A stretch of DNA of 64,000 bases from an uncultured Parasphingorhabdus sp. Its GTDB lineage: Bacteria; Pseudomonadota; Alphaproteobacteria; Sphingomonadales; Sphingomonadaceae. Positions 1 to 64,000 of the stretch are shown here, in pieces. Both the position numbers and the translations under genes were made by a program. The stretch spans positions 10,860-74,859 of the forward strand of contig CATOTQ010000003.1 in NCBI GenBank assembly GCA_951813595.1, read 5' to 3'. The notes under the pieces were generated by a model that saw only the letters and a list, made by a program, of their open reading frames with translations, ran no database searches and was not told the DNA's origin. The number at the start of each line of letters is the position of its first letter. The stretch's first letter is position 1.

Positions 1-158
1 TGCCCGGTGATTGGGACAAGAATTAGTTCGCGTTCCCGTGTTGCGGCGCTGGAAATCGCAATCAGGCCGGTGATCGCGAGGCCGCCTGCGATGAGTGCAA
101 GCCAGTTGCGCTGGCGCAGCAGTCTTTGGGCTGTTTCATGAGCAATTTGAGCATCCAT
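1..158 (-). CDS. traE: TraE-like F-type conjugative transfer protein, N-terminal part (continues beyond window start)
   Basis: ATG at 158 lies just downstream of an AAGGAGGAA Shine-Dalgarno. MDAQIAHETAQRLLRQRNWLALIAGGLAITGLIAISSAATRERELILVPITG is a short N-tail plus one TM helix. It follows the pilin and traL-like genes in F-type order traA-traL-traE. Confidence 0.5.
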   Translation of the reverse strand, partial: MDAQIAHETAQRLLRQRNWLALIAGGLAITGLIAISSAATRERELILVPITG

Positions 159-169
159 CTTTTCCTCCT

Positions 170-458
170 TCAGCCGGCCAGCAGTCGGCAGTGGGAGGGC
201 GGCGTGGCTTTGAGCCCCAGAAAGGAGCCGGGCAGATACCATTAGGCAGCATGGAGCAAACGGGAGCTTGCGCGTCCTGCTTTTTGCCTTTCGCAGGGCA
301 AACCAGACGATGAACGCAAAAAAAATTCCTACCAAAATATGCTGGGCTAATATGCCCCAGGCAAATGGTATGACCATTCCGAGAAACTCGTCGATCGTCC
401 AGAACCCGATCAGTTCCGGATCATCGAGCCGTCGGGGCAAAAGATATCTGTCAGCCAT
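170..458 (-). pseudogene. traL: TraL-like conjugative transfer protein, apparently disrupted (1-nt frameshift in a homopolymer plus in-frame TAA)
   Basis: The N-terminal frame MADRYLLPRRLDDPELIGFWTIDEFLGMVIPFAWGILAQHILVGIFFAFIVWFALRKAK fits the TraL layout. The conserved C-terminal part KAGRASSRLLHAA*WYLPGSFLGLKATPPSHCRLLAG lies in another frame after the T5 run at 281-285. It carries TAA (242-244) where F TraL has Tyr (KKGRGSSWLRDLIYWYMP). That frame ends with TGA at 170-172, overlapping the traE SD. Confidence 0.55.
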
Positions 459-486
459 GTTTCGCCGCCCTCCTTGCCGCTTGCGA

Positions 487-795
487 TCAGATGACCGCGG
501 TGACAACTGAGGTGACGATGGGAACGCCGGTCCCGACTCCGACTGGGACGGCGATTTGCCCCAACGAAAAGCGCCCTGATGCAAGGCCGATCAGACCGGC
601 AGCGAGACTAAGCACGGTGATTATCTTGCCGCCTGAACCTTCCAGAAAATCAGTAAATTTGGTGAGTGCTGGATCAAATGTATTGTCCGCGCCGGCATAG
701 GCAGCGCCGGCGCAGGCGAGCGCAATCGCGGCAGGGAGAATATAGTCGGTAGCGCGGCTGCGTTTTGTCTGGGTGTTTGTGGTCATGAAAATCAC
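487..795 (-). CDS. traA: TraA/TrbC/VirB2-like conjugative propilin
   Basis: About 100 aa with a basic leader, an A-x-A type cleavage-like site (AGAAYAGA) and two Gly/Ala/Val-rich hydrophobic helices. It is the first gene of the leftward tra operon. The start may be the ATG at 786. Confidence 0.5.
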   Translation of the reverse strand: MIFMTTNTQTKRSRATDYILPAAIALACAGAAYAGADNTFDPALTKFTDFLEGSGGKIITVLSLAAGLIGLASGRFSLGQIAVPVGVGTGVPIVTSVVTAVI

Positions 796-1150
796 TTTCG
801 CTTGAGAAATATGGAACAGCTTGTGTTCGCTGTATGTTCTCTATGCGAAAGCGAACGGCCTGTAGGAAAACAGGAAATAGCTTTGAATGTGTTCTACCAA
901 GCGAAAAACGACAAATTTGCATGCGCTGAACGGAATCTGCGCGGCTTCTGCTGCTACTCGCGCTGATTAGGCCGGAATGTGCGCAGTGCCTGCCGGATAT
1001 TGCGCAGCACTGACCAGATTCAGCGCGAATCAATGAGAAACACCGATTCGGATTTTCCTATTTGTTCTATTTATGTTCTTTTCATTTTCCTACAGGCATG
1101 TGGGCAGGCTAGCAGGTGAGTCGTTCCCAGGAATCCGATGGAAGGCTGAC

Positions 1151-1642
1151 ATGACAGACAAATTTGAAATTTCCGAACAACATATAAGGGCTGGGCTATC
1201 AACCTTGCTGAATTCAGCTGCGCAATCATCCGGTCGGCCGCGCTGCTCGATTGCGCGCGAGGCTAATCTGCATCGTGATGCACTCAGACGCGTTCTTAAA
1301 GGCGAGCGCAACCCAACGGTCAGTGAAGTCTTGCGGATATTGAGCGCATCCGGCGCCGCACCGCACGCGCATATGACTTTATATATTGCTGGTGACGGGA
1401 ACCGAGCGGCAGAATGGTTGCAGACCGATCTGGCGTTATTCTTCGATGCCTTTGTACGCGAGCTACCTGCTGCGCTGGAACAACAATTGGGTAACCAGCT
1501 ACACGACATCAAACCGCGATGGGCAAAGGGTACTGCGCAGCGGGTCGCACGGTTGCTCGCAGAGCATATTGATGAACTTGCCCGAAAGGATGCACTGCTC
1601 GCGCAGGATATTCCGAACTCCGCCGGAGGGGCTCATGCTTGA
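1151..1642 (+). CDS. XRE/Cro-type helix-turn-helix regulator
   Basis: HTH segment CSIAREANLHRDALRRVLKGERNPTVSEVLRILSASG. The ATG at 1151 (MTDKFEISEQ) is preferred over the ORF-track start at 1073. The stop overlaps the next start (ATGCTTGA). Confidence 0.6.
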   Translation: MTDKFEISEQHIRAGLSTLLNSAAQSSGRPRCSIAREANLHRDALRRVLKGERNPTVSEVLRILSASGAAPHAHMTLYIAGDGNRAAEWLQTDLALFFDAFVRELPAALEQQLGNQLHDIKPRWAKGTAQRVARLLAEHIDELARKDALLAQDIPNSAGGAHA

Positions 1643-1847
1643 ACGGATCGATGATGAACTCGCGCAGGATCCCCCAATGCGGCTAATCCGTTTGAAAGAA
1701 GTCGTGCACCGCGTTGGTCTGGGCCGTTCCACGATTTATCGTTGGATGGACGAAGGGAAGTTCCCAAAGCCGCATTCCCTGGGGGGATATGCAGTTGCTT
1801 GGTTAGAGACTGATATTGAGCAATGGATTAAATCAAAATTGAACTGA
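1635..1847 (+). CDS. alpA: AlpA-family (MerR-like) phage/ICE transcriptional regulator
   Basis: 70 aa: MLERIDDELAQDPPMRLIRLKEVVHRVGLGRSTIYRWMDEGKFPKPHSLGGYAVAWLETDIEQWI. This is the typical AlpA signature (RL.EV....G.SRSTIYR....G.FP.P...G...V.W....I..W). It is the internal start of ORF 1386..1847. Confidence 0.8.
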   Translation: MLERIDDELAQDPPMRLIRLKEVVHRVGLGRSTIYRWMDEGKFPKPHSLGGYAVAWLETDIEQWIKSKLN

Positions 1848-2256
1848 TCGGCTTCTGATTGGTGATCCAGAGATTAAGTTGCCCGTTGGATTCTGATAGG
1901 AAGCACACCAAATTCGCTCGGCAGTTGAGAACAATAATTGCGACTATTGGATAATATCTCCCTACCAGCAATGTCAGATAGCATGCTTTAGGAGGATCCG
2001 CACCGGTCTCGAACGCCATCTCTAATATAACATCGAAGGCGTGAGCCCGCTTGGCATAAGGAATTAGTGAGCCACCACCGATGTGGATGAACTGGCGGAG
2101 ACCCTGAGCCAGGTTACCATCATCGCGCGTTTCGATGTGCCAGCAGGTGTCGATGTTGTGCAAGCCAAGACCATCATCAACACCGCCCATATCGGCGTGA
2201 TGTTGGGCCTGAAATATAATCTTGAGGAACCCGCAGGGTAACAGTGGAGCCATCAC
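1828..2256 (-). CDS. hypothetical protein (weak)
   Basis: It is the only long ORF in 1850-2370. No motif was recognised. Confidence 0.25.
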   Translation of the reverse strand: MMAPLLPCGFLKIIFQAQHHADMGGVDDGLGLHNIDTCWHIETRDDGNLAQGLRQFIHIGGGSLIPYAKRAHAFDVILEMAFETGADPPKACYLTLLVGRYYPIVAIIVLNCRANLVCFLSESNGQLNLWITNQKPISSILI

Positions 2257-2370
2257 CTCTCTTCAAACCAAAGGAAGAAGGTTTGCGGAAGACTCAAAAA
2301 CGGTTCGACTTACTTGTTTCAGGTTTCCCCTAAACATGCAACCGTGAGGCGGCCGGTCTGGCTATCATAA

Positions 2371-2817
2371 CTACCCTCCGTCTTGCGGTAGCGCTTTCAC
2401 ATGAGCGGACATATCACCGAAAAAAGGTCGCTTTGTAACGCGCCGGGCAAATCGCCAACGGCCATCAACCCGTTCAAAATCATCATGATATTCGCCGGAA
2501 AATATGGCCTGCAAGGGGCGGTCATCTATTTGTTGCAGCAAGGTTATATAGCTCGTGCATGATGCGACGCCTTGATCATCGTCAATGTTCAGGTCAACAT
2601 TGGTGACGACATGGCGCGTTCTGGGGGTTCCGTCCGGATAGACAATTAGAATATTGTTGATCATCTCGAACATCTGCTCTTTGCCTTTGAGCAGCGGTGC
2701 GTCCTCAGAGCCCCACTCGCCATGTTCAAAAAGGGCCGCCCAGCCTTCCAGGTCACCATTGTCCAGCAAAAATGTATAGCTGTTGATCAGATGCAGAATT
2801 TCTTCTCGGCTGGTCAT
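2371..2817 (-). CDS. SnoaL-like / NTF2-fold protein (SnoaL_4 type)
   Basis: INSYTFLLDNGDLEGWAALFEHGEW is the typical N-terminal SnoaL_4 pattern. About 148 aa, last gene of the P450 operon. Confidence 0.7.
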   Translation of the reverse strand: MTSREEILHLINSYTFLLDNGDLEGWAALFEHGEWGSEDAPLLKGKEQMFEMINNILIVYPDGTPRTRHVVTNVDLNIDDDQGVASCTSYITLLQQIDDRPLQAIFSGEYHDDFERVDGRWRFARRVTKRPFFGDMSAHVKALPQDGG

Positions 2818-2853
2818 CTTCGTATCATCCTTGCTGTGCCCTATTTGTTGCCC

Positions 2854-3618
2854 TTAGGGGCCGACGGTCGCGCCACCATCGACCGCTATTGATTGCCCGA
2901 CCATGAAGCTTGAACGGTCGGAAGCAAGATAGAGGATCGCATCGGCAATTTCCGATGGTTTGCCAAAACGCGCGGCGGGAACCATCTGGAGAACTGCTTC
3001 CTTTTGTTCCGGGTTATTTTTAAAATGCGTATCGACCATCGCTGTTGCTACCGGCCCGGGGGCGACGGCATTAATGCGCACGCCATGCCCAATTGCCTCC
3101 AGCGCGACCGAGCGAGTGAGGCCGAGTACCGCATGCTTGCTTGCGACATAGAATTGCAGCCCCGCTGATCCGATGCCTTCTGCCATGGCGGAAGTGTTGA
3201 TGATCGCGCTTTTCTCCAGACCCTGCATATGCTTCAATTCATGCTTCATGCAAAGCCACAGGCTTTTGACATTGACGCCAAACACAAAGTCATAGGTTTC
3301 GACGGTTTGATCCACCAGCATAGTGGGAGCGTGTTCGACGCCGGCATTGTTCACCGCGACATCGATATCTCCCAGCTCTTCGATGACGGTGGCCACCATC
3401 GCTTCTACTTTGTCCTCCTGAGTAAGATCGCAGTCAATTTGCAGCGTCTTGATGCCCGGATCGGAGATCATTTTTCGGGTTTCTTCATTGCCGTTGGCAT
3501 TAATATCCACCAGTACGAGATTTGCCCCCTGTTCGGCAAAGGCAAGCGCAGTTGCCCGCCCAATACCCGAGCCAGCGCCAGTAACAATGACATTTTTTCC
3601 TCTAAACTCGTCGGTCAT
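2854..3618 (-). CDS. short-chain dehydrogenase/reductase (SDR)
   Basis: TGAGSGIGRA Rossmann motif, NNAG, and catalytic YVASKHAV (YxxxK). Confidence 0.9.
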   Translation of the reverse strand: MTDEFRGKNVIVTGAGSGIGRATALAFAEQGANLVLVDINANGNEETRKMISDPGIKTLQIDCDLTQEDKVEAMVATVIEELGDIDVAVNNAGVEHAPTMLVDQTVETYDFVFGVNVKSLWLCMKHELKHMQGLEKSAIINTSAMAEGIGSAGLQFYVASKHAVLGLTRSVALEAIGHGVRINAVAPGPVATAMVDTHFKNNPEQKEAVLQMVPAARFGKPSEIADAILYLASDRSSFMVGQSIAVDGGATVGP

Positions 3619-3637
3619 TGTTGCTTCTCTATCCTTT

Positions 3638-4852
3638 TCAAGTTCTTGCGACTGGATTAAAAGTCATCGGTAGCGTGGCATAGCCCCATACCGGACCATA
3701 GGGCCGCAGTTTTGCTTCTCCTGCAGGGCGCATTTTTTTCATGCGATCCAAAATAACGTCCATGCCCTCTTCCAAAATGGCCTTTGCCATGAACATGCCC
3801 GGGCAAATGTGATGTCCTTGGCCCCAGGCACAATGGTTCTTTTTCTCACGGTCGATATCAAATTTATCGGGGGTTTCGTTGGCAGCTGCATCTCGGCCCG
3901 CCACCGTAACTGGCATGAATAGCATCGTCTCTTTGGGGAAAGTAACATCGCGATATTCGATATCGATATTGGTCATGCGGTTTAAGATACCAATCGGATT
4001 TTGATAGCGCAGCGATTCTTCGATGAAGGGTTTGATTTTTGATCGATCCTTTTCAATTATGTCCAATTGCTCGGGAAAATCGAGCATTGCTTTCATCATT
4101 AGAATAAGGTGGTTTTTAGAAGTATCATAACCCCCGGCCAGAAGATGAACGATCAAAATCCGGATTTCTTCTTCGCTTAGCTGTGCATTGTCGTCACCCA
4201 GGTCAACGACTTGCTGTAACAGATCCTCCTTGCGATTTTCAGGCTGTCGTCGTTCTTCCACCAGGCTTTCAGCATAGATGAACATATTTTTTAGAGCGTC
4301 GTCCACCGCGGCCATATTTTCGGGCGTCGGAGCCGTAACCGATGCCATGCTTTCCAGCCAGGCTTCGAATTTTGGAATGTAGCTGGCATCGATCCCAAGC
4401 AGGCTGCACATGACGGTGATCGGATAATGGCGGGCGAAATCAGCAAAATCGCATTCGCCGCTGCTGGCATATGCATCAATCGCCGTGTGGATCGTTTCGC
4501 GCATCAACGGGCGGTGGATGTTCATCGCTTTGGGCCCAAGCGGCCGGTTGATAGCGTTGCGCATATTTTTGTGCTCTTCACCTTCCAGCGCCTGCATGAA
4601 ATGATCATTAAAGCGCGCGAAGGAGGAGCTCGGGTCGGCGCCGACCAATTTTGTGACATCGCGATTGGCTGTTCGGCAATCCTGACTCTTCAGGAAATAT
4701 TTCATCGATTCCAGATCCAGAAGCATATAGCCGTGATTATATTTCACGACCCAGTTTTCCTTGCGAAGCTCGCTTGTCAGAGCATGCGGATCATCCAGAT
4801 ACTCATTGGAGTAGACATCCACCTCGGGGAGCTCGAGTTCATCCAGTCTCAT
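3638..4852 (-). CDS. cytochrome P450 (family A, ~404 aa)
   Basis: I-helix LLAGGYDTSKN, ExxR EESLRY, Cys-loop HCAWGQGHHICPGMFMA. Trp sits at the normally Phe position. Confidence 0.9.
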   Translation of the reverse strand: MRLDELELPEVDVYSNEYLDDPHALTSELRKENWVVKYNHGYMLLDLESMKYFLKSQDCRTANRDVTKLVGADPSSSFARFNDHFMQALEGEEHKNMRNAINRPLGPKAMNIHRPLMRETIHTAIDAYASSGECDFADFARHYPITVMCSLLGIDASYIPKFEAWLESMASVTAPTPENMAAVDDALKNMFIYAESLVEERRQPENRKEDLLQQVVDLGDDNAQLSEEEIRILIVHLLAGGYDTSKNHLILMMKAMLDFPEQLDIIEKDRSKIKPFIEESLRYQNPIGILNRMTNIDIEYRDVTFPKETMLFMPVTVAGRDAAANETPDKFDIDREKKNHCAWGQGHHICPGMFMAKAILEEGMDVILDRMKKMRPAGEAKLRPYGPVWGYATLPMTFNPVART

Positions 4853-4890
4853 CTTGTTGATTCCTCCTCATCGTTTTCTTGACGTAATGT

Positions 4891-5859
4891 TCATCTTGCG
4901 CGAAGCATCACTCCGGTGCCCTCTTTATTGGCCCCGTTGATGATCACGCCCGGAATTTTGAGGCCCCCGCAGCAGTTAACGCCTCGCTCCAGGCAGCCAA
5001 TTCCCTGATATTCATTGGCGGAAAACTCCATGAGTCCCTCAAAGCCGATCCATTCAGAGTGACTCACAATCCCGCCGCCCAGAAAATTTCTGAATTGAAG
5101 GTCAAAGCGTTTGCCATCCTGCGTTTCAAGCCAGCCCTGCGCTTCGGTAAAGCTTACGCCGTCGACTTCCATGAGTGGTCTCAGCTCCCAGTCTTTAAGC
5201 GGCGTCAACTTTCCATTTTCAACGATAAAGCCGCATTTCATCAGCTGGCCAGGAAACATAGCTACGGATGTGGCGAAGAAAGAAAATTCCTCGCCGGTCG
5301 TGCCGTTGATCCAGTTGCTTGTCTGAATTTCGTGAGTGTCGCGCGGACCCCATGAATGGTCGCGATGTCCGACACCGGATATTTCGGCCGTCTTTTCGCC
5401 GATTTCAATCTTGCCTGTCACTGTTCCGGCCACTTCGAAATGAGCGGAAGATATATCGTCCATCATTCCGCCAAAAGCAGACAGGTCCATATAGGCTTCC
5501 AGTGGTGCGGCTTCGTAAAGATCGGTAAAGACGAGTTCTGCACGAAAATCATCCTGAGCAACCGAGCAGCTCCATCCGCCTTTCTCAATATGCTGGAGGG
5601 TTAACCCGTCCACACTATATTTACCGTCTTCGCGCATCCATGCCGCATAGGGAATGCTGTGGCTGGTGCGCCTGGTGTATCGACCATCATCGGCGATAAG
5701 GATGTTCCAGATATGCGCCGTTCCGGCATTGGGTTGATGCGCTATGCGATGAAGGCCGGAAAAGCCTGTGTCTTTGTCAGCCCACCAGAACCATTGCGAT
5801 TCATTCCAACTTTTTTCAGGTCCCGCCGCGAGGGGTTTGCGGACTTCGATTACGCTCAT
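4891..5859 (-). CDS. uncharacterised conserved protein, U-family paralog 1 (RDHSWG motif)
   Basis: Paralog of 15387, 18228 and 36304. Motifs WNESQWFWW and GHRDHSWGPRD. The ATG at 5859 with a GGAGAG RBS is preferred over the ORF-track start at 5907. It lies immediately upstream of a P450 in the same operon. Confidence 0.75.
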   Translation of the reverse strand: MSVIEVRKPLAAGPEKSWNESQWFWWADKDTGFSGLHRIAHQPNAGTAHIWNILIADDGRYTRRTSHSIPYAAWMREDGKYSVDGLTLQHIEKGGWSCSVAQDDFRAELVFTDLYEAAPLEAYMDLSAFGGMMDDISSAHFEVAGTVTGKIEIGEKTAEISGVGHRDHSWGPRDTHEIQTSNWINGTTGEEFSFFATSVAMFPGQLMKCGFIVENGKLTPLKDWELRPLMEVDGVSFTEAQGWLETQDGKRFDLQFRNFLGGGIVSHSEWIGFEGLMEFSANEYQGIGCLERGVNCCGGLKIPGVIINGANKEGTGVMLRAR

Positions 5860-6089
5860 TTTTCTCTCCGTGGCCGACGATCGAGCAATTAACATGCAGT
5901 TCGCCATAAACCCATTGGCTACCGACGGCCATGCAATCCGCCGATTCCAAACTTCACCAGAATTTCAAATTTATTAATATATCAGTCAATATAATAATAT
6001 TGTCAAGTTGGAGTTTGCGGTATTGGCAACCTTTCACTGTTCTTAGCTAAATGTGAGTATTTCCAGCCAGCTCAACAGCCGTTGCGAAG

Positions 6090-6740
6090 CTATTTGAGAG
6101 GCTTGATCAAATCCGCCGCAAATAGCCGCTCAAGGCTGCGCAATGCTTCAAAATGGTTTGAATTATTCGCCTCAATACTGTGCTGGGTTCCGCCAAATAC
6201 GACTAGGGACAAAACATTTTCGACGGCATGCCTGTCGTTGGCGTCAATTTCGCCCGTTGAAACTCCTATGTCGGTGATCCCTTGATAAATTTTCAGCCAA
6301 TCTTTGTCCAGATTTGGATCCTTCAGTTCATCGTTTCGCCGCATTTCGTTGCGCACAACAGCGTTGAATTTAGCGTAGCTCGGATGCTCGATCAGAAGAG
6401 TTTGAGAGGCATCGAAAAAATACTGCATAGCTTCCAGAAACGTCGCGCATTCAAGCGATGGCAGTATGTGTTCCTTGATTCTTTTTTGCGTAGATCGATG
6501 AGCCGATCGAAACAGGTCCTGCTTGTTTTCAAAATAATGATAGATCGTGCCAGTGGTTAGTCGTGCACGTTCCGCGATCAATTTGTTCGACGTTTCCTTG
6601 AAACCAAACTCGCCGAAGCAATAGCGAGCGGCATCCTTGATCTTTTTCTTGGTCTTCTCGCTGTCGCCGGCCACAGGACGGCCTGCGCCACGTTTACGTA
6701 CTACGGGTTTGGTCGCCGCCTTGCTCGCGCTCTCTGCCAA
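6090..6740 (-). CDS. TetR-family transcriptional regulator
   Basis: N-terminal HTH: IKDAARYCFGEFGFKETSNKLIAERARLTTGTIYHYFENKQDLF. Confidence 0.9.
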   Translation of the reverse strand: MAESASKAATKPVVRKRGAGRPVAGDSEKTKKKIKDAARYCFGEFGFKETSNKLIAERARLTTGTIYHYFENKQDLFRSAHRSTQKRIKEHILPSLECATFLEAMQYFFDASQTLLIEHPSYAKFNAVVRNEMRRNDELKDPNLDKDWLKIYQGITDIGVSTGEIDANDRHAVENVLSLVVFGGTQHSIEANNSNHFEALRSLERLFAADLIKPLK

Positions 6741-6758
6741 TTTTTACCTTTCAAATTA

Positions 6759-6775
6759 ATCACCAAATTAGTGAT
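6759..6775. promoter_or_regulatory. candidate operator: inverted repeat ATCAC-N7-GTGAT in the tetR / E1alpha divergent region
   Basis: aATCACcaaattaGTGATa lies directly upstream of the TetR start (6740) and upstream of the E1alpha operon. Confidence 0.25.
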
Positions 6776-6921
6776 ATTGATATTTCCTGTTCGCATATGC
6801 CTCTCTGCAAAGCAAGGCTATGAGTACAACAGAACCCCAGCTAAAATTTTGATACCACCACCAAATCATAATTGACTGACCAGTTAAAAAAAGATAGATG
6901 AACGGTATTAGGAGGATTTCT

Positions 6922-7902
6922 ATGACCACGTCGCGCCAGAATCAGGCCTGGATATATGAACGGATGTTTCGCAGCCGTTATATGGAAGAACAGCTGATAC
7001 CAATTTATTTTCAGGACAAGTTGCCAGCTTTTGATATGCGTAAGGGGCCCTTGCCGGGCGAAATGCACTGGTCATTCGGACAGGAGCCTGTTGGCGCCGG
7101 CGTGTGTTCAGTTCTTGGCCCAGAAGATATCGTCACTACGGCACACCGCCCTCACCATGTGGCCGTTGGGCGCGACGTGAACCTCAATAAACTGGTGGCC
7201 GAACTTCTTCAGCGCAAATCAGGTTTGAGCGCAGGTAAGGGCGGTCATATGCATCTCTACTATCCTTCGGTGAACTTTTCCTGTTCATCGATTGTTGGCG
7301 AGAGTGCGGGGCCGACTGCCGGCATGGCAATGGCGAAGAAAATGCGCGGAGAACCGGGTGTGGCAGTGACGGTTATCGGCGAAGGCGCGACCAATCAGGG
7401 TATGTGGCATGAGGCTTTGAATATGGCGGTGCTATGGAAACTGCCCTTCATTTGCGTGATTGAAGACAACTACTACGGCGTTACAGTTGCAAAGCATGAA
7501 TCGACATCCATTGCGCGCAACAGCGATCGCGCATCGGCCTACGGCTGTCCCGGTGAATACGTGGAAGGCAATGATGCCGACAAGATTGCCGAGGCAATGG
7601 AGCGTGCGGTGAAGCATGCGCGGGATGGCAAGGGGCCATATATTTTGGAAGTGCAGACAGCACGGTTGCAAGGCCATTTCGCTGGTGATCAGGGTGCTTA
7701 TATTCCCGATGATATCAAAGCTGAATATTTGGTCGATGCGCTGCCGGAATATCGGCAGAGATTGCTTGACGGCGGGATGAGTGAGGCCGATCTGGAGGCG
7801 CTGGAAACCAGCGTTAAGGCGGGCGTTGATGAGGCGATCAAGCTAGCGTTGGCCGATGAACATGCCCCGCCAGAAGCGGCCCTAGAAAAATTGTTTGCTT
7901 GA
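6922..7902 (+). CDS. TPP-dependent 2-oxoacid/acetoin dehydrogenase E1 alpha subunit
   Basis: TPP motif GEGATNQG...(x)...IEDNYYG and E1alpha-like HMH/Y regions. AGGAGG RBS at 6910-6915 with ATG at 6922. Confidence 0.85.
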   Translation: MTTSRQNQAWIYERMFRSRYMEEQLIPIYFQDKLPAFDMRKGPLPGEMHWSFGQEPVGAGVCSVLGPEDIVTTAHRPHHVAVGRDVNLNKLVAELLQRKSGLSAGKGGHMHLYYPSVNFSCSSIVGESAGPTAGMAMAKKMRGEPGVAVTVIGEGATNQGMWHEALNMAVLWKLPFICVIEDNYYGVTVAKHESTSIARNSDRASAYGCPGEYVEGNDADKIAEAMERAVKHARDGKGPYILEVQTARLQGHFAGDQGAYIPDDIKAEYLVDALPEYRQRLLDGGMSEADLEALETSVKAGVDEAIKLALADEHAPPEAALEKLFA

Positions 7903-7914
7903 GGTGACGGTAAG

Positions 7915-8940
7915 ATGAGCGAAGAAACACAAGAAAATCAACGCATCCTAACCCCGGCTCGCGCCGGCCGCGAAGCGGTCATCTGGGAAATGGAGAAAGA
8001 CAAGAATGTCTTTTTCATGGGTGAAGATGTTTTCCATATGGGCGGTGTATTTAACACTGCAACCGGTCTGGCTGAACAATTCCCTGATCGTATTATCGAT
8101 ACGCCAATTTCCGAAGAAGGCTTTGTCGGCATAGCTGCTGGCGCTGCGATAGAAGGTATGCGGCCAATAGTGGAAATCGCCTTTGCCGATTTTCTATTGG
8201 TCTGCATGAACCCGCTCGCCAACTATGCGGCCAAAACGCACTATATGTCCAATGGACAGCTAAAAGTACCGATGACGCTTTTGGTGGGTGCAGGCGGCGG
8301 TTACAATAACGGCGCTGAGCAATCCCAGACGTTATATGCCATGCTGGCTCATTTCCCAGGTTTGAAGATCGTGGCTCCGTCCAACGCATACAATGCCAAG
8401 GGGTTGATCCATGCTGCAATCCGCGATGATAATCCGGTGGTGGTAATGTATAACAAGGCCACAATGGGTGTAGGCTGGCTAGGCCCTGCCATTCCAACAA
8501 TTATGAAGGAAGTGCCGGAAGAAGACTATGTCATACCGCTGGACAAGGCAGAAGTGATGCGTGAAGGCAGCGACATCACTCTGGTCGGTCTGGCTTGGAC
8601 CGTGCATCAATGTTTGATGGCCGCTGAAGAATTGGCTGAGGCAGGTATTTCTGCCGAGGTTATTGATCTCCGGTCCCTTGCACCGGTCGATGCCGATACT
8701 ATTGTTACGTCGGTTCAAAAGACTGGTCGATTGATTGTCGCGGACGAAGATTATCAAAGCTATGGCGCGACGGCAGAAGTGCTTGCCTCCTGTGTTGAAC
8801 GGGATGCAGCGATGTTCAAGGCACCGCCCAAACGCATCGGCTATCCCGACGTACCGCCCCCGGCCGGCAAAACCATGGAGGCTCTGTGCATGCCGAGCGC
8901 TGACAAGATTGTTGCTGCGGCAAAGGATATGATGGGCTGA
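7915..8940 (+). CDS. 2-oxoacid/acetoin dehydrogenase E1 beta subunit (transketolase-like)
   Basis: FFMGEDV...GGVF..T.GL...FP.R..DTPISE.GF.G.A.GAA..G.RP pattern. C-terminal transketolase domain (DLRSLAPVD). Confidence 0.9.
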   Translation: MSEETQENQRILTPARAGREAVIWEMEKDKNVFFMGEDVFHMGGVFNTATGLAEQFPDRIIDTPISEEGFVGIAAGAAIEGMRPIVEIAFADFLLVCMNPLANYAAKTHYMSNGQLKVPMTLLVGAGGGYNNGAEQSQTLYAMLAHFPGLKIVAPSNAYNAKGLIHAAIRDDNPVVVMYNKATMGVGWLGPAIPTIMKEVPEEDYVIPLDKAEVMREGSDITLVGLAWTVHQCLMAAEELAEAGISAEVIDLRSLAPVDADTIVTSVQKTGRLIVADEDYQSYGATAEVLASCVERDAAMFKAPPKRIGYPDVPPPAGKTMEALCMPSADKIVAAAKDMMG

Positions 8941-8986
8941 TCAACACTCTGGAGAGTAATGAAGGATTGAAGCGAGGAATGAACTG

Positions 8987-10402
8987 ATGGCTACAAAAGC
9001 AAAGGAAGACCAGACGCAGGAATATGCCAATTTCCCCGGGGAATCCGTGCAGGAAATAATCGTAGATGACGTTCGGCAACCGTCTTCGGCTTATAGAGAA
9101 ACATCCTATCATTTCCTTGGAGATGAGGACATTCCCAAGGAGCGGTATCTGGACTATGACTGGCATCGCCAGGAGGTCGAAAAAGTCTGGAAAAAAACGT
9201 GGCAGGTGGCTTGCCGGGAAGAGGATATTCCGAATTCAGGCGACTATTATGTGTACGATGTTGCAGATGATAGCGTTGTTGTCGCCCGCATGCCCGATGG
9301 CGGGATCAAGGCTTATGTGAACGCCTGTTTGCACCGCGGCAATGCACTGTGCACCGGGCAGGGTTCAAAAAAGAATTTCCGCTGTCCCTATCACGGCTGG
9401 ACCTGGAATCTGGAGGGCAAGATTAAATGGATCCCGGGACAATGGGATTTCCCCCATGTCGACAAGGCGGAGTTTGGACTACACGAGCTGCCTGTTGATA
9501 GCTGGGGCGGTTTCATCTTCATAAACCTGGATGAAGATTGTGGGCCGCTTTTGGAATATCTCGAAATATTGCCAGACCATCTCGATGCGGACGAACTCGC
9601 CAACCGCTACAAGGCAGTTCATGTTTCGCAGGTTGTTCCGTGCAACTGGAAGGTAGTGCAGGAAGCTTTTATCGAAGGCTATCATGTTGCTGAAACGCAT
9701 TTCGAAAAAGATGAAAACTACGATGTTCGCGCCGATACTATTGCGGCGTCAAATTGCGACACCGAGATTCAATATGATATCTGGCCAGGCGTTCGCCATA
9801 TTAATCGGCTGATTCAGCTTTCCGGCGTCCCAAGCGGCTATGTTGCGCACAAGCTGAAAAGCGAGCAGGATATTGTTGATATTATGCTTCGCGCTCTGCC
9901 TGAAGAAGCGCGACCAAAGTTGAAGGAAGGGCAAAAAGCGCGCCCTGTGCTGGCAGAATTTAGTCGCAAAGCATTGGGGGCGAGGCACAAGGTAGATTTG
10001 TCGCACATTAGCGACAGCGCGGCTCTGGATCAAATTCAGTATAATATCTTTCCCAATTTCACGATCTGGCCAGCGGTTGCTTCGCCATTGATGTATCGTT
10101 TCCGGCCCTATGGTGATGATCCAAACCAGGCCCTGTTCGAGATTTGGTTTATGTTCCCCAAACCCGGTGATGCCAGTGAATATACAGTTGCCAAAGAGAG
10201 GCGGTTGGGGCCGGATGAGAAATGGGAGGATGTCCCCGAACTTGGCCCTTACGGACCTATTGTTGATCAGGACATGCCCAATCTGGCGACCTTGCAAAAG
10301 GGGCTCCGGACCGCAAGAAAGGGGCTTACACTTGGTAATTATCAGGAAATTAGGGTTCGGCATTTCCACAAGACATTGGAAGAATATCTAGCCGCTGACT
10401 GA
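8987..10402 (+). CDS. Rieske [2Fe-2S] non-haem iron oxygenase, alpha (catalytic) subunit
   Basis: Rieske motif CLHRGNALC...x...FRCPYHGW. Mononuclear iron motif NWKVVQEAFIEGYHVAETH. No beta subunit is adjacent. Confidence 0.9.
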   Translation: MATKAKEDQTQEYANFPGESVQEIIVDDVRQPSSAYRETSYHFLGDEDIPKERYLDYDWHRQEVEKVWKKTWQVACREEDIPNSGDYYVYDVADDSVVVARMPDGGIKAYVNACLHRGNALCTGQGSKKNFRCPYHGWTWNLEGKIKWIPGQWDFPHVDKAEFGLHELPVDSWGGFIFINLDEDCGPLLEYLEILPDHLDADELANRYKAVHVSQVVPCNWKVVQEAFIEGYHVAETHFEKDENYDVRADTIAASNCDTEIQYDIWPGVRHINRLIQLSGVPSGYVAHKLKSEQDIVDIMLRALPEEARPKLKEGQKARPVLAEFSRKALGARHKVDLSHISDSAALDQIQYNIFPNFTIWPAVASPLMYRFRPYGDDPNQALFEIWFMFPKPGDASEYTVAKERRLGPDEKWEDVPELGPYGPIVDQDMPNLATLQKGLRTARKGLTLGNYQEIRVRHFHKTLEEYLAAD

Positions 10403-10436
10403 TCATTCTGATCGCAGTGCATAAGGAGCAAGATTA

Positions 10437-10673
10437 ATGAACGGAACGCCGATTACCATTGGTGATGATTTATGGGATGGCGATGATGAAGGCGTCGTCA
10501 ACACATGGCTCTACGCCGATGGCGCAAACATCAAAGAAGGTGATGTGATCGCTGAAATCATGGTCGAGAAAGTTGAGATGGAGATTGAGGCTCCTGCATC
10601 CGGAACTCTCAAGATTGTGGCCGAGGCCGAAGCGGTGATCGCCAAGGGTTCGGTTATCGGCCATATTGAATAG
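10437..10673 (+). CDS. stand-alone lipoyl-attachment domain protein (E2 N-terminal domain as a separate gene)
   Basis: 78 aa. GDVIAEIMVEKVEMEIEAPASGTLKIV matches the lipoyl/biotinyl hammerhead pattern (E.DK..ME.EAP..G.L). Confidence 0.75.
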   Translation: MNGTPITIGDDLWDGDDEGVVNTWLYADGANIKEGDVIAEIMVEKVEMEIEAPASGTLKIVAEAEAVIAKGSVIGHIE

Positions 10674-10687
10674 CGCGGGCCTTTGCC

Positions 10688-11368
10688 ATGAGCGATATTA
10701 TTAAACTCACGGGCCTGCGCGGCATGGTTGCTCGCAAGATGGCGGCGAGTGTGCAGGAAACCGCTCAGCTATCCTTTCATACCGATGTTGATGCGACAGC
10801 GCTTGTTTCCGCGCGTGCGGCATGGAAAGAATTGGGCAAGAAGGTCGGCTATGAGGATCTGATTATCAATGTCCTGCCTGCACTGGTGGCTCGGTTTCCA
10901 ACGTTTAACGCGATCGAAGAGGAAGATGGCGTCCATCTTAGCAAGGACGTGCACGTGGGATGCGCGATTTCTGTGGGTGATGCATTGATGGTGCCAGTTG
11001 TGCGAGGCTGTCAGGCCAAAAGTGTCGAAGAGATTGCCGCCGCTCGCCGCGATCTGGTTGAGCGTGCGCGTGCCAAGAAACTGGCGGTTTCGGATATGAC
11101 TGGGGGTACGATGACTATTTCCAATCTGGGTCTGACCCGGGTTGACTATTTCTCGCCGATATTAAACCGGCCGCAGCTTGCAATCATTGGCTTGGGGCGG
11201 ATTCGCAAGGCTCCTGTCGTCGATGAAGCGAGCGGTAAAGTGGTGGCGCGGTCAGTGATGGGACTTTCCCTGACGGTGGACCATCGATTGATAGATGGCC
11301 AGCCTGCGGGGGATTTCCTGACTGCGCTGGCAGAGGCGATAGAAACGAATACGAGCCTGCCCGATTGA
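10688..11368 (+). CDS. 2-oxoacid dehydrogenase acyltransferase (E2) catalytic domain only
   Basis: Active-site motif SLTVDHRLIDGQPAGDFL. 226 aa with no lipoyl or subunit-binding domain. Confidence 0.85.
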   Translation: MSDIIKLTGLRGMVARKMAASVQETAQLSFHTDVDATALVSARAAWKELGKKVGYEDLIINVLPALVARFPTFNAIEEEDGVHLSKDVHVGCAISVGDALMVPVVRGCQAKSVEEIAAARRDLVERARAKKLAVSDMTGGTMTISNLGLTRVDYFSPILNRPQLAIIGLGRIRKAPVVDEASGKVVARSVMGLSLTVDHRLIDGQPAGDFLTALAEAIETNTSLPD

Positions 11369-11391
11369 TCGGGCGGCTGGGGAAATCGAAG

Positions 11392-11835
11392 TTACGCTGC
11401 TTTGCCCAATACTGTTTCAATACCGTCGGCAAGCACGTTATATATTCTCAAAATTTCCGTCATTGCGGTCTCGGCATCTTCGTCATTCGCGGTAAACCAT
11501 GTGCTGTGCCAGTTCAGCCTTGAGCTTCCTTTGCCTGTTGCTTCGATCTTCATCGTCGCAGAATAATTGGCTACCGGAAACTGTAATCCCACTGGAACAG
11601 CGTAGGAAAGAGTTCTGGTGGCGACATCTTTTGCCAGAAGAACCTCCCAGACAGGTTCGGCACCCTCAATCTTGAGTATTCTCACGGTTCCGGGAGAACC
11701 ATCGCCGGTAACCTCCAACTTATGCTCTACGAGGAGCCAGTCCAAAGTGCCAAAGTCGCTCAGCAGAGCCCAGACCTTATCCGCTGCAAACTCCATTTCC
11801 CGGATAAAATATGTGTTTTTCACAATTATGTTCAC
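11392..11835 (-). CDS. SRPBCC (START/polyketide cyclase-like) family protein
   Basis: About 147 aa. The pattern FAADKVWALLSDFGTLDWL is typical of the SRPBCC N-terminus. Confidence 0.65.
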   Translation of the reverse strand: MNIIVKNTYFIREMEFAADKVWALLSDFGTLDWLLVEHKLEVTGDGSPGTVRILKIEGAEPVWEVLLAKDVATRTLSYAVPVGLQFPVANYSATMKIEATGKGSSRLNWHSTWFTANDEDAETAMTEILRIYNVLADGIETVLGKAA

Positions 11836-11876
11836 TCCCCGCCTGTTGGATTGAAAATCGGTTTATTCTAAATCTA

Positions 11877-12848
11877 CTATGCGATATATTTGTCGTAGAA
11901 TCGAGCATAATTATCGTAGGTAAACGCGATACCATCCTGACCGACAGGCGTGTTGGGATAGACCTGCTCATGGCCATGCGGGCAGCCTTTATAGAGCTTG
12001 AACGCAACATCCACTCCTTCGGCCTTCAGACTGTCAACATATTCGACTGTTTCCCGGTAAAATGGATCAAAGGTGCCAACAAAGGTAATTGTTGGAGGAA
12101 AATCTCGATAATCAGTGTTCCGGGCCGGTGCTGCATAGGTGGGAATCTCCTCCCCACGTTCATGCAAATCCTTCAGATAACTGCCCCAACCAAAGGCATT
12201 GGCTTTGCTGTCCCAACCGGGCACATCGATGAACCGCTCCGGGTCTGACGGCTGCAAATCGTCAATCATCGGATAGAAAGGCATTTGGAAAGCGATATTC
12301 ACGTCTTTCGTGTCGCGCGCTTTCAATGTGACCGCCGCGGTCAGCCCGCCGCCCGCACTATGCCCGGCAATCATGAACTTGTCAGGATCAATACCAAGCT
12401 CAGCTGCGTTGTCTCGCATCCAGAGCAATGCATCATAGCAATCGTCAAATGCTGCGGGATACGGTTTGACCAGCGCTGTGCGATAGGCGGGGGCCACAAT
12501 CACACACGGTCTACGTTCAATGAAATCGGCAATATGCCCGTCAAATACATCAGGGGACCCGGACACATATCCGCCACCATGCGTATAAAGCATCGGTGGC
12601 AAGTCGCCTGTTTGTGAAACCGGCCGGTATATCTTGAGACGAATCTTCGACTCCCCATCTCGGGTAGGCAGAAACCGTTCTTCGATGCTCACTGTATCCG
12701 GCACTCCACTTTTCAGCATTTTACCCAAAATTGCGTTTGCGAATCCCATTCGGCGCTTCCCCCGGTAAAGGTACTTTCCCATAGTCGCGAACACATACAT
12801 CGGGAACGAACGCAGATCTTGATGGAGCATTCGTCGGATTACTTTCAT
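11877..12848 (-). CDS. alpha/beta hydrolase, hormone-sensitive-lipase-type carboxylesterase
   Basis: Oxyanion HGGGY (LYTHGGGYVSG) and nucleophile elbow GHSAGGGL. Confidence 0.85.
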   Translation of the reverse strand: MKVIRRMLHQDLRSFPMYVFATMGKYLYRGKRRMGFANAILGKMLKSGVPDTVSIEERFLPTRDGESKIRLKIYRPVSQTGDLPPMLYTHGGGYVSGSPDVFDGHIADFIERRPCVIVAPAYRTALVKPYPAAFDDCYDALLWMRDNAAELGIDPDKFMIAGHSAGGGLTAAVTLKARDTKDVNIAFQMPFYPMIDDLQPSDPERFIDVPGWDSKANAFGWGSYLKDLHERGEEIPTYAAPARNTDYRDFPPTITFVGTFDPFYRETVEYVDSLKAEGVDVAFKLYKGCPHGHEQVYPNTPVGQDGIAFTYDNYARFYDKYIA

Positions 12849-13897
12849 GCTTCTTTTGCCTCAGTTTTTCTCTTGCCGTTGCCATTTTGCCGGATCGCAA
12901 TCTCAGAGTCCTCATCGATGTAAGCGAGATCGTAGCGATGACTAAAATGTTGGATTAGCATGTGATTTTGAATCTCCAACACACCATCCTGATTGGCAAT
13001 CTCCCGGCAATGATTTTCAGCAATATTGTGTGACCCGTCGCCATGGGCAATTGCAAGAATGCCATATTCGCCTGATGTCTGCGCGACAAAAACACAGGCT
13101 TCATTGGTGACCAACCAATTTACGACAGTCTCTGTCGCGGCGGGAACGGTCTTGATGCGGATCCAGTCAGTGCTCGACACGCCCACCGCCGCCGGGTTGC
13201 AGACGACGCCTAATCGCAGTTCCTTGTTTTCGAACATTTTTTGCAGCCGCAGGCGAACATTGTTTTCTGAAACATCCAGCCGCCTTGCAATTTCGCGATT
13301 GCTCGTCCGGCCATCAGTCATGAGATAGGCGACTATCTGGTCATCGATCTCCCGGTTACGTTTTGAAGAGGTAGTCTGCGGTAGTTCCGTTGACAAGTTC
13401 CCGACCCCATGCGCGGATTTGGCCACATCTAGCATGAAGTCAGTCGTGATTGACCTTAGTCCGGCAAGGTGATTGATCTCTTCGTTCAATAGTTGATGCA
13501 GATGGGCTTTGCTCCAGGTCCGTATGTTAACGACTAGTTCAGGGCTTCCAGCTGTAAGCGATACATTTATGATACCATCGAGCCGCGATAAATGTCGTGC
13601 GATTGAATCTATCTGGTCAGCCGATACCGACAGATACAGCAGGGCCGTTTCATTATATTTGCCATGATAGATATTGCGTTGTGCTATCACCCGCATGGCG
13701 TTTCGCTTCGACATGGACCGCAGGCGATTGGCGACCGTTGTTTCGGACACGTCTATTGCTTTGGCGATGTGCTTGTTGGAAACCCGAGGATCACTGCGTA
13801 GCAACTGCACAATATTCAGATCGACACCGTCCAACGGTCTAATTTCCGGTTGATACGTCAAACCAACCACGCCCCTTTCTGGTCGTTCCAATAACAA
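12845..13897 (-). CDS. Lrp/AsnC-family regulator with two complete tandem HTH+RAM units
   Basis: Unit 1: LDGVDLNIVQLLRSDPRVSNKHIAKAIDVSETTVANRLRSM. Unit 2: IDDQIVAYLMTDGRTSNREIARRLDVSENNVRLRLQKM. Each is followed by a ~70-aa RAM-like segment. Confidence 0.8.
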   Translation of the reverse strand: MLLERPERGVVGLTYQPEIRPLDGVDLNIVQLLRSDPRVSNKHIAKAIDVSETTVANRLRSMSKRNAMRVIAQRNIYHGKYNETALLYLSVSADQIDSIARHLSRLDGIINVSLTAGSPELVVNIRTWSKAHLHQLLNEEINHLAGLRSITTDFMLDVAKSAHGVGNLSTELPQTTSSKRNREIDDQIVAYLMTDGRTSNREIARRLDVSENNVRLRLQKMFENKELRLGVVCNPAAVGVSSTDWIRIKTVPAATETVVNWLVTNEACVFVAQTSGEYGILAIAHGDGSHNIAENHCREIANQDGVLEIQNHMLIQHFSHRYDLAYIDEDSEIAIRQNGNGKRKTEAKEA

Positions 13898-14142
13898 TTT
13901 TCAATTTGACGACAACCTTCCGTGGCAAAATGAATAATTGTCTTTCAAAAGTGGATATCACATAAATAGAAGCTAAAACAAAGGTGCAATATAAATAAAT
14001 TTCTGCACAATTGACATTATACGAATCTTCGATATTAATCGTCTAATAGATTATGAGGCGTCGAGGCCGGTGGATTCGGTATCGATGAAATCAAGAAGCG
14101 ACTGATGGTCCAACGGTAGCACTTGAAACAGAGGATAATGTC

Positions 14143-15354
14143 ATGACCAAATTGGCAGAAATGGAAATGCCGTATCTCGATGCGCTCTCTCCAGAGTTTT
14201 TGCAGGATCCGCACAGTCATTACGCGAAGGCGCTGGAGGAGTCGTGGATCGCCCGTTTTGACAATGGCGGCTACATGTTGCTCGACTATCAATCCATGAA
14301 GGATTTCCTTGGCAAGGAAGATTTGGCCGTTTCGCCATTCAAGTATTTTATCGAGCAATGGGGTGCGGAAGATTCGTCCTGGGCCAAATTCCAGATGGAT
14401 CACCCCAACTCATTGAGCGGAAAGGATCACATGCGCCTCAAGACGCTGGTCGCGCCGGCATTTACCAAGCGCCAGGCGGATCAGTTCCGGCCTTTGATGC
14501 GTGAGCGGTTTGAGGCGTTGATCGATGAAGTCGTTGATCAAGGGAAATGTGATTTTGCACGGGTCGCTTGTCAATATCCCATCACGGTTGTCAGCATCAT
14601 GCTGGGTGTGCCTTTGGATGATATACCGAAGTTAGAACCATGGCTACTTGCTCTTGTTGAAGGGCAGGGCCAGGCGGCAGAAAAGCTCGGCATGCTGAAC
14701 GAAGCTGTCGAAGGCCTGCTCGAATTTATTCGTCCCGTCATTGCCGATCGCCGCGCCGGCGAGAACAAGGATGATCTGCTTCAGGCGATGATCGACGCGA
14801 CAGATGAAGGAGATCGGCTAACCGACGAGGAGTTGCATCACTTCGTAATCGGCCTGCTCTCCGGCGGGTATGATACCACTATGAACCAGTTGATTCATAC
14901 TACGCAGCGGATGTGCGAAAACCCGGTCGAGTATCAAAAGCTATTGGATAATCCTGAAGAAAGAAAATACGCCTTTATCGAAGAATCGTTGCGCCTTAAA
15001 TGCATGTTCGGCACCACTGCTCGGGCAACAACAGAGGAAGTGGAGTATCGCGGTGTCACAATTCCCAAAAATACCCTGCTCACAATACCTCTGACATTTT
15101 CTGGTCAGGATCCCTCGCAAAATAAATGTCCGGCGGAATTCAATCCTGACCGTGAAACCTCGGTCCATTTGGCTTGGGGACACGGCATTCATTTCTGTCC
15201 GGGTAAACAGGTCGCAATGGCGCTTCTAGAAGAAGCCGTTCCGGTGGTTGCCCAGCGCCTGCGTAATCCGCGCCTGGTCGGAAAACGCGAATATGTAGGG
15301 CCGTTTGGTCCATGGGCTTTGCGGTCAATGCCGATCGAATGGGACCTTGACTGA
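14143..15354 (+). CDS. cytochrome P450 (family A, 403 aa)
   Basis: LLSGGYDTTMN, EESLRL, HLAWGHGIHFCPGKQVA (Trp at the Phe position). Confidence 0.9.
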   Translation: MTKLAEMEMPYLDALSPEFLQDPHSHYAKALEESWIARFDNGGYMLLDYQSMKDFLGKEDLAVSPFKYFIEQWGAEDSSWAKFQMDHPNSLSGKDHMRLKTLVAPAFTKRQADQFRPLMRERFEALIDEVVDQGKCDFARVACQYPITVVSIMLGVPLDDIPKLEPWLLALVEGQGQAAEKLGMLNEAVEGLLEFIRPVIADRRAGENKDDLLQAMIDATDEGDRLTDEELHHFVIGLLSGGYDTTMNQLIHTTQRMCENPVEYQKLLDNPEERKYAFIEESLRLKCMFGTTARATTEEVEYRGVTIPKNTLLTIPLTFSGQDPSQNKCPAEFNPDRETSVHLAWGHGIHFCPGKQVAMALLEEAVPVVAQRLRNPRLVGKREYVGPFGPWALRSMPIEWDLD

Positions 15355-15386
15355 GCTTCGGTCGTAACAGAACAGAGGGAAGTGCA

Positions 15387-16394
15387 ATGACAAACTTCGC
15401 ACCAGAAGGTTTCGATCCTGTCGCTGACATGAATCATCAGAGACCCGATAACACACCCGGTTGGACGGAAAGCTATGCGTTCTGGGCTTATTGGGAGGGT
15501 CGCTATCTATATATGCATTATCAGCGCCACCCAGAGCAGAGCAGCATGTGGCGCGGGCTTGCAGTAGTAAGTGGTGAAGATGGCAGCATCGTTGCCGCGC
15601 ACAGTTTTGGCCGCGAATATTCGCCCTTTGGGCCTGGTTTTGAGCAAATTCACGCCATTTGTGAACGTCCTTTTGAATCCTACAGGGTTGAAGTCGATAC
15701 AATCGGTCAGGTTAGCGATCGTAAAACTGTACGGCAGAACTTTTTGCCGAGCTTGGGCAACGATCTCACCCCGCTTAAGCTGGAACTGCTATTCACTTCG
15801 GTTTCGGAAACATATTCTCCTATCAGAGGTGAGGCAGCGGGCGCCAAGTCGGTGGCGAAGTGGACACATTACACGCCCTGTAAGGTCCATGGCTATGTCA
15901 CAATCGGTGATGAGCGGGTCTATATTGATACCTTGGGATTCCGCGATCATTCATCCGGCGTAAGGTCATTCGAAAAAATGGGCACCGGCTATATGCATAC
16001 GGGTATTTTCCCCAGCGGCCGCAGCTATATGGCGCTTGGCATTCGCAGCCAAGACGATGATGGCAATATGCAATTTGCCTCCATGGGCGGTCTGACAATT
16101 GACGGGAAAGTCTACTACGCCAACAATATCGAGGTTCACGATAACACAATCTGTATCCCTGAGCCTGGTATGGAGCTCGGCCAGCTCAAATTTGAAACTG
16201 ATGCGGGCGAGGCTGTGATCAATCTTAATGTCACAGGCCAGGGCTTTCCACTGACCAATTTGCCGCCATGTTACGAAGCGGTGGGAATGCGACATCAGAA
16301 TGGCGATCTGGTCTATCATGATTGGCGACTGGACATTGAATGGGATGGCGAAAAAGGTATCGGCGGATGGGAGACCTGTGTCCGCTTGGACTAG
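15387..16394 (+). CDS. uncharacterised conserved protein, U-family paralog 2
   Basis: GWTESYAFWAYWEGRYLYMHYQRHPE, GFRDHSSGVRS, RLDIEWDGEKGIGGWE. Close paralog of 36304..37341. Confidence 0.8.
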   Translation: MTNFAPEGFDPVADMNHQRPDNTPGWTESYAFWAYWEGRYLYMHYQRHPEQSSMWRGLAVVSGEDGSIVAAHSFGREYSPFGPGFEQIHAICERPFESYRVEVDTIGQVSDRKTVRQNFLPSLGNDLTPLKLELLFTSVSETYSPIRGEAAGAKSVAKWTHYTPCKVHGYVTIGDERVYIDTLGFRDHSSGVRSFEKMGTGYMHTGIFPSGRSYMALGIRSQDDDGNMQFASMGGLTIDGKVYYANNIEVHDNTICIPEPGMELGQLKFETDAGEAVINLNVTGQGFPLTNLPPCYEAVGMRHQNGDLVYHDWRLDIEWDGEKGIGGWETCVRLD

Positions 16395-16459
16395 GGAATT
16401 TGACGCCGAAGATTTTTGTCGCAGGAAATTTAATTGAATAAGTTGAGAGGGAGAATTTC

Positions 16460-17146
16460 GTGGCCAATGGCCAAATCATCATCGTGAATGGCACTTCGGG
16501 TGCAGGCAAAACCACGACCATCACCAAATTCGCCGAGCGGGCGGACGAAGCTTATATGATGTTCGGCATCGATCAGCTGATGGGGCAGCTTCTGCCAGTG
16601 AAATTTTCGGGTTTCGGTGCCCGTGCGACTGAAGGTATGCATTTTGTCCCGAACGACCCGAATGATCCCGACAGTCCTCTACACGCCGAATTTGGTGACG
16701 TAGCGCAAAAGGCGCTCTCGGCCTTTCATGACATGATCGTCGCAGCATCAAGAGCCGGGCAAAATGTGATTGCTGACCACATCATGTTTCTCGAACCTCC
16801 TGTCTTGCAGGACTGCATCTGGCGATTGAAAGATGTTCCGGTGCTCTATGTTGCCGTAAAGCCGCCCCGCGAAATACCGATTGCCCGTCAAGCGACCCGT
16901 GAGGTCGATTTACCTGAGCAATATGCCGAAGAGCTTGGCGAGGATGCGCGCAAGGAAATCGCGAGAAGCATGGAGCGGATGGCCGGTTGGTTCTATGACG
17001 CAGCATATGAAAATGACTGTTATGATCTGGTCATTGATTCAGACAAATATAGCCCCGATGAGGTTTGTGAACAAATCGAGCAGCGCCTTGCAGAAGGCCC
17101 AGGTACAGCCTTTCAAACATTGCGCGATCAGTACCCGAAGGCATAG
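16460..17146 (+). CDS. P-loop kinase, chloramphenicol-phosphotransferase-like (CPT) family
   Basis: GTG start. IIIVNGTSGAGKTTTITKFAE Walker A at the extreme N-terminus; ~228 aa, a CPT-like layout. Confidence 0.6.
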   Translation: MANGQIIIVNGTSGAGKTTTITKFAERADEAYMMFGIDQLMGQLLPVKFSGFGARATEGMHFVPNDPNDPDSPLHAEFGDVAQKALSAFHDMIVAASRAGQNVIADHIMFLEPPVLQDCIWRLKDVPVLYVAVKPPREIPIARQATREVDLPEQYAEELGEDARKEIARSMERMAGWFYDAAYENDCYDLVIDSDKYSPDEVCEQIEQRLAEGPGTAFQTLRDQYPKA

Positions 17147-17160
17147 GCGAGGATATTAAT

Positions 17161-18258
17161 ATGGCTGACGACACGAAACTGGATGCTGCCTTCGAATCTC
17201 AGACGATGGCGCTGAAGCCAGACTTCAAAGAGATCACCCCAGACAGCATCGCTGCGCTGCTGAAAGATCACTATGGCGATGGCAGCCAGATCGAGTTGAC
17301 CGATGTGCAGGGCGGCAGCGAAATGTCTGGCATGTCGAGCGGCATTGTCATCTTCGATGCGAAGATTGGCGGCGAGGCAGCAGAGTTCGTTCTTCGTTAT
17401 GCGCCGCTCAACAATCCGGGACGGATCTTTGCCGAATATAATATCGAAGGTCAGTATCACCTGCACGGAGTTCTCAACGAAGCGGGGCTTCCTGTGCCTA
17501 GATCGGTGTGCTGCGATGCAGCGGGCGAAATTCTCCCGCTTCCCGGCTTCATCATGAATCGGGTTGAAGGACGAGCTCCTGACAATCCCGCTTACACGAG
17601 CGGAATTTTCGCCGAGGCCACCCCAGAACAGCGCGATTCCTACCGAGATGATACGTTGAAAGCGCTGGACCAATTACACAATCTCGATTGGCAAAAGCTG
17701 GGATTGGAGCGCTTTTGCAGCCTAGCCGATGAGGGGAAGACCCTGATCGAGCGCCATCTCAACTGGTTCTGGAAAACCGCACAATGGTCAGGGCTCGACC
17801 CCCAATCTCTCTCGCGGATTGAGCGGCTCAAGCAATGGCTTATCGCCAATGATCCGAACTATCACCGCGACGATATGACGATGACGCATGGCGATTCCAA
17901 CCTTGCGAATTACATGTTTAATGATGGCAAGTTGGTAGCAATGCTTGATTGGGAGATCGCAGCAATCGCCCAGCCTGCATTGGATGTGCTCGGGCAGTGC
18001 GATTTTATCGACTATTGCCGCAGCATCTCTCCTCCCGAAGTTCAGCAAATCATTCCCAGCCGCGAATCCTGGATCGCGCGCTACGAAGAAATTTCGGGCA
18101 AACGCCTTAGGGATATGGAGTATTTTGAGAGATTGCGCGGATATACCGGTCTTGTGATCATGACATCAATTCTGCGTTCGATCCCGAAAGAGCATCAGGA
18201 GACCTATTCGACTGTCCTCGAACCGCTTTGGGCGCATGCGGATGCGGTTACCACTTGA
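17161..18258 (+). CDS. aminoglycoside-phosphotransferase-fold (APH/ACAD10-LvaA-like) small-molecule kinase
   Basis: Catalytic loop MTHGDSNLANYMF followed by LDWEIAAIAQP (the HGD..N ... DWE pattern). Confidence 0.8.
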   Translation: MADDTKLDAAFESQTMALKPDFKEITPDSIAALLKDHYGDGSQIELTDVQGGSEMSGMSSGIVIFDAKIGGEAAEFVLRYAPLNNPGRIFAEYNIEGQYHLHGVLNEAGLPVPRSVCCDAAGEILPLPGFIMNRVEGRAPDNPAYTSGIFAEATPEQRDSYRDDTLKALDQLHNLDWQKLGLERFCSLADEGKTLIERHLNWFWKTAQWSGLDPQSLSRIERLKQWLIANDPNYHRDDMTMTHGDSNLANYMFNDGKLVAMLDWEIAAIAQPALDVLGQCDFIDYCRSISPPEVQQIIPSRESWIARYEEISGKRLRDMEYFERLRGYTGLVIMTSILRSIPKEHQETYSTVLEPLWAHADAVTT

Positions 18259-19283
18259 ACTTTGGAGAATGCACTTTGACTTATGACGAAAGCTGGAATT
18301 GCCCCCACCAGCCTGGCGAAGACATTAGCTGGCAGGAAAGTGACTGCTACTGGTTTTTTGATAATGAAGCCAGGGTGGGCGGATATCACCGTATAGGCCA
18401 GACGCCCAATAAAGAAGGCGGTGCTGGTCAGATTATGTCCTTCTTCTTTAAGGAAGGCGGGCAATATTTCCGTCAGGTAACCGAAATTCCTGCTGACCAG
18501 TGCAGTCGTAGCGAAACCGGCCAGATTGTTGGACCGCATGCAGTGAAGAGCCTGGGCGATGACTGCATGCATTACAGTTTCTCCGACCCGGATTGTGAAG
18601 TTGACCTTCAATTTTGTGAACAATTTTACACGCCCCGCAATTGGATGAAGGAGGAGAGCGAAGATCTGGAGGCGATAGAAGAAGGCTTTAATTCCGATGG
18701 CCATCTGGAGGTGGCCGGGCGCGTGAAAGGCCGGGTACGTATTGGCGATCACGAATATGAAATCAACGCTCTGGCGCAACGTGACCGATCCTGGGGAAAT
18801 CGTGACTGGTCAACCGCGCGGCAGGGCAGGCAGATTACCGGCACTATCGGCCACAAATTGTCCTGGACCGCTGTTGTAGGCCAGCTGGAACAACGCAGCG
18901 TTGTTTTCAAGGTCGGGTTCGTGGCGCGTAATGGCGAGACAACCGATATCAAAGATATCAAGGTTCTGGCTTCGATTGACTATGATGGTCTTTCGGTTGG
19001 AGCAATGAAGGTTCGGCTGGAACTGGAAGATGGTAGCCATGAAGATTTGACAGGCAATTCCATGCAAGGCTTCTTGTCCTTTTGGCTGTCAGAAACCTCC
19101 TCTATGGTCTGTTCGCACAATTTGATTGAAGCGGAGCATAAAGACGGTGTTGGAATGTCAAATTTTGACTGCACAATCCGGCCCCGCAAAGGCGACTATA
19201 TCCCGACCGAGGCGGATGTTTCCCTAACCCGTATTGCGGAGGGGCTTAATGATGCTGCAGACTATTCGACGCTGCGATGGTAG
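18228..19283 (+). CDS. uncharacterised conserved protein, U-family paralog 3
   Basis: SWQESDCYWFFD, GHLEVAGRVKGRVRIG, AQRDRSWGNRDW. The true start is probably TTG 18276 (GGAGAA RBS) rather than 18228, which overlaps the kinase gene. Confidence 0.75.
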   Translation: MGACGCGYHLNFGECTLTYDESWNCPHQPGEDISWQESDCYWFFDNEARVGGYHRIGQTPNKEGGAGQIMSFFFKEGGQYFRQVTEIPADQCSRSETGQIVGPHAVKSLGDDCMHYSFSDPDCEVDLQFCEQFYTPRNWMKEESEDLEAIEEGFNSDGHLEVAGRVKGRVRIGDHEYEINALAQRDRSWGNRDWSTARQGRQITGTIGHKLSWTAVVGQLEQRSVVFKVGFVARNGETTDIKDIKVLASIDYDGLSVGAMKVRLELEDGSHEDLTGNSMQGFLSFWLSETSSMVCSHNLIEAEHKDGVGMSNFDCTIRPRKGDYIPTEADVSLTRIAEGLNDAADYSTLRW

Positions 19284-19328
19284 CGACGGGCATTGAGTAC
19301 AATGCGACTGGATTGAGAGATAAATCAC

Positions 19329-20543
19329 ATGCAAAACATCAATGAAATAGAAATTCCTGAACTGAATATTCTCAGTCGCGATTTTTCGGACGATATATTT
19401 ACCCACTATGAAGATGCGGTAAAAAAGCACTGGCTGGCGCGATCTCCGGTTGGTTACATGGTTCTGGGCTTTCAGGAAATGAAAGACATGCTGGCCATGG
19501 ATGACATTCTTGTGCCGGGAAACAAGGAAACAACCAAGTTGCTCGGCGCTGAAGGAACAAGTTTCGGCGAATTCAACGACAACTTCCTGCTTGCGCTGAG
19601 CGGCGAGGATCATGCCCGTTTACGCGGGCTGGCGGCGTCAACCTTCACGCCCAAAAGTGCCAACAACAGCCGTCCCATGATGCGCGAGACATTCGAGAGC
19701 CAACTCGATCAGTGGCTCCCAAAGGGCAAATTTGACTTTGCCGAATTTGTGGCCGCCTATCCCATCTCGGTAATGTGTAACCTTATCGGTGCAAAGTCTG
19801 AAGATGTGCCGCGATTTATCGATTTGCTGGAGACCATAAATACCAATTTCAACGACATGCTCGAAAATATGCCACGGATATGCGAGGCTATAGATTCCCT
19901 GATGGGATATTTTGGCGAGCTTATTTCAGCCAGACGCGAAATGGATGATCCAGATCGTGAAAAAGATTTGCTGGATCGATTGCTGGAAGCTCATGAAGGC
20001 GGTGACCGATTGTCGGACCAAGAACTCAACAACCTGCTCGGGGTAATCTACCTGGCGGGTTATGACACGTCCAAAAACCTGCTCACCCTGATTATGAACC
20101 TTCTGCTTGATAATCCGGACTTGTGGGCGAAATTGGAAAGTGATCCCGGTTATGCGAGTGATATTGTTGATGAGGCGCTGCGCTATTCGACCGTGGTTAC
20201 GGTGGTAAGGCTCGTCAAGGAGGAGTTCACCTATAAGGGCGTCACCTTCCCTGCCGGTACAAGGGTCCTGCTTCCAACAACCTTTGCCGGCCGGGATGAG
20301 GGGGTTTTCAAGGACCCGAAAATATTTGATCCAGAACGAGTTCCCGAAGAGAAGGTTTTTCCCTTTGGCCGGGGCAAGCATATTTGCATAGGCATGTTTA
20401 TCGCAAGGGCGCAAATTGAGGAAGCACTGCCGATTTTGGTAAAACGGATGAAAAATCCAAGACGTGATGGCGATATTGAGTGGCGCGATTTCATGCCGAT
20501 TACAGGTTTGAAACACCTACCAATCGCTTTCGACGCTGCTTAA
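19329..20543 (+). CDS. cytochrome P450 (family A, 404 aa)
   Basis: YLAGYDTSKN, DEALRY, FPFGRGKHICIGMFIA. Confidence 0.9.
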   Translation: MQNINEIEIPELNILSRDFSDDIFTHYEDAVKKHWLARSPVGYMVLGFQEMKDMLAMDDILVPGNKETTKLLGAEGTSFGEFNDNFLLALSGEDHARLRGLAASTFTPKSANNSRPMMRETFESQLDQWLPKGKFDFAEFVAAYPISVMCNLIGAKSEDVPRFIDLLETINTNFNDMLENMPRICEAIDSLMGYFGELISARREMDDPDREKDLLDRLLEAHEGGDRLSDQELNNLLGVIYLAGYDTSKNLLTLIMNLLLDNPDLWAKLESDPGYASDIVDEALRYSTVVTVVRLVKEEFTYKGVTFPAGTRVLLPTTFAGRDEGVFKDPKIFDPERVPEEKVFPFGRGKHICIGMFIARAQIEEALPILVKRMKNPRRDGDIEWRDFMPITGLKHLPIAFDAA

Positions 20544-20555
20544 TCACAAGGTTTC

Positions 20556-21338
20556 TTGCCGATGCCAAAACTCGAAGGGAAAGTTGCCATTATAACCGGT
20601 GCTAGCGCCGGCATAGGTTTGGGTGTCGCCAAGCGTTTTGCCAAGGAAGGTGCTGTCGTTGCCATGTGCGCGCGCACCCCGGAAACGTTGGAAAAAGCTG
20701 CAGATGAGGTGCGGGCCGTCGGCGGCAAGGTAATCCATAAGACTTGCGATGTGACTTCTTATGATGAGATCGATCCTTTTCTGGAGCTTGTGCTGCGCGA
20801 GGCGGGTACGATTGATATTTTGGTCAACAATGCTGCGTATATGCCAACCGAGCATAATATGCTCGAGGGGTTGGACGAGAGTGAATATCTGTCTGGCCTG
20901 GAAGGCGCAATCCACTCAACCTACCGTATGATGCAGCGCGTTTTTCCTGTCATGAAAGAGAAGGGGCGGGGTAAAATCATCAATTTCACCTCTCTGGGCG
21001 GCATAAGAGGTGTGCAGGGTACGGGCGGATACGCCGCAGGCAAAATGGCGATCATTGGTATTTCCCGCGTTGCCGCCAATGAGTGGGGGAAATACGGCAT
21101 CAACGTGAATTGCGTCGCGCCAATGTCGATGACGACTGGCTGGTCCGAGCTTATGAAAACACTTCCCGAAGGAAGCGATCCTTGGGAAGCCGTCGGCACC
21201 CGAGGGAATGCCCTGGGATATGTTGGCGATCCGGAAAAACATATTGCACCGCCCGTAGCTTTCTTGGCTAGCGACGATGCCGACTATATCACCGGCCATG
21301 TCATGCCGCTTGATGGCGGTTTGGTAGATTTGGAATAG
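20556..21338 (+). CDS. SDR oxidoreductase
   Basis: ITGASAGIGLG, NNAA, YAAGKMA. Confidence 0.9.
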   Translation: MPMPKLEGKVAIITGASAGIGLGVAKRFAKEGAVVAMCARTPETLEKAADEVRAVGGKVIHKTCDVTSYDEIDPFLELVLREAGTIDILVNNAAYMPTEHNMLEGLDESEYLSGLEGAIHSTYRMMQRVFPVMKEKGRGKIINFTSLGGIRGVQGTGGYAAGKMAIIGISRVAANEWGKYGINVNCVAPMSMTTGWSELMKTLPEGSDPWEAVGTRGNALGYVGDPEKHIAPPVAFLASDDADYITGHVMPLDGGLVDLE

Positions 21339-21393
21339 TCTATTTGAACAGGCTCTCGCACTATCAATGATATATGGAGTAGGTTGAAATAAA

Positions 21394-21765
21394 ATGACAC
21401 CACAAGAAACGGTAGAGTCCTTTATCCAAGCCTGGAACGACATGGATCTGGACACCGCTTATGCGATGATGGCGGAAGATATTGTCTGGCACAATATACC
21501 CATGGAACCTGCTATCGGAGTAGAGGGGGCCAAGAAGCTGATGGAAGGCTTTCCTCCGATTGTGAAAATCGATTGGAAAACCCACCATATCGCAGTTAAT
21601 GGCAATGTCGTGCAGACCGAGCGCACTGACAGCTTTACCTTTGAAAACGGCAAGACGGCCTCGATCCGCCTTATGGGAATATTTGAAGTTGATGCCGATG
21701 GGAAAATCGCAAAGTGGCGTGACTATTTTGATATGCTGGAATTTCAGCGTGAATTTGGCGGGTAA
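21394..21765 (+). CDS. NTF2-fold protein, limonene-1,2-epoxide hydrolase / SnoaL-like
   Basis: 123 aa. ETVESFIQAWNDMDLDTAYAMMAEDIVWHNIPMEP and C-terminal GKIAKWRDYFD resemble the LEH family. Confidence 0.6.
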   Translation: MTPQETVESFIQAWNDMDLDTAYAMMAEDIVWHNIPMEPAIGVEGAKKLMEGFPPIVKIDWKTHHIAVNGNVVQTERTDSFTFENGKTASIRLMGIFEVDADGKIAKWRDYFDMLEFQREFGG

Positions 21766-21770
21766 GACGA

Positions 21771-22709
21771 ATGAACGATCCCAAGAATAATTCCTTCAGA
21801 TATGATGACCGTGTGGTCGTTGTGACCGGCGCTGGCGGAGGCATTGGACGCGCCCATGCACTGGCCTTTGCCTGTCAGGGTGCCAAGGTTGTTGTCAATG
21901 ATCTGGGTGTCAGTATTGAGGGCGGCGAGCTGGATGACAATAGTCGTAGCGCGGACAGGATCGTTGCGGAAATCAAGAAGTCGGGCGGTGAGGCGATCGC
22001 GAACTATTCAGCGGTGGAGTCGGGGCATGAGATTGTCGAACAGGCAATGGACAGTTATGGCCGGATAGATGTGCTGATCAACAATGCCGGAATCGTTTTT
22101 CCCGCTCCTTTTTCTGACATGACCTTTGAACAATGGCGCAAAATGTTGGGCGTTCACCTCGACGGATCATTTAACTGTGCCAAGGCTGCATGGCCGCATA
22201 TGCAGGTCAATAGATACGGCCGGATTATCATGACCGCCTCGCCGGTTATGTATGGTGCGGAGTATCTGGCGCATTATAGTGCAGCCAAAGCAGCGATGCC
22301 GGGCCTTGCAAATTCCCTCGCTGCGGAAGGTGCCCCATTCAACATCAACAGCAACACCATAGTACCTACGGCAATGAGCAGGATGATTTCGCAAGGCTTG
22401 CCGACCACAGATTTGTCAAAGCTGTCCATTGACCCTGGCGACATCGCGCAACTGGCCATGTGGCTGTGCCATGAAGATTCAAATGAAAGCGGAGGGATAT
22501 ATGAAGTCGGCGGCGGATTTATTGCCAAAATGAGATATGCGCATAGCAAGGGTGTGAAGTTGAAAGCAGGCGCTTTTTCTGCGCAGGATATTGAAGACAA
22601 GAAGGACGATATCGATAATTTTGAAGCGCCATTTTATCCCGAAGATTCCGCCGAAATGACGAGGCGGACAGGGCTGGACCTTGAGAATCTTGCTGCTTTT
22701 GGAGAATAA
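21771..22709 (+). CDS. SDR, MFE-2 / 17beta-HSD4-type (3R)-hydroxyacyl-CoA dehydrogenase-like
   Basis: FRYDDRVVVVTGAGGGIGRAHALAFACQGAKVVVNDLG is the typical MFE-2 N-terminus. YSAAKAA. Confidence 0.75.
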   Translation: MNDPKNNSFRYDDRVVVVTGAGGGIGRAHALAFACQGAKVVVNDLGVSIEGGELDDNSRSADRIVAEIKKSGGEAIANYSAVESGHEIVEQAMDSYGRIDVLINNAGIVFPAPFSDMTFEQWRKMLGVHLDGSFNCAKAAWPHMQVNRYGRIIMTASPVMYGAEYLAHYSAAKAAMPGLANSLAAEGAPFNINSNTIVPTAMSRMISQGLPTTDLSKLSIDPGDIAQLAMWLCHEDSNESGGIYEVGGGFIAKMRYAHSKGVKLKAGAFSAQDIEDKKDDIDNFEAPFYPEDSAEMTRRTGLDLENLAAFGE

Positions 22710-22733
22710 TCTAAATGCAGGCGTGCTCGCTTC

Positions 22734-22943
22734 TTATTTTTGAATAATGTCTTCGTCTAGCGGATTGCCCATTACATGTACGGAGCCACTGTCTATCCGC
22801 AGGTCGGTCCCGGTGATGAAGCTTGCCCGATTGGATATCAGGAAATCTACCGCTGCCGCAACGTCATTGGGGCTGCCCCAACGGCCCAAGGGAATGCTGT
22901 CGACAAACGCGGGTGCGTTAGGGTTATTTTGCCAATCTCTCAC
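22734..22943 (-). pseudogene. SDR C-terminal stump (last ~60 codons only)
   Basis: [48 protein letters not shown] aligns with the C-terminus of intact SDRs in the window (e.g. ...[35 protein letters not shown]). There is no Rossmann or catalytic part. A stop lies 6 codons upstream in frame. It abuts and overlaps the stop of the Mo-enzyme gene. Confidence 0.75.
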
Positions 22944-25117
22944 GACGGCTGATCCGTATTAATATCTGGCACAGCTGAAATGGCGACTGGTAGGCCATTG
23001 AAAACCGACATTGCTGCGATTTGCTCCAATTCGCCTCGGCTTCCGCTGGTCAGGATGTTTGGGTTAGCGCCTCCGGCGGCATTGGCACGCTTCCAACCAC
23101 CGCTGTGTCCCCATCCATGGGGAATTGAAATTTGGCCGGGCCTGATGTCATCCGATATCTTGGCTTCTATTTGAATTTCACCACTTCTGGTCCTGACCTT
23201 GATGTTCTGCCCGTTTTTTATTTGATATTGCTCAGCATCCTTGGGGTTGATCATCGCTGAATTATCGCGTTTTCGGGACATTACTTTTTCCGCGTTATGG
23301 AGCCAGCTGTTGATTGATTTCAGGTCACGTCTTCCAAACAGCCGCAAGGGAAACTCAGGATCATCCTTCACCGCACTGAGGCTTGCAAGTTCGGAGGACA
23401 ATAGATCATGGCATATGTTGACCTTGCCATCCCCGGTTTTCATTCGATCGTGAATACTGGTGACGGGCACATGATCCATGAACTGGATACCGTTTTTCGC
23501 TTTTTCCAGTTTTTTCAGGTTTAGCCCTTTGGGCTTCAATCCGAACTTGTCGCCCTGTCCGCTCGTCCTCAGCATCAGATCAAAAATGCGGCGCGGTGTG
23601 AAGGTAAGGCCGATCCTGGCCAGCTTGCGCATCCATCCCGCCGAGTAGGCTCCGCCCTGGCCCATGCGTCGGCAAATCTCGTTCAATATCTCCCACTCAT
23701 TTCTGGTATCGCCCTGAGGTTCGATAACCGCTGGCGTGAACCATAAAACGGGTCGCAACATCGTACTCAGCGCTAGCATGGGTGCATCATCGCGCTCGTA
23801 GAAAGTCGTTGTGGGCAAAATATAGTCGGCATATTTATTTGTCTCGGAAATATAGCAATCCAGCGACAAATGGAGATCAAGCGACTCCAATGCTTCGTCA
23901 AAATCAGGCCCGGCCCCGGCGCTACTTGATGCCGGATTGGCGGCGATGCTCACCAAAGCCTTAACCTGCTCGTCGCCCGGCGTTAGGGCGTCAGGAACAA
24001 AAGATGCTGAGGGATGCATCCCATAGACATCTGGCGCACCATCAACGCGCGTCGGATTAACATTGAAGCGGGAGGCGTCGGTCCCCTCCATTTTTGCGGC
24101 AAGATCGATAGGTGCCCAGCCAAAGACATTACCCCCGACAGCTTCCAGATTACCTGTAATGGCCGGTAAAATATCGAGGAGCATGTTGGTCAGCGTGCCG
24201 AATTTCTGAGTGCAAGTGCCCGTGCGGCCATAGACACAGGCTCGCTCTGCCTTGGCAAAATCGCGCGCGAGCTGCTTGATCTTGTCGCTGTCAATTCCTG
24301 ACCGCTCGGCACATAATTCGGCATCAAATGGCTCGGTTTCGCGAACAAATTTATCGAACTGGCCTATATTGGCATCGACATAGGCCTGATCGTACAGTTT
24401 TTCGTCAATGATGGTGCGGATCATACCGAGTAGCAGCCAGGAATCCTGACCAGCGATAATCGGGCAATGCTCAAATTCCTTGGCGGTTTCGGTTTGCCGA
24501 GGATCGACGACGATAACGCGGCCGTCACGCTGCGTGATGCCTCGAAGCGCTTCCATTAGCTTTGGTTCTGCCATGCCGGAGCTGTTGGCGACCTTGGGAT
24601 TGGCCCCGACGACCAGCATGAAATCGGTCCGCCAGACATCGGGTTTCGCAAATAGCAATGTGCTTCCGTAGAGCAGATTGTTGGCAGCGACGCGGGCGGC
24701 ACCATCATCCGAATTAGGTCCGTAGCGCCATTTTATGCCCAGCGTGTCCTGAAAGCCTGCAACAAAGAAAGAAGCCGCATAGTTGAAGGCAGCGGGATTC
24801 CCGCAAAAGGTCGCCACGCTTTCCGGCCCGTGCTTGGTACGAATGTCGCCCAACCTGTCTACAATGTCGGTCAGGGCTTCATCCCAGCTGACCGGCTCAA
24901 ATTCCCCGGGGCCGCCAACGCGCTTCATGGGTTGCAGCAGCCGGTCTTCATCATATGTTACGTCAATTGCCGCCGATGCCTTGATACATAAATGTCCCTT
25001 CGACAGCGCATGATCGGGATTCCCTTTGACTTTCGTTAGCCGCCCATCTTCTACCGTCGCGATTAAACCGCATTGCGGCTCGCAAATTCGGCAATAGGTA
25101 TTGATGGTTTTGCCCAT
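22940..25117 (-). CDS. molybdopterin (bis-MGD) oxidoreductase, cytoplasmic, formate-dehydrogenase/DMSO-reductase superfamily, paralog 1
   Basis: N-terminal 4Fe-4S motif [11 protein letters not shown]...GHLCIK. About 725 aa with no twin-arginine leader. Start MGKTINTY at 25117 is preferred (the ORF track gives 25135). Confidence 0.8.
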
Positions 25118-25309
25118 TCTCTCTCCGGCGCGCATCGCGCTTGACGGGAAGGCGGTCTTGCCACTCAGATACCCGATCGCCCCAATTATCGACTGGTTGA
25201 TATATTATTGTCAAGCTGCTATCATAATTAGGAATTTGCGGAGGCTTCAAGAGGTCTGTAGCCTGCATTGTCGGGGGATTTTTGCAAGTCCGCAAGAGAG
25301 GAGAAAACG

Positions 25310-25909
25310 ATGGATCACGACGATATGGAGCCACGGGCAAAATATACCCGGATGATGGATGGCGACCAGGAAGACTGGGATATCATCGTCGATAGTTCTC
25401 GAAAATTTAACACGGGACTTGCAAAGCGCGTGCTCGATCATTTGCGGCTGCTGGACGGGGACTTTGGCGGATTTCCGGTTGATCGGCTTCAGCACTCATT
25501 GCAAACCGCAACGCGGGCGCATCGTGACGGGCGTGACGAAGAATATGTCGTCTGTGCATTGCTTCATGACATTGGCGATACGTTGGGAAGTACCAACCAT
25601 CCGGACGTCGCTGCAGCCATCCTCAAGCCATTCGTGTCCGAAAAAAACCATTGGATGGTCGCCAATCACGGTATTTTTCAAGGTTATTATTTCTTCCATT
25701 ATATTGGGCTCGACAGGAATATGCGCGACCAATTCAAGGGTAATCCCTACTATGAATATACATCGCAATTCTGCCATCTCTACGATCAAGTGGCTTTTGA
25801 CCCTGACTATGAATCGGAACCACTTGAATTTTTCGAGCCGATGGTCGAGCGCGTGTTTTCAACACCCAAAAACTCGATCTATCGTGATGCTCTCGAGGAC
25901 GCTGCCTGA
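25310..25909 (+). CDS. HD-domain protein, PhnZ/MIOX-like (possible diiron oxygenase)
   Basis: RLQHSLQTATRAHRDGRDEEYVVCALLHDIGD plus downstream His/Asp residues (NHPD, NHWMVANH, LYDQVAFD). ATG at 25310 with an AGGAG RBS. Confidence 0.6.
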   Translation: MDHDDMEPRAKYTRMMDGDQEDWDIIVDSSRKFNTGLAKRVLDHLRLLDGDFGGFPVDRLQHSLQTATRAHRDGRDEEYVVCALLHDIGDTLGSTNHPDVAAAILKPFVSEKNHWMVANHGIFQGYYFFHYIGLDRNMRDQFKGNPYYEYTSQFCHLYDQVAFDPDYESEPLEFFEPMVERVFSTPKNSIYRDALEDAA

Positions 25910-26032
25910 ACAGCTTGTCACTGACGGTCAATCACTGGATGCATCAATAGGCAGTTGATGGCGCGGGCGCTGATAACAATCACGGACGTCCAACCTTAGC
26001 CCAGGAGGCAAACGAACGCCTGTCAACTTAAG

Positions 26033-26491
26033 CTATTTCCGAATTCCAGTTGCTGAAATCGCCATGCAGACCTTCCGCAAAAAGTCGCATAGAAATTTGA
26101 TGACTTTATCCGTGATTCCAGTCTTGGGAGCCGTCGCCTCAAAACCGTGGAAGCCTCCTTTAAACAAGGCAAATTTGACTGGAACTTCTGCCACTTTCAT
26201 TTGGCGCATTTTATTCGATAGCTTTATCCCGAAAGGGATCCAAATCACCCACAAAGGTCAGAGTTGGTGGCAGGCCGTTGTAATCAGTCGCTCGCGAAGG
26301 CGCTGCATCGTGCGGAATTTCTGCATCATTTCTATACAAATCGGACAGATATCAATCCCAAGCCAAGCGATTGGATTTAGAGTTCCAGATGGGTGCCGAA
26401 TTGTTAATGGATAGAACAATAGAGAGGGCCTGAAAAACATCTTTCCCAGGAAACCGGCCAGTCGACGTTCTTTGTCTATCTCTGCCATCAA
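26033..26491 (-). pseudogene. carboxylesterase pseudogene (core deleted, frameshifts, in-frame stops)
   Basis: The pieces match the esterase at 40068..40901. MMAEIDKERRLAGFLGKM matches its N-terminus. SAPIWNSKSNRLAWD*YLSDLYRNDAEIPHDAAPSRATDYNGLPPTLTFVGDLDPF matches AFWNSRSNRLAWDLYLADLYKEGCAIPHDAAPSRATDYSGLPPTLTFVGGLEPF. VPVKFALFKGGFHGFE matches VPVKFAYYPGAFHGFE. The HGGG and GxSxG regions are missing. Confidence 0.85.
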
Positions 26492-26552
26492 CGCACCTTT
26501 TTAGATCGTACTGCCAACGATGGTTTGACCCTGACGAAGCGTTGGCCAGGCT

Positions 26553-28265
26553 TTAGCCAGCTTGTTTGACCGGGCTTTCCTCGCGGATAAAATCTATAAC
26601 AGGATATCCATTAGCGGCGGTATCATCCAGCATCTTGCGGTATTTTGGATTGCCGCCAACATAGCCCAATGGGCGTTCCAATGCTTTGTCGCGTCCTTCG
26701 ATATTCGGATTAATGCCCGCAGCCCAGTTTGTAGCTTTCCTCAAGAGGAGCTTGTCGCGTGCACGGATGACTTCCCTGTTCCAGTCTTCCACAGCTTCGG
26801 GTTGGACGTCAAATTGCACTATTCCATTGTCGCGAACATGGGTCAGAAGATCGGCCGTCCACTCCACACACATTTCAATCGCGCGGGGGAAGTTAATGGC
26901 AGCGCCACCGCTTTGCGGCCCCGCGGGGAATATCATATTGGGAAAGCCATTAGCGAGCATACCATAAAAGGTAGCAGGGCCATCTTTCCATTTTTCGTTC
27001 AGCTGCTGGCCGCCGATTCCGCGAATATCAATTGCGGTGTAAGAGCCCATGCCGGCGTCAAATCCGGTCGCAAACACAATAATGTCGAGATCAATAACGC
27101 GTTGTGACGTCTGAATGCCCTCCGGGACAACCCGTTCAATGGGTTCCTTGGGAAGCTGGACCAGATGCACATTGTCGCGGTTGTAGGCTTCGTAATATTT
27201 GGTTTCCATTGGCACCCGTTGAACCCCGAAACCATGATCCTTGGGGATCAACGCCTCGGCGGTTTCGGGATCATTGACGCGGCGGCGAATTCGGTCAGCG
27301 ATATATTCGGAAAATTCGGCGTTGGCCTCTTCTTCGGTAAAGATTTCGACAAAATTGCGCAGCAGCACCGAAAAGCCGGACATGTCATAGAGATTGTCCC
27401 AAAATGCCAGTCTTTCTTCGCGGCTCATGCTGTGAAAGCCTCGGCGGTCCGGTACGTGTTCGAATCCGCCGGGGGTATTCAGGCAGGTTTCAAATATCTC
27501 GTCATACCGCGAGCGAATTTTCGTCATCTGTTCTTTGCTTACGGGGGAGTTGTTGAGCGGTGCGCACCAGTTGGCTTGCAGCTGAAAGACATGAAGTTCC
27601 GCGACCTCACTGGCGATCGTTTGGATTACTTGTACTCCAGTTGCACCAGTGCCGACCACTCCGACTTTCTTGCTTTTCAGGTCAATCCCTTCATGGGGCC
27701 AGTCAAACGTATGAAACCAACGGCCATTGAAATCATCCATCCCCTCAAAATTTGGCAAAGTCTTGTAAGATAATGCACCAAGGGCGGGTATAAAGTAGCG
27801 GCAGGTTAGCTGCTCGCCATCGGCCAATGTAAGGCGCCAGATGGAATTTCCCTCATCGAAATAGGCTTTTTCCACTGACTTGTTGAACCGGATGTGGGGG
27901 CGCAGGTTCAGTTTGTCGGCCACAAAATTGGTATATTTCAGGTTCTCCGGCTGTGGTGAAAAATGCTCCGCCCAGTCCCACTCATCGAGCAGTTCCTTGT
28001 TGAAGGAATAGCCGTAGGTGTAGCTTTCGGAATCAAAGCGGCAGCCGGGATAGCGATTGTTGAACCATGTCCCACCAACATCGGCATTGCGTTCCAGCGT
28101 GATAACATCGAAACCGGTTTCCAGCAATTTGTGCAACTGATACAATCCGGTCATTCCCGAGCCGATTATGATGGCTTCGTGATGTTCAACTCCGGATGGT
28201 TTTGCATCGTCTGCCGCGCTGATCGCTTCATGTTTGGTCACTCGGCCCACCCTTTTTAATTGCAA
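26553..28265 (-). CDS. type I Baeyer-Villiger monooxygenase (FAD/NADPH)
   Basis: FAD motif IIGSGMTG, BVMO fingerprint FNGRWFHTFDWP (FxGxxxHxxxWP), NADP motif GVVGTGATG. Confidence 0.9.
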   Translation of the reverse strand: MQLKRVGRVTKHEAISAADDAKPSGVEHHEAIIIGSGMTGLYQLHKLLETGFDVITLERNADVGGTWFNNRYPGCRFDSESYTYGYSFNKELLDEWDWAEHFSPQPENLKYTNFVADKLNLRPHIRFNKSVEKAYFDEGNSIWRLTLADGEQLTCRYFIPALGALSYKTLPNFEGMDDFNGRWFHTFDWPHEGIDLKSKKVGVVGTGATGVQVIQTIASEVAELHVFQLQANWCAPLNNSPVSKEQMTKIRSRYDEIFETCLNTPGGFEHVPDRRGFHSMSREERLAFWDNLYDMSGFSVLLRNFVEIFTEEEANAEFSEYIADRIRRRVNDPETAEALIPKDHGFGVQRVPMETKYYEAYNRDNVHLVQLPKEPIERVVPEGIQTSQRVIDLDIIVFATGFDAGMGSYTAIDIRGIGGQQLNEKWKDGPATFYGMLANGFPNMIFPAGPQSGGAAINFPRAIEMCVEWTADLLTHVRDNGIVQFDVQPEAVEDWNREVIRARDKLLLRKATNWAAGINPNIEGRDKALERPLGYVGGNPKYRKMLDDTAANGYPVIDFIREESPVKQAG

Positions 28266-28308
28266 ATACCTATTTGATTCGCGCCAATTATTCTGCCTTT
28301 CACTCCAG

Positions 28309-28346
28309 CTTGCAATTAATTAACTAGTTGGTCAATTAATTGCAAG
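28309..28346. promoter_or_regulatory. perfect 13-bp inverted repeat CTTGCAATTAATT-N12-AATTAATTGCAAG upstream of the BVMO gene
   Basis: Read directly. The spacer contains the AACTAGTT palindrome and a GGTCAATT half-site. Confidence 0.45.
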
Positions 28347-28398
28347 ATTATTCTGCTAGCAGTTGGAACTTTCTCCGAAACCCCTTCCGATACGCCAG

Positions 28399-29976
28399 CT
28401 ACGCTGCGGTTACAGATACTTCTTTTTCCAGTAGTGTCCGCAGTTCCGCCTTCGCGATTTTGTTTAGAGTGGCACGTGGCAACTCATCGACGATGCGCAC
28501 TTCGCGTGGCCGTTTGAAGTCGGCCAGCGCCGTTTCGCAGGCTGCGGCAATTTCTTGTTCAATGTTATCGGCGTTTGGTCCTGGAATGACAAAGGCCACT
28601 GGTATCTCGTTCAGAAATTTGTCAGGTCTTGCCACCACCGCGACTTCACGGACGCCTGGCACGCCCATGATTACACGCTCGACCTCGGATGCCGCAACAT
28701 TTTCGCCGCCGACTTTCAGCATATCCTTGCTGCGATCTGCAAAGCGAATTGAACCGTCTTTCTGCAAGGTGCATCGATCACCTGTGAGGAAAAAGCCCTC
28801 CTCATCGAAGCTTTCGGCGGTGGCCCCGGGATTATTGAGATAGTGATGGAAGAGAGTGAGGCTAGGAATACCTTTGATTTTCAAGTCTCCAGTCTCACCT
28901 GGGGCGACAGGTCCGCCGCCGGCATTGACGATAGAAATCTCGTAAAATGGTGAGGGGCGGCCCAGCATCATAGGTGTATTTTCAAGATAGGGCGAGGTAA
29001 CAATTCCAACGGTTGTCGTTTCTGTCATACCCCACCAGCCCACGGTCTTTACGCCGAATTTCTTGTCCAATGCGGGCATTGAAATTCCGTAACCCCAATA
29101 GCGGAAATTGTGATCCGGAATATCCAGATCACCGATTGCGGCGATGCAAAACGGAACCAGCGAACACCAGGTGCATTGATGTTTGATTGCCACCGGCCAG
29201 AAGCGGCTAGCCGAAAACCGCGGTTGCAATACGAGCGTTGCGCCGACCTGAAGTGAAGCAAGAAAGGAATTGGATATGGCATTCATATGAAACAGTGGCA
29301 GGAAACACTGGTGAATATCGTCGGGCGTCAGCCCTTCGTGAAAAGCTGTGGCCCGGGCCGCCCAGAGGCCGTTGGCATGAGTCCAAACGACACCTTTGGG
29401 CCGCGAGGTAGTGCCAGATGTATACATGACGCAAAGGGGATCAAACGGGTCGGCCCTTGTGGCTGAAAAGCCCTCAGGGTCGGCAAACAGGTCTTCAAAG
29501 GATTTGAAGCTGCTGAGATCTGCGCTCGCCGCGCTACCGTCATTTTCGGTTGATGTAACCGCAATCCATTGAAGCCCAGGGCAATTGTCGCGCAGCAGTT
29601 CAGCATATTTTGGCTGGGTGATTGCTGCCACTGCGCCGCAATTATCTGCAAAATAGTTGATTTCATCGCCTACGGACCGCGTATTGGTTGTTACCGCGAC
29701 TGCTCCGATGCGGGCACAAGCCGCCCATGCAAATAGAAAGTCCGGGCAATTGTCGAGATGGATAAGCACAAAATCCCCGCGCTTTATCCCCTGAGCCTGA
29801 ATGCCAGCCGCAAGCTTGATCGTTTCCTTGCTAAACTCTGCAAAAGTCCAGCGTTGTGATTTGCCCTCAAAAGGTTCCCAAATTAGAAACGGTTGCTCGC
29901 CGATCAAACGCGCCTGCATGTCTAGCAGATCAGGCAGCTGCATGTCGTTAAACGCGTGAAGTGCAGGAATATTCAT
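28399..29976 (-). CDS. AMP-forming acyl-CoA synthetase/ligase
   Basis: AMP-binding motif MYTSGTTSRPKGVVWTH. C-terminal GDLKIKG...TGD...DGSIRFADRSKDMLKVGGENV. Confidence 0.9.
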   Translation of the reverse strand: MNIPALHAFNDMQLPDLLDMQARLIGEQPFLIWEPFEGKSQRWTFAEFSKETIKLAAGIQAQGIKRGDFVLIHLDNCPDFLFAWAACARIGAVAVTTNTRSVGDEINYFADNCGAVAAITQPKYAELLRDNCPGLQWIAVTSTENDGSAASADLSSFKSFEDLFADPEGFSATRADPFDPLCVMYTSGTTSRPKGVVWTHANGLWAARATAFHEGLTPDDIHQCFLPLFHMNAISNSFLASLQVGATLVLQPRFSASRFWPVAIKHQCTWCSLVPFCIAAIGDLDIPDHNFRYWGYGISMPALDKKFGVKTVGWWGMTETTTVGIVTSPYLENTPMMLGRPSPFYEISIVNAGGGPVAPGETGDLKIKGIPSLTLFHHYLNNPGATAESFDEEGFFLTGDRCTLQKDGSIRFADRSKDMLKVGGENVAASEVERVIMGVPGVREVAVVARPDKFLNEIPVAFVIPGPNADNIEQEIAAACETALADFKRPREVRIVDELPRATLNKIAKAELRTLLEKEVSVTAA

Positions 29977-29979
29977 AGT

Positions 29980-31166
29980 TTCTGCCCAGTTTTCTTTTTG
30001 ATTGTTGCATGCTGTCTTAATTCTTGCTTATAATCTATCATCTGGTTAATAAAGTCAATCGGAAAATGAGCGGGCTGGTCGACTCGGTGGAGGTGCGTCT
30101 GCTGTATCAGGGAGTACAATCACAATGTATGTGAGGATGTATCATCGTGCGCATGTCAACGCATCGGTTGAAGAGTGCTGGGGCGTTTTCACTGAGCATG
30201 AACGCTTCAAGGAATGGACCAGCATTGACTGGAAAATCGACACACCTGGAAAGGAAGAGCGCAACGGATTAGGCTGCGTTCGATATGCCGATAGCTATGC
30301 TGGATCGTCGGAACCGGCGGTTGAGTTGGTCAATATCTGGCAGCCGCATCGCATCTATGGTTATCACTTTACCAGCGGTATCCCGGTGTTGAGACATCAA
30401 GGTGTTGTCCGTTTTTGGCCGCTTGATAACGGGGGTTGTGAATGGGTATATGATCTACGCATTGAGCCAACGCCGGAAGTATTGGAGGAGGCACCGGAGT
30501 TTGTGACCGATTCTCAGGCAGGTTTCCTATTCTTCATGGCCGATATTGAAGCGGAATGTGAGAGGCGGGCGTTTGACATTGATTTGCCTGCCATGCCGCT
30601 GCCGGTCGAGACGCCGCTTGATATCAGCGCAATGGGAGGAAACTAATCATGGAGTTTCCAAGACGATTTTTCCACCGTGCCAAAGTTAATGTTCCGGTAT
30701 CAGTGGCATGGGATGTATTTACCGACCATGAGCGGATGGGTGAATATACCGACACAGTTTGCCGAATAACGAGACCGGGCGATACCGAACGTAACGGACT
30801 TGGTTGTGTCCGGTTACTGGGCGTACGAGAGAATAACCTGCCCGATGTGGAAGAGGTTGTGAATTTTTGGGAACCCAACAAGCTGTTTGGTTATCATGTG
30901 ACTTCCGGTGCGCCTATTAGCCACCATCAGGGGCTCATCATGTTCCATGATCGGGGTCCGCACAAATCAGAATGGGTATATAACATGCGCCTGACGGCAT
31001 TGCCGGAAATCCTGGAGGCAACACCGGAATTTTATGACGTGTTTGATGAAGGCTTCAGGCAATTTATGAAAAATGCGGAATGCGAATGCGAACGGCGCGG
31101 GGCGGAAGAAGATCTATTCAGCCCGCCAGCAATTCCGCCATTGTTGTCTGAGCAAGGTGGGCAGTT
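29980..31166 (+). repeat. segmental duplication copy A (1187 bp, identical to 37467..38653)
   Basis: Constant offset of 7487. Both encoded proteins are identical over the shared part, and every nucleotide stretch I compared was identical. Both boundaries are sharp. Confidence 0.9.
30125..30646 (+). CDS. SRPBCC-family protein (pair member a, copy A)
   Basis: 173 aa, START/cyclase-like pattern. Paralogous to the next gene. Identical to 37612..38133. Confidence 0.7.
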   Translation: MYVRMYHRAHVNASVEECWGVFTEHERFKEWTSIDWKIDTPGKEERNGLGCVRYADSYAGSSEPAVELVNIWQPHRIYGYHFTSGIPVLRHQGVVRFWPLDNGGCEWVYDLRIEPTPEVLEEAPEFVTDSQAGFLFFMADIEAECERRAFDIDLPAMPLPVETPLDISAMGGN

Positions 31167-31176
31167 GACCACTTGA
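30649..31176 (+). CDS. SRPBCC-family protein (pair member b, copy A)
   Basis: 175 aa. It shares HRA.VN..V...W.VFT.HER...(W/Y)T, ERNGLGCVR, W.P....GYH.TSG with member a. It differs from 38136..38663 only in its last 2 residues, past the repeat edge. Confidence 0.7.
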   Translation: MEFPRRFFHRAKVNVPVSVAWDVFTDHERMGEYTDTVCRITRPGDTERNGLGCVRLLGVRENNLPDVEEVVNFWEPNKLFGYHVTSGAPISHHQGLIMFHDRGPHKSEWVYNMRLTALPEILEATPEFYDVFDEGFRQFMKNAECECERRGAEEDLFSPPAIPPLLSEQGGQLTT

Positions 31177-31403
31177 AATCACATCAGAATATGATCGGAG
31201 GATTATATCGAAAATCAGGCAACTTCTGCATCGAATGCAGGCGCGGATATGGAAACGGTGTTATGCATCCGGACGAAACCTCGGCCATTGACGTCCTGGC
31301 GGAGCCAGTCAGGGACGTTGCAACAGTACTTCATGCGGCAGGGCCGATTGTTCAAGGGCGAAGACGAGATGATGGCCGGGTACTGGATAACTTGTGCATT
31401 TGA
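31173..31403 (+). pseudogene. diverged 5-prime stump of a family-B P450 gene
   Basis: GVMHPDETSAIDVLAEPVRDVATVLHAAGPIVQGRRRDDGRVLDNL aligns with the N-terminus of P450 38674 (GMFSHPDHTAEIDARSDPVTEIADTVFPLGPVIKGRGLENGTFVEF). It ends after ~76 codons and nothing P450-like follows. Confidence 0.6.
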
Positions 31404-31484
31404 GCGTTAACGTCACCGAAGAGCGATATGCTCGACTGTTGCAAATTCGCTACACCGATGGAGTTTTCTACAATTTGATAAAAT

Positions 31485-31502
31485 AAATTGACCGGTCAAT
31501 TT
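31485..31502. promoter_or_regulatory. perfect 18-bp palindrome AAATTGACCGGTCAATTT upstream of the TonB-dependent receptor gene
   Basis: Read directly, ~115 nt upstream of the ATG at 31618. Candidate dimeric repressor operator. Confidence 0.5.
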
Positions 31503-31617
31503 GAAAATTATAGCGTAGCATGTTAGCGGTTTGCACAAAATGGATCGTTGATGGCGGTTTGGGCCCGTTCCTTTGCGCGATAAGAGCGCAGGCTATGGGA
31601 ATATAGGAGAGGAAAAT

Positions 31618-33885
31618 ATGATGACTTCGAGCAATTTGAAGACGCGACTGCTGGCGACGGCAGGCGTTGCGATGGTAATGACATCTGCGCCGGCTTGGGC
31701 ACAGGATGATGTCGCTGAAGATGATGAAAATGTGATCATCGTTGAAGGTAAACGCGGCGCCACGGACCTCAGCGTGACTGCAGGAACAGTGAATGTTCTC
31801 ACGGGCGATGATCTGACGAACCGCGAAATTGGAAATCCGGAAGATTTGCGTACAGCGGTGTCTGGCGTTTATATTGATGAAGGCAGCTCGGCGCCGCGCA
31901 TTTCAATCCGCGGGGTTGGTTTCGACAATTTTCAGGTTCAGGCTGAGAATGGTGTAACCACCTATATGGATGGGGTGATAATCCAGCGGACGGGGGCCGC
32001 TCTGGGCGCATTTAACGATCTTGCGCAGATCGATGTACTCAAGGGACCGCAGGGGTCCGCCTTTGGCCGCAATGCGACCGGTGGTTCCATCAATATGATT
32101 ACTAAGAAGCCTGAAGATGGTTTTACCGGTGAAATCGGTATTACTTATGGCAGTTTTGACCGCATCAAAGCGGGTGGCGTACTGAATTATGGTAGCGACG
32201 TTGCGGGTATTCGCGTCTCCGGATTTTACGAGGACCAGAACGGCTTTTATACCAATACCGTTACCGGCAACAAGCTCGGCGGAAAGGAGCAGATCGTATT
32301 TCGCGTAGTTGCTAACGCTGAGCCGACGGACAATCTGTCGCTGACTTATACGATGAACTATATTGATTTCAAAGGATCGAGCAACGGCAACGCCTACACG
32401 ACGCAAGCGTCGGCAGATTTTGCAGCTTCCTACGCGGCGTTGCTCCCTGGACAGTTCAATTCGCTGCTTCCCCGGGTCAGCCAGACTGAAGTTGCTGATG
32501 ATCGCTATGTTGTTGCCAACAGGTTCGATCCCTTCTCAGAAAATCAGAACTTCTTTCACGCTTTGAATGCGGAACTGGATCTCGGCGGGGTTACCCTGAA
32601 ATCAATTACGGGGCTCATCCATTTTGACAGTCTCTGGGGGTCGGACGTTTCTGCACCGACTGCATTTGCAGAGGGATTAGTTTCCGTCCCCCAATTCAAG
32701 GTAGGTTCCACTCAGTTTTCTCAGGAATTTTTGTTAAACGGCGAATCGGATTTTCTGGATTGGGTGGTGGGTGCTTATTATCTGAGAGAGAGAGCGACCG
32801 ACGAAACTTTTTTCGATTTCAACAGCTTAGCAATTTTAGGCCCCTCTGGATTTCCGGTCGGGACCCAAGTTTTTATAGACAATGGCCAAAAGCTTGAATC
32901 CTACGCCTTTTTTGCCGATGGGCAGTTCAAGATCACCGATCGATTTAGGCTGAATGCCGGTCTGCGTTGGACCAATGACAAGAAAGAGGCCTTTGGTGCA
33001 GGTCAGGTAGCCCGTCTACCTTTTCCTGGCATTCCTGACATTCCGCTTACTGCGCTTCCCGGAAATTCCCTGGACGGACTTTCGGTTAAAAGCGACAAGC
33101 TGACCTGGCAGTTTGGCCTGGAATATGATTTCACCGACGATGTCTTTGGATATCTCCGTGTGGCGCGTGGATACAAGGCAGGGGGAATTAACAATAATGA
33201 TGGAGCAACCTACCTTCCAGAAACCCTGGACAGTTATGAGGCAGGAATTCGCGTAGATCTTTATCCCGTCAATTTTGCACTGGCCGCCTTTTATAATAAG
33301 TATAAGGATATCCAGGTGTTTGTAACGCCGCCAGGGGGTTCTACGCCGGCTATTGTCAATGCTGCGAGCGGAACCATCGCCGGGGTCGATTTTGAAGGAT
33401 CGATCGAGATTGTCGAGGGCCTTAGCATCGATACTCGGCTCACTTGGATGCCAGAAGCGGAATATGACAATTTCACGGGCGTCGATCCACTCAGCCGCGG
33501 TGCAACCGATTATTCCGGGTTTCGCCTGAGCCGGTCGCCGGAATTTACCGGCGTCTTTGGCATCAATTTCAATTCTGATGTCTCGGACAAGTGGTCGGTC
33601 AATGCGCGGGCGGAACTCTATACAACCAGTAGCATTGCCTTCAACCAAAGCGCGTTTCTGCGCCCTGCTGAACTGACACAATCCGGATACAGTCTGATCA
33701 ATCTCAACTTTGGCGTAACCTATGATGACCGAATTGATCTGCGCCTGTACGGCAAGAATATCGGAAATCAATTCTATCTTACGACCATTGTCGAAGGAAG
33801 CTGTGTCCCGACGTTGGGTTGTTTCCAATATGGTTCATATGGGCGGCCCGATGAGTGGGGCGCTGAATTGAGGTTTAGATTCTGA
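31618..33885 (+). CDS. TonB-dependent outer-membrane receptor
   Basis: Signal peptide LLATAGVAMVMTSAPAWAQD, plug/TonB-box region ENVIIVEGKR, C-terminal beta-barrel ending ELRFRF. GGAGAGG RBS before ATG 31618. Confidence 0.9.
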   Translation: MMTSSNLKTRLLATAGVAMVMTSAPAWAQDDVAEDDENVIIVEGKRGATDLSVTAGTVNVLTGDDLTNREIGNPEDLRTAVSGVYIDEGSSAPRISIRGVGFDNFQVQAENGVTTYMDGVIIQRTGAALGAFNDLAQIDVLKGPQGSAFGRNATGGSINMITKKPEDGFTGEIGITYGSFDRIKAGGVLNYGSDVAGIRVSGFYEDQNGFYTNTVTGNKLGGKEQIVFRVVANAEPTDNLSLTYTMNYIDFKGSSNGNAYTTQASADFAASYAALLPGQFNSLLPRVSQTEVADDRYVVANRFDPFSENQNFFHALNAELDLGGVTLKSITGLIHFDSLWGSDVSAPTAFAEGLVSVPQFKVGSTQFSQEFLLNGESDFLDWVVGAYYLRERATDETFFDFNSLAILGPSGFPVGTQVFIDNGQKLESYAFFADGQFKITDRFRLNAGLRWTNDKKEAFGAGQVARLPFPGIPDIPLTALPGNSLDGLSVKSDKLTWQFGLEYDFTDDVFGYLRVARGYKAGGINNNDGATYLPETLDSYEAGIRVDLYPVNFALAAFYNKYKDIQVFVTPPGGSTPAIVNAASGTIAGVDFEGSIEIVEGLSIDTRLTWMPEAEYDNFTGVDPLSRGATDYSGFRLSRSPEFTGVFGINFNSDVSDKWSVNARAELYTTSSIAFNQSAFLRPAELTQSGYSLINLNFGVTYDDRIDLRLYGKNIGNQFYLTTIVEGSCVPTLGCFQYGSYGRPDEWGAELRFRF

Positions 33886-33914
33886 TCTGGGGGTATTAAA
33901 GGTCAGAGCGAAAA

Positions 33915-33963
33915 GGCCCAGAACTCTCTCTCCCGTTGGTTCTGGGCCTTTCTATTTGTTTTT
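33915..33963 (+). terminator. Rho-independent terminator
   Basis: Stem GGCCCAGAAC (33915-33924) / GTTCTGGGCC (33939-33948), 14-nt loop, then TTTCTATTTGTTTTT. Confidence 0.8.
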
Positions 33964-34008
33964 AAGGCACCGCTAGATGTCCAGTGTTACATGATTGGAG
34001 GAGCAGAA

Positions 34009-34491
34009 ATGACCGACGTTTTTCGCGCAAGAATTATCAACCAGATGCGGGTAAGTGCGCCTGCAGCTGATGTCTGGGATGTGCTGACAGACTGGGCAGG
34101 TACAGACAGATTGCGCCGTCCGGAATCGGCCAGCGGTCCCTTGTCCGTTGAGCGCGTGGAGATGGAGGGCGATCCGGGTAGCACGCCGCGCACGCGTGTT
34201 TTCCATTTCAACTCGGACCTTCCCGTGGTGAAGGAAACCCTGTTTCACCAGGACGATGAGATGCGCCATTTCTACTATAATATCGAAGGCGTTGGTCCGC
34301 TTGGCATTCGCAACTATTTGGCGACAACCGATGTGGATGAACTATCGGATTCAATGAGCCAGGTAACCATCGCTGCGCGTTTTGATGTGCCGGAAGGTGT
34401 CGATGTTATTCAGGCTAAGAATATAATCAATGCCGCGCATAACGGTGTAATGCTGGGCTTGAAATATAATCTTGAACCCAAAGACAATTGA
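34009..34491 (+). CDS. SRPBCC-family protein
   Basis: RVSAPAADVWDVLTDWAGTDRL is the typical SRPBCC N-terminus. GGAGGA RBS before ATG 34009. Confidence 0.65.
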   Translation: MTDVFRARIINQMRVSAPAADVWDVLTDWAGTDRLRRPESASGPLSVERVEMEGDPGSTPRTRVFHFNSDLPVVKETLFHQDDEMRHFYYNIEGVGPLGIRNYLATTDVDELSDSMSQVTIAARFDVPEGVDVIQAKNIINAAHNGVMLGLKYNLEPKDN

Positions 34492-34522
34492 TCGAATTGG
34501 GCCCAGTCTACATGGACATAAC

Positions 34523-35629
34523 CTATGCCGACATCGTTTCAGCCATCATCGCAATTGGAGGCGCTTGCTCGTTAACGAATGTCGCCCATTCTTCATCCGG
34601 TAAGTCAGAACGCATTGTCATGAACCGCGCGTACAATATCCCGCATTGCCAAGCGGCATAGATACGATAAAAGCGCAACTTGGCCATGTCAATGTCGCGC
34701 CCCAGTGCCTTGCTGTAAATCTCGATCATTTCATCATATGAGGGCCATCCGGGCAATGAAGGTGTTTCGCCCATTGCTTCGGTGCTACGCAGAAACTGAA
34801 GATCAAAGGTGAGCCAGAAACCCAGATCGGTCTCAGGCTCTCCGCAGCTGACCAGATCCCAGTCGATAATGGCATTACATTTGTCAAGTTGAAACAACAT
34901 GTTCCCCGGCCGTGCATCACCCCATGATACGACGAGGTCGGACTGTTGCGGTTTATTGTCTTCAAGCCACTGGCGTGTTTCTTTTACCAAATCGAGCGGC
35001 TCATCTCGCCAACCCACGGCGGTAAATCGATCCCAACGGGCGATATCCCAGTCTAATTCGCTCTGGCCCGGAGCCGCGCGCAATAGAAAATCAGCACCAA
35101 GCTGGTCTATCGTTTTGCTATGCAGTTTGGCCAGCGCTTCAAGGCCCGACACACAAACGGCGCGCTGCTGTTCTTCAGAGGCATCCTTTACCCAGCCGCC
35201 CGCATAAAAGGGCGGTCGATCTGGCGTTGGTTCGCCCGGCACAAAACCCAATATATAGAAAGGTGATCCGGCAACAGATGGATCGGCCTCATATCCATAT
35301 GTCGGCGCCACAGGCGCGTGTCCCGTGGTATGCAGCAATTCCTGAATGCGATACTCCGCCTCGAAATCGTGATCGGGGAAGTAGATAAGCTTGGTCGGTT
35401 TACGCTTCAGCAGATATTTCTGCTCGCCGGCTTCAGGCGTAGACACTGCGATGATGAAGGATTCGCCAGCAAATCCGTTTGCTTCACTCGAAGTTGGCTC
35501 GACGGATTGCAATGTGGCGGTGCCATTGATTTGCAAATTGGTTCCAACCCATTGAGACAACGAATCGAAATACCTATCCAAATCCCTTGTTTGTGGTTTC
35601 TCGCCTAAAGATTGCTGGGTATCTACCAT
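34523..35629 (-). CDS. APH-fold phosphotransferase (small-molecule kinase), second copy
   Basis: VVSWGDARPGNMLF...AIIDWDLVSCGEPETDLGFW (catalytic-loop D..N and DWD pattern). Confidence 0.75.
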   Translation of the reverse strand: MVDTQQSLGEKPQTRDLDRYFDSLSQWVGTNLQINGTATLQSVEPTSSEANGFAGESFIIAVSTPEAGEQKYLLKRKPTKLIYFPDHDFEAEYRIQELLHTTGHAPVAPTYGYEADPSVAGSPFYILGFVPGEPTPDRPPFYAGGWVKDASEEQQRAVCVSGLEALAKLHSKTIDQLGADFLLRAAPGQSELDWDIARWDRFTAVGWRDEPLDLVKETRQWLEDNKPQQSDLVVSWGDARPGNMLFQLDKCNAIIDWDLVSCGEPETDLGFWLTFDLQFLRSTEAMGETPSLPGWPSYDEMIEIYSKALGRDIDMAKLRFYRIYAAWQCGILYARFMTMRSDLPDEEWATFVNEQAPPIAMMAETMSA

Positions 35630-35759
35630 CTACAGCGCCCATCCTTCTTAAAATTGTCTCCGCCGGCTTGCGGCTTCTGGTCTTGATTTTGATTTCCTTA
35701 TATCATAATCTATCACCCAATCAATTCAATATTCTTTGCTTAGCCTGAAGGAGGCAGAA

Positions 35760-36251
35760 ATGGCCAACGACCAAGTACGCGCTGCAGACCGCTTTGCGAT
35801 TCAGGATGTTTTGCACCAATACGCCCGCGCGACGGACAGCAAAGATCTGAACGCCTATATGGCCTGCTTTCATGAGGATGCGACCTTTCAGATTGAGCCC
35901 GGTCCGCCCGTGCCGGTGAAGGATTTTGCTGGGGGTTTTGAAACCAGCTGGAAGACATATGTTGTGACCGCGCACCACCTGAGCAATCACCTAGTAACTT
36001 TCGATGGAGACAGTGCGGAAAGCGAAATTTATGTTAACGCCTATCACCTGATCGCAGCCGATGCTCCGGCAGATGATCCGCTATTTCCAGGTAAGGGAGA
36101 GGAGTATGCGGTCTGGATCGGCGGTCGCTATTCTGACCACCTGCTTAACGGCGAAGATGGTTGGAAAATCCAGGCTCGACGCCTCGAATTTCTCTGGAGC
36201 ATGCCGGTCGATACCTCGAACCTGCCGTCAATGTTTTTTCCTAACGTCTAG
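35760..36251 (+). CDS. SnoaL_4-type NTF2-fold protein
   Basis: RFAIQDVLHQYARATDSKDLNAYMACFHEDATF. GAAGGAGG RBS before ATG 35760. Confidence 0.7.
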   Translation: MANDQVRAADRFAIQDVLHQYARATDSKDLNAYMACFHEDATFQIEPGPPVPVKDFAGGFETSWKTYVVTAHHLSNHLVTFDGDSAESEIYVNAYHLIAADAPADDPLFPGKGEEYAVWIGGRYSDHLLNGEDGWKIQARRLEFLWSMPVDTSNLPSMFFPNV

Positions 36252-36303
36252 CTGCTTCGTTTTGAGTTTCGTGCCGGGAAAGATGTGGTCGGTTCATTAA
36301 GAA

Positions 36304-37341
36304 TCAGACTTTGATCGAGCGGCTGGGATTTGGAATACAAGGCTCCCAGCCGCCAACGCCTTTTTCACCATCCCATTCGATATCGAGACGCCATTCATAG
36401 TAATGCAGGTCCTGATCGCTGCCATCCGGAAGACCAATTGCCTGATAGTTTGGTGGGAGCAGCGCCAGCGGGACGCCTTGGCCGGTTGTCTGCATGGAAA
36501 TCTCCGCTCGGCCATGCTCGCTTTCTAAAACGAATGTTCCAAGGTCACTATTGGGTTTCGGCGCTGAATATGTCCCCTCAGGCTCCTGTATAAGAGTTGC
36601 CTTCTTGAGCTCTCCATCGACCGTTACGCCGCCAATATTGACCGATTGAAATGATCCATCTTCATTGTGGGTTCCTACGCCAACAGACATGAAGCTGCGT
36701 CCGCTGGGGAATAGGCCCGTGAGCATATAGCCTTTGCCCATTGCTGAAAAAGAACGGCCTCCGGTGGAATGATCGCGCCATCCAGGGACATTATCGAGGT
36801 TGAACGATTTGTTGCCGATCTTGATTATCCCGGAGACGTCGCAAGGCGTGAAATGGGTCCATTTGGCGTTCGAATGGGTGTTGTCATCACTTTTGGGCAT
36901 GAACGACATCGGTGCATAGGTTTGCGAAACTGATTGGAATTTCAAATCCGCCATCAGTGACGTGGATCGTTCATCTATACTGTGTATGGATTGCGTTTTG
37001 AGCTTAGGCGTGTTCGAGACCTGTGCGACCGCATCTATGTTGACCTGAAATGTCTCAAAGGGCACTTCACAAACACCATGGCATTGTTGATAGCCGGGGC
37101 CGGATTTGGAGATTTGCCGACCGAAATTATGCGCCACAAAAACGGTCCCATCATCGCGCATGACCGCAGCATATCCCCTCCACATTTCTACGTCTTCGGG
37201 ATGACGTTGAAAATGCATGTAGAGATAATGCTCTTCGAAATAGGCCCAAATGGCATAGCTTTCAGACCAACCCGGCGTATCGCCGGGGTCTTCATGACAC
37301 ATGTCACTTTCGGGTAAAAATCCGTCAGGTATGAATTGCAT
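36304..37341 (-). CDS. uncharacterised conserved protein, U-family paralog 4
   Basis: GWSESYAIWAYFEEHYLYMHFQRHPE, GWRDHSTGGRS, RLDIEWDGEKGVGGWE. Confidence 0.8.
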   Translation of the reverse strand: MQFIPDGFLPESDMCHEDPGDTPGWSESYAIWAYFEEHYLYMHFQRHPEDVEMWRGYAAVMRDDGTVFVAHNFGRQISKSGPGYQQCHGVCEVPFETFQVNIDAVAQVSNTPKLKTQSIHSIDERSTSLMADLKFQSVSQTYAPMSFMPKSDDNTHSNAKWTHFTPCDVSGIIKIGNKSFNLDNVPGWRDHSTGGRSFSAMGKGYMLTGLFPSGRSFMSVGVGTHNEDGSFQSVNIGGVTVDGELKKATLIQEPEGTYSAPKPNSDLGTFVLESEHGRAEISMQTTGQGVPLALLPPNYQAIGLPDGSDQDLHYYEWRLDIEWDGEKGVGGWEPCIPNPSRSIKV

Positions 37342-37466
37342 TAATCTGCCTCCCAGCCTCTATATCGCGCTATTCAATAATATATCAATTGATAGAATAA
37401 AAAAATGGATCGATTTCATCAACGGTGATTGTCGCTCGCCGTGTCGCAGCAAATAGACTCTTTCTC

Positions 37467-38653
37467 TTCTGCCCAGTTTTCTTTTTGATTGTTGCATGCT
37501 GTCTTAATTCTTGCTTATAATCTATCATCTGGTTAATAAAGTCAATCGGAAAATGAGCGGGCTGGTCGACTCGGTGGAGGTGCGTCTGCTGTATCAGGGA
37601 GTACAATCACAATGTATGTGAGGATGTATCATCGTGCGCATGTCAACGCATCGGTTGAAGAGTGCTGGGGCGTTTTCACTGAGCATGAACGCTTCAAGGA
37701 ATGGACCAGCATTGACTGGAAAATCGACACACCTGGAAAGGAAGAGCGCAACGGATTAGGCTGCGTTCGATATGCCGATAGCTATGCTGGATCGTCGGAA
37801 CCGGCGGTTGAGTTGGTCAATATCTGGCAGCCGCATCGCATCTATGGTTATCACTTTACCAGCGGTATCCCGGTGTTGAGACATCAAGGTGTTGTCCGTT
37901 TTTGGCCGCTTGATAACGGGGGTTGTGAATGGGTATATGATCTACGCATTGAGCCAACGCCGGAAGTATTGGAGGAGGCACCGGAGTTTGTGACCGATTC
38001 TCAGGCAGGTTTCCTATTCTTCATGGCCGATATTGAAGCGGAATGTGAGAGGCGGGCGTTTGACATTGATTTGCCTGCCATGCCGCTGCCGGTCGAGACG
38101 CCGCTTGATATCAGCGCAATGGGAGGAAACTAATCATGGAGTTTCCAAGACGATTTTTCCACCGTGCCAAAGTTAATGTTCCGGTATCAGTGGCATGGGA
38201 TGTATTTACCGACCATGAGCGGATGGGTGAATATACCGACACAGTTTGCCGAATAACGAGACCGGGCGATACCGAACGTAACGGACTTGGTTGTGTCCGG
38301 TTACTGGGCGTACGAGAGAATAACCTGCCCGATGTGGAAGAGGTTGTGAATTTTTGGGAACCCAACAAGCTGTTTGGTTATCATGTGACTTCCGGTGCGC
38401 CTATTAGCCACCATCAGGGGCTCATCATGTTCCATGATCGGGGTCCGCACAAATCAGAATGGGTATATAACATGCGCCTGACGGCATTGCCGGAAATCCT
38501 GGAGGCAACACCGGAATTTTATGACGTGTTTGATGAAGGCTTCAGGCAATTTATGAAAAATGCGGAATGCGAATGCGAACGGCGCGGGGCGGAAGAAGAT
38601 CTATTCAGCCCGCCAGCAATTCCGCCATTGTTGTCTGAGCAAGGTGGGCAGTT
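37467..38653 (+). repeat. segmental duplication copy B (identical to 29980..31166)
   Basis: See copy A. Confidence 0.9.
37612..38133 (+). CDS. SRPBCC-family protein (pair member a, copy B)
   Basis: Identical to 30125..30646. Confidence 0.7.
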   Translation: MYVRMYHRAHVNASVEECWGVFTEHERFKEWTSIDWKIDTPGKEERNGLGCVRYADSYAGSSEPAVELVNIWQPHRIYGYHFTSGIPVLRHQGVVRFWPLDNGGCEWVYDLRIEPTPEVLEEAPEFVTDSQAGFLFFMADIEAECERRAFDIDLPAMPLPVETPLDISAMGGN

Positions 38654-38663
38654 ATCGGCATGA
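38136..38663 (+). CDS. SRPBCC-family protein (pair member b, copy B)
   Basis: Identical to 30649..31176 except for the C-terminal 2 residues. Confidence 0.7.
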   Translation: MEFPRRFFHRAKVNVPVSVAWDVFTDHERMGEYTDTVCRITRPGDTERNGLGCVRLLGVRENNLPDVEEVVNFWEPNKLFGYHVTSGAPISHHQGLIMFHDRGPHKSEWVYNMRLTALPEILEATPEFYDVFDEGFRQFMKNAECECERRGAEEDLFSPPAIPPLLSEQGGQLSA

Positions 38664-38673
38664 ATTTGCATAA

Positions 38674-39996
38674 ATGGAGAGTGAAATGACGGTTTTGGAA
38701 GAAACAGGAACCGGCGATGGAGAGCAATCCTCTGGTATAATTGCCGATGGCATGTTTTCCCATCCGGACCACACCGCCGAAATTGACGCGCGTAGCGATC
38801 CGGTGACTGAGATTGCTGACACTGTGTTTCCTCTGGGGCCAGTGATTAAAGGTCGCGGTCTTGAAAACGGGACTTTTGTGGAATTTGTCGGCCTCAGATT
38901 TCCCAACATTCTAGCGCCTAGCCAAATGTGCGCGGGTGATGTGTATATGGCGGTGTCTTTCGAGGCCCAGCAAATCCTGTTTCGGGATACTGAAAAGTTT
39001 TCATCGAAACTGTTTGAGGAATCGGTCAAGGCCTTTTGGGGGCCGGCACTGACCCCAATGAATCCGCCGGAACATACAACATATCGGGCGGTCATGCAGC
39101 AGGCATTTATGCCGAAGCTGATGAAGATATATGAGGAAACAATTGTCCAACCCGTGCTGAAAAGGCGGTTTGACGAATTGAAGCCCCGTGGGCGTGCAGA
39201 CCTTGCTCGCGAGCTGAACGCCTTTTACCCCTATGAGATTGTCGGAACAATTGTCGGCTACGAGACGGGCGACGTTGAATTTATCGCCAGCCTTTTTGCC
39301 ACGATCTTTCAGGCTAATACCGACCCGATGGCTGCTGTTAACGCCGGGACGGAACTGCGGAAATATACGCAGCAATTGGTCGAAAAACGTCGCAAGGAAC
39401 CGCGCGAGGATGTGGTTTCGGCTATCATCAATGAGGAAGTCGACGGAGAGCCGATTCCTGACGAACGTCTGGTCGGGATGATCAACCATTTGATGGCTGG
39501 CGGAGTCGACACCACCTACCGCCAGACGAGCAACACCGTGCATTGCCTGTTGTCGCATCCGGATCAGCTGGAAAAATTGCGTGCTGACCACAGTCTCATC
39601 CCTAGTGCAGTGAATGAGGCTTTGCGTTTTGAAGGGATAGGCGGCATTCTTCCGCGGATGGCTGCAAAGGATACTGATCTGTGCGGAACACAGATTCCTA
39701 AAGGCGCTGTGGTCTTTGGTATGCAGGGAGTAGGCAATCGTGATCCGAAGCGCTGGGATAATCCCCACACCTTCGATATCGAACGCAAGCCGAAACCGCA
39801 TCTGCAGTTTATTTTCGGCCCCCACGCCTGTCTCGGGCAACATCTCGCTCGGTTGATGATCTCCCGCTATCTGGAGCATCTGCTTAATGACTTGTCGGGC
39901 CTGCGCTGGGACCCGGAGGCGGATATCCCGCCCTCAATAACCGGATGGTCGCAGCGCGCAGCCTTATCTTTGCCGGTTGTTTGGGATGCACCTTAA
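38674..39996 (+). CDS. cytochrome P450 (family B, 440 aa)
   Basis: LMAGGVDTTYR, NEALRF, FIFGPHACLGQHLARL. Confidence 0.9.
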   Translation: MESEMTVLEETGTGDGEQSSGIIADGMFSHPDHTAEIDARSDPVTEIADTVFPLGPVIKGRGLENGTFVEFVGLRFPNILAPSQMCAGDVYMAVSFEAQQILFRDTEKFSSKLFEESVKAFWGPALTPMNPPEHTTYRAVMQQAFMPKLMKIYEETIVQPVLKRRFDELKPRGRADLARELNAFYPYEIVGTIVGYETGDVEFIASLFATIFQANTDPMAAVNAGTELRKYTQQLVEKRRKEPREDVVSAIINEEVDGEPIPDERLVGMINHLMAGGVDTTYRQTSNTVHCLLSHPDQLEKLRADHSLIPSAVNEALRFEGIGGILPRMAAKDTDLCGTQIPKGAVVFGMQGVGNRDPKRWDNPHTFDIERKPKPHLQFIFGPHACLGQHLARLMISRYLEHLLNDLSGLRWDPEADIPPSITGWSQRAALSLPVVWDAP

Positions 39997-40067
39997 GTGA
40001 TCAGCAGATTGGCCCAGTGCAGAGAAGAGTTCATCAAGATTGGGGTGCAAGCCATGTCGGCGTCTGA

Positions 40068-40901
40068 TCACTGATCTGTGATGACTGGGATTTCTGAATT
40101 CCAGCTATCAAAATTGCCATCGATCCCCTCTGCAAATCCCTCCCGCAGAAATGCATCAGCTGCTCGGCTTATTGCTGCATTTGGCGCGACGGATTCAAAG
40201 CCGTGAAAGGCCCCCGGATAGTAGGCAAATTTCACAGGTACTCCTGCAGCTTTCAGCTGGCGGACATATTCCAATGTCTCGTCGCAAAAAGGCTCTAGAC
40301 CGCCTACAAATGTCAAAGTGGGTGGAAGGCCCGAGTAGTCTGTGGCTCTTGAAGGTGCCGCGTCATGCGGAATTGCACAGCCTTCTTTGTAAAGGTCGGC
40401 AAGATAAAGGTCCCATGCCAGCCGGTTCGACCTTGAATTCCAGAAAGCCGCTGTGTTGCCAATAGACGAAGGCGTTTGCATGCGATCATCGATCATCGGA
40501 TAGATAGGCATCTGAAATGCAATTTTTAGTCCATCTTCGGCCATCCGATCTCTGGCTCTCAAGCTTAGGGCGGCGGTTAAGCCGCCACCTCCGCTATGCC
40601 CACCAACAATCATTTCTTTGTTGGAAGCACCAAGCTTCTCGAGATTGTCTCGCAGCCAGAGGGCTGCGGTGTAGCAATCGTCTATCGCAGCGGGATATGG
40701 TTCAACCATCGATCTGCGATAAGCTGGAGCGACGACGATACACCGACGGGCCTTGAAGAACGGCCTGATGGGCATGACCGTAGTTTCTGGAACGCCCATC
40801 GCATATCCGCCTCCGTGGAGATGGCGCATCGCCATCTTACCCAAAAAGCTCGCAAGGCGAAGCTCTTTGTCGATCTTGGGTGGTGTACTCGCCATTCTCA
40901 T
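40068..40901 (-). CDS. HSL-type carboxylesterase lacking ~45 N-terminal-region residues
   Basis: HGGGYAMG at residue ~29, GHSGGGGL, C-terminal HGFE. Compared with 11877..12848, the segment between ..LGKM and HGGGY is absent. Confidence 0.7.
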   Translation of the reverse strand: MRMASTPPKIDKELRLASFLGKMAMRHLHGGGYAMGVPETTVMPIRPFFKARRCIVVAPAYRRSMVEPYPAAIDDCYTAALWLRDNLEKLGASNKEMIVGGHSGGGGLTAALSLRARDRMAEDGLKIAFQMPIYPMIDDRMQTPSSIGNTAAFWNSRSNRLAWDLYLADLYKEGCAIPHDAAPSRATDYSGLPPTLTFVGGLEPFCDETLEYVRQLKAAGVPVKFAYYPGAFHGFESVAPNAAISRAADAFLREGFAEGIDGNFDSWNSEIPVITDQ

Positions 40902-40913
40902 TCTCGCTTCGTA

Positions 40914-41702
40914 TCAGTCGATAGACATGCCGCCATCGACCATCATATTGTGGCCGACCATGTAACTGGCATCGTCCGACGCTAGGAACAGTATCGCTCC
41001 CGCCAATTCGTCGGGATCGGCGGTGCGTTTGATCGGGACGACGTCTCCAGATGCTTTGACCACCTGTTCAGCAAACTCAGGATTGTCCTTGAATTGATCG
41101 GTCATCATGGGAGTTAGTGTAGAGCCCGGCCCCACTGCATTAACGCGTATCCCCAAGGGAGCATATTCAATGCCCGCCGCCTTGGTCAGGCCAACGACCC
41201 CATGCTTAGAGGCACAATAAAATGCTGCGCCATGCGGTGCGCTAACTCCCGCGAAAGACGTGGTGTTGATTATCGCACCGCTGCCTTTTTCCATCATAGC
41301 CGCGATCTGATATTTCATACATAGCCACACGCCTTGTAGGTTGACCGACATGACCTTTTGAAACTCGGAATGATCCAGCTCATGCAAAAGCGCTACCCTC
41401 TGGAAAATTCCGGCATTGTTTACACCAACGTCGAGCCCGTCAAATTCTTTGACGGTGGTCGCCACCATGTCCTTCACCTGCGCCTCATCGCTCACATCCA
41501 CATTCATCACGATAGCCGTGCCGCCTTCCGACGTAATCATCTCCAGCGTTTCGGTATTTTCGGGTTCCTTGAGATCGGCGAGCGTTATTTTCGCCCCTTC
41601 CTTGGCAAAACGAAGCGCCGTCGCCCGGCCGATCCCGCCGCTGGAGCCGGTGACGATGACGGATTTTCCTTCAAATCTGGACATTGATTTTCCTTTGGAC
41701 AT
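40914..41702 (-). CDS. SDR oxidoreductase
   Basis: VTGSSGGIGRA, NNAG, YCASKHGV. Confidence 0.9.
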   Translation of the reverse strand: MSKGKSMSRFEGKSVIVTGSSGGIGRATALRFAKEGAKITLADLKEPENTETLEMITSEGGTAIVMNVDVSDEAQVKDMVATTVKEFDGLDVGVNNAGIFQRVALLHELDHSEFQKVMSVNLQGVWLCMKYQIAAMMEKGSGAIINTTSFAGVSAPHGAAFYCASKHGVVGLTKAAGIEYAPLGIRVNAVGPGSTLTPMMTDQFKDNPEFAEQVVKASGDVVPIKRTADPDELAGAILFLASDDASYMVGHNMMVDGGMSID

Positions 41703-41723
41703 TTGTGTGCGGTTGAAACAGGG

Positions 41724-43862
41724 TTATGCTTTTGCAATTTCGACCGGAAGCGCCGTCATTGTTGGCATGTAATTGATCGGCTCAAGCTGTTCAGTCAGCG
41801 AGAATAGCGCTGCTATATTCGAACCTGATTGGCTCTCCGGATCATCGGCAGGATCCAGTTTCCCCCAGCAATGTGTCATGGAAACCACGCCGGGTTTCAA
41901 TCCGTCATCGCTTTGCGAATATCCGGTGATCGATCCGTAGACGGAGCTGATTTTGACCTTTTGTCCATCGACCAATCCTTCCGCAGCCATGTCACCCGGA
42001 TTCATAAAGGCTGGATTGACCCGAAAGCGCTCCAGGGTTTTGGAAGCCTGACTAAAGGCGCTGTTCATCGATTCCATCATCCGCCGCACGGTGATGCGGT
42101 ATTTACCGTCAAATTTCGGCTTTGCGAAAACGGTGTCCAATTCGGCAGCAACATCGGGCGCTAGAATTTCCAGTTTCGGACAATCGGAATCCGCTGGCTG
42201 AATGGTTGCGGTCATATCTTCAAACAATATGCCCTGCGGCGCCGCTATCAGATCGTCATAATTTGCCGCGTTTTGCGAACACATCCAGCGGACCAAATCC
42301 TGTGAGCTTGGCTTCTCGTTCATATCCAGTTCGAGAACCGGACCGGGCGTTTGTTCATGGGTCGCCCCGAACAGGTTCATCTTCATTTCAAACTGCTTGC
42401 CCATGCGCTTGGTCAATCCGTAGAAGAATTCCCAATCGTCCACGACGTCACCGGGGCGATCAACCACTGGTTCAACGGCATTCGCATAGGTGAATGCAAG
42501 AAAGCTGTCATACATGCCGGTGAAATCATGCCGTTCATAGGGCAGGCTGGTGCCAATTACATAGTCGGAGGCTTCGCAAGTTTCCGACATGCGCGGGTCG
42601 ATGGTGACCAATAAGTCCAGTTCTTCAAATGCGGCCGTCGTGAATTCAACATCCGGGATGGCTTTAATCGGGTTGCCGCCAATACAAATCAGCGCCCGAA
42701 TTTTCTGATCACCGTCATTTACGATTTCATGGGGCAGAAGCGGGGTTGGATATTCACCGAACATTTGACCCGTGGGCGCGCTTTTGCATTGGGGCGTGGT
42801 TTCCCACATACGATTGGGCGGCATGACCATTTCCTGAGCGATGGCAGTTCCGCGCAGCACCTGTAAATTGGTCAATTCATCTCCTGCTCTGCGATAGCCG
42901 CCGCAAATTGCATTCATCGCCTCGATCATATGCTCGGCTACGTTGCTGTTCGGGCACATGTTCGGGCCGGTACTTGTATGGGCCGATTTCTTTTCCGCTT
43001 TGGCGAATGTTTCCGCCACAAGCATCAGTTGCTCTTCATTCACACCGGCCCTTTTTGCCACGACGTCCGGCGTAAATTTGGCAACCGCCGCACGCAGCTC
43101 GTCCAAACCAGTAATAAACTGATCGCAAAAATTCTGGTCATGCCAGCCATTTTTAAGAATGATGTTGATCAACCCAGCGAAGAAAAACGCGTCTTCGCCC
43201 GGATCAATTGCGACGTGGATATCGGCACGTTTGGCCGTTTCGGTCCGCCGTGGATCGACGACGATCAGCTTTGCACCGTCCTTAAGCCCTTTTTTCAGCC
43301 AGGCTTTTGGGTTGGTCATCGGCGTTCCAGTACCCGAATGCGATACCAGCGGATTATTGCCAATGATCATGATGACATCGCCGTCCAGGACATTGTATTT
43401 TCCGGTTAGAAAAGCGCCCATCCTCCCCACGGTGATCCACTTGGCCGACTGATCAATACTCATGCTGGAGAAAACAAACGGAGAGCCAAGGGCATCGACC
43501 CAGCCCTTCATGGCTGAATGGCCCAGTGCATTATTGTTCACGCCGGTACCATAATAGGTGGCGACGGAATCGACACCATGCTCGTCAATAATCGCAGACA
43601 GTTTCTGCCAGATTTCGTCCAGTGCCTGTTCGAATTCAATTTTTGCGAAACTGCCATCGGGGCGTTTGACCAAATGTCCGGTCAGCCGATCTTCGCCATT
43701 TTGCCAATCTCCGCTCGATTGACCTTTGATGCATATATAGCCGTCTGTGAGAGGATGCTCCCGGTCACCGCGGATCGTTTTGATACGATTGTCCTCAACC
43801 TCCATCTTCAATCCACAAATCGAAGGGCAATTCCGGCAATAGGTTTGAACGACTTTACTCAT
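41724..43862 (-). CDS. molybdopterin (bis-MGD) oxidoreductase, cytoplasmic, paralog 2
   Basis: MSKVVQTYCRNCPSICGL...GYICIK 4Fe-4S motif. Collinear with 22940..25117. GAGGAGAG RBS before the ATG at 43862 (the ORF track gives 43913). Confidence 0.8.
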   Translation of the reverse strand: MSKVVQTYCRNCPSICGLKMEVEDNRIKTIRGDREHPLTDGYICIKGQSSGDWQNGEDRLTGHLVKRPDGSFAKIEFEQALDEIWQKLSAIIDEHGVDSVATYYGTGVNNNALGHSAMKGWVDALGSPFVFSSMSIDQSAKWITVGRMGAFLTGKYNVLDGDVIMIIGNNPLVSHSGTGTPMTNPKAWLKKGLKDGAKLIVVDPRRTETAKRADIHVAIDPGEDAFFFAGLINIILKNGWHDQNFCDQFITGLDELRAAVAKFTPDVVAKRAGVNEEQLMLVAETFAKAEKKSAHTSTGPNMCPNSNVAEHMIEAMNAICGGYRRAGDELTNLQVLRGTAIAQEMVMPPNRMWETTPQCKSAPTGQMFGEYPTPLLPHEIVNDGDQKIRALICIGGNPIKAIPDVEFTTAAFEELDLLVTIDPRMSETCEASDYVIGTSLPYERHDFTGMYDSFLAFTYANAVEPVVDRPGDVVDDWEFFYGLTKRMGKQFEMKMNLFGATHEQTPGPVLELDMNEKPSSQDLVRWMCSQNAANYDDLIAAPQGILFEDMTATIQPADSDCPKLEILAPDVAAELDTVFAKPKFDGKYRITVRRMMESMNSAFSQASKTLERFRVNPAFMNPGDMAAEGLVDGQKVKISSVYGSITGYSQSDDGLKPGVVSMTHCWGKLDPADDPESQSGSNIAALFSLTEQLEPINYMPTMTALPVEIAKA

Positions 43863-43971
43863 GAATCTCTCCTCAGACTTGTATATATTGACTGACCGAT
43901 AGATTACTGTCAAGTTAAGGCTAAAGCTATCTGTTGGACTTTAAAGTTTAGATATACGAGGATTCGAAATA

Positions 43972-45339
43972 ATGGGTTTTGACACCGCTCGCTTTTCCAA
44001 TCTGGATCCTGAATGCCTGTCGCCGGAGATAACTGGGTTGGACGAGGGCTTTGATGAGGTCATCGCTAACATACCCGACGCGATCGTGCGGGCTGGCGAT
44101 GATTATGTCATGGCCCCGGATTTCTCAGCCGATCCGCTAACACCGCTGCTCGCCTTGCGTGATGAGCAGGGCTATCTTCTACAGGGCGAAGGCGGCAAAT
44201 ATGGCCAACTGGATTTGGTGAACACATTCGGTCTTGATCAGGCCTCGGTTCCGCATTTCATTGTGATGGGATGCGAAGAAGGCGACGAGATCCTCAAGCA
44301 GGACCAGGATTTTCGCAACGCAGGGGCCTATGGTTTGCAGGGTGCTGCACAAGGCGTGGCACATGGCGAGAAAAAGGGAACAATCCCCGCCATGGAGGAT
44401 GATGAACCGCATGATGAGCTGCGCGCACTGTATGACACGATCCTCAATCACAAGACGATGGGGGAACGATCTGTCCGGCTCATCCGTCCGATCTGTATCT
44501 GGCTGATCGAGCGTCTGGTCAGCCGGTTGGAGCAGGGCAAAGAGGTGTGCCTGTGCCGCGATGTGGCCATCCCGCTCACATACAAGGCGATGACAACATT
44601 GCTGGGCGTCGGAACCAGCCAGTTGCCCGAATTTCTGGAAATGGGGGAAAAGCTGTTCTCTGCTGGCATTGACCCGGAAGGCGGAGCACGAAGCGCGGAT
44701 CGGCTTTATGATTTCTGGATGGCCGAGGTGGAGAAACATCACTTCGATCCGAAAAAGGACCTGATCACCTATCTGATCAACGCTGAGCGTGACGGCGAAC
44801 GTGCTTTAAGCGATGAAGAAGTGGCGGTTGCGGCACGCTTCATATTGGTGGGCGGGATTGATACGACATGGCGGGGATTGTCGCTGATGCTGCTCTCTGT
44901 GCTTTCCCATCCTGATCAATATCGAGATGTTTGTGCAGATCCCCAAAAGCTGGCGCGCAAAGCGGTCGAAGAAGCGCTCCGCTATTCGCCTTCGGGCTTT
45001 GTCCTGCCGCGTCTTGCAGGACGAGATATGGAAGTTTCCGGGATACATATTCCGGCTGGCGCACACTTGACCATGTTGCAAGGCGTGATGAACCGGGATT
45101 CGCGGCGTTGGGATAATCCGGACAGTTTTGATATCCATCGGAAATTCAAACCCAACCGGACCTTTGGACTTGGCACGCATGCCTGCGCCGGACAGCATCT
45201 CGCACGGCTGGAAATGGTGACTGTGTTGCAGCTATTTTGCGAACATTTGCCAGATATCAAACTGGCCGTTGCACCGGAAGAGGTTGATGTGCGCGGTTTT
45301 GGGATAAGGGCACCATTGCGGTTACCGGTCACTATGTGA
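43972..45339 (+). CDS. cytochrome P450 (family B, 455 aa)
   Basis: ILVGGIDTTWR, EEALRY, FGLGTHACAGQHLARLE. Confidence 0.9.
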   Translation: MGFDTARFSNLDPECLSPEITGLDEGFDEVIANIPDAIVRAGDDYVMAPDFSADPLTPLLALRDEQGYLLQGEGGKYGQLDLVNTFGLDQASVPHFIVMGCEEGDEILKQDQDFRNAGAYGLQGAAQGVAHGEKKGTIPAMEDDEPHDELRALYDTILNHKTMGERSVRLIRPICIWLIERLVSRLEQGKEVCLCRDVAIPLTYKAMTTLLGVGTSQLPEFLEMGEKLFSAGIDPEGGARSADRLYDFWMAEVEKHHFDPKKDLITYLINAERDGERALSDEEVAVAARFILVGGIDTTWRGLSLMLLSVLSHPDQYRDVCADPQKLARKAVEEALRYSPSGFVLPRLAGRDMEVSGIHIPAGAHLTMLQGVMNRDSRRWDNPDSFDIHRKFKPNRTFGLGTHACAGQHLARLEMVTVLQLFCEHLPDIKLAVAPEEVDVRGFGIRAPLRLPVTM

Positions 45340-45388
45340 ACAAGGCTGTAATTTCGCCAGATAGCTATTGCAAAAAAGGGATTCAAAT

Positions 45389-46198
45389 ATGGTCGAAGCG
45401 CCGGAATTGAACTGTGTCAGTCTGGAATGGCAGGATGATATTGCTGTTCTGTCGCTCAACCGGCCCGAAGCGCTCAATGCGATGTCGCTGGATTTGCTCA
45501 ACGATATCAATCTCGCGCTGGACGAGGTCGCCGTTCGCAAGCCCCATGCAAGAGCGCTCGTGATTACCGGAGAGGGCAAAGCCTTTTGTGCAGGTGGCGA
45601 TATTTCGGTGCACAGCAACAAACCAGATGATGCACCACCAATTGATCTGGCCGATGTGATGCGCCGTTATTTCAATCCGCTACTGCTACGCCTCACAAAT
45701 TTGCCGCTTCCTGTGGTGATAGCGGTCAACGGAGCTGCAGCGGGAGCTGGGCTCCCTTTCTCTCTATTCGGTGATGTTGTGGTAGCAGGAGAATCGGCGC
45801 GCTTCAGTTCCGGCTTTTCGCAAATTGCGCTGATGCCGGATATGGGGCTGACATGGTTACTGCCGCGACTGATCGGCCGCGCGCGTGCGCATCGGATATT
45901 GTTGCTGGATGAGCGTGTGACGGGAGAGCAAGCCGCTGAATGGGGCATGATCCACGAATGTGTACCAGACAAGGATTTGCGTGAGCAGGCTTTGAAGATT
46001 GCAAGAAAGCTCGCGAGGGGATCAATCACTGCTTTGGTCGCAACGCGCAAGGCAACGTTATTTTCCATGGGCGATAGCCTGTCCGCCAGCATAGAAAAGG
46101 AAGCAGACTATCAGCGCGCTCTCGGCTTTGCCGGAGATTTTCAGGAAGGCATAGCCGCATTTTTCGAGAAGCGTCGGCCTAAATTCACCGACAGCTAA
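45389..46198 (+). CDS. enoyl-CoA hydratase/isomerase (crotonase)
   Basis: RPEALNAM, ITGEGKAFCAGGDI, AVNGAAAGAGL. ATG 45389 is preferred over TTG 45368. Confidence 0.85.
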   Translation: MVEAPELNCVSLEWQDDIAVLSLNRPEALNAMSLDLLNDINLALDEVAVRKPHARALVITGEGKAFCAGGDISVHSNKPDDAPPIDLADVMRRYFNPLLLRLTNLPLPVVIAVNGAAAGAGLPFSLFGDVVVAGESARFSSGFSQIALMPDMGLTWLLPRLIGRARAHRILLLDERVTGEQAAEWGMIHECVPDKDLREQALKIARKLARGSITALVATRKATLFSMGDSLSASIEKEADYQRALGFAGDFQEGIAAFFEKRRPKFTDS

Positions 46199-46227
46199 AA
46201 CGCACTGACTTAAGACGAGGTAGGGAG

Positions 46228-47040
46228 ATGGCTCAAAATAAGAATGATCCAATCAATCTGGAGGGCCGGGTAGCCATTGTCACCGGAGCCGCACAGGGCA
46301 TCGGAGAAGCCACTGCAATGCGCTTGGCTACCGCGGGCGCCAAAGTTGCGATTGTGGATTATAACGAAGACGGAGCACGCGAAGCCGCAGCCGGAATAGG
46401 TGAACAAGCGATTGCTATTCACGCCGATGTTGCGCAGCCGGACCAAATTCAATCATTCGTTGAACAGACTGCCGCCAAGTGGGGCCGCATAGACATATTG
46501 GTCAATAATGCCTCCAATGTTGCAAGCTTGGGAACCGCAGATGCCGATGTCGTATCAACCGAGCTCGATATCTGGGACCAGGTCTATGCCTGCAATTTGC
46601 GCGGGCCGGCGGCTGCGTGCAAATATGCCATTCCGCAAATGCTCAAAAACGGGTCCGGCGCAATCATCAATATCGCTTCGATCCAGGGACTTGCTGGCGA
46701 CCTTGTCCGGACGGCTTATGGCTCCACAAAGGCGGGGCTGATTATGATGAGCAAATATGTCGCAACACAATTCGGGCGCCAAGGTATTCGCTGCAACAGT
46801 GTTGCGCCCGGTATGGTCATGTCGCCATCCGCTCATGATGAAACAGTCGAACCCTTTTTGCAGATTGTGGAAAGGCATATGCTAACCGATGAGCGGGGTC
46901 GGCCGATGGACTTGGCAGAAGTGATCACGTTTCTGGCCTCCGATGCGTCACGCTATATCAATGGTCAGAATATCACGGTCGATGGCGGATTGCTCTGTCA
47001 TCAGCCCGTTTACGCAGACCTTATGCAACAACAACCCTGA
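46228..47040 (+). CDS. SDR oxidoreductase
   Basis: VTGAAQGIGEA, NNAS, YGSTKAG. Confidence 0.9.
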   Translation: MAQNKNDPINLEGRVAIVTGAAQGIGEATAMRLATAGAKVAIVDYNEDGAREAAAGIGEQAIAIHADVAQPDQIQSFVEQTAAKWGRIDILVNNASNVASLGTADADVVSTELDIWDQVYACNLRGPAAACKYAIPQMLKNGSGAIINIASIQGLAGDLVRTAYGSTKAGLIMMSKYVATQFGRQGIRCNSVAPGMVMSPSAHDETVEPFLQIVERHMLTDERGRPMDLAEVITFLASDASRYINGQNITVDGGLLCHQPVYADLMQQQP

Positions 47041-47088
47041 CCATTTCTCGCTGTTGAGCAGCCACCAATTTTTCGAAGGAAATAGAAA

Positions 47089-48306
47089 ATGAATGCCATA
47101 ACCGAACTGGACCTCCCTGAACTCGACATTCAATCGCAGGAATTCGCCGACGATCCTTACGCCTTTTATGGACCAGCGCGTGAACAGCACTGGCTGGCCA
47201 AGGCACCCGCTGGATACGCCGTGCTGGGCTTTGAAGAGATGAAAGAGCTGCTCGCGATGGACGATGTTCTTTCCACGCCCAACCAGATGATTACCCAGTT
47301 GATGGGAGCGGAGGGAACGAGCTGGGGCGAGTGGAACAATAATTTCCTGCTTGCCGAATCTGGCGATGATCACAAACGTATTCGCGGATTGGTAGCGCCT
47401 GCTTTCACTCCGCGCAGTGCAAATTTGCAGCGCCCCGCTGCGCGCGAGGAAATAATCAAATTACTCGATGAATGGGCACCCAAGGGCCGCTTCGATTTTC
47501 AGGAGTTCGCCTCGTGGTTTCCGATCACCGTTATGTGCCGCCTGATCGGTGCACCGACCGGGCCGGTTGCTCAAATTAAACACTCGCTCGAGGTGCAAGG
47601 TGCGGGGTTCAGCCTGGACCCATCCATCCTTCCGGCGTTGAACGAGGCGATCGACTTTATGTGGGACTATACTCATGATCTGCTGGAGCAACGCCGCGCC
47701 AAGGAGCCGCCAGTCGAGGAAGACCGGGATCTGCTCGACGACCTGCTCGATGCCGCTGATCAGGAAGGCGGCCTCAGCGAACGGGAGCTGCATTATCTGA
47801 TCATGCTCCTTTTTGGCGGCGGTTATGATACTTCGAAAAATCTGCTCACCATGATCATGTATTTTATGCTCGACCGGCCGGAAATCTGGGAGAGGCTGGC
47901 CAATGATGCGGACTATGCCAAAAAGGTGATCGAAGAAACCTTGCGTTTCACCAATGTGGTAACGACCTTTCGTGTGGCAAAGCAGGATGTAAATTATAAG
48001 GATGTCCTGATACCTGCGGGAACCCCGCTGATATTTCCTATCCCTCTTGCGGGTAGGGATCCTTCGATTTTTGCCGAAGCAGATTCTTTTGACCCTGATC
48101 GCAAAGCTGAGCAACGCCATATTGCCTTTGGCCGCGGTATCCATCTGTGTCTGGGTCAATTTCTCGCCCGTATGCAGATTGAAGAAGCACTGCCATTGAT
48201 CGCGCGGCGCCTCAAAAACCCGCGGCTGGACGGGGACATCGAATGGCGACCTTTCCCTGGCGTCTGGGGGCTCAAATCATTGCCGATTGCGTTTGAAGTT
48301 GAATAG
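47089..48306 (+). CDS. cytochrome P450 (family A, 405 aa)
   Basis: LFGGGYDTSKN, EETLRF, HIAFGRGIHLCLGQFLA. Confidence 0.9.
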   Translation: MNAITELDLPELDIQSQEFADDPYAFYGPAREQHWLAKAPAGYAVLGFEEMKELLAMDDVLSTPNQMITQLMGAEGTSWGEWNNNFLLAESGDDHKRIRGLVAPAFTPRSANLQRPAAREEIIKLLDEWAPKGRFDFQEFASWFPITVMCRLIGAPTGPVAQIKHSLEVQGAGFSLDPSILPALNEAIDFMWDYTHDLLEQRRAKEPPVEEDRDLLDDLLDAADQEGGLSERELHYLIMLLFGGGYDTSKNLLTMIMYFMLDRPEIWERLANDADYAKKVIEETLRFTNVVTTFRVAKQDVNYKDVLIPAGTPLIFPIPLAGRDPSIFAEADSFDPDRKAEQRHIAFGRGIHLCLGQFLARMQIEEALPLIARRLKNPRLDGDIEWRPFPGVWGLKSLPIAFEVE

Positions 48307-48499
48307 TTGATGCTCTGGCAGCGGTTCAGGAGCCCAACGTTCAAAAGGACGGTTGAAGCAAGAGATGTCCATGCCACCAAGTTTGCGCTGCAGTCTTGTG
48401 ACCGGACGTGTTATCCAAAGATCGATGTGTGCGTTTCGAGCGACGTATGAGCCGCGATGGCCATGAGTGACCTTTGTCGTCTGAAATACTACGATTTGG

Positions 48500-49051
48500 T
48501 TAGAAATTCCGATCCCACAAATTGTCAAAGCATAGTTTTTCAACTGCTACGTCGTCACGGTCCGATTGTGAGGGGCTTAAAAGAGCACTCCACTGGTAGG
48601 TAATTTCTTGGCGTAAAAATTTAATCTTATCATCGCATTTTCCCAAAATGCTTAGATAAGATTTTCCAATGAAAACCCCATAATCTGCATTCTGGTTTGG
48701 GATATCAGGGAAGAGTGATGGGCACTCTTTTGATATGATAAACTGCGCGAAAATGTCAAAACGAACCGCCGCTTCCATGCCAGCAACACTGATTTTGGGA
48801 TTGTTCAACCAGCGCGAAGATTTGAGTGAAAATTTGTTCAGTTTTACGTTTTCGGCATTATTGCTATAGTAATTTTCGGCCGAAACGGGCATGTTTTCTC
48901 CATCGCCAAGAACCAGCGCGTTCTTATCAAAAAAGTCGTGAAACTGCTGCATCGGACATGCCTGGTCTATCCATCGGACAAATCGTTCCAGCATGTTTTC
49001 GATTTCAGCACTGCCAATATCTGTTGAAACTCCAGAACCAGCGTCAACCAT
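48500..49051 (-). CDS. hypothetical protein (AT-rich gene, translationally coupled to the CoA-transferase)
   Basis: Its start overlaps the upstream stop (TGATG). 183 aa with no motif recognised; possibly NTF2-like. Confidence 0.5.
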   Translation of the reverse strand: MVDAGSGVSTDIGSAEIENMLERFVRWIDQACPMQQFHDFFDKNALVLGDGENMPVSAENYYSNNAENVKLNKFSLKSSRWLNNPKISVAGMEAAVRFDIFAQFIISKECPSLFPDIPNQNADYGVFIGKSYLSILGKCDDKIKFLRQEITYQWSALLSPSQSDRDDVAVEKLCFDNLWDRNF

Positions 49052-50229
49052 CAGTTGCCTCGGTCGTTTTGGTATGACTTTCTGATTTCGTCATTATGCT
49101 GGCCCAATATTGGCGCGCCCTCAGGTTCGGGCACTTCCCAGTCGGAAAAACGGCTTGCCTCGCGCATCTCGTGAATGGACCCTTCTGTTGGATGTTCGCG
49201 CTTCTGGAAAAACCCGGTCTCGGCGAGATGCGGGTCGTCCAATATATCATCTATGTCGCGTACAGGCATACAGGGGATCCGGGCGCCCCTGAAAATTTCT
49301 ATCCACTCATCCGTGGTTTTGGACGGCGTTTTCTCCGCCACACCCTGATACATCAAATGAATATTTATCATCCTGTTGCGCGGGCTGTTGAAACGTTCAT
49401 CATCCAGAAATTCCGGCGCGCCGATTGCATTGTACAGCGTGATCCAGCTTTCATCAGTATAGGGAACGATTGTGATATAACCGTCCTTGGTGGGGAAAGG
49501 CTGGCGGTCGGGATCCACTTGACGCGAGTAGCAAAGCGAGCCAACCGGTGGATCATAGGTCTTGCCGGCCATATGCTCCTTCAACATGAAATGAGCGAAG
49601 GCTTCGAACATCGGGACTTCAACATATTGGCCGCGCCCGGTCCGCAACTTATGAATGATGGCTGCCATGGTCGCATATGCACCGTGCAGTCCTGCCACTT
49701 TGTCGGCAATTAACGAGGGAATAAACCGCGGCTGTGGATCGCCATCGACGCGCGAAGCAAGACTTGTGGTGCCGGTCGCTGCCTGAATAACATCATCATA
49801 AGCCTGCAAATCGGAGTAAGGCCCGCCCGAACCGAACCCTACACAGTGGATGTAGATCAGCTGTTCGTTGAGTTTTTTCATGGCTTCATAGTCAAAGCCC
49901 AACCGCTCAATCGCTTGCCCACGAATATTGTGAACGAAGATATCTGCATCTGCGATAAGACCGCGCATTGTGGCCGCATCGTCCGGATCCTTCAGATCAA
50001 GGACAACCGATTTTTTGCCCCGGTTTAGTGTCAGATGCCCGGGGCTCATCGCGCGCGATTTTGCTGGTTTACCTGAATAGCGAAAGCTGTCGCCGATCTT
50101 GGGTTCGACCTTGATCACTTCCGCGCCCAGATCAGATAGGATTTGTGTAGCATAGGGGCCAAAGACCACGCTGGTCAGGTCAACAACCTTAATGCCCGTA
50201 AGCATGGGCATGTTATCTTCAACGGGCAA
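49051..50229 (-). CDS. family III CoA-transferase (CaiB/BaiF/Frc type)
   Basis: LTGIKVVDLTSVVFGPYATQILSDLGAEVIKVEP is the hallmark N-terminus. Confidence 0.9.
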   Translation of the reverse strand: MPVEDNMPMLTGIKVVDLTSVVFGPYATQILSDLGAEVIKVEPKIGDSFRYSGKPAKSRAMSPGHLTLNRGKKSVVLDLKDPDDAATMRGLIADADIFVHNIRGQAIERLGFDYEAMKKLNEQLIYIHCVGFGSGGPYSDLQAYDDVIQAATGTTSLASRVDGDPQPRFIPSLIADKVAGLHGAYATMAAIIHKLRTGRGQYVEVPMFEAFAHFMLKEHMAGKTYDPPVGSLCYSRQVDPDRQPFPTKDGYITIVPYTDESWITLYNAIGAPEFLDDERFNSPRNRMINIHLMYQGVAEKTPSKTTDEWIEIFRGARIPCMPVRDIDDILDDPHLAETGFFQKREHPTEGSIHEMREASRFSDWEVPEPEGAPILGQHNDEIRKSYQNDRGN

Positions 50230-51763
50230 TTTCCATCTCCTTTAAGAAATTTCGTCCATTTTCATGGTGGATTGTGACCTGCTGGCCCAATGGATCCGAG
50301 CCTTCGACCATCGCCACGAGGGTTTCATGACTTTCTTTGTGCACTTGCGCCAACACGCGTCCTTCCGGTGTGTTCACGATTACAGTTCCGCGTTCGGGAC
50401 CATGGCGGCCATGAACAATAGTATAGCTTTCGATTTCGCCTTCGGTGTCGCCGCTGAAAAGCGAAACTTCCGGACCGTCATCGACCTCTTTTTGAATGGC
50501 TTCGGAGGAAACCGGTGCCCAGTTTTCCATCGGTTTTGCAGAATATATGCCAGCGGTAAATTTCGACATGAAGCCGCCATTGGCTAGGATCAGTCCGGTA
50601 TTGTCAGGGTTTTCACGGAGAATTTCCACCATGGATGCAATCGCATGCGTGGAATAATTGTTTCCGGGCCCACCGAAGAACGGCAAACCTCCAGTAACAG
50701 TCAGGCCCTTTTTGCGCCAGTCAATGCCAAGCGCTTCGGCTGCGATCTGCACCACACAAGGAAAGCAGCTATAGATATCGAAGTGGTCGATTTCATTTGC
50801 GCTCATATTCGATTTTGCAAGCGTCTGTTTCAAGACGACTTCCATGGCATGCGAACGCGACAAATCGGGACGTTCGGTTGGCATCCGGTCATATGCTTTG
50901 GCGTAGCCATGGAGGTAAACCCACTTGTTTTCTGGCACCCCGGCCGCGCGTGCGTTCCCTACTGTTGTCAGGATTAGCGCTGCGCCCTGATTGACTGATT
51001 CCTGCGCCACATGCCATTTCAGATGCGGCTCGGAAATCGGGAAATTTTCCTTCGACAGTGTTGCAAGGAATTCCGCCGACCTTTCTGTCGGAAACTGGGC
51101 ATTGGGATTTTGTGCCGCGATTTTTGAGAAACCGGCCCAAAGTTCTGAAATCAATTCGCGATATTCGTCGCGACCAAGACCAAGGCGCCTGCGAATTGCC
51201 TGCTCAAAGATCGGATAGGTCTGGGTTGGAAAGCCAAGGCCGTTTTTCATTTCATGGTTTGACAAAGTCATCAAACCAAAGCCGCGGTCCTCCATCTCGC
51301 CCTCGGCGCTATCTGACCAGTCGAGCTTGATACGCTTCTTTAGTGCTGTCTTTACCGTTGCCGTTGCCTCGGCACCGCAGATAAGTGCGGCTTTTATCTC
51401 ACCCTTGTAGAGCTGCTCGGCAAATTCATTGACGAGCGCCTGCGGTTGTTCACCGCCGGCTTGCGAGTAAAAAGCATGCTTGGGATTGAAGCCCAGATCG
51501 CGCGCGATCGTACGAGGTGGGTTTTCACATCGCCCAAAGGGTGTTTGGAGTGATGGCACACTATCCTGCATTGTTTTGATGACTGCCACGGTGTCGACCA
51601 ATTGTCCGATTTTGCTACTTTCGGTGTCCGTCAGCGCGCGCCGCGCCGCCTCGGTGCATAGAGACATTGGGCTAGGTGCCTCCTCATTGCTTTCCCCGTC
51701 CCAATTGTACAGAGCTTGGCCGACGCCGATAACGATTGGTGAAGAATCGAGAATTTTTATCAT
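50219..51763 (-). CDS. thiolase-fold (SCP2-thiolase-like) protein with a C-terminal OB/DUF35-like extension
   Basis: HFDIYSCFPCV and GGLPFFGGPGNNYSTHAI resemble the C-terminal motifs of SCP2-type thiolases. No N-terminal Cys-nucleophile motif was recognised. The last ~100 aa resemble a DUF35 OB fold. Confidence 0.6.
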   Translation of the reverse strand: MIKILDSSPIVIGVGQALYNWDGESNEEAPSPMSLCTEAARRALTDTESSKIGQLVDTVAVIKTMQDSVPSLQTPFGRCENPPRTIARDLGFNPKHAFYSQAGGEQPQALVNEFAEQLYKGEIKAALICGAEATATVKTALKKRIKLDWSDSAEGEMEDRGFGLMTLSNHEMKNGLGFPTQTYPIFEQAIRRRLGLGRDEYRELISELWAGFSKIAAQNPNAQFPTERSAEFLATLSKENFPISEPHLKWHVAQESVNQGAALILTTVGNARAAGVPENKWVYLHGYAKAYDRMPTERPDLSRSHAMEVVLKQTLAKSNMSANEIDHFDIYSCFPCVVQIAAEALGIDWRKKGLTVTGGLPFFGGPGNNYSTHAIASMVEILRENPDNTGLILANGGFMSKFTAGIYSAKPMENWAPVSSEAIQKEVDDGPEVSLFSGDTEGEIESYTIVHGRHGPERGTVIVNTPEGRVLAQVHKESHETLVAMVEGSDPLGQQVTIHHENGRNFLKEMEIAR

Positions 51764-51803
51764 TGCAATCTCATTATTGATTGGTTAGTTAATTATTGCA
51801 ATG
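51761..51803. promoter_or_regulatory. inverted repeat CATTGCAAT-N25-ATTGCAATG in the divergent thiolase / ferredoxin promoter region
   Basis: Read directly. The left arm overlaps the thiolase-like gene start codon. Confidence 0.35.
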
Positions 51804-51947
51804 TTTTTGAACAGGTGCAAGCCTGAACGGAGTTAAATTTGGACCCTTGATGGGCAGTGACCATCAATGGCTGTAGCTGGAAGTAACAAATGGCGATTTG
51901 AATTTGCGAAACCGCATGAGTAGAAAATTAGAGGAGTATTGGGGTTC

Positions 51948-52262
51948 ATGCCAAAAGTGACGTTTGTCGAGCCTTCGGGTACGAAACATGAGATTGACGC
52001 TGATACGGGACACTCGTTAATGGAAGTTGCCGTGGCCAATGACATTCCCGGAATTGAGGCCGACTGCGGAGGTTCCTGCGCCTGTGCAACCTGTCATGTC
52101 TTCATTGATGAGGCCTGGCGCGAAAAAACCGGCGATATGGATGATATGGAAGATGAGATGCTGGATGTTGCCGAAAACCGGGACGACAGTTCTCGACTGT
52201 CCTGTCAGATTCCCCTAACAGATGATCTGGACGGTCTGGTCGTTCGCGTCGCGGAGGGTTGA
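51948..52262 (+). CDS. [2Fe-2S] ferredoxin, adrenodoxin/putidaredoxin type
   Basis: MPKVTFVEPSGT...EADCGGSCACATCHV...LSCQI (Cx5Cx2C...C). GAGGAG RBS. Confidence 0.9.
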   Translation: MPKVTFVEPSGTKHEIDADTGHSLMEVAVANDIPGIEADCGGSCACATCHVFIDEAWREKTGDMDDMEDEMLDVAENRDDSSRLSCQIPLTDDLDGLVVRVAEG

Positions 52263-53008
52263 CTCGCCACTCCAAGATTATGCGAGAGCAGGAAATTAAT
52301 ATGCGGCTGGCTGCCGCTATTGCAGATCAGGGCATAGCCGTTGACTGCGACTGGCGTATCGAGTTGCCCGAGTTGAAATTGCAGCGTGAGCTCCGGCATT
52401 ATTATAATTTGCGCAATGGTGAGCCGCACGCTCCCCACGTCTGGCTCTGGACCAATCTGCAATGCCTGGTGGCGACGCGGCGGCATGCCCGTAACGACAA
52501 GTTTGATGAGGCCGGCCTCAAAATGCTGGAACTCGGCTCGCCGGTTGTGGTCCGCCGATCGGGCGGGACGGTCGTTCCCCACGGGCCGGGGATTCTTAAT
52601 CTCAGCCTGTTCCACGTCACCAATACGGCGAAAATCGAAACAGGATATCAGCCTCTTATCGAGCTGCTTATCAATGCACTGAATGCCCTCGGTTTGAAAG
52701 CAAACTGTGGATCGTGCCCCGGATCATTTTGTGATGGTACTTACAATTTGCTTGTTGGTGGCAGGAAGGTTGCAGGCACCGCAGCCATGTTGAAACGGCG
52801 GGGCGGGCTGTCCTATTGGCTGGCTCATGCAACAATCATGGTCGATGCGGATATTGAGCAAGCTGTGGGTGCTGTTGCGAAATTTGAACAACATCTAGGA
52901 CTCAGGTCCAATTATCAGATCGAAAGACATACAAGCCTTGCAGAACATCTGGATAATCCGGGTGACCAACAAAATGTTCCAAACCCGGCAGAGGCGTTGG
53001 CAGTATGA
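52259..53008 (+). CDS. lipoate-protein ligase / octanoyltransferase-family (BPL_LplA_LipB) protein
   Basis: VVRRSGGTVVPHGPGILNLSLF and NLLVGGRKVAGTAAML fit the LplA/LipB catalytic-domain pattern. The start is uncertain (52259 TTG, 52280 or 52301 ATG). Confidence 0.65.
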   Translation: MTRHSKIMREQEINMRLAAAIADQGIAVDCDWRIELPELKLQRELRHYYNLRNGEPHAPHVWLWTNLQCLVATRRHARNDKFDEAGLKMLELGSPVVVRRSGGTVVPHGPGILNLSLFHVTNTAKIETGYQPLIELLINALNALGLKANCGSCPGSFCDGTYNLLVGGRKVAGTAAMLKRRGGLSYWLAHATIMVDADIEQAVGAVAKFEQHLGLRSNYQIERHTSLAEHLDNPGDQQNVPNPAEALAV

Positions 53009-53017
53009 ATCAGAAAA

Positions 53018-53815
53018 GTGAAGGTCACCATGACAGATAGTTCCACCGCATATAGTTTCGACCTTTACGGCAAGCGTATTTTAGTGACCGGAGCTTCATC
53101 GGGTATCGGGGCTGAACTCGCACGAGCAATATGCCAAAATGGCGGGGCGGTTGCACTTGCCGCGCGGCGCAAGGACCGGCTGGAGGCATTGCAGAAAGAG
53201 CTGCAGGATGCCGGCGGCAATGCGACTGTTGTCGAAATGGACGTGACCGATGAAGCATCGACCAAAGCAGCCTTTGACGCCGCCGAAGCGGCGCTGGGTG
53301 ATATTGATGGACTGGTTGCCAACGCCGGCGTCGATTCCACCAGCTTCGTGAGCGATATGGAAGTAGAAGAATTTGACCGCGCCATTGCCGCCAATTTGCG
53401 CGGCGTATACCTGTCGGTTCGGGAAGCCGGACGGCGGATGATGGCCAGTGGCGTTGCCGAAAGCGGGCGGGGCAGGGTGATCATCAACGCATCCTTTACA
53501 GCCAGCAATGTTTTCTCGGGATTGTCAGCTTATTCCGCATCAAAAGCGGGCGCTTTGCAATTTGGCCGGGTTACCGCGCGTGAATGGGCGCGGAGGGGAA
53601 TCAACGTCAATATTATCTGCCCGGGTTATCTGCATTCGGAAATGACTAGCGGCCTTGACGGGACAGAAGGCGGCGATAAATTTTTGGCTAAATTCCCAAG
53701 GCGCAGATTGATGGATCATGATGCGCTTAACCCCGTCCTGATCTATCTGCTGTCCGATGCTTCGCAATTTGTGACAGGGTCGGTATTCCAGATTGATGAT
53801 GGGCAATCGCTATAG
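53018..53815 (+). CDS. SDR oxidoreductase
   Basis: VTGASSGIGAE, ANAG, YSASKAG. Confidence 0.9.
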   Translation: MKVTMTDSSTAYSFDLYGKRILVTGASSGIGAELARAICQNGGAVALAARRKDRLEALQKELQDAGGNATVVEMDVTDEASTKAAFDAAEAALGDIDGLVANAGVDSTSFVSDMEVEEFDRAIAANLRGVYLSVREAGRRMMASGVAESGRGRVIINASFTASNVFSGLSAYSASKAGALQFGRVTAREWARRGINVNIICPGYLHSEMTSGLDGTEGGDKFLAKFPRRRLMDHDALNPVLIYLLSDASQFVTGSVFQIDDGQSL

Positions 53816-53847
53816 GGCTGATTTTCAAGCGCAAAGGACAGTGAGGA

Positions 53848-54303
53848 ATGAGCGATGATGACGGGAGTAGCAAGGTGCCGGACGAGATTCCTGAAGGATT
53901 TGTGCTTTCCCGGTTTCGAAGCAAATTTCTGGATGCGGCAGGGCCCATTTATGTAAAGCAGGATGGCGATAGCCAGTTAGTCGGCATTCGCGTTAAGAAG
54001 GGGCAGACCAATCACGTGCGTACCGCCCATGGCGGCGTATTGGCGACATTGGCCGATGTTGCTCTTAGCCTTCTAGTGCATGAAAGTGCCGATCCTCCAC
54101 TCCCCGTCGTAACGCTTAGTCTGACCACCAATTATCTAGCCGGGGCCAGATTGGGAGAATGGGTCGAGGCGCGCGCCAAAATTGACCGAATAAGCAAGAA
54201 ATTTGCCTATTGCAGTGGCAAATTTTGGTCTGATGATCGACTGGTGATGACGGCAACCGGGGTGTTCAGTGTGGTTCGTCAAACAAGGGATAGGAAGGGC
54301 TAA
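53848..54303 (+). CDS. PaaI-type hotdog-fold acyl-CoA thioesterase
   Basis: NHVRTAHGGVLATLADVALS motif, ~150 aa. Confidence 0.8.
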   Translation: MSDDDGSSKVPDEIPEGFVLSRFRSKFLDAAGPIYVKQDGDSQLVGIRVKKGQTNHVRTAHGGVLATLADVALSLLVHESADPPLPVVTLSLTTNYLAGARLGEWVEARAKIDRISKKFAYCSGKFWSDDRLVMTATGVFSVVRQTRDRKG

Positions 54304-54304
54304 T

Positions 54305-55090
54305 ATGGAAAAAATCTCCACCCGGACTACGGGCAACATCAGAATCATCCAATATGACAACCCGCCGCGCCGCTATTTGACGGCAAAGGGTTCCTATCTG
54401 CTGTGGAAAGCTGTGGAGGAAGCTGTCGATGATGAGAGCGTGCGTGCGGTAATCCTGACCGGCACGGATGATGTCTTTATCCGTCACTATGATGTCAGCG
54501 AAATCATAAAGACGGGTGAAGCGCTGGCGTCCGGCGCTGTCAAGGAATCGGACTTTGATAAAGCACCATTTTCTACATTGACCAATCTGATAGAGAGCGC
54601 ACCCAAACCCGTAATCGCCGCTATCAATGGCATCTGCATGGGCGGCGGATTTGAACTGGCACTCGCCTGCGACATTCGCGTGGCAAGCGCATCGACCCAG
54701 CAGATTGGTTTGCCCGAAACGCGGCTGAATATCTTGCCGGGCGGCGGCGGGACGCAGCGCCTGCCGAGATTGATCGGAGAAGCAGCGGCGTTGAATCTGA
54801 TTCTGCGCGGCACCGTTATGGATGCCCGGCAAGCCGCAATAATGGGGCTTGTGCATGAAGTCGCAAAAGATGCGCTAATTCGCGCCGAAGAGATTGCTGC
54901 GGAACTATCTGAGAGAAATGCTGCCAGTCTGGCTGCGGCCAAAGGGTTGGTGCGGGGGGCGACGTCCCGCTCGCTAAAAGATGGCCTTCAAGAGGAACAG
55001 AATGCCTTCGTCAAAATTCTGGATGACGACGACGCCAAGGCCGCCATGCGCACCTTTTGTGACAGTGACGAGCAAGATATAACGGGTTGA
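54305..55090 (+). CDS. enoyl-CoA hydratase/isomerase (crotonase)
   Basis: AAINGICMGGGFELALACDIRVAS, GLPETRLNILPGGGGTQRLPRLIG. ATG 54305 lies directly after the thioesterase stop. Confidence 0.85.
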   Translation: MEKISTRTTGNIRIIQYDNPPRRYLTAKGSYLLWKAVEEAVDDESVRAVILTGTDDVFIRHYDVSEIIKTGEALASGAVKESDFDKAPFSTLTNLIESAPKPVIAAINGICMGGGFELALACDIRVASASTQQIGLPETRLNILPGGGGTQRLPRLIGEAAALNLILRGTVMDARQAAIMGLVHEVAKDALIRAEEIAAELSERNAASLAAAKGLVRGATSRSLKDGLQEEQNAFVKILDDDDAKAAMRTFCDSDEQDITG

Positions 55091-55156
55091 ACAAGCCAGC
55101 TTGTCAGGGGTTTTTTCAATCCGGCACGTTTTGGAGTTGCGACCTTTGTTAAATTT

Positions 55157-56518
55157 TCAGCCTTGTTGCCCACCTTTAGCGTTATTGGTCGCTGGTTTCC
55201 TCGTGAATTGGAGAAGAGCGATGGCCGCCAGGACGGCTGGCAACATGACGATCAAAAATATTGAACTCGTGGACATGTTCCAGCTTACCAGATAGCCGGC
55301 AACGACCGGGGCGATGATTGCACCGGTGCGCCCAATGCCGACACAGGTTCCAAGGCCGAGCGTTCGAATATGCGTCGGAAAGGTGGTAACGGGGAGGTTG
55401 TACAGCCCGGTCAAAGCGCCACCAAGACCAAAACCCATTAGAAATACGAGCGGATATATTTGCGCTATCGTCGACGCCTTTATCAGACCAAAGACAATTA
55501 CCGCCACCGCACAAATGATGAGGGCAACGCTCAAAATTCGCTCGATGTTCATCCAAGCGGTCAAAGCGGATATTATCAATGAACCTAAAATGCTGCCGAG
55601 CACCCACACGGTCATCGCAAAGAGAGCAAGGTCCAATGAGAGCCCATCTTTGACCAGCAGTTGCGGCAGCCACTTTCCAACACTGTAACTGCCCCAGAAC
55701 ATGGCGAAGAATATCAGCCAAAGCAAAAGTGTTTTGCTAATCATTTCCGGGGCAAGCAGATCGCGAAATCCGCTTCCAAAAGAGGTCGCCGGCGATTCAA
55801 CTTTGGACAAGTTGTGCAGCGGTTCGAGTCTGATCAACTTGAGCGTTTTGTTGACGCCGTTTAGCGCATTGTCTGGAGCCGGGTTTTGCCTGACCCTGAA
55901 TTCAAGCGACTCCGGAACGAAAAAATATGCCAGGATCAGGACAATGAAGCCCATCCCGGAACCGACTAGAAACAAGGCCTGCCATCCATAGACGGTAAAC
56001 AGCATCGGCGCGATTAGACCGGGGACCAGCGAGCCTACGCTAAATCCCATTGTGACCAGGGTAACAGTTGCGCCGCGAAAACGCGCCGGTGAATATTCAG
56101 AAGCCAAAATTGCGGCTGTAGAAATAATACCGCCGACGCCAAACCCGGTAAAAATACGCGCGGTAATCAGTTGTGGTACATCTGTTGCAAATGCGGTTGC
56201 GAACGTCGCCAGCGCCACCAACAATATGGATGGAACAAACACGGTTCGGCGCCCATGGCGATCACTCAATGCTGATAGCACAACCGCACCAATCGACATT
56301 CCGACAAGTTCCGCTGATAGAATATACCCAAGCAGTTCGGGTTGAACGTTCCAGGCTTTCGAAATAACCGGAGCCGCCATCGCGATCGCGATGACGTCAA
56401 ACCCATCAACAAAATTCGCAAAAAAGCAGATGATTACGATCATCACCTGGCGCGGTGAAAAGGTGCTGTCTGCGATACGGGTTTGAATTTCCGTCAGCGA
56501 ATTGGATGGTGCGATCAT
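55157..56518 (-). CDS. MFS transporter, aromatic-acid:H+ symporter-like (PcaK/BenK type)
   Basis: About 12 hydrophobic segments. N-terminal FFANFVDGFDVIAIAMAAPVI and the DRHGRR loop. Confidence 0.8.
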   Translation of the reverse strand: MIAPSNSLTEIQTRIADSTFSPRQVMIVIICFFANFVDGFDVIAIAMAAPVISKAWNVQPELLGYILSAELVGMSIGAVVLSALSDRHGRRTVFVPSILLVALATFATAFATDVPQLITARIFTGFGVGGIISTAAILASEYSPARFRGATVTLVTMGFSVGSLVPGLIAPMLFTVYGWQALFLVGSGMGFIVLILAYFFVPESLEFRVRQNPAPDNALNGVNKTLKLIRLEPLHNLSKVESPATSFGSGFRDLLAPEMISKTLLLWLIFFAMFWGSYSVGKWLPQLLVKDGLSLDLALFAMTVWVLGSILGSLIISALTAWMNIERILSVALIICAVAVIVFGLIKASTIAQIYPLVFLMGFGLGGALTGLYNLPVTTFPTHIRTLGLGTCVGIGRTGAIIAPVVAGYLVSWNMSTSSIFLIVMLPAVLAAIALLQFTRKPATNNAKGGQQG

Positions 56519-56637
56519 CTTACCGGAAATTTGTCGGTTCTGTCATGAATTGATTTCCTCCAGATTTTAACACGATTTTAGAGTAAGCATAATTAATCAC
56601 TTAATCGAATAAAGCCAAGCTAATTTCCAGTCAATTG

Positions 56638-56781
56638 CTAAGGCAAGGGTCTGTTTCCAGCGCATTGATCGAAGGTCTTCACAATGAGCAGAATGCCTTC
56701 GCCGAAATACTTGGCGATGAAGAAGTCACTGCCATCATGAACCTATTTGTTTTGGTGACGACCACGAATATGACAACCTGA
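56638..56781 (+). pseudogene. 3-prime stump of a crotonase gene
   Basis: SALIEGLHNEQNAFAEILGDEEVTAIMNLF aligns with the C-terminus of 54305..55090 (RSLKDGLQEEQNAFVKILDDDDAKAAMRTF). No upstream crotonase body is present. Confidence 0.65.
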
Positions 56782-56932
56782 ACGGGCCTCTATCTTGATC
56801 AGATGGCTTTTCGGCTGCGGTGGGCCAAAACTGTGATTGGATTAATCTATTCAGCGATTGATTTAATTGCCGACCTGCACTATTTAAATCTCAAATCTAG
56901 GTACGATTGGCGTTTATCGAAAGGAGCCACCA

Positions 56933-58144
56933 ATGAAATCTGTTGCAGAAATGGACCTGCCTGAAATTGACATGTTCGATCCGGAATATATGCGCGATCC
57001 GCACTCTTTCTACGCCGAAGCGCGCAAGAAGAGCTGGATCGCCAAACATCAGTTTGGTTATCTGTTGCTCGATTATGACGATATGAAAGCTTTTATGCGC
57101 GATGATGAAAATTGCCGCGAGTTAAACAGAGATATCGTAGCCTTCTGGGAAGCCCAGGATACACCATTCGACCGATTTACGTCACATCAGCTGGTTGCGC
57201 AGCGCGGTGCAGATCATAAAAGATTGCGTGACCTGATCGCGCCGGCATTTACTCCGCGGGCTGCCAACAAGCATCGGGAGTTCATGCGCAAGGTCATAAA
57301 CCAGATATTGGACGAGCATCTGGAAGGTGGAAAATGTGATTTCAACACCATTTCGTCAAAATATCCGATCACAGTTATGTGCAGCCTCATCGGTGTGGAC
57401 GCGAAAGACGTTTCAAAATTCGCTGGCTGGCTTGAGCCGATGGAAGCCGCTTTCGGGATGGACAAGTCAATTCTGCCAGCTATCGATGACGGCATCAAGA
57501 ATATGTATGAATATGTAACCGACGTCGTCGCGGCACGCCGGACCAGCAATGGGGAGCATGATGACCTCTTGCAGGATCTGATCAACGTAGCCGCCGACGA
57601 TGGCGACACCATGTCGGAGGAAGAGCTGCTAACCATGCTTATCCTGCTTCTTGGCGGCGGTTATGATACGACCAAGAACCAGCTCAACCTGATCTTCAAA
57701 CTGTTGATGGACCGCCCCGAGCAAATCGAGCGACTGCAAGCCGATCCAGATTACCTGAGGCCCTTCATCAATGAGGCGATGCGCTTTTTTGCCACGATTG
57801 GCTCGGTGAACCGTCTGCCTGACAGGGATATTGTGTATCGGGACGCAATAATCCCCGCCAATAGCTTTGTTGGTATTCCGCTGACTTTCAGCGGTCGTGA
57901 CCACAGCAAATATGAAAACCCGAATGAATTCGATGCGGACCGCAAGGGCCCACCACATCTGGCCTTTGGCCAGGGCATTCATATCTGTCCGGGTAAGTTT
58001 CTTGCCACTGCGTTACTTGAAGAAGCGATACCGATCATCGTCGACCGGATCAAAAATCCGCGGCTGGATGGAGAGCCGGCCTACCGGTCGCCGCTGGGAA
58101 TCTGGGGATTTACCTCACTACCAATTGCCTATGATGAGGACTGA
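56933..58144 (+). CDS. cytochrome P450 (family A, 403 aa)
   Basis: LLGGGYDTTKN, NEAMRF, HLAFGQGIHICPGKFLA. Confidence 0.9.
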   Translation: MKSVAEMDLPEIDMFDPEYMRDPHSFYAEARKKSWIAKHQFGYLLLDYDDMKAFMRDDENCRELNRDIVAFWEAQDTPFDRFTSHQLVAQRGADHKRLRDLIAPAFTPRAANKHREFMRKVINQILDEHLEGGKCDFNTISSKYPITVMCSLIGVDAKDVSKFAGWLEPMEAAFGMDKSILPAIDDGIKNMYEYVTDVVAARRTSNGEHDDLLQDLINVAADDGDTMSEEELLTMLILLLGGGYDTTKNQLNLIFKLLMDRPEQIERLQADPDYLRPFINEAMRFFATIGSVNRLPDRDIVYRDAIIPANSFVGIPLTFSGRDHSKYENPNEFDADRKGPPHLAFGQGIHICPGKFLATALLEEAIPIIVDRIKNPRLDGEPAYRSPLGIWGFTSLPIAYDED

Positions 58145-58199
58145 GCGGCCGCCTGAATGACCAACGCCGTGCCCTGAAGAGATGGAAGGAGAAACTTGT

Positions 58200-60179
58200 T
58201 TGTCTTATGAAACCGTACTTTCGCAATTGGAGCTTGGTTCGACGACGATCAAGAACCGGATCGCTCGCACGGCCCACGGTACAATGCTGGCATCGATGGC
58301 GCCCGGTGGTTTCAATGATGCGCTGATCGAATATCATCGAGAGCGCGCCATTGGCGGCGTCGGGTTGACGATACTGGAAATCTGTTCCGTCCACCCGTCC
58401 TGCTTTGCCCCCATGCACGCATTCGATCCGGAAATTAAGGATGGATGGAAGCGGATGGCCGATGCGGTAAAGCCGCATGGGATGACTGTGTTCCAGCAGC
58501 TTTGGCATGCCGGGCATAGCGGGCGGCCTCTGGATGGCAGCCCGCCATGGTCGGCCTCGGATATACCCAGCCCGATGCATGGTGTTGTTCCCACGCCCAT
58601 GACAAAAGCTATGATTGACGAGATGGTTGCCGCCTATGCCAAGGCGGCAAGTGACGTAAAGGCAAGCGGCCTCGATGGCCTCGATATCCATTGTGCGCAC
58701 AGCTATCTAATCCAGCAATTTCTCTCACCCGCCACCAATGTTCGCGAAGATGACTATGGCGGTCCAATCGAAAACCGGATGCGCTTCATGATCGAAGTGC
58801 TCGAGGCGATCCGTAGTGAAGTGGGGCGTGATTTTACCGTGGGTGTTCGCTTGTCCTGGGACGGTTTGAAGCACGGTATGACGGTGGCTGAAAATGTTCT
58901 GGTCCTGGAAGAGTTGCAGCGTCGGGATTTGATTGACTATGTCAATCTGTCGCAAGGAAGCTACTTTTCCTACGCCCCCATGATTGCACCGATGAGCGAA
59001 CCAACCGGATATATGATGCCGGTTAATGAGCCTTTGCTGAAAGCACGCAAGGTTCCTGCCATTGTTACCGGCCGTTTCCGAACTCTGGAAGAGGCGGATC
59101 AGATCATCCGGCAAGGCGATGCCGAAATGGTGAGCATGGTGCGCGCTACTATCGCTGATCCCCATCTGGTGAAAAAGACAGAGGAGGGACGCGAGGAAGA
59201 AATACGACCTTGCATTGCCTGTAACCAGGTTTGCGCGGCAAATATCAACAAGGGCGGGTTGCTACCATTCCTGCCAATCGGTTGTGCGGTCAATCCCTAT
59301 GCCGGTAAGGAATCAACCTTGGCGCAGCCTGAACCGGCTGAAAAATCGAAAAAGGTAATAGTCGTTGGCGGTGGTCCCGCAGGTATGGAAGCCGCCCGGA
59401 TCGGCGCCGAACGGGGGCATAATGTCACATTGTTTGAGGCTGCAAAGGAACTTGGCGGCCAAATTAACATGGCGAAAAAGGCTCCGTTTTTGCACACGAT
59501 TGCGGACGTGACCGATTGGCAGGAGCGGGAACTATACAGGCTCGGCGTTGATGTCAGGCTCAGCTCTTATGTCGAACCCGATGAGATTATGGCGGAGAGC
59601 CCCGATGCGGTAATTATCGCAACCGGCTCCATGCCGCGCAAGGATGGCTGCAGTTTGAAAGAGCCATCGCTGCCAGCGACCGGTGTCGAACAGGCGCATG
59701 TCTTTTCTAGCCATGAAATCATGATGAGCCCGCCTGAGGCGAAGGGGCGCACGGTTTTGATCGCCGATGATGTTGGACATTATGAGGGGATTGCGGTTGC
59801 GGAATTTTTGCAAGCGCGCGGCGGCAATATCGTCTATGTCTCCCGGCATGGTTTCTTCACGCCCGATATGGTTTTTGCCTTTCGGGCGGAGCCAGCGATC
59901 AAGCGGCTCGCAAAGGGCGGTGAATTCCGCAACATACCAAATGCCTATGTGCAACGAATATCGAACAAGGATGTCACCATCCTGTCGGATCATGGTGTGA
60001 CGGAAGAAACCGTGGATGCGGATATCGTAGTTATGGTTTCCCACAATCGTCCTGAAAAAACCCTGTTCGAAGCATGCGGGGATAAAATCGAAGAGCTGCA
60101 CCTGGTTGGTGACGCCAATTCGCCGCGATATATCGAAGCCGCTATTCGTGAGGGGCATATGGCGGGTAGCAGTATTTAA
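58200..60179 (+). CDS. OYE-family FMN / 4Fe-4S / FAD-NAD(P) oxidoreductase (2,4-dienoyl-CoA reductase FadH / BaiCD-like), copy 1
   Basis: OYE domain (QLWHAGH, HCAHSYLIQQFLSP), Cys cluster CIACNQVC, then VVGGGPAGMEAA. The TTG 58200 start aligns with the copy 2 N-terminus (the ORF track gives ATG 58182). Confidence 0.85.
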   Translation: MSYETVLSQLELGSTTIKNRIARTAHGTMLASMAPGGFNDALIEYHRERAIGGVGLTILEICSVHPSCFAPMHAFDPEIKDGWKRMADAVKPHGMTVFQQLWHAGHSGRPLDGSPPWSASDIPSPMHGVVPTPMTKAMIDEMVAAYAKAASDVKASGLDGLDIHCAHSYLIQQFLSPATNVREDDYGGPIENRMRFMIEVLEAIRSEVGRDFTVGVRLSWDGLKHGMTVAENVLVLEELQRRDLIDYVNLSQGSYFSYAPMIAPMSEPTGYMMPVNEPLLKARKVPAIVTGRFRTLEEADQIIRQGDAEMVSMVRATIADPHLVKKTEEGREEEIRPCIACNQVCAANINKGGLLPFLPIGCAVNPYAGKESTLAQPEPAEKSKKVIVVGGGPAGMEAARIGAERGHNVTLFEAAKELGGQINMAKKAPFLHTIADVTDWQERELYRLGVDVRLSSYVEPDEIMAESPDAVIIATGSMPRKDGCSLKEPSLPATGVEQAHVFSSHEIMMSPPEAKGRTVLIADDVGHYEGIAVAEFLQARGGNIVYVSRHGFFTPDMVFAFRAEPAIKRLAKGGEFRNIPNAYVQRISNKDVTILSDHGVTEETVDADIVVMVSHNRPEKTLFEACGDKIEELHLVGDANSPRYIEAAIREGHMAGSSI

Positions 60180-60193
60180 TAATTGGCGAGACG

Positions 60194-60715
60194 ATGATGG
60201 ACGGTCAGATGAACGAAACGGCGCTGCACACTGCAATTGCACGGCAAGATATACTTCAGGCGCTAGCGCGCTACGCAAGAGGGATTGATCGCGGAGATGT
60301 GGAATTGGCCAAAAGCGCCTACCATCCCGACGCAACGGATAACCACGGTGGCCCTTTCAATGGCAATGCCCATGAAGTGATGGAAAAGATCGCGATGGCT
60401 TTGGCCAGTGCGGAGTATTTTCGCCATCAGGTCACCAATAGCGTGATCGAAGTAGAGGGTGATCGTGCCTTTGTTGAATCCCATCACTTCTCGCTGACAA
60501 TCCCCAAGGATTCTGATGTCGAAGAGCATGTCTATGGCCGTTATCTGGATGTTTTTGAATGTCGCGATGGCGAATGGAAGGTTCTGCGCCGCGAGGTCAC
60601 TGTCGATCATTCGAACTGCCCGCCGCGTTCGGAACCCTATCATGCTCAGGACAAATTCTTCAATGGTACGCGTGATAAGCAGGATCGTAGTTACGCACTA
60701 TTCGCAGGAGAATAG
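60194..60715 (+). CDS. SnoaL_4-type NTF2-fold protein
   Basis: RQDILQALARYARGIDRGDVELAKSAYHPDA. Confidence 0.7.
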   Translation: MMDGQMNETALHTAIARQDILQALARYARGIDRGDVELAKSAYHPDATDNHGGPFNGNAHEVMEKIAMALASAEYFRHQVTNSVIEVEGDRAFVESHHFSLTIPKDSDVEEHVYGRYLDVFECRDGEWKVLRREVTVDHSNCPPRSEPYHAQDKFFNGTRDKQDRSYALFAGE

Positions 60716-60717
60716 TC

Positions 60718-62691
60718 ATGTCAGCCTATCCTCATGCGCTTTCCGAGATTGAAATCAATAGCGTAACTCTGCCCAATCGGATCGTCAGGCCCGCGCATGT
60801 TACCATGCTGGGCCTTGATGATCCCAGCGGGATCAGTGACACGTTGATCAACTATCATGTTGCCCGTGCGAAGGGCGGGGTGGGCCTGACGATATTGGAG
60901 ATTTGCTCCGGTCACATGGCGAGTCCGGCGACGCTGAACTCCTTTAATCCCGCTTTGCCAGATGGCTACAAGCGTCTCGTCGAAGCTGTGCGCCCACATG
61001 GGATGAAGCTGTTTCAGCAGCTTTGGCATGGCGGGCATAATGCAAGACCGCTTGATGGCGGCCCGCCCTGGTCAGCGTCTAACGTTCCGGGTCCGATTGT
61101 TGGCGTGCCCGCGATCCCAATGACCAAGACAATGATCGACGAGGTGATCGGCAGCTACGTGCTCTCAGCCAAGGTCGCAAAAGACAGCGGCATTGATGGA
61201 GTGGAGGTGCATGGATCGCACGGATATCTCTTGCAACAATTTCTGTCGCCTCTAACCAATCACCGCGATGATGAATATGGCGGCAGTTTTGAAAACCGCG
61301 CCCGCCTGTTGCTGCAGGTCTTGTCAGCCGTTCGCGAAGAGGTTGGACCCGATTACCCAGTTGGTCTGCGCATTGGTCCCGATTGCGCCGAAGGTGGCTT
61401 TGGCGTCGAGGATTGTATCCAGCTCGTTAAGCTCGTCGAAAGCGAGGCTCAGATCGATTTTTTTGATGTCTCGCAAGGCAGCTATTTCAATATTCCCAAA
61501 ATCATCGGCGGCATGCATGAACCGCAGGGCTACCAGATGGAAAGCAGCGCCCAGATAACGGCAGTGGCCAGCGTGCCAACTTTGGTAACAGGGCGTTTCA
61601 GAACAATCGAAGAGGTTGAACAAACCATCAGAGTGGGAGAAGCTGATATGGTCGGGATGGTTCGCGCGACCATAGCCGATCCTGATCTTGTCGCCAAAAC
61701 CATGCGCGGCGAGGAAACGGGCGTAAGGCCCTGTATCGGATGCAATCAAGGCTGCATTGGCCCGCAAATGGATCGCAGGGGACCATTGGGCTGCACCGTA
61801 AATCCGGCCGTCGGCTTTGAAGACAAACTCGACGATAATATAATCGGCAAAGCAGAAACGCCCAAAAAGGTACTAGTTGTTGGCGGCGGTCCGGCTGGCA
61901 TGGAGGCCGCTCGGGTTGCGGCCAGTCGCGGGCATGAGGTCGTCTTGTGTGAGGCCGACAAGGATTTGGGTGGAAAGCTTCGATTGGCAAAACAGGCGCC
62001 CTACCGCGCCAGCATCGGCGACGTTGCAACCTGGCTTGAGGCCGAAATCTACCGACTTGGTGTTGATGTCAGGCTCAACAGCTACATTGACGAAGAGGAC
62101 CTGACGGACATTGCACCAGATGCAGTAGTTATCGCGACTGGCTCTCTCCCCAATCTGGAGAAGCTCAACAATGGCCGGCCAAACCAACAGGATGTCCGAG
62201 GTAATCTAGGACTGTTGAGCAGTTTCGACGTCTTCGCAAAACAGCCTGAGGCGGGCGACGGTCCCTATCTGATCCAGGATGATGTCGGCCACTATGAAGG
62301 TGTTGCGGTTTGTGAGCGTTTGCTCTCGGCTGGTATTGAAGTGCATTATGTGACACGGCACCCGTCATTCGCTCCCTTGATGGCGCCGGCACTGACATCG
62401 GAACCGGCGCTCGAGCGGCTGTCGGCCTATGACAGTTTCACGCTCCACACCTTGGCCTCAATCGAGCAGGCTGGTGCCGGCCAGATTGAAATCAGGTCGT
62501 CAGGCCGAAAGCCCGAAACAGTTGAAGTAAGCGCGGTGGTCGTAATTTCAGAAATGGGCTCACCGCATGATCTGTTCGATAGCGCGAAAAGCCTTGCAGC
62601 AGAAGCTCACCTCATTGGCGATGCTAAAAGTCCACGCTTTCTTGAAACGGCCATTAGGGAAGGGCGGCGCGTCGCACTCGCATTGTCATAG
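60718..62691 (+). CDS. OYE-family FMN / 4Fe-4S / FAD-NAD(P) oxidoreductase (FadH/BaiCD-like), copy 2
   Basis: QLWHGGH, HGSHGYLLQQFLSP, CIGCNQGC, VVGGGPAGMEAA. Confidence 0.85.
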   Translation: MSAYPHALSEIEINSVTLPNRIVRPAHVTMLGLDDPSGISDTLINYHVARAKGGVGLTILEICSGHMASPATLNSFNPALPDGYKRLVEAVRPHGMKLFQQLWHGGHNARPLDGGPPWSASNVPGPIVGVPAIPMTKTMIDEVIGSYVLSAKVAKDSGIDGVEVHGSHGYLLQQFLSPLTNHRDDEYGGSFENRARLLLQVLSAVREEVGPDYPVGLRIGPDCAEGGFGVEDCIQLVKLVESEAQIDFFDVSQGSYFNIPKIIGGMHEPQGYQMESSAQITAVASVPTLVTGRFRTIEEVEQTIRVGEADMVGMVRATIADPDLVAKTMRGEETGVRPCIGCNQGCIGPQMDRRGPLGCTVNPAVGFEDKLDDNIIGKAETPKKVLVVGGGPAGMEAARVAASRGHEVVLCEADKDLGGKLRLAKQAPYRASIGDVATWLEAEIYRLGVDVRLNSYIDEEDLTDIAPDAVVIATGSLPNLEKLNNGRPNQQDVRGNLGLLSSFDVFAKQPEAGDGPYLIQDDVGHYEGVAVCERLLSAGIEVHYVTRHPSFAPLMAPALTSEPALERLSAYDSFTLHTLASIEQAGAGQIEIRSSGRKPETVEVSAVVVISEMGSPHDLFDSAKSLAAEAHLIGDAKSPRFLETAIREGRRVALALS

Positions 62692-62722
62692 TTGAACTAG
62701 CTGGGAACAGGAATACACTATC

Positions 62723-63949
62723 ATGACTCACTATGACATAGTCATTGTTGGTTCTGGCCATGCCGGTGCCCAGGCTGCAGTGAGCTTGCGGCAACAAAAG
62801 TTCGCGGGCTCGATCACCATTGTCACCCGCGAAACGGAGCTGCCCTATGAGCGCCCACCGCTGTCGAAGGAATATTTGGCTGGAGATAAGCCCTTTGAAC
62901 GGCTGTTGTTGCGTCCTCCCGAATATTGGGACAAGAATGAAATTGAAATAATATCCGGCGAAGAGGTGGTGTCTGTCGATCCCGCTGCGCATAGGGTCGC
63001 GCTGGGTAATGGCGACACACTGGGTTATGGCAAGTTGATCTGGGCGGCTGGCGGCGATCCACGACCTCTACCGGTTCCGGGCGGCGATCTGCGGGGAGTT
63101 TTTGGCATTCGCACGCGCGCGGATGTTACCGGTATCATGGACAGGTTGGATGACATTCGGCAGGTGGTGATTGTCGGCGGTGGCTATATCGGGCTGGAGG
63201 CGGCGGCCGTCTTCACCAAGCTAGGTCGCAGGGTGATTTTGCTGGAAGCGCTCGACCGTGTTCTGACACGTGTGGCTGGCGAAGATTTGTCAGCATTTTA
63301 TGAAGGCTTTCATCGCGCGAAAGGTGTCGATCTGCGGACCGATGTTGTGATTGAGACGATTACAGGCGGGAAGACGGCCGAGGGCGTGAAGCTTGCGGAT
63401 GGAGAAATCCTGCCAGCCGACATTGTGATCGTTGGCATCGGCATTGTGCCATCTGTTGCACCGCTGATTGATGCTGGTGCGGAAGGGGGCAATGGCGTCT
63501 AGGTCGATGAATATTGTCGGAGCAGTTTGGCTGACATCTATGCCATTGGTGATTGCGCTGCGCATCACAATGATTTTGCGGAAGGTGCGGAAACTAGGCT
63601 GGAATCGGTTCAGAACGCGAATGATCAGGCCAAGGTTGCAGCGATGCATATTTGCGGAAATGCCAAACCTTACAATGCGATCCCGTGGTTCTGGTCCGAT
63701 CAATTTGATCTGAAGCTGCAAACTGTTGGTCTGTCGGCCGGTTTTGATCAGACGGTTACGCGCGGCAATCCTGATCAAAACAGTTTTTCTATTGTCTATT
63801 TGAAGGAAGGCAAGGTCATTGCGCTTGATTGTGTCAATGCAGTCAAGGATTATGCGCAGGGTCGCAAGCTAGTTGAAGCAAGGGCGGAAATCGCACCGCA
63901 CCAGCTCAATGATACGGAAACACCGCTCAAAGCCATGTTGGAGGTTTAA
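62723..63949 (+). pseudogene. NAD(P)H:ferredoxin reductase (putidaredoxin-reductase type) interrupted by an in-frame TAG at 63500-63502
   Basis: IVIVGSGHAGAQ, VVIVGGGYIGLEAA, then ..GNGV[TAG][21 protein letters not shown] continues in the same frame to 63949. Confidence 0.8.
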
Positions 63950-64000
63950 GGGTAATTGGTGATCGAAAATCAACGCCTTTTGCCGTTGGAAGGCGGCCGT

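What the first reader, a model, noticed from the sequence alone, without database searches (positions are those of the whole stretch)
4891..5907. Four paralogs of an unassigned ~330-aa protein family with an invariant-looking RD(H/R)SxGxR centre
The paralogs are at 4891-5859 (-), 15387-16394 (+), 18276-19283 (+) and 36304-37341 (-). They fall into two subgroups. U2/U4 are close (GWTESYAFWAYWEGRYLYMHYQRHPE vs GWSESYAIWAYFEEHYLYMHFQRHPE; RLDIEWDGEKGIGGWE vs RLDIEWDGEKGVGGWE), while U1/U3 are more divergent. Three landmarks are shared by all four. The first is an N-terminal W-x-ES-x-x-(F/Y/I)-W. The second is a His-containing strand followed by (V/I)-x-IG. About 10 residues later comes G/Q-x-RD-(H/R)-S-x-G-x-R (GHRDHSWGPRD, GFRDHSSGVRS, AQRDRSWGNRD, GWRDHSTGGRS). 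I saw no cofactor motif, signal peptide or TM segment, and I cannot place the family from memory. The W..W N-terminus plus a DHxWG-like centre loosely recalls AttH/CrtC (carotenoid 1,2-hydratase) double beta-barrel proteins, which would fit terpenoid chemistry, but this is a guess. Three of the four are directly adjacent to a family-A P450.
Basis: seen in the sequence. Interest (0 to 1): 0.7.

Follow-up and report, generated by a model that had tools for sequence, protein, structure and literature searches.

The report
Phosphate-eliminating lyase paralogs beside P450s
The four look-alike proteins are real members of a large "unknown function" family (Pfam DUF7065/DUF7064). They are distant relatives of the recently solved 25-phosphosteroid lyase, so they most likely remove a phosphate that neighbouring kinases put on alcohols made by neighbouring P450s, turning C-H into C=C during lipid breakdown.

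Summary
Four intact ORFs (U1 4891-5859-, U2 15387-16394+, U3 18276-19283+, U4 36304-37341-) are paralogs in two subgroups, and all quoted motifs are present. U1 and U3 pass Pfam's thresholds for DUF7065+DUF7064. U2/U4 form a divergent branch that no Pfam model captures.

AlphaFold models (pLDDT 83-84.5) are two-barrel AttH-like folds. For both, the best PDB match is 25-phosphosteroid lyase (25-PSL, 9fzn/9g4c). A U1/U3 profile finds only 25-PSL in the whole PDB, and profile-profile comparison gives 96.5-97.5% probability. The 9g4c product complex carries D->N at that Asp. The motif is nearly invariant across 148 family representatives.

Context supports a kinase link:
- A conserved seven-gene cluster reads P450-U2-CPT kinase-APH kinase-U3-P450-SDR.
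- APH kinases sit directly next to about 15% of family genes in two phyla.
- Natural APH-DUF7065/7064 fusion proteins exist.
- M. tuberculosis Rv3168 (APH)-Rv3169 is a described operon.

Best reading (about 0.55): these are phosphoester C-O lyases working in hydroxylate, phosphorylate, eliminate modules. The substrate is unknown. U1 and some U2-type genes have no adjacent kinase.

The parts
4891..5859 (-). U1, 322 aa, DUF7065+DUF7064 protein (putative phosphoester C-O lyase). The motif is GHRDHSWGPRD.
   Evidence: ORF. Pfam DUF7065 7e-28 and DUF7064 1.6e-13, both above the gathering score. AF2 pLDDT 84.5. Foldseek top hit is 25-PSL, E 4.7e-12, TM 0.66.
3638..4852 (-). P450 directly downstream of U1 on the same strand, 38-nt gap.
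   Evidence: Pfam p450. A P450 beside the U1 homolog is also seen.
2854..3618 (-). SDR downstream of the U1-P450 pair.
   Evidence: Pfam adh_short_C2 5.7e-64.
6090..6740 (-). TetR-family regulator upstream of U1.
   Evidence: Pfam TetR_N. The arrangement recalls TetR Rv3167c, which controls Rv3168-Rv3169.
14143..15354 (+). P450, first gene of the seven-gene cluster.
   Evidence: Pfam p450. The cluster is conserved in L086/L087.
15387..16394 (+). U2, 335 aa, divergent branch of the family. The motif is GFRDHSSGVRS.
   Evidence: ORF. Weak DUF7065 hit, 19.8 bits, below the cutoff. hhalign to the U1/U3 profile 96.1%. AF2 pLDDT 83. Foldseek top hit is 25-PSL, E 7e-10.
16460..17146 (+). P-loop small-molecule kinase (chloramphenicol-phosphotransferase-like), directly after U2.
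   Evidence: Pfam CPT 4.8e-24. Same position in L086/L087. A CPT gene lies 5.6 kb from a U2-type gene in L090.
17161..18258 (+). APH-family kinase, 17 nt upstream of U3.
   Evidence: Pfam APH 1e-18. Best PDB hits are Rv3168 (3ats, 3e-24) and 9fsg (4e-21), then the ACAD11 kinase domain.
18276..19283 (+). U3, 335 aa, DUF7065+DUF7064 protein. The motif AQRDRSWGNRD contains the same RDRSWG as 25-PSL.
   Evidence: ORF. Pfam 1.4e-22 and 3e-13. Alignments.
19329..20543 (+). P450 directly after U3.
   Evidence: Pfam p450 3.3e-36. PDB relatives are 3p3l/3p3o at 1e-59 and the reconstructed ancestral CYP125 at 1e-39.
20556..21338 (+). SDR, last gene of the seven-gene cluster.
   Evidence: Pfam adh_short. 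Conserved in L086/L087.
34523..35629 (-). Second APH-family kinase, 0.7 kb from U4 on the same strand, with a plus-strand SnoaL gene between them.
   Evidence: Pfam APH 6.9e-23. Best PDB hits are 9fsg at 1.3e-29 and Rv3168 at 2e-25. It is 34-36% identical to APHs adjacent to family genes in other Proteobacteria.
35736..36251 (+). SnoaL_4 protein between APH2 and U4.
   Evidence: Pfam SnoaL_4 6.7e-26.
36304..37341 (-). U4, 345 aa, U2-type paralog. The motif is GWRDHSTGGRS.
   Evidence: ORF. 48% identical to U2. No Pfam hit.

Best explanation
U1-U4 are soluble, cofactor-free enzymes with a two-barrel AttH-like fold. They belong to the DUF7065/DUF7064 family and are distant homologs of 25-phosphosteroid lyase (25-PSL).

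Proposed mechanism, all steps inferred:
1. A P450 hydroxylates a hydrophobic substrate, probably isoprenoid- or steroid-like.
2. A dedicated small-molecule kinase phosphorylates the new alcohol. The kinase is APH-type for U3 and U4, and possibly the CPT-type P-loop kinase for U2.
3. The U protein binds the alkyl phosphate inside its barrel. The two arginines of the R-D-(H/R)-S-(W)-G-x-R motif hold the phosphate and the motif Asp removes a neighbouring proton. Phosphate leaves and an alkene forms.

The net result is an ATP-driven dehydration. Together with the P450 step it amounts to a formal desaturation, which sets up the next oxidation by the second P450 and the SDR.

Shown here: paralogy, fold, homology to 25-PSL, conservation of the motif, and the linkage to kinases and P450s.
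Inferred only: the chemistry, the residue roles and the substrate.
For: Fold: the nearest solved structure for both models is 25-PSL (E 4.7e-12, TM 0.66 for U1; E 7e-10, TM 0.60 for U2), ahead of AttH, the fungal Diels-Alderases and kievitone hydratase.

Sequence: the U1/U3 profile hits only 25-PSL in 177,635 PDB sequences, E 0.0037. hhalign against the 25-PSL family gives 97.5% (E 7.8e-12) and 96.5% (E 8.8e-10).

Motif: the family motif aligns to 25-PSL's LGSRDRSWGVR. The product complex 9g4c carries D->N exactly there. The motif is near-invariant in 148 representatives.

Kinase linkage:
- The cluster P450-U2-CPT-APH-U3-P450-SDR has 12-65-nt gaps and is conserved in another organism at about 65% identity.
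- An APH is directly adjacent to 10 of 68 family genes, in both gene orders and in two phyla, and to 5 of 34 25-PSL-like genes.
- Natural APH/EcKL-DUF7065-DUF7064 fusions exist, one of them fungal.
- The window's APH kinases are closest to Rv3168 and 9fsg. Rv3168-Rv3169 is a TetR-repressed operon, and U1-U3 hit NCBIfam's Rv3169 family.
- 9fsg is most similar to APHs that sit next to 25-PSL-like genes.

Precedent for APH kinase plus phosphate elimination: 25-HSK/25-PSL and ACAD10/11 (abstract of PMC11342911).
Against: - U1 has no adjacent kinase, and its 70%-identical homolog has none within 10 kb.
- Two of the U2-type loci examined pair with a P450 but have no adjacent kinase: none within 8 kb in L004, and only a CPT-type kinase gene 5.6 kb away in L090.
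- About 65 Acidimicrobiia family members sit among housekeeping genes with no kinase within 10 kb.
- Identity to 25-PSL is only 11-14%.
- Only the N-terminal barrel aligns by sequence.
- U2/U4 do not align directly to 25-PSL beyond the motif, and they replace the motif Trp with Ser or Thr.
- S. denitrificans uses Mo hydroxylases anaerobically. Here the partners are P450s, and the window's Mo enzymes are FdhF-like rather than S25DH-like.
- The residue roles rest on a depositor's mutation and on analogy. No 25-PSL paper was found.
Confidence: 0.55

Rival explanations
1. The proteins are ATP-independent hydratases or dehydratases of the CrtC / kievitone-hydratase type. They would act directly on P450 products or on alkenes, adding or removing water at an isoprenoid-like carbon with no phosphate intermediate.
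For: The fold is shared with AttH (2ich) and kievitone hydratase (7a0t). The conserved partner of U1-type and U2-type genes is a P450, often without an adjacent kinase. Many family members have no kinase nearby.
Against: No Pfam CrtC-family hit appears at E<=1. The sequence profile finds 25-PSL and none of the hydratases. The two-arginine motif shared with a phosphate lyase is near-invariant. Kinase fusions and adjacency are far above background.
Confidence: 0.2
2. The proteins carry out another carbocation or pericyclic reaction on P450-made intermediates, such as cyclisation, isomerisation or [4+2] cycloaddition, like the fungal Fsa2/Phm7/CghA enzymes that share the fold.
For: Foldseek E values of 1e-9 to 1e-11 to Fsa2, Phm7 and CghA. 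The barrels are cofactor-free.
Against: These matches rank below 25-PSL. The window has no PKS, NRPS or terpene-synthase genes and looks catabolic: CoA ligase, enoyl-CoA hydratases, CoA transferase, BVMO, TonB receptor. This reading does not explain the kinases.
Confidence: 0.1
3. The proteins are non-catalytic lipid-binding or shuttle proteins that hand hydrophobic substrates to the adjacent P450s.
For: They have a lipocalin-like barrel architecture and tight P450 adjacency.
Against: A near-invariant polar R-D-H-S-W-G-x-R motif and a conserved acidic residue point to catalysis. They are homologous to an enzyme. The window already has several SRPBCC and SnoaL binding-type proteins.
Confidence: 0.07

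Closest known systems
25-phosphosteroid lyase (25-PSL) of anaerobic cholesterol side-chain degradation. PDB 9fzn, 9g2i and 9g4c, released Jan 2026. The pathway is described in PMC8449060 and PMC11061730.
   Same: Two-barrel AttH-like fold, and the best structural match for both models. The N-terminal barrel is detectably homologous (hhalign 96.5-97.5%). The shared motifs are an acidic residue in strand 1, (Q/Y)-P-N, and R-D-(R/H)-S-W-G-x-R. Both associate with APH-family alcohol kinases, and 25-PSL-like genes elsewhere have adjacent APH genes.
   Different: Identity is only 11-14%. The C-terminal barrel is not alignable by sequence. 25-PSL itself falls below Pfam's DUF7065 threshold. In S. denitrificans the kinase is unlinked and the hydroxylases are Mo enzymes working without O2. 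Here there are four paralogs, P450 partners, two kinase types and an apparently aerobic catabolic island.
M. tuberculosis Rv3168-Rv3169 operon. Rv3168 is the APH-like kinase of PDB 3ats/3att. Rv3169 gives its name to NCBIfam NF053593. The operon is repressed by TetR Rv3167c.
   Same: An APH kinase followed by a homolog of the U proteins in one operon with a TetR regulator nearby. The window's APH kinases have Rv3168 as their best or second-best PDB hit.
   Different: The NCBIfam scores of 19-34 bits are far below the 150-bit cutoff, so U1-U4 are not Rv3169 orthologs. The function of Rv3168/Rv3169 is itself unknown. The papers read here mention no P450 with that operon.
AttH / CrtC carotenoid 1,2-hydratase / kievitone hydratase superfamily (PDB 2ich, 7a0t).
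   Same: Same double beta-barrel fold. The chemistry at isoprenoid-type tertiary carbons is plausibly related (the chemistry is from general knowledge).
   Different: No sequence-profile match. Those enzymes add or remove water directly and have no kinase partner.
ACAD10/ACAD11 and the bacterial LvaA/LvaC logic: an APH kinase followed by phosphate elimination.
   Same: An APH-family kinase activates an alcohol so that phosphate can be eliminated to give an alkene. The ACAD11 kinase domain is a PDB hit of the window's kinases (PMC11342911 abstract).
   Different: There the eliminating enzyme is an acyl-CoA-dehydrogenase-fold domain acting on CoA thioesters, not an AttH-fold barrel.

Membership tests
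Pfam DUF7065 (PF23213) + DUF7064 (PF23212) | Both domain models matched above Pfam's gathering score (U1, U3). | tested here: met
   U1 scores 98.4 and 51.5 bits. U3 scores 81.1 and 50.6 bits. The cutoffs are 27 and 24.7.
Pfam DUF7065 (PF23213) + DUF7064 (PF23212) | Both domain models matched above Pfam's gathering score (U2, U4). | tested here: not met
   U2 has only DUF7065 at 19.8 bits. U4 has no hit. They are tied to the family by hhalign at 96.1% and by fold.
25-phosphosteroid lyase family | Two-barrel fold with 25-PSL as the nearest solved structure. | tested here: met
   U1 gives E 4.7e-12 and TM 0.66. U2 gives E 7.3e-10 and TM 0.58-0.60. 25-PSL ranks first in both searches.
25-phosphosteroid lyase family | Detectable sequence homology to 25-PSL. 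| tested here: met
   For the U1/U3 group: the only PDB hit, E 0.0037, and hhalign 97.5% and 96.5%. For U2/U4 directly the result is weak, 9-18% probability. Only the N-terminal barrel aligns.
25-phosphosteroid lyase family | The R-D-R-S-W-G-V-R motif, including the Asp that is mutated to Asn in the 9g4c product complex. | tested here: met
   U1 has RDHSWGPR and U3 has RDRSWGNR. U2 has RDHSSGVR and U4 has RDHSTGGR, where the Trp is replaced.
25-phosphosteroid lyase family | A partner kinase that makes the phosphoester. | tested here: inconclusive
   An APH lies 17 nt upstream of U3. A CPT kinase lies 65 nt downstream of U2. An APH lies 0.7 kb from U4. U1 has none.
25-phosphosteroid lyase family | Close similarity (orthology) to 25-PSL and an Mo-hydroxylase (S25DH/S26DH) pathway context. 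| tested here: not met
   Identity is 11-14%. The 25-PSL clade proper is 53-91% identical to 25-PSL and is about 365 aa long. The window's Mo enzymes resemble FdhF or thiosulfate reductase.
25-phosphosteroid lyase family | Phosphate elimination from an alkyl phosphoester. | not testable with these tools
   This needs an enzyme assay.
CrtC / AttH hydratases | A sequence-profile match to the CrtC/AttH models. | tested here: not met
   No such Pfam hit at E<=1. AttH and kievitone hydratase are not found by profile search of the PDB. Only the fold is similar.
Fungal decalin Diels-Alderases (Fsa2/Phm7/CghA) | A PKS-NRPS biosynthetic context. | tested here: not met
   No PKS or NRPS domains in any of the 57 neighbouring ORFs scanned in the six Pfam scans of the window. 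The fold match ranks below 25-PSL.
NCBIfam NF053593 Rv3169 family | A score above the curated cutoff of 150 bits. | tested here: not met
   Scores are 33.6, 19.3 and 30.6 bits, with no hit for U4. The proteins are related but not members.

The most novel reading that the evidence does not exclude
DUF7065/DUF7064 would be a widespread family of alkyl-phosphate C-O lyases, with at least 2,400 clusters at 50% identity. Together with dedicated APH- or CPT-type kinases and P450 hydroxylases they would form a modular hydroxylate, phosphorylate, eliminate cassette. That cassette would be an ATP-driven way to turn unactivated C-H into C=C in aerobic bacteria, with the kinase and lyase fused into one protein in some fungi. 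The ATP-dependent dehydration so far known only from anaerobic sterol degradation would then be a general catabolic strategy, and it would give Rv3168-Rv3169 of M. tuberculosis a testable function.
Probability: 0.4. Interest if true: 0.8.

Novelty: new variant of a known kind. Interest (0 to 1): 0.66.

Why it matters
ATP-dependent dehydration of an alcohol by a kinase followed by a phosphate lyase has been described for sterols only in one anaerobic pathway. The lyase was still unidentified in the 2021 and 2024 papers read here and has only recently been solved.

Linking a roughly 2,400-cluster "domain of unknown function" family to that enzyme gives a concrete, testable function for thousands of unannotated genes. 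The link rests on fold, profile homology, a shared catalytic-looking motif, gene fusions and operon structure. The family includes the TetR-regulated Rv3168-Rv3169 operon of M. tuberculosis.

It also suggests that aerobes combine P450 hydroxylation with phosphorylation and elimination to desaturate lipids. That would be useful for biocatalysis and for understanding how sterols or terpenoids are degraded.

Tried and rejected
- **Single-sequence PDB search.** U1 against the PDB gave nothing meaningful. Only the profile search found 25-PSL.
- **Source contig.** The nearest relatives are Alphaproteobacteria, Pseudomonadales and Gammaproteobacteria MAGs at 45-50% identity.
- **Literature.** Searches for DUF7064/DUF7065 and for a 25-PSL paper found none. 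Residue roles in 25-PSL therefore could not be taken from a publication.
- **Full-length 25-PSL.** A homolog search with the 152-aa 25-PSL fragment returned only proteins of 266 aa or fewer, several of them frameshifted. Full-length relatives were obtained from a metagenome scan instead.
- **Identity of 9fsg.** I tried to show that PDB 9fsg is 25-HSK by searching for peptides in the paper's supplement. No peptides are listed there, so this stays unverified. It is supported only by 9fsg's similarity to APHs next to 25-PSL-like genes.
- **Mo oxidoreductases.** I considered that the window's two Mo enzymes might be S25DH/S26DH analogues. This was rejected because their closest structures are FdhF, thiosulfate reductase and acetylene hydratase.
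- **Universal kinase adjacency.** This was rejected. About 65 Acidimicrobiia loci have no APH within 10 kb and lie beside malate dehydrogenase, Fpg and succinate dehydrogenase genes.
- **Substrate from the P450.** P450 similarity does not identify a substrate. The best hits are 3p3l/3p3o, and the CYP125 ancestor scores only 1e-39.
Full report
**Observation**

The four ORFs are real: U1 4891-5859 (-), U2 15387-16394 (+), U3 18276-19283 (+) and U4 36304-37341 (-). The 5907 end given in the finding is an alternative upstream ATG. Public annotation of the same 417,895-bp contig gives 322, 335, 335 and 345 aa. All quoted peptides are present.

Identities are U1-U3 29%, U1-U2 16%, U1-U4 19% and U2-U4 48%. 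The two subgroups are truly homologous: hhalign gives 96.1% probability, E 2.8e-9, over 204 columns.

U1, U2 and U3 each sit 32-45 nt from a P450 gene on the same strand.

**Family**

U1 and U3 match Pfam DUF7065 (PF23213) and DUF7064 (PF23212) well above threshold. U2 matches DUF7065 only weakly, and U4 matches nothing. NCBIfam gives only weak hits to "Rv3169 family".

A profile of U1/U3 and their homologs, run against 1.84 billion representative proteins, finds 2,412 clusters at E<=1e-3 and 1,028 at E<=1e-10. So this is a large family without a function. No paper in the library mentions either DUF.

In 148 representatives the central motif reads R(144) D(144) H/R(119/24) S(132) W(141) G(145) x R(146). 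The N-terminal motif reads W(141/145) x E(132) S(141).

**Fold and nearest characterised relative**

The AlphaFold models are confident: U1 has pLDDT 84.5 and pTM 0.85, U2 has pLDDT 83 and pTM 0.85. Both are almost entirely beta, consistent with two barrels.

In both Foldseek searches of the PDB the top matches are the three entries of 25-phosphosteroid lyase (9g4c, 9fzn, 9g2i). U1 gives E 4.7e-12 and TM 0.66, and U2 gives E 7e-10 and TM about 0.6. After these come AttH NE1406 (2ich), the fungal Diels-Alderases Fsa2/Phm7/CghA, and kievitone hydratase.

At sequence level the U1/U3 profile hits only 25-PSL among 177,635 PDB sequences, E 0.0037. Profile-profile comparison with the 25-PSL family gives 97.5% (E 7.8e-12) with the fragment-based alignment and 96.5% (E 8.8e-10) with 64 full-length relatives. 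It covers about 160 columns of the N-terminal barrel only.

The alignment pairs the family motif with 25-PSL's LGSRDRSWGVR. The sequence of the product complex 9g4c (phosphate plus desmost-1,4-diene-3-one) differs from the wild type in the aligned region only by D->N at the motif Asp. I take this as indirect evidence that the depositors regard that Asp as catalytic. I found no publication to confirm it.

25-PSL itself scores below Pfam's DUF7065 cutoff. U2/U4 align directly to 25-PSL only at the motif.

**What 25-PSL does (from papers)**

In anaerobic cholesterol degradation by Sterolibacterium denitrificans, C25 is hydroxylated by a Mo enzyme. The tertiary alcohol is then phosphorylated by the roughly 40-kDa phosphotransferase-family kinase 25-HSK. 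Phosphate is eliminated to give the delta-24 alkene, which a second Mo enzyme hydroxylates at C26 (PMC8449060; PMC11061730). In 2021 the lyase gene was still unknown, and in 2024 the lyase was still described as putative.

**Context in the window**

Kinase genes are interleaved with the paralogs. The layout is P450 (14143-15354), U2, CPT-like P-loop kinase (16460-17146), APH kinase (17161-18258), U3, P450 (19329-20543), SDR (20556-21338). All are on the + strand with gaps of 12-65 nt.

This seven-gene cluster is conserved, gene for gene, in two metagenome contigs that carry a U2 homolog about 65% identical to U2.

A second APH kinase (34523-35629) lies 0.7 kb from U4. U1 has a P450, an SDR and a TetR regulator next to it but no kinase.

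The two APH kinases have as their best PDB hits Rv3168 (3ats/3att; identity confirmed through PMC3691515) and 9fsg, an "aminoglycoside phosphotransferase-like protein". The ACAD11 kinase domain follows. 9fsg is most similar to APHs that sit next to 25-PSL-like genes, at 32-39% identity. That fits 9fsg being a 25-HSK-type kinase, but I could not verify it.

**Context elsewhere**

- **Gene fusions.** Among ten unusually long family members, five carry an N-terminal APH/EcKL kinase domain fused to DUF7065+DUF7064. One of them is from the fungus Thyridium curvatum.
- **Adjacency.** In 79 genome loci, 10 of 68 family genes with enough flanking sequence have an APH directly adjacent. The order is APH then U in Proteobacteria (L006-L011) and U then APH in Actinomycetota (L037, L069, L079, L080). 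A distant member overlaps its APH/EcKL neighbour by 4 nt. Almost all APH genes found in these roughly 1.2 Mb are the adjacent ones.
- **25-PSL-like genes.** Five of 34 have an adjacent APH.
- **M. tuberculosis.** Rv3168-Rv3169 is described as an operon repressed by the divergent TetR Rv3167c (PMC5340868).
- **P450 association.** This recurs too. A P450 lies beside U1-type or U2-type genes. P450+APH+U triads occur in L007, L010, L037 and L080.

**Counter-evidence**

- The closest U1 homolog examined (70% identical) has no APH within 10 kb.
- Two of the U2-type loci examined have no adjacent kinase: none within 8 kb in L004, and only a CPT-type kinase gene 5.6 kb away in L090.
- About 65 Acidimicrobiia members sit among housekeeping genes.

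So part of the family may work without a dedicated kinase, or with an unlinked one. The kinase is also unlinked in S. denitrificans.

**Interpretation**

The best-supported reading is that these are C-O lyases that eliminate phosphate from kinase-made alkyl phosphoesters, here coupled to P450 hydroxylation. Each module would perform an ATP-driven dehydration, and with the P450 step a formal desaturation. The rest of the window looks like lipid, steroid or terpenoid catabolism:

- seven P450s and several SDRs
- a BVMO and a Rieske oxygenase
- a CoA ligase, a CoA transferase and enoyl-CoA hydratases
- two OYE-FAD reductases
- a TonB-dependent receptor
- SRPBCC and SnoaL proteins

. The substrate is unknown. 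The P450 next to U3 is not close to any steroid P450, and the Mo enzymes are FdhF-like.

The phosphate-binding role of the two motif arginines and the base role of the Asp are inferences. The rival readings are direct hydratase/dehydratase, another carbocation or pericyclic reaction, and passive lipid binding. They are less well supported, mainly because they do not explain the kinase fusions, the adjacency, or the specific sequence link to 25-PSL.

**Verdict**

These are not orthologs of 25-PSL: identity is 11-14%, they belong to a different clade, and their partners are different. They are best described as a new, P450-linked variant of the kinase plus phosphate-lyase theme, including a U2/U4 branch that current Pfam models miss.

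Noticed in passing
window 29980-31166 and 37467-38653: An exact (100% identical) 1,187-bp direct duplication, 7,487 bp apart. It carries two tandem SRPBCC (Polyketide_cyc2) genes plus their upstream region. One copy starts 126 nt beyond the start codon of U4. It could be a very recent duplication or an assembly artefact.
   Followed up: partly
window 22940-25135 (-) and 41724-43913 (-): Two molybdopterin oxidoreductases of about 730 aa with an N-terminal 4Fe-4S domain lie inside the P450-rich region. Their closest structures are FdhF, thiosulfate reductase and acetylene hydratase, not steroid C25 dehydrogenase. A similar 729-aa gene lies near the 70%-identical U1 homolog in L085, and SelA/SelB genes lie near the conserved cluster in L086.
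   Followed up: partly
window 3638-4852, 14143-15354, 19329-20543, 38674-39996, 43972-45339, 47089-48306, 56933-58144: There are seven cytochrome P450 genes in 64 kb. A ferredoxin-reductase-like gene lies at 62723-63502, and two OYE+FAD (BaiCD/FadH-like) reductases lie at 58182-60179 and 60718-62691. This is an unusually dense oxidative catabolic island.
   Followed up: partly
P0092, P0102, P0114, P0152, P0168 (family representatives, not in the window): These are natural fusions of an APH/EcKL kinase domain to DUF7065+DUF7064, 670-882 aa long. The three proteins of about 870 aa have roughly 200 N-terminal residues with no Pfam match. P0114 is from the fungus Thyridium curvatum (XP_030995376.1).
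   Followed up: partly
L012-L084 (Acidimicrobiia / Actinomycetota genome loci): A large clade of family members lies in conserved synteny with malate dehydrogenase, Fpg/Nei and succinate dehydrogenase genes. It has no kinase or P450 within 10 kb. Its role may differ from that of the kinase-linked clades.
   Followed up: no
window 6898-11368 and 52259-53008: E1 alpha and E1 beta genes of a 2-oxoacid dehydrogenase are followed by a Rieske ring-hydroxylating alpha subunit. After that comes a 226-aa ORF that holds only the E2 acyltransferase catalytic domain. A lipoate-protein ligase-like gene lies further on. The Rieske gene in the middle is an odd arrangement.
   Followed up: no
L088 8001-9100 and L089 8001-9123: The two 25-PSL-like genes I examined on long contigs are each split into two overlapping ORFs (251+125 aa and 224+165 aa), which suggests frameshifts. 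The homolog search with a 152-aa query listed only proteins of 266 aa or fewer, so it selected such truncated calls.
   Followed up: partly

What the first reader, a model, noticed from the sequence alone, without database searches (positions are those of the whole stretch)
6922..11368. TPP-dependent E1alpha/E1beta operon with an inserted Rieske oxygenase and an E2 split into separate lipoyl and catalytic genes
The gene order is E1alpha, E1beta, Rieske/mononuclear-iron oxygenase alpha subunit, a 78-aa stand-alone lipoyl domain (candidate lipoyl-Lys in VEKVEMEIEAP), then a 226-aa stand-alone E2 catalytic domain (DHRLIDG). The last two are separated by only 14 nt. I saw no peripheral subunit-binding domain, no E3 gene, no oxygenase beta subunit and no dedicated oxygenase reductase. 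Canonical 2-oxoacid and acetoin dehydrogenase E2 proteins are single polypeptides, so a split E2 lacking the E1/E3 docking domain implies a different assembly. One possible logic: the oxygenase creates an alpha-hydroxyketone or vicinal diketone on the substrate, the acetoin-dehydrogenase-like E1 cleaves it, and the acyl group passes via lipoate to CoA.
Basis: partly seen in the sequence, partly recalled or inferred. Interest (0 to 1): 0.65.

Follow-up and report, generated by a model that had tools for sequence, protein, structure and literature searches.

The report
Split-E2 lipoate cleavage operon with Rieske oxygenase
This is a real and widely conserved but apparently undescribed variant of the acetoin/2-oxoacid dehydrogenase machinery, in which the swinging lipoyl arm is a free 78-residue protein separate from the acyltransferase; in this bacterium an oxygenase gene sits inside the operon, probably to prepare a greasy substrate for carbon-carbon cleavage.

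Summary
The five-gene order is real: E1alpha, E1beta, Rieske oxygenase alpha, a 78-aa lipoyl protein and a 226-aa E2 catalytic domain. Two isolate sequencing runs reproduce it with no differences.

The split E2 is not an artefact. Of 82 related loci from Alpha- and Gammaproteobacteria, 61 have E1a-E1b-Lip-E2c, always with Lip and E2c as separate genes and no subunit-binding domain. The lipoyl lysine is invariant (73/73). A divergent LplA/LipL-like ligase follows E2c in 37 loci and a true E3 is present in 5.

The window carries the ligase homologue at 52259, overlapping a [2Fe-2S] ferredoxin gene at 51939. No E3 gene was found.

The Rieske gene lies inside the operon only in the closest relatives (two environmental contigs). 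Its orthologues lie within 10 kb of E1/E2c genes in 7 of 10 contexts, in three different arrangements, so linkage recurs at island level.

Most likely function: a TetR-controlled module in a P450-rich island for hydrophobic compounds. The module cleaves next to a carbonyl and passes the acyl group through a free lipoyl carrier to CoA. The substrate is unknown, and acyloin cleavage versus 2-oxoacid decarboxylation is undecided.

I found no description of this architecture in the searchable literature. Verdict: new variant of a known kind, moderate interest.

The parts
6090..6740 (-). TetR-family regulator, transcribed divergently from the operon
   Evidence: PF00440, E 1.3e-13. A TetR gene occupies the same position in L001 (57% identity). 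Related TetR genes (42-51%) lie next to the module in L086 and L054.
6922..7902 (+). ThDP-dependent E1 alpha subunit (alternative ATG at 6898)
   Evidence: PF00676, E 1.7e-54. The start at 6922 has an aggagg ribosome-binding site. The closest solved structure is human PDH E1alpha. The family signature GEG...(E/Q)DN replaces GDG...ENN in 67/67 relatives.
7915..8940 (+). E1 beta subunit
   Evidence: PF02779 and PF02780. NCBIfam PDH E1beta scores 293 bits, below the cut-off of 321.
8987..10402 (+). Rieske non-haem iron oxygenase alpha subunit with no adjacent beta subunit
   Evidence: PF00355 and PF00848. Carries the CxH..CxxH motif. Only the N-terminal half matches solved oxygenases such as BphA1 and CntA. 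Orthologues of 84% and 79% identity hold the same position in L085 and L088.
10437..10673 (+). Free-standing lipoyl carrier protein (78 aa); candidate lipoyl-lysine K45
   Evidence: PF00364. K45 aligns with the lipoyl-lysine of 1LAB and M. tuberculosis DlaT. It is invariant in 73/73 stand-alone homologues.
10688..11368 (+). Free-standing E2 acyltransferase catalytic domain (226 aa) with no lipoyl or subunit-binding domain
   Evidence: PF00198, E 8e-64. Invariant residues include H199 and D203 of DHRxxDG, and S194. The AlphaFold2 model has pLDDT 93.9, with TM 0.88-0.91 to E2 cores.
11392..11835 (-). SRPBCC (Polyketide_cyc2) protein, convergent with the operon; probably binds a hydrophobic ligand
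   Evidence: PF10604. A homologue of 54% identity holds the same position after E2c in L001. SRPBCC genes also lie near the module or the Rieske orthologue in L127, L132, L133 and L134.
51939..52262 (+). Adrenodoxin-type [2Fe-2S] ferredoxin, likely electron donor to the Rieske oxygenase and/or the P450s
   Evidence: Cys motif. TIGR02007-like, 63 bits. 56% identical to the Fer2 gene that directly follows the Rieske orthologue in L086.
52259..53008 (+). Divergent LplA/LipL-like lipoyl or octanoyl transferase, likely dedicated to the 78-aa carrier
   Evidence: PF21948, E 1.7e-21. The best NCBIfam matches are LipL-type transferases, far below their cut-offs. Homologues sit directly downstream of E2c in 37 loci and next to Rieske-Fer2 in L086.
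62723..63949 (+). Ferredoxin-NAD+ reductase gene interrupted by an in-frame TGA at 63500-63502
   Evidence: HcaD-like N-terminal part and Reductase_C in the following ORF. The stop is seen in translation and is present in both isolate runs.

Best explanation
The operon encodes a working, TetR-controlled member of a large and so far undescribed family of lipoate-dependent ThDP enzyme systems. In this family the E2 is split into a free lipoyl carrier (Lip) and a stand-alone acyltransferase (E2c) with no subunit-binding domain.

Proposed cycle, inferred from family chemistry:
1. The E1alpha2beta2 enzyme breaks the C-C bond next to a carbonyl of a pathway intermediate and reductively acylates lipoyl-K45 of Lip.
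2. Acyl-Lip diffuses to E2c, which transfers the acyl group to CoA.
3. Dihydrolipoyl-Lip is reoxidised by an E3 encoded elsewhere. The arrangement works like the H-protein shuttle of the glycine cleavage system rather than a tethered swinging arm.
4. Lip is lipoylated by the divergent LplA/LipL-like enzyme at 52259.

In this lineage the Rieske monooxygenase is co-transcribed with the module and is probably fed by the ferredoxin at 51939. It most likely hydroxylates the substrate next to a keto group, making the alpha-hydroxyketone that E1 cleaves.

The surrounding island holds at least seven P450s, many SDRs, a Baeyer-Villiger monooxygenase, esterases, SRPBCC and SnoaL proteins, CoA ligases and transferases, and a TonB-dependent receptor. 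That content points to a hydrophobic alicyclic, terpenoid- or steroid-like substrate.

Shown here: gene structure, catalytic motifs, conservation of the split, and linkage to the ligase, E3 and Rieske genes.
Inferred: the reaction, the substrate, the free-carrier mechanism, the E3 partner and the order of steps.
For: Structure and motifs.

The split is conserved. Of 82 non-duplicate loci, 65 have an adjacent stand-alone Lip and 61 have contiguous E1a-E1b-Lip-E2c. None is fused, and some have 4-nt ATGA overlaps.

A full lipoamide cycle is implied. The ligase lies directly after E2c in 37 loci. A bona fide Lpd (TIGR01350, 562 bits) follows the ligase in L036, and Lpd homologues occur in four more loci.

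Evidence for an alcohol/ketol context:
- AcoR-like sigma-54 activators occur in 22 loci, GMC oxidoreductases in 18 and PQQ alcohol dehydrogenases in 5.
- A Zn alcohol dehydrogenase gene is inserted between E1a and E1b in 9 loci. This parallels the Rieske insertion here.
- The best NCBIfam match of Lip is the AcoC lipoyl domain.

Evidence for Rieske coupling:
- The same E1b-Rieske-Lip-E2c order occurs in L085 (87/84/81/79% identity) and L088.
- L133 has E2c divergent from Rieske-CoA transferase-E1a-E1b.
- L086 has Rieske-Fdx-ligase 5 kb from E1b-E1a-Lip-E2c.
- L127 and L001/L090 have the Rieske orthologue 7-10 kb from the module.
- The Rieske gene has the same GC3 as its neighbours.

Not an artefact: two isolate runs are identical across the region.
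Against: - No E3 gene was found in the 64-kb window.
- The only ferredoxin reductase in the window carries an in-frame stop.
- The ligase and ferredoxin lie 41 kb from the operon.
- Most module-bearing genomes have no Rieske gene nearby (7 of 61, with unrelated clades). Three of 10 Rieske-orthologue contexts have no E1/E2c within 10 kb.
- The E1 clade is about 35% identical both to a plasmid gene labelled acoA and to one labelled pdhA. Automatic names of close homologues are divided between acetoin and pyruvate enzymes. Sequence therefore does not decide acyloin cleavage against 2-oxoacid decarboxylation.
- There is no expression evidence. Three small putative RNA runs of the organism hold nothing from the region.
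- The free-carrier mechanism and the E2c oligomeric state are inferred, not observed.
Confidence: 0.55

Rival explanations
1. The same split module acts as a true 2-oxoacid dehydrogenase. A carboxylic-acid intermediate is hydroxylated at C-2 by the Rieske enzyme or a P450 and oxidised to the 2-oxoacid by an SDR. E1 then decarboxylates it to give an acyl-CoA one carbon shorter. This would be a bacterial alpha-oxidation used to bypass a branch that blocks beta-oxidation.
For: The best solved and NCBIfam matches of E1alpha and E1beta are pyruvate dehydrogenase E1. About half of the automatic names of close homologues are 'pyruvate dehydrogenase E1'. E2c is a standard 2-oxoacid_dh catalytic domain. 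The island is rich in CoA ligases, enoyl-CoA hydratases, a CoA transferase and a thiolase-like protein, which fits acid and CoA-ester chemistry.
Against: All PDH model scores fall below their family cut-offs (231 against 394 bits; 293 against 321 bits). In other lineages the module is tied to AcoR-like regulators and to alcohol or polyol dehydrogenases (Zn alcohol dehydrogenase inside the operon, PQQ alcohol dehydrogenase, GMC), which yield ketols rather than 2-oxoacids. The best lipoyl-domain match is AcoC.
Confidence: 0.25
2. The Rieske gene is a passenger. It was moved into the operon during shuffling of a catabolic island and acts on a different step of the same or another pathway, with no direct product-substrate relation to E1.
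For: The closest full relative (L001, 74-81% identity) has E1a-E1b-Lip-E2c without it, and the orthologue lies 10 kb away. 54 of 61 module loci have no Rieske gene within 10 kb. Three orthologue contexts lack E1/E2c. Gene order in these islands is clearly fluid. Rieske and P450 genes are common in such islands, so some proximity is expected.
Against: The in-operon position is kept across three lineages that have diverged to 79-84% protein identity, with the Rieske protein diverging in step with its neighbours. Two further independent arrangements put the orthologue beside E1/E2c genes (L133) or beside the Lip-specific ligase (L086). The gaps of 34-46 nt and the lack of an internal terminator-like site above background argue for co-transcription.
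Confidence: 0.18
3. The split is an artefact or a decaying gene: a frameshifted or truncated canonical E2.
For: Canonical E2 proteins are single polypeptides. The nearest fused relative in the loci (L076, 462 aa, lipoyl + two subunit-binding-like segments + catalytic domain) is 40% identical to E2c.
Against: Two independent runs give the identical sequence. All 65 related loci with both parts have them as separate ORFs, several with ATGA overlaps. Catalytic residues and the lipoyl-lysine are invariant. No subunit-binding-domain remnant could fit in the 14-nt gap.
Confidence: 0.02

Closest known systems
Acetoin dehydrogenase enzyme system (AcoA/AcoB/AcoC/AcoL, regulator AcoR)
   Same: Both have a heterotetramer-type ThDP E1alpha/E1beta, a lipoyl-dependent acyl transfer to CoA and a catabolic role. 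In 22 related loci an AcoR-like sigma-54 activator and alcohol dehydrogenases accompany the module. The Lip domain is most similar to the AcoC lipoyl domain.
   Different: AcoC is one polypeptide with an N-terminal lipoyl domain (established knowledge; the NF011457 model is 372 residues long). Here Lip and the catalytic domain are separate proteins with no subunit-binding domain. The window uses a TetR regulator, has no AcoL/E3 gene, and carries a Rieske oxygenase gene inside the operon. E1alpha has GEG...EDN instead of GDG...ENN.
Canonical 2-oxoacid dehydrogenase complexes (PDH, OGDH, BCKDH)
   Same: E1alpha/E1beta and the E2 catalytic domain are clear homologues. A true E3 gene follows the module in a few relatives.
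   Different: There is no tethered lipoyl arm and no subunit-binding domain. The C-terminus lacks the hydrophobic tail seen in E. coli SucB (..TRLLLDV) and AceF (..RRLVM), so a 24- or 60-mer core is doubtful. All equivalog scores are below their cut-offs.
Corynebacterial/mycobacterial OdhA (KGD) hybrid complex
   Same: It is a precedent for an E2 catalytic domain that has no lipoyl domain of its own and is served in trans. The PDB entries named '2-oxoglutarate dehydrogenase E1/E2 component' match E2c. The hybrid complex is described in PMC7568260 (listed).
   Different: In OdhA the catalytic domain is fused to E1o and borrows the lipoyl domains of a full-length E2p. Here both parts are free-standing small proteins encoded side by side.
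Free lipoyl carriers with their own ligases: glycine-cleavage H protein; LbpA with sLpl(AB) of the sHdr sulfur-oxidation system
   Same: Both use a small free lipoylated protein that shuttles between separate enzymes. As in the LbpA system, a dedicated divergent lipoate ligase gene is linked to it (PMC6067878; ligase linkage here).
   Different: Lip is an E2-type lipoyl domain (PF00364), and no H-protein (GCV_H) family appeared among its Pfam matches. Its partners are E1/E2c of the 2-oxoacid dehydrogenase type.
ThDP enzymes that cleave ketols rather than 2-oxoacids: QncN/QncL (a ketose-derived C2 unit passed to a lipoyl E2) and the steroid-17,20-desmolase DesAB. Both are recalled from memory and were not checked here.
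   Same: They show that E1- or transketolase-like enzymes can cleave an alpha-hydroxyketone, including one on a steroid side chain, and that the fragment can pass to lipoate.
   Different: No sequence comparison was made. QncL is a fused E2 and DesAB uses no lipoate. These are leads for the chemistry, not family assignments.

Membership tests
2-oxoacid dehydrogenase complex (PDH/OGDH/BCKDH type) | ThDP-dependent E1 with a GDG...NN cofactor motif | tested here: inconclusive
   PF00676 and PF02779/PF02780 are clearly met. The motif is the variant GEG...EDN, fixed in 67/67 relatives. PDH equivalog scores are below their cut-offs.
2-oxoacid dehydrogenase complex (PDH/OGDH/BCKDH type) | E2 as one polypeptide: lipoyl domain(s) + peripheral subunit-binding domain + catalytic domain | tested here: not met
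   A 78-aa Lip and a 226-aa E2c are separate ORFs in different frames, 14 nt apart, with no subunit-binding domain. This holds in all 65 relatives with both parts.
2-oxoacid dehydrogenase complex (PDH/OGDH/BCKDH type) | E2 catalytic residues (His and Asp/Asn of DHRxxDG, Ser/Thr) and the chloramphenicol acetyltransferase-like fold | tested here: met
   H199, D203 and S194 are invariant. The model has pLDDT 93.9 and TM about 0.9 to E2 cores.
2-oxoacid dehydrogenase complex (PDH/OGDH/BCKDH type) | Dihydrolipoyl dehydrogenase (E3) partner | tested here: not met
   No E3 was found among the window ORFs of at least 140 aa that were scanned. It is present in 5 related loci. An E3 elsewhere in the genome cannot be excluded.
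2-oxoacid dehydrogenase complex (PDH/OGDH/BCKDH type) | Oxidative decarboxylation of a 2-oxoacid | not testable with these tools
   Needs an enzyme assay.
Acetoin dehydrogenase enzyme system (AcoABCL) | AcoA/AcoB-type E1 that cleaves acetoin | tested here: inconclusive
   Automatic names of homologues at 52-56% identity are divided between acoA and pdhA. Identity is about 35% both to a plasmid gene labelled acoA and to one labelled pdhA. No characterised AcoA sequence was available for comparison.
Acetoin dehydrogenase enzyme system (AcoABCL) | AcoC: lipoyl domain fused to the acyl-transferring domain | tested here: not met
   Lip is free-standing. Only its lipoyl domain resembles AcoC (NF011457, E 3.8e-10, residues 16-77 of 372).
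Acetoin dehydrogenase enzyme system (AcoABCL) | Sigma-54 activator AcoR | tested here: not met
   The window has a divergent TetR gene instead. AcoR-like activators occur in 22 related loci.
Rieske non-haem iron oxygenase, alpha subunit | Rieske CxH-x17-CxxH cluster motif and the His/His/carboxylate iron site in a Ring_hydroxyl_A domain | tested here: met
   CLHRGNALCTGQGSKKNFRCPYH. EAFIEGYHVAETH is read from the translation. PF00355 and PF00848 are both met.
Rieske non-haem iron oxygenase, alpha subunit | Partner beta subunit, ferredoxin and reductase | tested here: inconclusive
   No beta subunit lies next to the gene in the window or next to any orthologue. A ferredoxin lies at 51939, and its homologue directly follows the orthologue in L086. 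The reductase gene carries an in-frame stop.
Lipoyl domain (PF00364) carriers | Lysine at the hairpin tip that is lipoylated | tested here: met
   K45 aligns with the lipoyl-lysine of 1LAB and DlaT and is invariant in 73/73. Actual lipoylation is not testable here.

The most novel reading that the evidence does not exclude
The E1a-E1b-Lip-E2c(-ligase) module could be an unrecognised class of lipoate-dependent C-C cleaving systems. It would work without a scaffold: an 8-kDa free lipoyl carrier with its own LipL-like transferase, and an E2 with no subunit-binding domain that is perhaps only trimeric. In the window's lineage the module would be hard-wired to a Rieske monooxygenase to give a 'hydroxylate next to the ketone, then cleave to acyl-CoA' route for terpenoid- or steroid-like ketones. 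That route would be an alternative to the Baeyer-Villiger/esterase route.
Probability: 0.3. Interest if true: 0.7.

Novelty: new variant of a known kind. Interest (0 to 1): 0.55.

Why it matters
Textbook 2-oxoacid and acetoin dehydrogenases rely on a lipoyl arm tethered to a large E2 core that also docks E1 and E3. Here a family found in many marine and soil Proteobacteria, including Phaeobacter plasmids, Halomonas, Marinobacterium, Pseudomonas/Stutzerimonas and sphingomonads, has dispensed with the tether and the docking domain. It has also acquired its own lipoyl transferase.

If the free-carrier mechanism holds, it is a natural minimal version of these complexes. That would be useful for understanding how substrate channelling evolved and for engineering acyl-CoA-forming cleavage modules.

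Databases currently give these genes only generic names. A defined function would improve annotation of many catabolic islands. It could also reveal a new way in which bacteria break C-C bonds in recalcitrant alicyclic compounds.

Tried and rejected
- Literature. Five full-text searches found no description of a split Lip/E2c system. The bile-salt and Ambrox degradation papers checked contain none of the E1/E2/lipoyl terms searched for. The library is incomplete, so absence is not proof.
- Promoter and terminator scan of 6000-12000. Counts equal the shuffled background, so it is uninformative.
- Transcription. Three small putative RNA runs of the same organism hold nothing from 6000-12000, which is uninformative. 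One run search failed.
- A Thermus plasmid gene labelled acoA proved to be an automatic label in an unrelated context, so it was not used as an AcoA reference.
- Deciding acyloin against 2-oxoacid chemistry from E1 sequence. No diagnostic residues could be established. The GEG/EDN signature marks the clade but has no known functional meaning.
- The C-terminal 'knob' argument for a trimer-only E2c rests on comparison with two E. coli proteins and on general knowledge. It is kept as a hint only.
- A complex model of Lip with E2c or E1 could not be made, because only single chains can be predicted here.
- The window's own genome did not appear in the species-representative genome collection (best E2c match 58%), so the organism was not identified.

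Full report
**1. The observation**

The + strand between 6.9 and 11.4 kb carries five co-directional ORFs. Pfam assigns them as follows.
- 6898/6922-7902: E1_dh, E 1.7e-54.
- 7915-8940: Transket_pyr and Transketolase_C.
- 8987-10402: Rieske and Ring_hydroxyl_A.
- 10437-10673: Biotin_lipoyl, 78 aa.
- 10688-11368: 2-oxoacid_dh catalytic domain, 226 aa, E 8e-64.

The intergenic gaps are 12, 46, 34 and 14 nt, and Lip and E2c are in different frames. The E1alpha start at 6922 has an aggagg ribosome-binding site, and the 326-aa product is the one held in the protein collection.

A TetR gene (6090-6740) is transcribed divergently upstream. An SRPBCC gene (11392-11835) is convergent downstream.

Contigs of two isolate sequencing runs, at 226x and 146x word depth, cover 6800-11500 with no differences.

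**2. The parts look functional**

- K45 of Lip (MVEK45VEMEIEAP) aligns with the lipoyl-lysine of the Bacillus stearothermophilus E2p lipoyl domain (1LAB) and of M. tuberculosis DlaT.
- E2c keeps the DHRxxDG His/Asp and the upstream Ser/Thr. These are invariant in a 38-sequence family alignment.
- The AlphaFold2 model of E2c has pLDDT 93.9 and superposes on solved E2 cores at TM 0.88-0.91.
- The Rieske protein has CxH-x17-CxxH and an E-x3-E-x2-H-x4-H iron motif. Only its N-terminal half resembles solved oxygenases.
- E1alpha aligns with human PDH E1alpha but carries GEG...EDN where the human enzyme has GDG...ENN. This variant is fixed in 67 of 67 relatives.

**3. The split E2 defines a large family**

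A protein search with E2c returned more than 240 relatives. Nearly all are 210-240 aa and have the catalytic domain only.

A scan of species-representative genomes gave 80 loci. With look-ups by exact protein, this made 82 non-duplicate loci.
- 65 have a stand-alone Lip gene directly upstream of E2c.
- 61 have contiguous E1a-E1b-Lip-E2c.
- Lip and E2c are never one ORF, and several pairs overlap by ATGA.

The hosts include:
- Sphingomonadales, Kordiimonas, Hyphomicrobiales, Rhodobacterales and Hyphomonadaceae;
- Marinobacterium, Halomonas and relatives, Marinobacter, Pseudomonas, Stutzerimonas, Shewanella and Cocleimonas;
- Phaeobacter inhibens plasmids, where RefSeq uses only generic names such as 'lipoyl domain-containing protein' and '2-oxo acid dehydrogenase subunit E2'.

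The lipoyl-lysine is invariant in 73 of 73 Lip proteins, as are W13 and W24.

The nearest fused E2 among the loci is L076 (Planctomycetota, 462 aa, lipoyl + two subunit-binding-like segments + catalytic domain). It is 40% identical to E2c.

The family's C-termini end in '..ALE' plus a short, mostly polar tail. E. coli SucB ends in ..TRLLLDV and AceF in ..RRLVM. By general knowledge of E2 cores, this hints at a trimer that does not build a cube or dodecahedron. That is inference only.

**4. What travels with the module**

Neighbour clustering and targeted searches gave these results.
- A roughly 250-aa LplA/LipB-fold protein lies directly after E2c in 37 loci and somewhere in the locus in 41. 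Its best NCBIfam matches are LipL-type octanoyl or lipoyl amidotransferases, far below their cut-offs.
- A bona fide dihydrolipoyl dehydrogenase (TIGR01350, 562 bits) follows the ligase in L036. Homologues occur in four more loci. The module therefore runs a normal lipoamide redox cycle.
- AcoR-like sigma-54 activators occur in 22 loci. GMC oxidoreductases occur in 18 loci and the Tat-signal small subunit in 17. PQQ alcohol dehydrogenases occur in 5.
- In nine Gammaproteobacterial loci a Zn alcohol dehydrogenase gene is inserted between E1a and E1b.

These associations point to alcohol, ketol or diol catabolism. They are the main reason I favour acyloin cleavage over 2-oxoacid decarboxylation. 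The best NCBIfam match of the Lip domain is the AcoC lipoyl domain, which agrees.

Sequence alone does not settle the question. PDH E1 models score below their cut-offs. The E1 is about 35% identical both to a plasmid gene labelled acoA and to one labelled pdhA. Automatic names of close homologues are divided between the two.

**5. The rest of the system in the window**

The ligase homologue is at 52259-53008 (PF21948). Its start overlaps the end of a 107-aa adrenodoxin-type [2Fe-2S] ferredoxin gene at 51939-52262.

In locus L086 the Rieske orthologue (65%) is followed directly by a ferredoxin (56% to the window's) and the ligase (41%). E1b-E1a-Lip-E2c lies 5 kb further on, behind a TetR gene. 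The window therefore holds the same gene set in a different order: the Rieske gene has moved next to the E1/E2 genes, and its ferredoxin has stayed with the ligase.

A ferredoxin-NAD+ reductase gene at 62723-63949 is interrupted by an in-frame TGA. The stop is present in both isolate runs.

No E3 gene was found in the window.

**6. Is the Rieske gene linked or a passenger?**

None of the 82 E2c-seeded loci has a Rieske gene between E1b and Lip. Only 7 of the 61 complete modules have any Rieske alpha gene within 10 kb, all at 29-38% identity. The closest complete relative (L001, 74-81% identity, with the same TetR and SRPBCC flanks) has plain E1a-E1b-Lip-E2c.

Searching from the Rieske protein gives a different picture.
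- L085 (84%) has E1b-Rieske-Lip-E2c, with neighbours at 87, 81 and 79% identity.
- L088 (79%) has the end of E1b, then Rieske, Lip and E2c.
- L133 (59%) has E2c divergent from Rieske-CoA transferase-E1a-E1b.
- L086/L087 (65%), L127 (62%) and the L001/L090 genome (63%) have the orthologue 5-10 kb from the module.
- L089, L132 and L134 have no E1/E2c within 10 kb.

That is 7 of 10 contexts, in three different arrangements. The Rieske gene's GC3 matches that of its neighbours.

The in-operon position is therefore a lineage-specific rearrangement. Association at island level recurs, which argues for a shared pathway. A FdhA-like molybdopterin oxidoreductase (window 41724-43913) accompanies the same gene set in L054, L086 and L089 at 50-53% identity. 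Genes with the same three domains lie near the Rieske orthologue in L133 and L134.

**7. Context**

The window is a catabolic island. It contains:
- at least seven P450s and eight or more SDRs;
- a Baeyer-Villiger-type monooxygenase and two esterases;
- a limonene-epoxide-hydrolase-like protein and many SRPBCC and SnoaL proteins;
- two old-yellow-enzyme/dienoyl-CoA-reductase-like flavoproteins;
- a CoA ligase, a CoA transferase, enoyl-CoA hydratases and a thioesterase;
- a TonB-dependent receptor and an MFS transporter.

This content suggests a hydrophobic alicyclic, terpenoid- or steroid-like substrate. The compound cannot be named from sequence.

**8. Mechanism, rivals and novelty**

Best explanation (confidence 0.55): a functional split-E2, free-carrier, lipoate-dependent ThDP module. 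It cleaves next to a carbonyl and delivers the acyl group to CoA. The Rieske monooxygenase probably makes the ketol that E1 cleaves.

Rivals:
- the same module acting as a 2-oxoacid dehydrogenase in an alpha-oxidation-like step (0.25);
- the Rieske gene as a passenger (0.18);
- an artefact or decaying gene (0.02, refuted).

I found no description of this architecture in five literature searches, and databases give only generic names. The closest precedents are these:
- the acetoin dehydrogenase system;
- the corynebacterial OdhA hybrid, in which a catalytic domain is served by lipoyl domains in trans;
- the free lipoyl carriers that have their own ligases, namely the H protein and LbpA/sLpl.

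I rate it a new variant of a known kind. The split module as a family is the more interesting result. The window's Rieske insertion is one instructive instance of it, paralleled by the alcohol dehydrogenase insertion in Gammaproteobacteria.

Noticed in passing
window 29980-31166 and 37467-38653: There is an exact 1187-bp direct duplication, 7487 bp apart. Each copy carries the same pair of SRPBCC (Polyketide_cyc2) genes (30125-31176 and 37612-38663). The flanks are unrelated, at about 27% identity.
   Followed up: partly
window 62723-63949: A ferredoxin-NAD+ reductase gene (HcaD-like N-terminal part, Reductase_C C-terminal part) carries one in-frame TGA at 63500-63502 (..[13 protein letters not shown]..). 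The stop is identical in two isolate runs. It is therefore a real nonsense codon, a pseudogene or a read-through site rather than an assembly error.
   Followed up: partly
window 22940-25135 and 41724-43913 (both - strand): Two cytoplasmic FdhA/NasC-like molybdopterin oxidoreductases of about 730 aa lie in a hydrocarbon-type island. The second has homologues of 50-53% identity next to the Rieske orthologue or the split-E2 module in L054, L086 and L089, and genes with the same domains lie near the orthologue in L133 and L134. Its role is unknown; aldehyde or formate oxidation after cleavage is one idea.
   Followed up: partly
L034, L053, L058, L075, L079, L081-L084 (about 7450-8690 in each locus): In nine Gammaproteobacterial loci a Zn-dependent alcohol dehydrogenase gene is inserted between E1alpha and E1beta of the same split-E2 module. 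This is a second, independent case of an oxidoreductase gene placed inside the module.
   Followed up: yes
L003, L005, L008-L012, L014, L015, L025, L060 (Sphingobium and relatives): Stand-alone E2c genes (52-58% identity) occur with no adjacent Lip or E1 gene. In L003 the cluster holds thiolase, MaoC hydratase, HpcH-type lyase, acyl-CoA dehydrogenase, a limonene-epoxide-hydrolase-like protein and enoyl-CoA hydratase genes, and several of these loci have a Rieske gene about 6 kb away. The acyltransferase may work with a carrier encoded elsewhere or with another acceptor.
   Followed up: no
window 16460-18258 and 34523-35629; L001 12722-14593: A chloramphenicol-phosphotransferase-like kinase and an APH-family kinase lie side by side next to DUF7064/DUF7065 (Rv3169-family) proteins (4891-5907, 18228-19283, and distantly 15387-16394). 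The kinase pair is conserved (55% and 45% identity) in the closest relative's island, and an APH gene lies beside a DUF7065-like gene in L134. This suggests a phosphorylation step in the pathway.
   Followed up: no
L086 16596-19561 and L087: In this relative the E1 genes are in the order beta then alpha (E1b-E1a-Lip-E2c), the reverse of the order in the window and in the other complete modules examined.
   Followed up: no
L126 (Phaeobacter inhibens plasmid pP78_a, NZ_CP010630.1, 117724-123659): The complete module lies on a 256-kb roseobacter plasmid beside a Mu-type transposase. It comprises E1a, E1b, Lip, E2c, the ligase, a Tat-signal small subunit and a GMC oxidoreductase, so the module appears to be mobile.
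   Followed up: partly
window 2371-2817, 35736-36251, 60194-60715: Three small SnoaL_4/NTF2-like proteins are present. Two have weak similarity to ring-hydroxylating oxygenase beta subunits (PF00866, E 6e-9 and 2e-6). None lies next to the Rieske gene.
   Followed up: no

What the first reader, a model, noticed from the sequence alone, without database searches (positions are those of the whole stretch)
14143..20543. Mirror-image module: P450 / unknown protein / two small-molecule kinases / unknown protein / P450
Six co-directional, tightly packed genes (gaps of 12-65 nt). In order: P450 (14143-15354), U-protein (15387-16394), CPT-like P-loop kinase (16460-17146), APH-fold kinase (17161-18258), a second U-protein (18228/18276-19283) and a second P450 (19329-20543). 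The operon continues into an SDR, an LEH-like NTF2 protein and an MFE-2-type SDR. Kinases are not usual members of P450 / beta-oxidation-type catabolic clusters. There is an established precedent: APH-family LvaA (Pseudomonas levulinate pathway) and the kinase domains of ACAD10/ACAD11 phosphorylate a hydroxyacyl-CoA. An acyl-CoA-dehydrogenase-fold partner then eliminates the phosphate. This window has no ACAD-fold gene, but the U-protein sits next to or near kinases repeatedly. Hypothesis: P450 hydroxylation, then ATP-dependent phosphorylation of the new alcohol, then phosphate elimination or rearrangement by the U-protein. That would be an activated-leaving-group route to dehydrate unactivated alcohols on a terpenoid or steroid-like skeleton.
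Basis: partly seen in the sequence, partly recalled or inferred. Interest (0 to 1): 0.8.

Follow-up and report, generated by a model that had tools for sequence, protein, structure and literature searches.

The report
P450-linked kinase–phosphate-lyase dehydration module
Two unknown proteins in this bacterial operon are distant relatives of a recently solved enzyme that removes phosphate from a phosphorylated steroid alcohol to make a double bond, and they sit beside two kinases and two P450 oxygenases, so the operon probably removes stubborn alcohol groups by phosphorylating them first, a route known so far from one oxygen-free cholesterol pathway.

Summary
Six co-directional genes lie at the stated coordinates: P450, U1, CPT-like P-loop kinase, APH-fold kinase, U2 (true start 18276), P450. 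The order recurs in at least three other organisms.

The two "unknown" proteins are divergent paralogues (about 19% identity). U2 matches Pfam DUF7065+DUF7064. U1 is a sub-threshold relative.

For both AlphaFold models, the best PDB match is 25-phosphosteroid lyase (25-PSL, released January 2026). This is the phosphate-eliminating partner of 25-hydroxysteroid kinase in Sterolibacterium. U2 and 25-PSL share the motif RDRSWGxR (profile-profile probability 95.7%).

In 32 genomes from four bacterial groups, 40 of 59 U genes have an APH-family kinase gene within 300 bp. Four protein clusters, at least one probably fungal, are natural APH–DUF7065–DUF7064 fusions. The best sequence match of APH1 in the PDB is M. 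tuberculosis Rv3168, and U2 weakly matches the Rv3169 family.

Three parts remain inferred:
- the role of the P450s
- the CPT–U1 pairing
- the substrate

No biochemistry exists for this family. I rate it a new variant of a known kind.

The parts
12845..13897 (-). Tandem AsnC/Lrp-type transcriptional regulator, divergent from the module. It is the probable regulator.
   Evidence: Pfam HTH_AsnC-type x2 plus AsnC_trans_reg. AsnC-type regulators are found within 5 kb of U2 relatives among the neighbours of 23 non-redundant loci (6 ORFs), and one lies in L003.
14143..15354 (+). Cytochrome P450 'a' (403 aa)
   Evidence: PF00067, 2e-21. Haem loop WGHGIHFCPG. Orthologues are 65-77% identical and hold the same position in L001, L046 and L047.
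15387..16394 (+). U1: divergent member of the 25-PSL / DUF7065-DUF7064 superfamily. Candidate phosphoester C-O lyase.
   Evidence: DUF7065 is sub-threshold at 9e-4. hhalign against the U2 family gives 94% probability, E 1.2e-7. The AF2 model has pLDDT 87 and its top five Foldseek hits are 25-PSL. Motifs WTES at residue 26 and RDHSSGVR at residues 186-193.
16460..17146 (+). CPT-like P-loop small-molecule kinase (228 aa)
   Evidence: PF07931, 5e-24. It fails the NCBIfam chloramphenicol phosphotransferase equivalog (38.6 bits against a cutoff of 250). Walker A GTSGAGKT. It is adjacent to U1 in all four versions of the module.
17161..18258 (+). APH-fold small-molecule kinase APH1 (365 aa), Rv3168-like
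   Evidence: PF01636, 1e-18. Best PDB sequence hits are Rv3168 (3ats/3att, 3e-24), 9fsg 'APH-like protein' (4e-21) and the ACAD11 kinase domain (5e-11). Motifs HGDSNLAN at 243-250 and LDWE at 262.
18276..19283 (+). U2: DUF7065+DUF7064 protein, remote homologue of 25-phosphosteroid lyase. Candidate phosphoester C-O lyase partnered with APH1.
   Evidence: Pfam 1e-22 and 3e-13. AF2 pLDDT 92.4; Foldseek top hit 9g4c/9fzn, E 1e-10, TM 0.61. hhalign against the 25-PSL family gives 95.7% probability. Motif RDRSWGNR at residues 169-176. APH adjacency statistics.
19329..20543 (+). Cytochrome P450 'b' (404 aa)
   Evidence: PF00067, 3e-36. Haem loop FGRGKHICIG. Best PDB hit 3p3l/3p3o, 1e-59. Orthologues are 54-80% identical and hold the same position elsewhere.
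20556..21338 (+). Short-chain dehydrogenase (operon continuation)
   Evidence: adh_short_C2, 2.5e-50. An SDR also follows the module in L001.
21394..21765 (+). LEH/SnoaL-type NTF2 protein (limonene-epoxide-hydrolase-like)
   Evidence: PF07858, 1e-21. It is absent in L001. L047 has an alpha/beta epoxide hydrolase downstream instead.
21771..22709 (+). Second SDR (312 aa). Probable end of the operon.
   Evidence: adh_short, 3.5e-36. A 312-aa SDR is conserved in L001. A terminator-like hairpin lies at 22719-22732 (the number of such sites is not above shuffles).
4891..5907 (-). U3: third DUF7065+DUF7064 paralogue, first gene of a U3-P450-SDR operon
   Evidence: Pfam 7e-28 and 1.6e-13. 27% identical to U2. 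Motif RDHSWGPR at residues 182-189.
34523..35629 (-). APH2: second APH-fold kinase (variant motif WGDARPGN)
   Evidence: PF01636, 7e-23. 25% identical to APH1. 30% identical to the APH that occupies the module's APH slot in L047.
36304..37341 (-). X: fourth U paralogue (U1 subfamily, 48% identical to U1), 675 nt from APH2
   Evidence: BLASTP 6e-121 to U1. No Pfam hit. Motif RDHSTGGR at residues 189-196.

Best explanation
The module encodes ATP-driven dehydration of poorly reactive alcohols by a kinase-plus-lyase mechanism, combined with P450 oxygenation, inside a large island for catabolism of an imported hydrophobic compound.

**Proposed steps.**
1. A small-molecule kinase transfers the gamma-phosphate of ATP to a hydroxyl group. 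This is most plausibly a tertiary or otherwise non-oxidisable alcohol on an isoprenoid- or steroid-like skeleton.
2. A cofactor-free, double-beta-barrel lyase of the 25-phosphosteroid-lyase superfamily (U2, and by inference U1) then expels phosphate and a proton to give an alkene.
3. APH1+U2 form one unit and CPT+U1 a second.
4. The flanking P450s either create the alcohol by C-H hydroxylation or oxidise the resulting alkene at the allylic position or to an epoxide.
5. The downstream epoxide-hydrolase-like protein and the SDRs process that product.

**Shown here.**
- Gene content and its conservation.
- Remote homology of U1 and U2 to 25-PSL, by fold and by a shared motif.
- Intact kinase motifs.
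- Strong APH-U adjacency, and APH-U fusion proteins.

**Inferred.**
- The lyase activity itself.
- The CPT-U1 pairing.
- The order of P450 and kinase steps.
- The class of substrate.
For: **Homology of U2 to 25-PSL.**
- The U2 model (pLDDT 92.4) has 25-phosphosteroid lyase as best Foldseek PDB hit (9g4c, 9fzn, 9g2i): E 1e-10, probability 1.00, TM 0.61, about 355 aligned columns.
- The U2 family profile reaches only 25-PSL among all PDB sequences. It aligns U2 'RDRSWGvR' with 25-PSL 'RDRSWGVR'.
- hhalign of the U2 family against a 25-PSL family alignment gives 95.7% probability, E 9e-9.
- 25-PSL fragments hit only DUF7065 (N-terminal half) and DUF7064 (C-terminal half) in Pfam, which is the same domain order.

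**U1.**
- The U1 model (pLDDT 87) has 25-PSL chains as its top five hits.
- U1 family against U2 family gives 94% probability.
- W-x-E-S and R-D-[RH]-S-x-G-x-R are invariant across U1, U2, U3 and X.

**Gene context.**
- In 32 genome loci from Alpha-, Beta- and Gammaproteobacteria and Actinomycetota, 40 of 59 U genes have an APH gene within 300 bp and 53 of 59 within 5 kb. The background is 2 APH genes in 190 kb.
- Four representative clusters of 836-882 aa are APH-DUF7065-DUF7064 fusions. One was checked on its contigs and is a continuous ORF on two of them.
- The best PDB sequence hit of APH1 is Rv3168, and U1 and U2 weakly match the NCBIfam Rv3169 family. Consecutive locus tags imply that the pair is also adjacent in M. 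tuberculosis.
- The module is conserved in L001, L046 and L047.

**Precedent.** 25-hydroxysteroid kinase, a phosphotransferase-family protein, phosphorylates a tertiary steroid alcohol, and a separate C-O lyase eliminates the phosphate to give the delta-24 alkene (PMC8449060, PMC7411048, PMC11061730).
Against: - Homology to 25-PSL is remote: about 12% identity, TM 0.57-0.62, rmsd 5.5-8 A. The same fold also houses cofactor-free hydratases (kievitone hydratase), the AttH protein and fungal Diels-Alderases, all with E 1e-7 to 1e-10.
- U1 against the 25-PSL family is weak by sequence alone: 33% probability.
- I could not see the 25-PSL paper or its coordinates, so the role of the shared motif in phosphate binding or catalysis is unverified.
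- In Sterolibacterium the kinase gene has no lyase candidate next to it (PMC8449060), so adjacency is not a feature of the one characterised system.
- U1-type and U3 genes often sit next to a P450 without an adjacent kinase.
- L046 lacks the APH gene altogether, and L047 carries a different APH lineage (24% identical) in that slot.
- P450s lie near U2 relatives in only 13 of 31 loci.
- No substrate is known, and none of the context genes reaches a curated family cutoff.
Confidence: 0.55

Rival explanations
1. The kinase-lyase logic is right, but the substrates are hydroxyacyl-CoA thioesters, as in LvaA/LvaC and ACAD10/ACAD11. The APH kinase phosphorylates a hydroxyacyl-CoA, and the U-protein replaces the ACAD-fold partner in eliminating phosphate to give an enoyl-CoA.
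For: APH1 matches the kinase domain of ACAD11 (8v3v, 5e-11) and the APH-fold protein 3dxp. The window holds an acyl-CoA ligase, an enoyl-CoA hydratase, a family III CoA-transferase and a thiolase-like gene. No ACAD-fold gene was found in the window, which leaves the elimination step unassigned.
Against: APH1 is much closer to Rv3168 and 9fsg (E 1e-24 and 1e-21) than to ACAD11. The structural and sequence relative of U is a lyase that acts on a free steroid phosphoester, not on a CoA ester. ACAD10/11-type elimination uses flavin chemistry, which a cofactor-free beta-barrel would lack (established knowledge). ECH and ACAD genes are each found only 3 times among 121 neighbours of U2 relatives.
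Confidence: 0.15
2. The U-proteins are cofactor-free hydratases, dehydratases, isomerases or pericyclases (like CrtC, kievitone hydratase or Fsa2) that act directly on P450 substrates or products. The kinases have a separate role.
For: Kievitone hydratase, AttH and fungal Diels-Alderases share the fold with E 1e-7 to 1e-10. U1-type and U3 genes lie directly next to P450 genes with no adjacent kinase in several loci. L046 has lost the APH gene but keeps U2.
Against: 25-PSL is the top structural hit for both models and the only PDB sequence hit, with a shared motif. This reading would not explain the APH adjacency (68% of U genes) or the APH-U fusions. No Pfam match to the CrtC family appeared for U1, U2, U3, X or the 25-PSL fragments at the E-value limits used.
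Confidence: 0.15
3. The kinases are antibiotic or xenobiotic resistance enzymes (chloramphenicol and aminoglycoside/macrolide phosphotransferases) that happen to lie in this operon. The U-proteins are unrelated passengers.
For: The Pfam families are named after resistance enzymes. The only PDB hit for the P-loop kinase is chloramphenicol phosphotransferase (2e-4).
Against: Both kinases fall far below the NCBIfam resistance equivalogs: CPT 38.6 bits against 250, APH(3') 22 against 205, Mph(C) 18 against 550. The genes are embedded with 12-65 nt spacers in a conserved catabolic operon. APH-U linkage spans several phyla and includes fusions.
Confidence: 0.05
4. Phosphorylation is followed by substitution or rearrangement rather than elimination. 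The U-protein would use the phosphate as a leaving group for cyclisation, hydroxyl transposition or transfer to a nucleophile, in terpene-synthase-like carbocation chemistry.
For: Relatives with the same fold catalyse carbocation-type hydration and cyclisation. Tertiary phosphoesters have a very high group-transfer potential (PMC8449060).
Against: The only characterised relative that acts on a phosphoester eliminates to an alkene (PDB title 9g4c: phosphate plus desmost-1,4-diene-3-one). Nothing in the sequence data separates this reading from elimination.
Confidence: 0.1

Closest known systems
25-hydroxysteroid kinase (25-HSK) plus 25-phosphosteroid lyase (25-PSL) of Sterolibacterium denitrificans (PMC8449060, PMC7411048, PMC11061730; PDB 9fzn, 9g2i, 9g4c)
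   Same: An ATP-dependent kinase of the 'phosphotransferase family' is followed by a separate C-O lyase that expels phosphate to give an alkene. U1 and U2 share the 25-PSL fold, the N-terminal/C-terminal domain order and the RDRSWGxR motif. In Sterolibacterium, hydroxylases act both before and after the dehydration. Here two oxygenase genes flank the kinase and lyase genes.
   Different: Identity is only about 12%. U2 falls in Pfam DUF7065/DUF7064, where 25-PSL is only a fringe match. The hydroxylases here are O2-dependent P450s rather than molybdenum enzymes that use water. There is a second kinase with an unrelated P-loop (CPT) fold and a second, very divergent lyase paralogue. Kinase and lyase genes are adjacent or fused here, but are not linked in Sterolibacterium. 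The substrate is unknown.
LvaA/LvaC (Pseudomonas levulinate pathway) and ACAD10/ACAD11
   Same: An APH-fold kinase activates a hydroxyl as a phosphate for elimination. APH1 matches the ACAD11 kinase domain at 5e-11.
   Different: The elimination partner in those systems is an ACAD-fold flavoenzyme acting on a CoA thioester. No ACAD-fold gene was found here, and the partner is a cofactor-free beta-barrel.
M. tuberculosis Rv3168 (APH-like, PDB 3ats/3att) and Rv3169
   Same: Rv3168 is the best PDB sequence match of APH1 (3e-24). U1 and U2 weakly match the NCBIfam Rv3169 family across the motif region. The consecutive locus tags imply the same kinase-U pairing. A Mycolicibacterium locus has U and APH overlapping by 4 nt (L022).
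   Different: Scores against the Rv3169 family model are far below its cutoff (30.6 against 150). Neither protein has an assigned physiological function in the papers found. There is no P450 linkage.
CrtC carotenoid 1,2-hydratase, kievitone hydratase, the AttH protein and fungal Diels-Alderases (CghA, Fsa2, Phm7)
   Same: The same double-beta-barrel fold. From established knowledge, the hydratases interconvert an isoprenoid alkene and a tertiary alcohol without a cofactor, which is the same carbon chemistry.
   Different: They use no phosphorylated intermediate and no kinase partner. They rank below 25-PSL for U1 and at or below it for U2. No PDB sequence other than 25-PSL scored better than chance-level hits, and no Pfam CrtC match appeared.
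Lanthipeptide and thioamitide dehydration (class III-V kinase plus phospho-Ser/Thr lyase; PMC9486802, PMC10604976)
   Same: The logic is kinase then lyase, and class V systems use an APH-like kinase.
   Different: Those systems act on peptide Ser/Thr. Their lyases have unrelated folds and use beta-elimination next to a carbonyl.

Membership tests
25-phosphosteroid lyase (25-PSL) superfamily | Two-domain, all-beta (double-barrel) fold of the solved enzyme | tested here: met
   U2 model: top hit 9g4c_A, E 1.1e-10, TM 0.61, 355 columns. U1 model: top five hits are 25-PSL chains, E 5e-10, TM 0.57-0.60.
25-phosphosteroid lyase (25-PSL) superfamily | Detectable sequence homology to 25-PSL | tested here: met
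   U2 family: hhalign 95.7% probability, E 9e-9, and 25-PSL is the only PDB sequence hit. U1 family: only 33% probability directly, but 94% to the U2 family, so the link is transitive.
25-phosphosteroid lyase (25-PSL) superfamily | Motif RDRSWGVR (25-PSL residues 175-182) | tested here: met
   U2 RDRSWGNR, U3 RDHSWGPR, U1 RDHSSGVR, X RDHSTGGR. 154 of 187 full-length family members keep RD[RHK]SxGxR. The fusions relax it to RD[HR]x[WY]GxR. The role of the motif in 25-PSL is not known to me.
25-phosphosteroid lyase (25-PSL) superfamily | Catalyses phosphate elimination from an alkyl phosphoester to give an alkene | not testable with these tools
   This needs enzymology. Only PDB entry titles and the 2020-2024 papers were available.
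25-phosphosteroid lyase (25-PSL) superfamily | Works with a phosphotransferase-family (APH-fold) kinase | tested here: met
   APH1 is 17 nt upstream of U2. 40 of 59 U genes have an APH gene within 300 bp. APH-U fusions exist. Whether APH1 is close to 25-HSK itself could not be checked, because the provenance of 9fsg is unknown.
Pfam DUF7065 (PF23213) + DUF7064 (PF23212) | Both domains above the gathering score | tested here: met
   U2: 81.1 and 50.6 bits. U3: 98.4 and 51.5 bits, against cutoffs of 27 and 24.7. Not met for U1 (19.8 bits, DUF7065 only) or X (no hit).
NCBIfam Rv3169 family (NF053593) | Score above the curated cutoff of 150 bits | tested here: not met
   U2 30.6 bits and U1 19.3 bits. 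These are relatives, not members.
Chloramphenicol phosphotransferase CPT (NF033114 equivalog) | Score above the cutoff of 250 bits | tested here: not met
   38.6 bits. It is a member of the broader Pfam CPT family only (85.5 bits against 22).
APH phosphotransferase enzyme family (PF01636) | Domain above the gathering score, with the catalytic HxDxxxxN and downstream Asp | tested here: met
   68.4 bits against 23.2. HGDSNLAN at 243-250 and LDWE at 262-265.
LvaA/LvaC and ACAD10/11-type hydroxyacyl-CoA kinase/eliminase | ACAD-fold partner fused or adjacent | tested here: not met
   No ACAD domain in the module or among the window ORFs scanned. ACAD is found only 3 times among 121 neighbours of U2 relatives.
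CrtC / hydroxyneurosporene synthase-type hydratases | Sequence match to the family | tested here: not met
   No Pfam match other than DUF7065/DUF7064 for U1, U2, U3, X or the 25-PSL fragments. The resemblance is at fold level only.

The most novel reading that the evidence does not exclude
DUF7065/DUF7064 proteins (about 1,500 clusters at 50% identity) are a widespread family of phosphoester C-O lyases. Together with APH-fold kinases, and here also a CPT-fold kinase, they form a general ATP-driven toolkit for dehydrating alcohols that cannot be oxidised. The toolkit would be present in aerobic Proteobacteria, in Actinomycetota (including the M. tuberculosis pair Rv3168/Rv3169) and, as single fused polypeptides, probably in fungi. 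In this module it is combined with two P450s into an aerobic counterpart of the Sterolibacterium hydroxylate-phosphorylate-eliminate-rehydroxylate cascade, which moves or removes a hydroxyl on an unactivated isoprenoid carbon.
Probability: 0.4. Interest if true: 0.8.

Novelty: new variant of a known kind. Interest (0 to 1): 0.66.

Why it matters
ATP-dependent dehydration through a kinase and a phosphate lyase has been demonstrated for small molecules in very few systems. The lyase of the steroid system entered the PDB only in 2026.

If the U-proteins work as proposed, several things follow:
- Two Pfam domains of unknown function, and the M. tuberculosis pair Rv3168/Rv3169, gain a testable biochemical role.
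- The kinase-lyase strategy would turn out to be common in aerobic bacteria that already have oxygenases.
- This would point to a route for degrading tertiary or otherwise non-oxidisable alcohols in terpenoids, sterols and hopanoids.

The module also offers compact enzyme sets (P450 + kinase + lyase) that could be useful for selective desaturation of unactivated carbons in biocatalysis.

Tried and rejected
- **Literature.** Searches for DUF7064, DUF7065 and Rv3169 found no functional study. Searches for a 25-PSL paper or for the PDB codes 9fsg, 9ft5 and 9fu5 found nothing. The catalytic residues of 25-PSL and the identity of 9fsg (possibly 25-HSK) therefore remain unknown.
- **Window contig.** The exact-sequence look-up of the window's own U2 found no contig on record.
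- **25-PSL sequence.** The database search with a 135-aa 25-PSL fragment returned only truncated or frameshifted proteins. I rebuilt partial 25-PSL sequence (residues 48-199 and 230-360) from PDB alignments. Residues 1-47 and 200-229 are missing.
- **U1 subfamily.** The metagenome scan returned only 2 loci, so U1-CPT linkage rests on four to six loci.
- **Substrate.** P450 matches in the PDB are generic CYP107-like. NCBIfam matches of the context genes are all below cutoff. No substrate can be named.
- **Molybdenum enzymes.** I considered that the two Mo enzymes in the window might be S25DH-like steroid hydroxylases. This is rejected as untested and unlikely, because their best matches are Fdh-alpha/PhsA-like and they are about 730 aa long.
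- **Promoters and terminators.** The scan found no more sites than in shuffled sequence.
- **Recent duplication.** A recent tandem or inverted duplication as the origin of the 'mirror image' is rejected because the paralogues are too diverged.

Full report
**1. Observation**

The six ORFs are present on the + strand at the coordinates given, with spacers of 32, 65, 14, 17, 45 and 12 nt. Pfam assigns them as follows:

| Coordinates | Assignment | E-value |
|---|---|---|
| 14143-15354 | P450 | 2e-21 |
| 16460-17146 | CPT-like P-loop kinase | 5e-24 |
| 17161-18258 | APH family | 1e-18 |
| 19329-20543 | P450 | 3e-36 |
| U2 (18276-19283) | DUF7065 + DUF7064 | 1e-22, 3e-13 |
| U1 (15387-16394) | DUF7065, sub-threshold | 9e-4 |

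Downstream come an SDR, an LEH/SnoaL-type NTF2 protein and another SDR.

The U2 start is the ATG at 18276. A public 335-aa protein is identical from there, and homologues share the N-terminus.

The kinases look catalytically competent. The CPT-like kinase has Walker A GTSGAGKT. APH1 has HGDSNLAN followed by LDWE. Both P450s keep the haem cysteine.

The 'mirror image' is a symmetry of gene order, not of DNA, and it is not recent. The P450s are 35% identical, U1 and U2 are about 19% identical and invisible to BLASTP, and the two kinases have different folds.

The order is under selection. P450-U1-CPT-APH-U2-P450 recurs in L001/L002/L042 and in L047, and it recurs without the APH gene in L046. 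P450a, U1, CPT, U2 and P450b are 54-80% identical to those of the window, and the flanks differ.

**2. Surroundings**

The window is a dense catabolic island of a Gram-negative bacterium. The closest U2 relatives from named genomes are a 'Gammaproteobacteria bacterium' MAG and an uncultured Pseudomonadales MAG, both at 53% identity. The island holds:
- seven P450s
- a TonB-dependent receptor
- several SRPBCC lipid-binding proteins
- a Baeyer-Villiger-type monooxygenase and a Rieske oxygenase
- two OYE/FadH-type flavoenzymes
- an acyl-CoA ligase, an enoyl-CoA hydratase, a CoA-transferase and a thiolase-like protein
- esterases
- two molybdopterin oxidoreductases

No ACAD-fold gene was seen. Two more U paralogues are present. 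U3 (4891-5907, -) heads a U3-P450-SDR operon. X (36304-37341, -) is 48% identical to U1 and lies 675 nt from a second APH gene. None of the context genes reaches a curated NCBIfam cutoff, so the substrate cannot be named.

**3. What the U-proteins are**

U2 has no significant sequence match in the PDB as a single sequence. An AlphaFold2 model built from 34 homologues is confident (pLDDT 92.4, pTM 0.92) and all-beta.

Foldseek against the PDB puts 25-phosphosteroid lyase first (9g4c, 9fzn, 9g2i; released January 2026), with E 1e-10, TM 0.61 and 355 columns. Next come AttH NE1406 (about level with 25-PSL for U2), then the fungal Diels-Alderases CghA, Phm7 and Fsa2, and kievitone hydratase.

Sequence evidence agrees:
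- The profile of the U2 family reaches only one plausible PDB sequence, 25-PSL. It aligns 'lahRDRSWGvRd' with 'LGSRDRSWGVRPVG'.
- I recovered 25-PSL residues 48-199 and 230-360 from alignments and built a small family alignment from database fragments.
- hhalign of the U2 family against that alignment gives 95.7% probability, E 9e-9.
- In Pfam the 25-PSL pieces touch only DUF7065 (N-terminal half) and DUF7064 (C-terminal half), both below threshold. A 25-PSL relative passes DUF7064.

U1 has no Pfam assignment, but:
- it is homologous to the U2 family (94% probability, E 1.2e-7)
- its model (pLDDT 87) has 25-PSL chains as its top five hits
- W-x-E-S and R-D-[RH]-S-x-G-x-R are invariant across U1, U2, U3 and X

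All four U paralogues are therefore remote members of the 25-PSL superfamily. The family is of moderate size: 1,462 clusters at 50% identity at E<=1e-3, and 546 at E<=1e-10.

**4. What 25-PSL is**

In Sterolibacterium denitrificans, the tertiary 25-hydroxyl of a steroid side chain is phosphorylated by 25-hydroxysteroid kinase, a 40-kDa 'phosphotransferase family' protein. A separate C-O lyase eliminates the phosphate to give the delta-24 alkene. A second hydroxylase then attacks the allylic C26 (PMC7411048, PMC8449060, PMC11061730).

The lyase gene was still unknown in the 2021 paper and was called 'putative' in 2024. The only information on it available to me is the set of PDB entry titles, one of which includes a complex with phosphate and desmost-1,4-diene-3-one. 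No paper on it is in the library.

**5. Linkage to kinases**

I fetched 32 genome loci that encode U2 relatives. They come from Alpha-, Beta- and Gammaproteobacteria and Actinomycetota. I annotated them with phmmer using the window's proteins as queries. Results:
- Of 59 U genes, 40 have an APH-family gene within 300 bp and 53 within 5 kb.
- Of the 31 central U genes, 19 are directly adjacent to an APH gene, and 28 have one in the locus.
- In the 190 kb lying more than 5 kb from any U gene there are only 2 APH genes.
- Some loci carry arrays. Sphingopyxis has 3 U and 4 APH genes in 12 kb.
- In a Mycolicibacterium locus, U and APH overlap by 4 nt.

Four representative clusters of 836-882 aa are APH-DUF7065-DUF7064 fusions with intact kinase motifs. 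One is a continuous ORF on two independent contigs and lies near a gene with a fungal transcription-factor domain.

The best PDB sequence match of APH1 is M. tuberculosis Rv3168 (3e-24). U1 and U2 weakly match the NCBIfam Rv3169 family, so the pair appears to exist in M. tuberculosis as well. This inference rests on the consecutive locus tags.

ACAD genes are rare near U2 relatives (3 of 121 neighbouring ORFs). The frequent neighbours are TonB receptors (11), SDRs (9), Amidohydro_3 proteins (9), AsnC-type regulators (6), PEP-utiliser-domain proteins (6) and P450s (5).

**6. The P450s and the P-loop kinase**

P450 linkage is real but not universal. A P450 lies within 10 kb in 13 of 31 U2-type loci.

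The rare U1 subfamily gave only 15 database hits and 2 metagenome loci. It always lies directly downstream of a P450.

The CPT-like kinase is directly adjacent to U1 in all four versions of the module. It is 6-10 kb away in the two other U1 loci. It occurs in only 2 of 31 U2-type loci. This suggests CPT-U1 and APH-U2 as the two kinase-lyase units, but the sample is small.

The APH slot is the plastic part of the module. The APH is 60% identical in L001. In L047 it is replaced by a different lineage, 24% identical to APH1 and 30% to APH2. In L046 it is absent. Either the kinases are partly interchangeable or the CPT-like kinase can serve both lyases.

**7. Mechanism proposed**

- Step 1 (inferred): a P450 hydroxylates an unactivated carbon, or the substrate already carries a non-oxidisable alcohol.
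- Step 2 (supported by family membership and intact motifs): the kinase phosphorylates the hydroxyl.
- Step 3 (supported by homology, adjacency and fusion): the U-protein eliminates phosphate to give an alkene. By analogy with the relatives that handle tertiary isoprenoid centres, this probably proceeds through a carbocation-like transition state.
- Step 4 (speculative): the second P450 oxidises the alkene at the allylic position or to an epoxide.

An epoxide-hydrolase-type gene follows the module in the window (LEH fold) and in L047 (alpha/beta fold). That would fit an epoxide route, but L001 has none in view.

I put 0.55 on the kinase-lyase core, and less on the full sequence of steps.

**8. 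Rivals**

- (a) The same logic applied to hydroxyacyl-CoA substrates (0.15).
- (b) U-proteins act as ATP-independent hydratases, isomerases or cyclases (0.15). This is favoured by kinase-less P450-U pairs and by the fold relatives. It is disfavoured by the linkage and the fusions.
- (c) Substitution or rearrangement instead of elimination (0.10).
- (d) Antibiotic-resistance kinases (0.05). These are excluded as equivalogs by NCBIfam scores.

**9. Comparison and novelty**

The module works like the 25-HSK/25-PSL system, and its U-proteins belong to the same superfamily. It differs in five ways:
- about 12% identity, and a different Pfam placement
- P450s in place of molybdenum hydroxylases
- an additional P-loop kinase
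- a second, highly divergent lyase paralogue
- tight linkage or fusion of kinase and lyase

I found no literature on DUF7064, DUF7065 or Rv3169 function. I rate it a new variant of a known kind. The caveat is that the unpublished or unavailable 25-PSL paper may already discuss distant relatives.

**10. Verdict**

The substrate, the role of the P450s and the pairing of kinases with lyases remain to be shown. Interest 0.66.

Noticed in passing
window 29980-31166 and 37467-38653: An exact 1,187-bp direct duplicate, 100% identical, with 7,487 nt start-to-start spacing. Each copy carries two SRPBCC (Polyketide_cyc2) genes of 173 and 175 aa. The 6.3 kb between the copies holds the TonB receptor, another SRPBCC gene, APH2, a SnoaL_4 gene and the U1 paralogue X. 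This is either a very recent duplication or an assembly artefact.
   Followed up: partly
P0205, P0222, P0226, P0249; L044:2636-5245, L045:113-2722: Natural fusion proteins of 836-882 aa: an N-terminal APH kinase domain joined to C-terminal DUF7065+DUF7064. The one fusion whose contigs were fetched (P0205) lies near a gene with a Fungal_trans domain, so it is probably fungal. The lyase motif is relaxed to RD[HR]x[WY]GxR.
   Followed up: partly
L047:2171-3277 and L046:11760-11941: Within otherwise orthologous copies of the six-gene module, the APH slot is occupied by a different APH lineage in L047 (24% identical to APH1, 30% to APH2). It is empty in L046, which has a 180-nt gap and a 50-aa ORF there.
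   Followed up: partly
window 22940-25135 (-) and 41724-43913 (-); L001:1936-5312; L046:14819-16771: Two cytoplasmic-type molybdopterin oxidoreductases of about 730 aa, with an N-terminal 4Fe-4S domain, sit inside the P450 island. They are nearest to Fdh-alpha/PhsA but far below cutoffs. Selenocysteine machinery genes flank the module in other organisms: SelA and SelB in L001, SelB in L046. Their role is unknown.
   Followed up: no
window 21394-21765; L047:8170-9315: Epoxide-hydrolase-type genes of two unrelated folds lie downstream of the module in two organisms: LEH/NTF2 in the window and EHN alpha/beta in L047. This hints at an epoxide intermediate. L001 has none in view.
   Followed up: no
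L009-L013, L035 (Sphingopyxis), about 90-12290: Arrays of three U genes and four APH genes within 12 kb. Several Hyphomonas and Caulobacteraceae loci also carry two to four U-APH pairs.
   Followed up: no
23 non-redundant loci of U2 relatives (alignment A6): Among the 121 neighbouring ORFs within 5 kb of U2 relatives there are 9 Amidohydro_3 proteins and 6 PEP-utiliser mobile-domain proteins (3 of these with PPDK_N). The latter are another kind of phosphotransferase. The meaning is unexplained.
   Followed up: no
L040:8001-8988 and L041:8001-9123: Close homologues of true 25-PSL (about 60-63% identical) are split by frameshifts in long-read assemblies. In L040 the gene lies beside thiolase, ChsH2-type OB-fold, ACAD and CoA-transferase genes and a sulfotransferase. 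In L041 it lies beside a P450 and a sulfatase. Neither has an adjacent APH gene.
   Followed up: no
window 3638-58144: Seven P450 genes lie in 64 kb. Five belong to one 34-49% identical group (a, b, c, f, g), and two are longer and distinct (d, e). A truncated ferredoxin-reductase-like ORF lies at 62723-63502.
   Followed up: no
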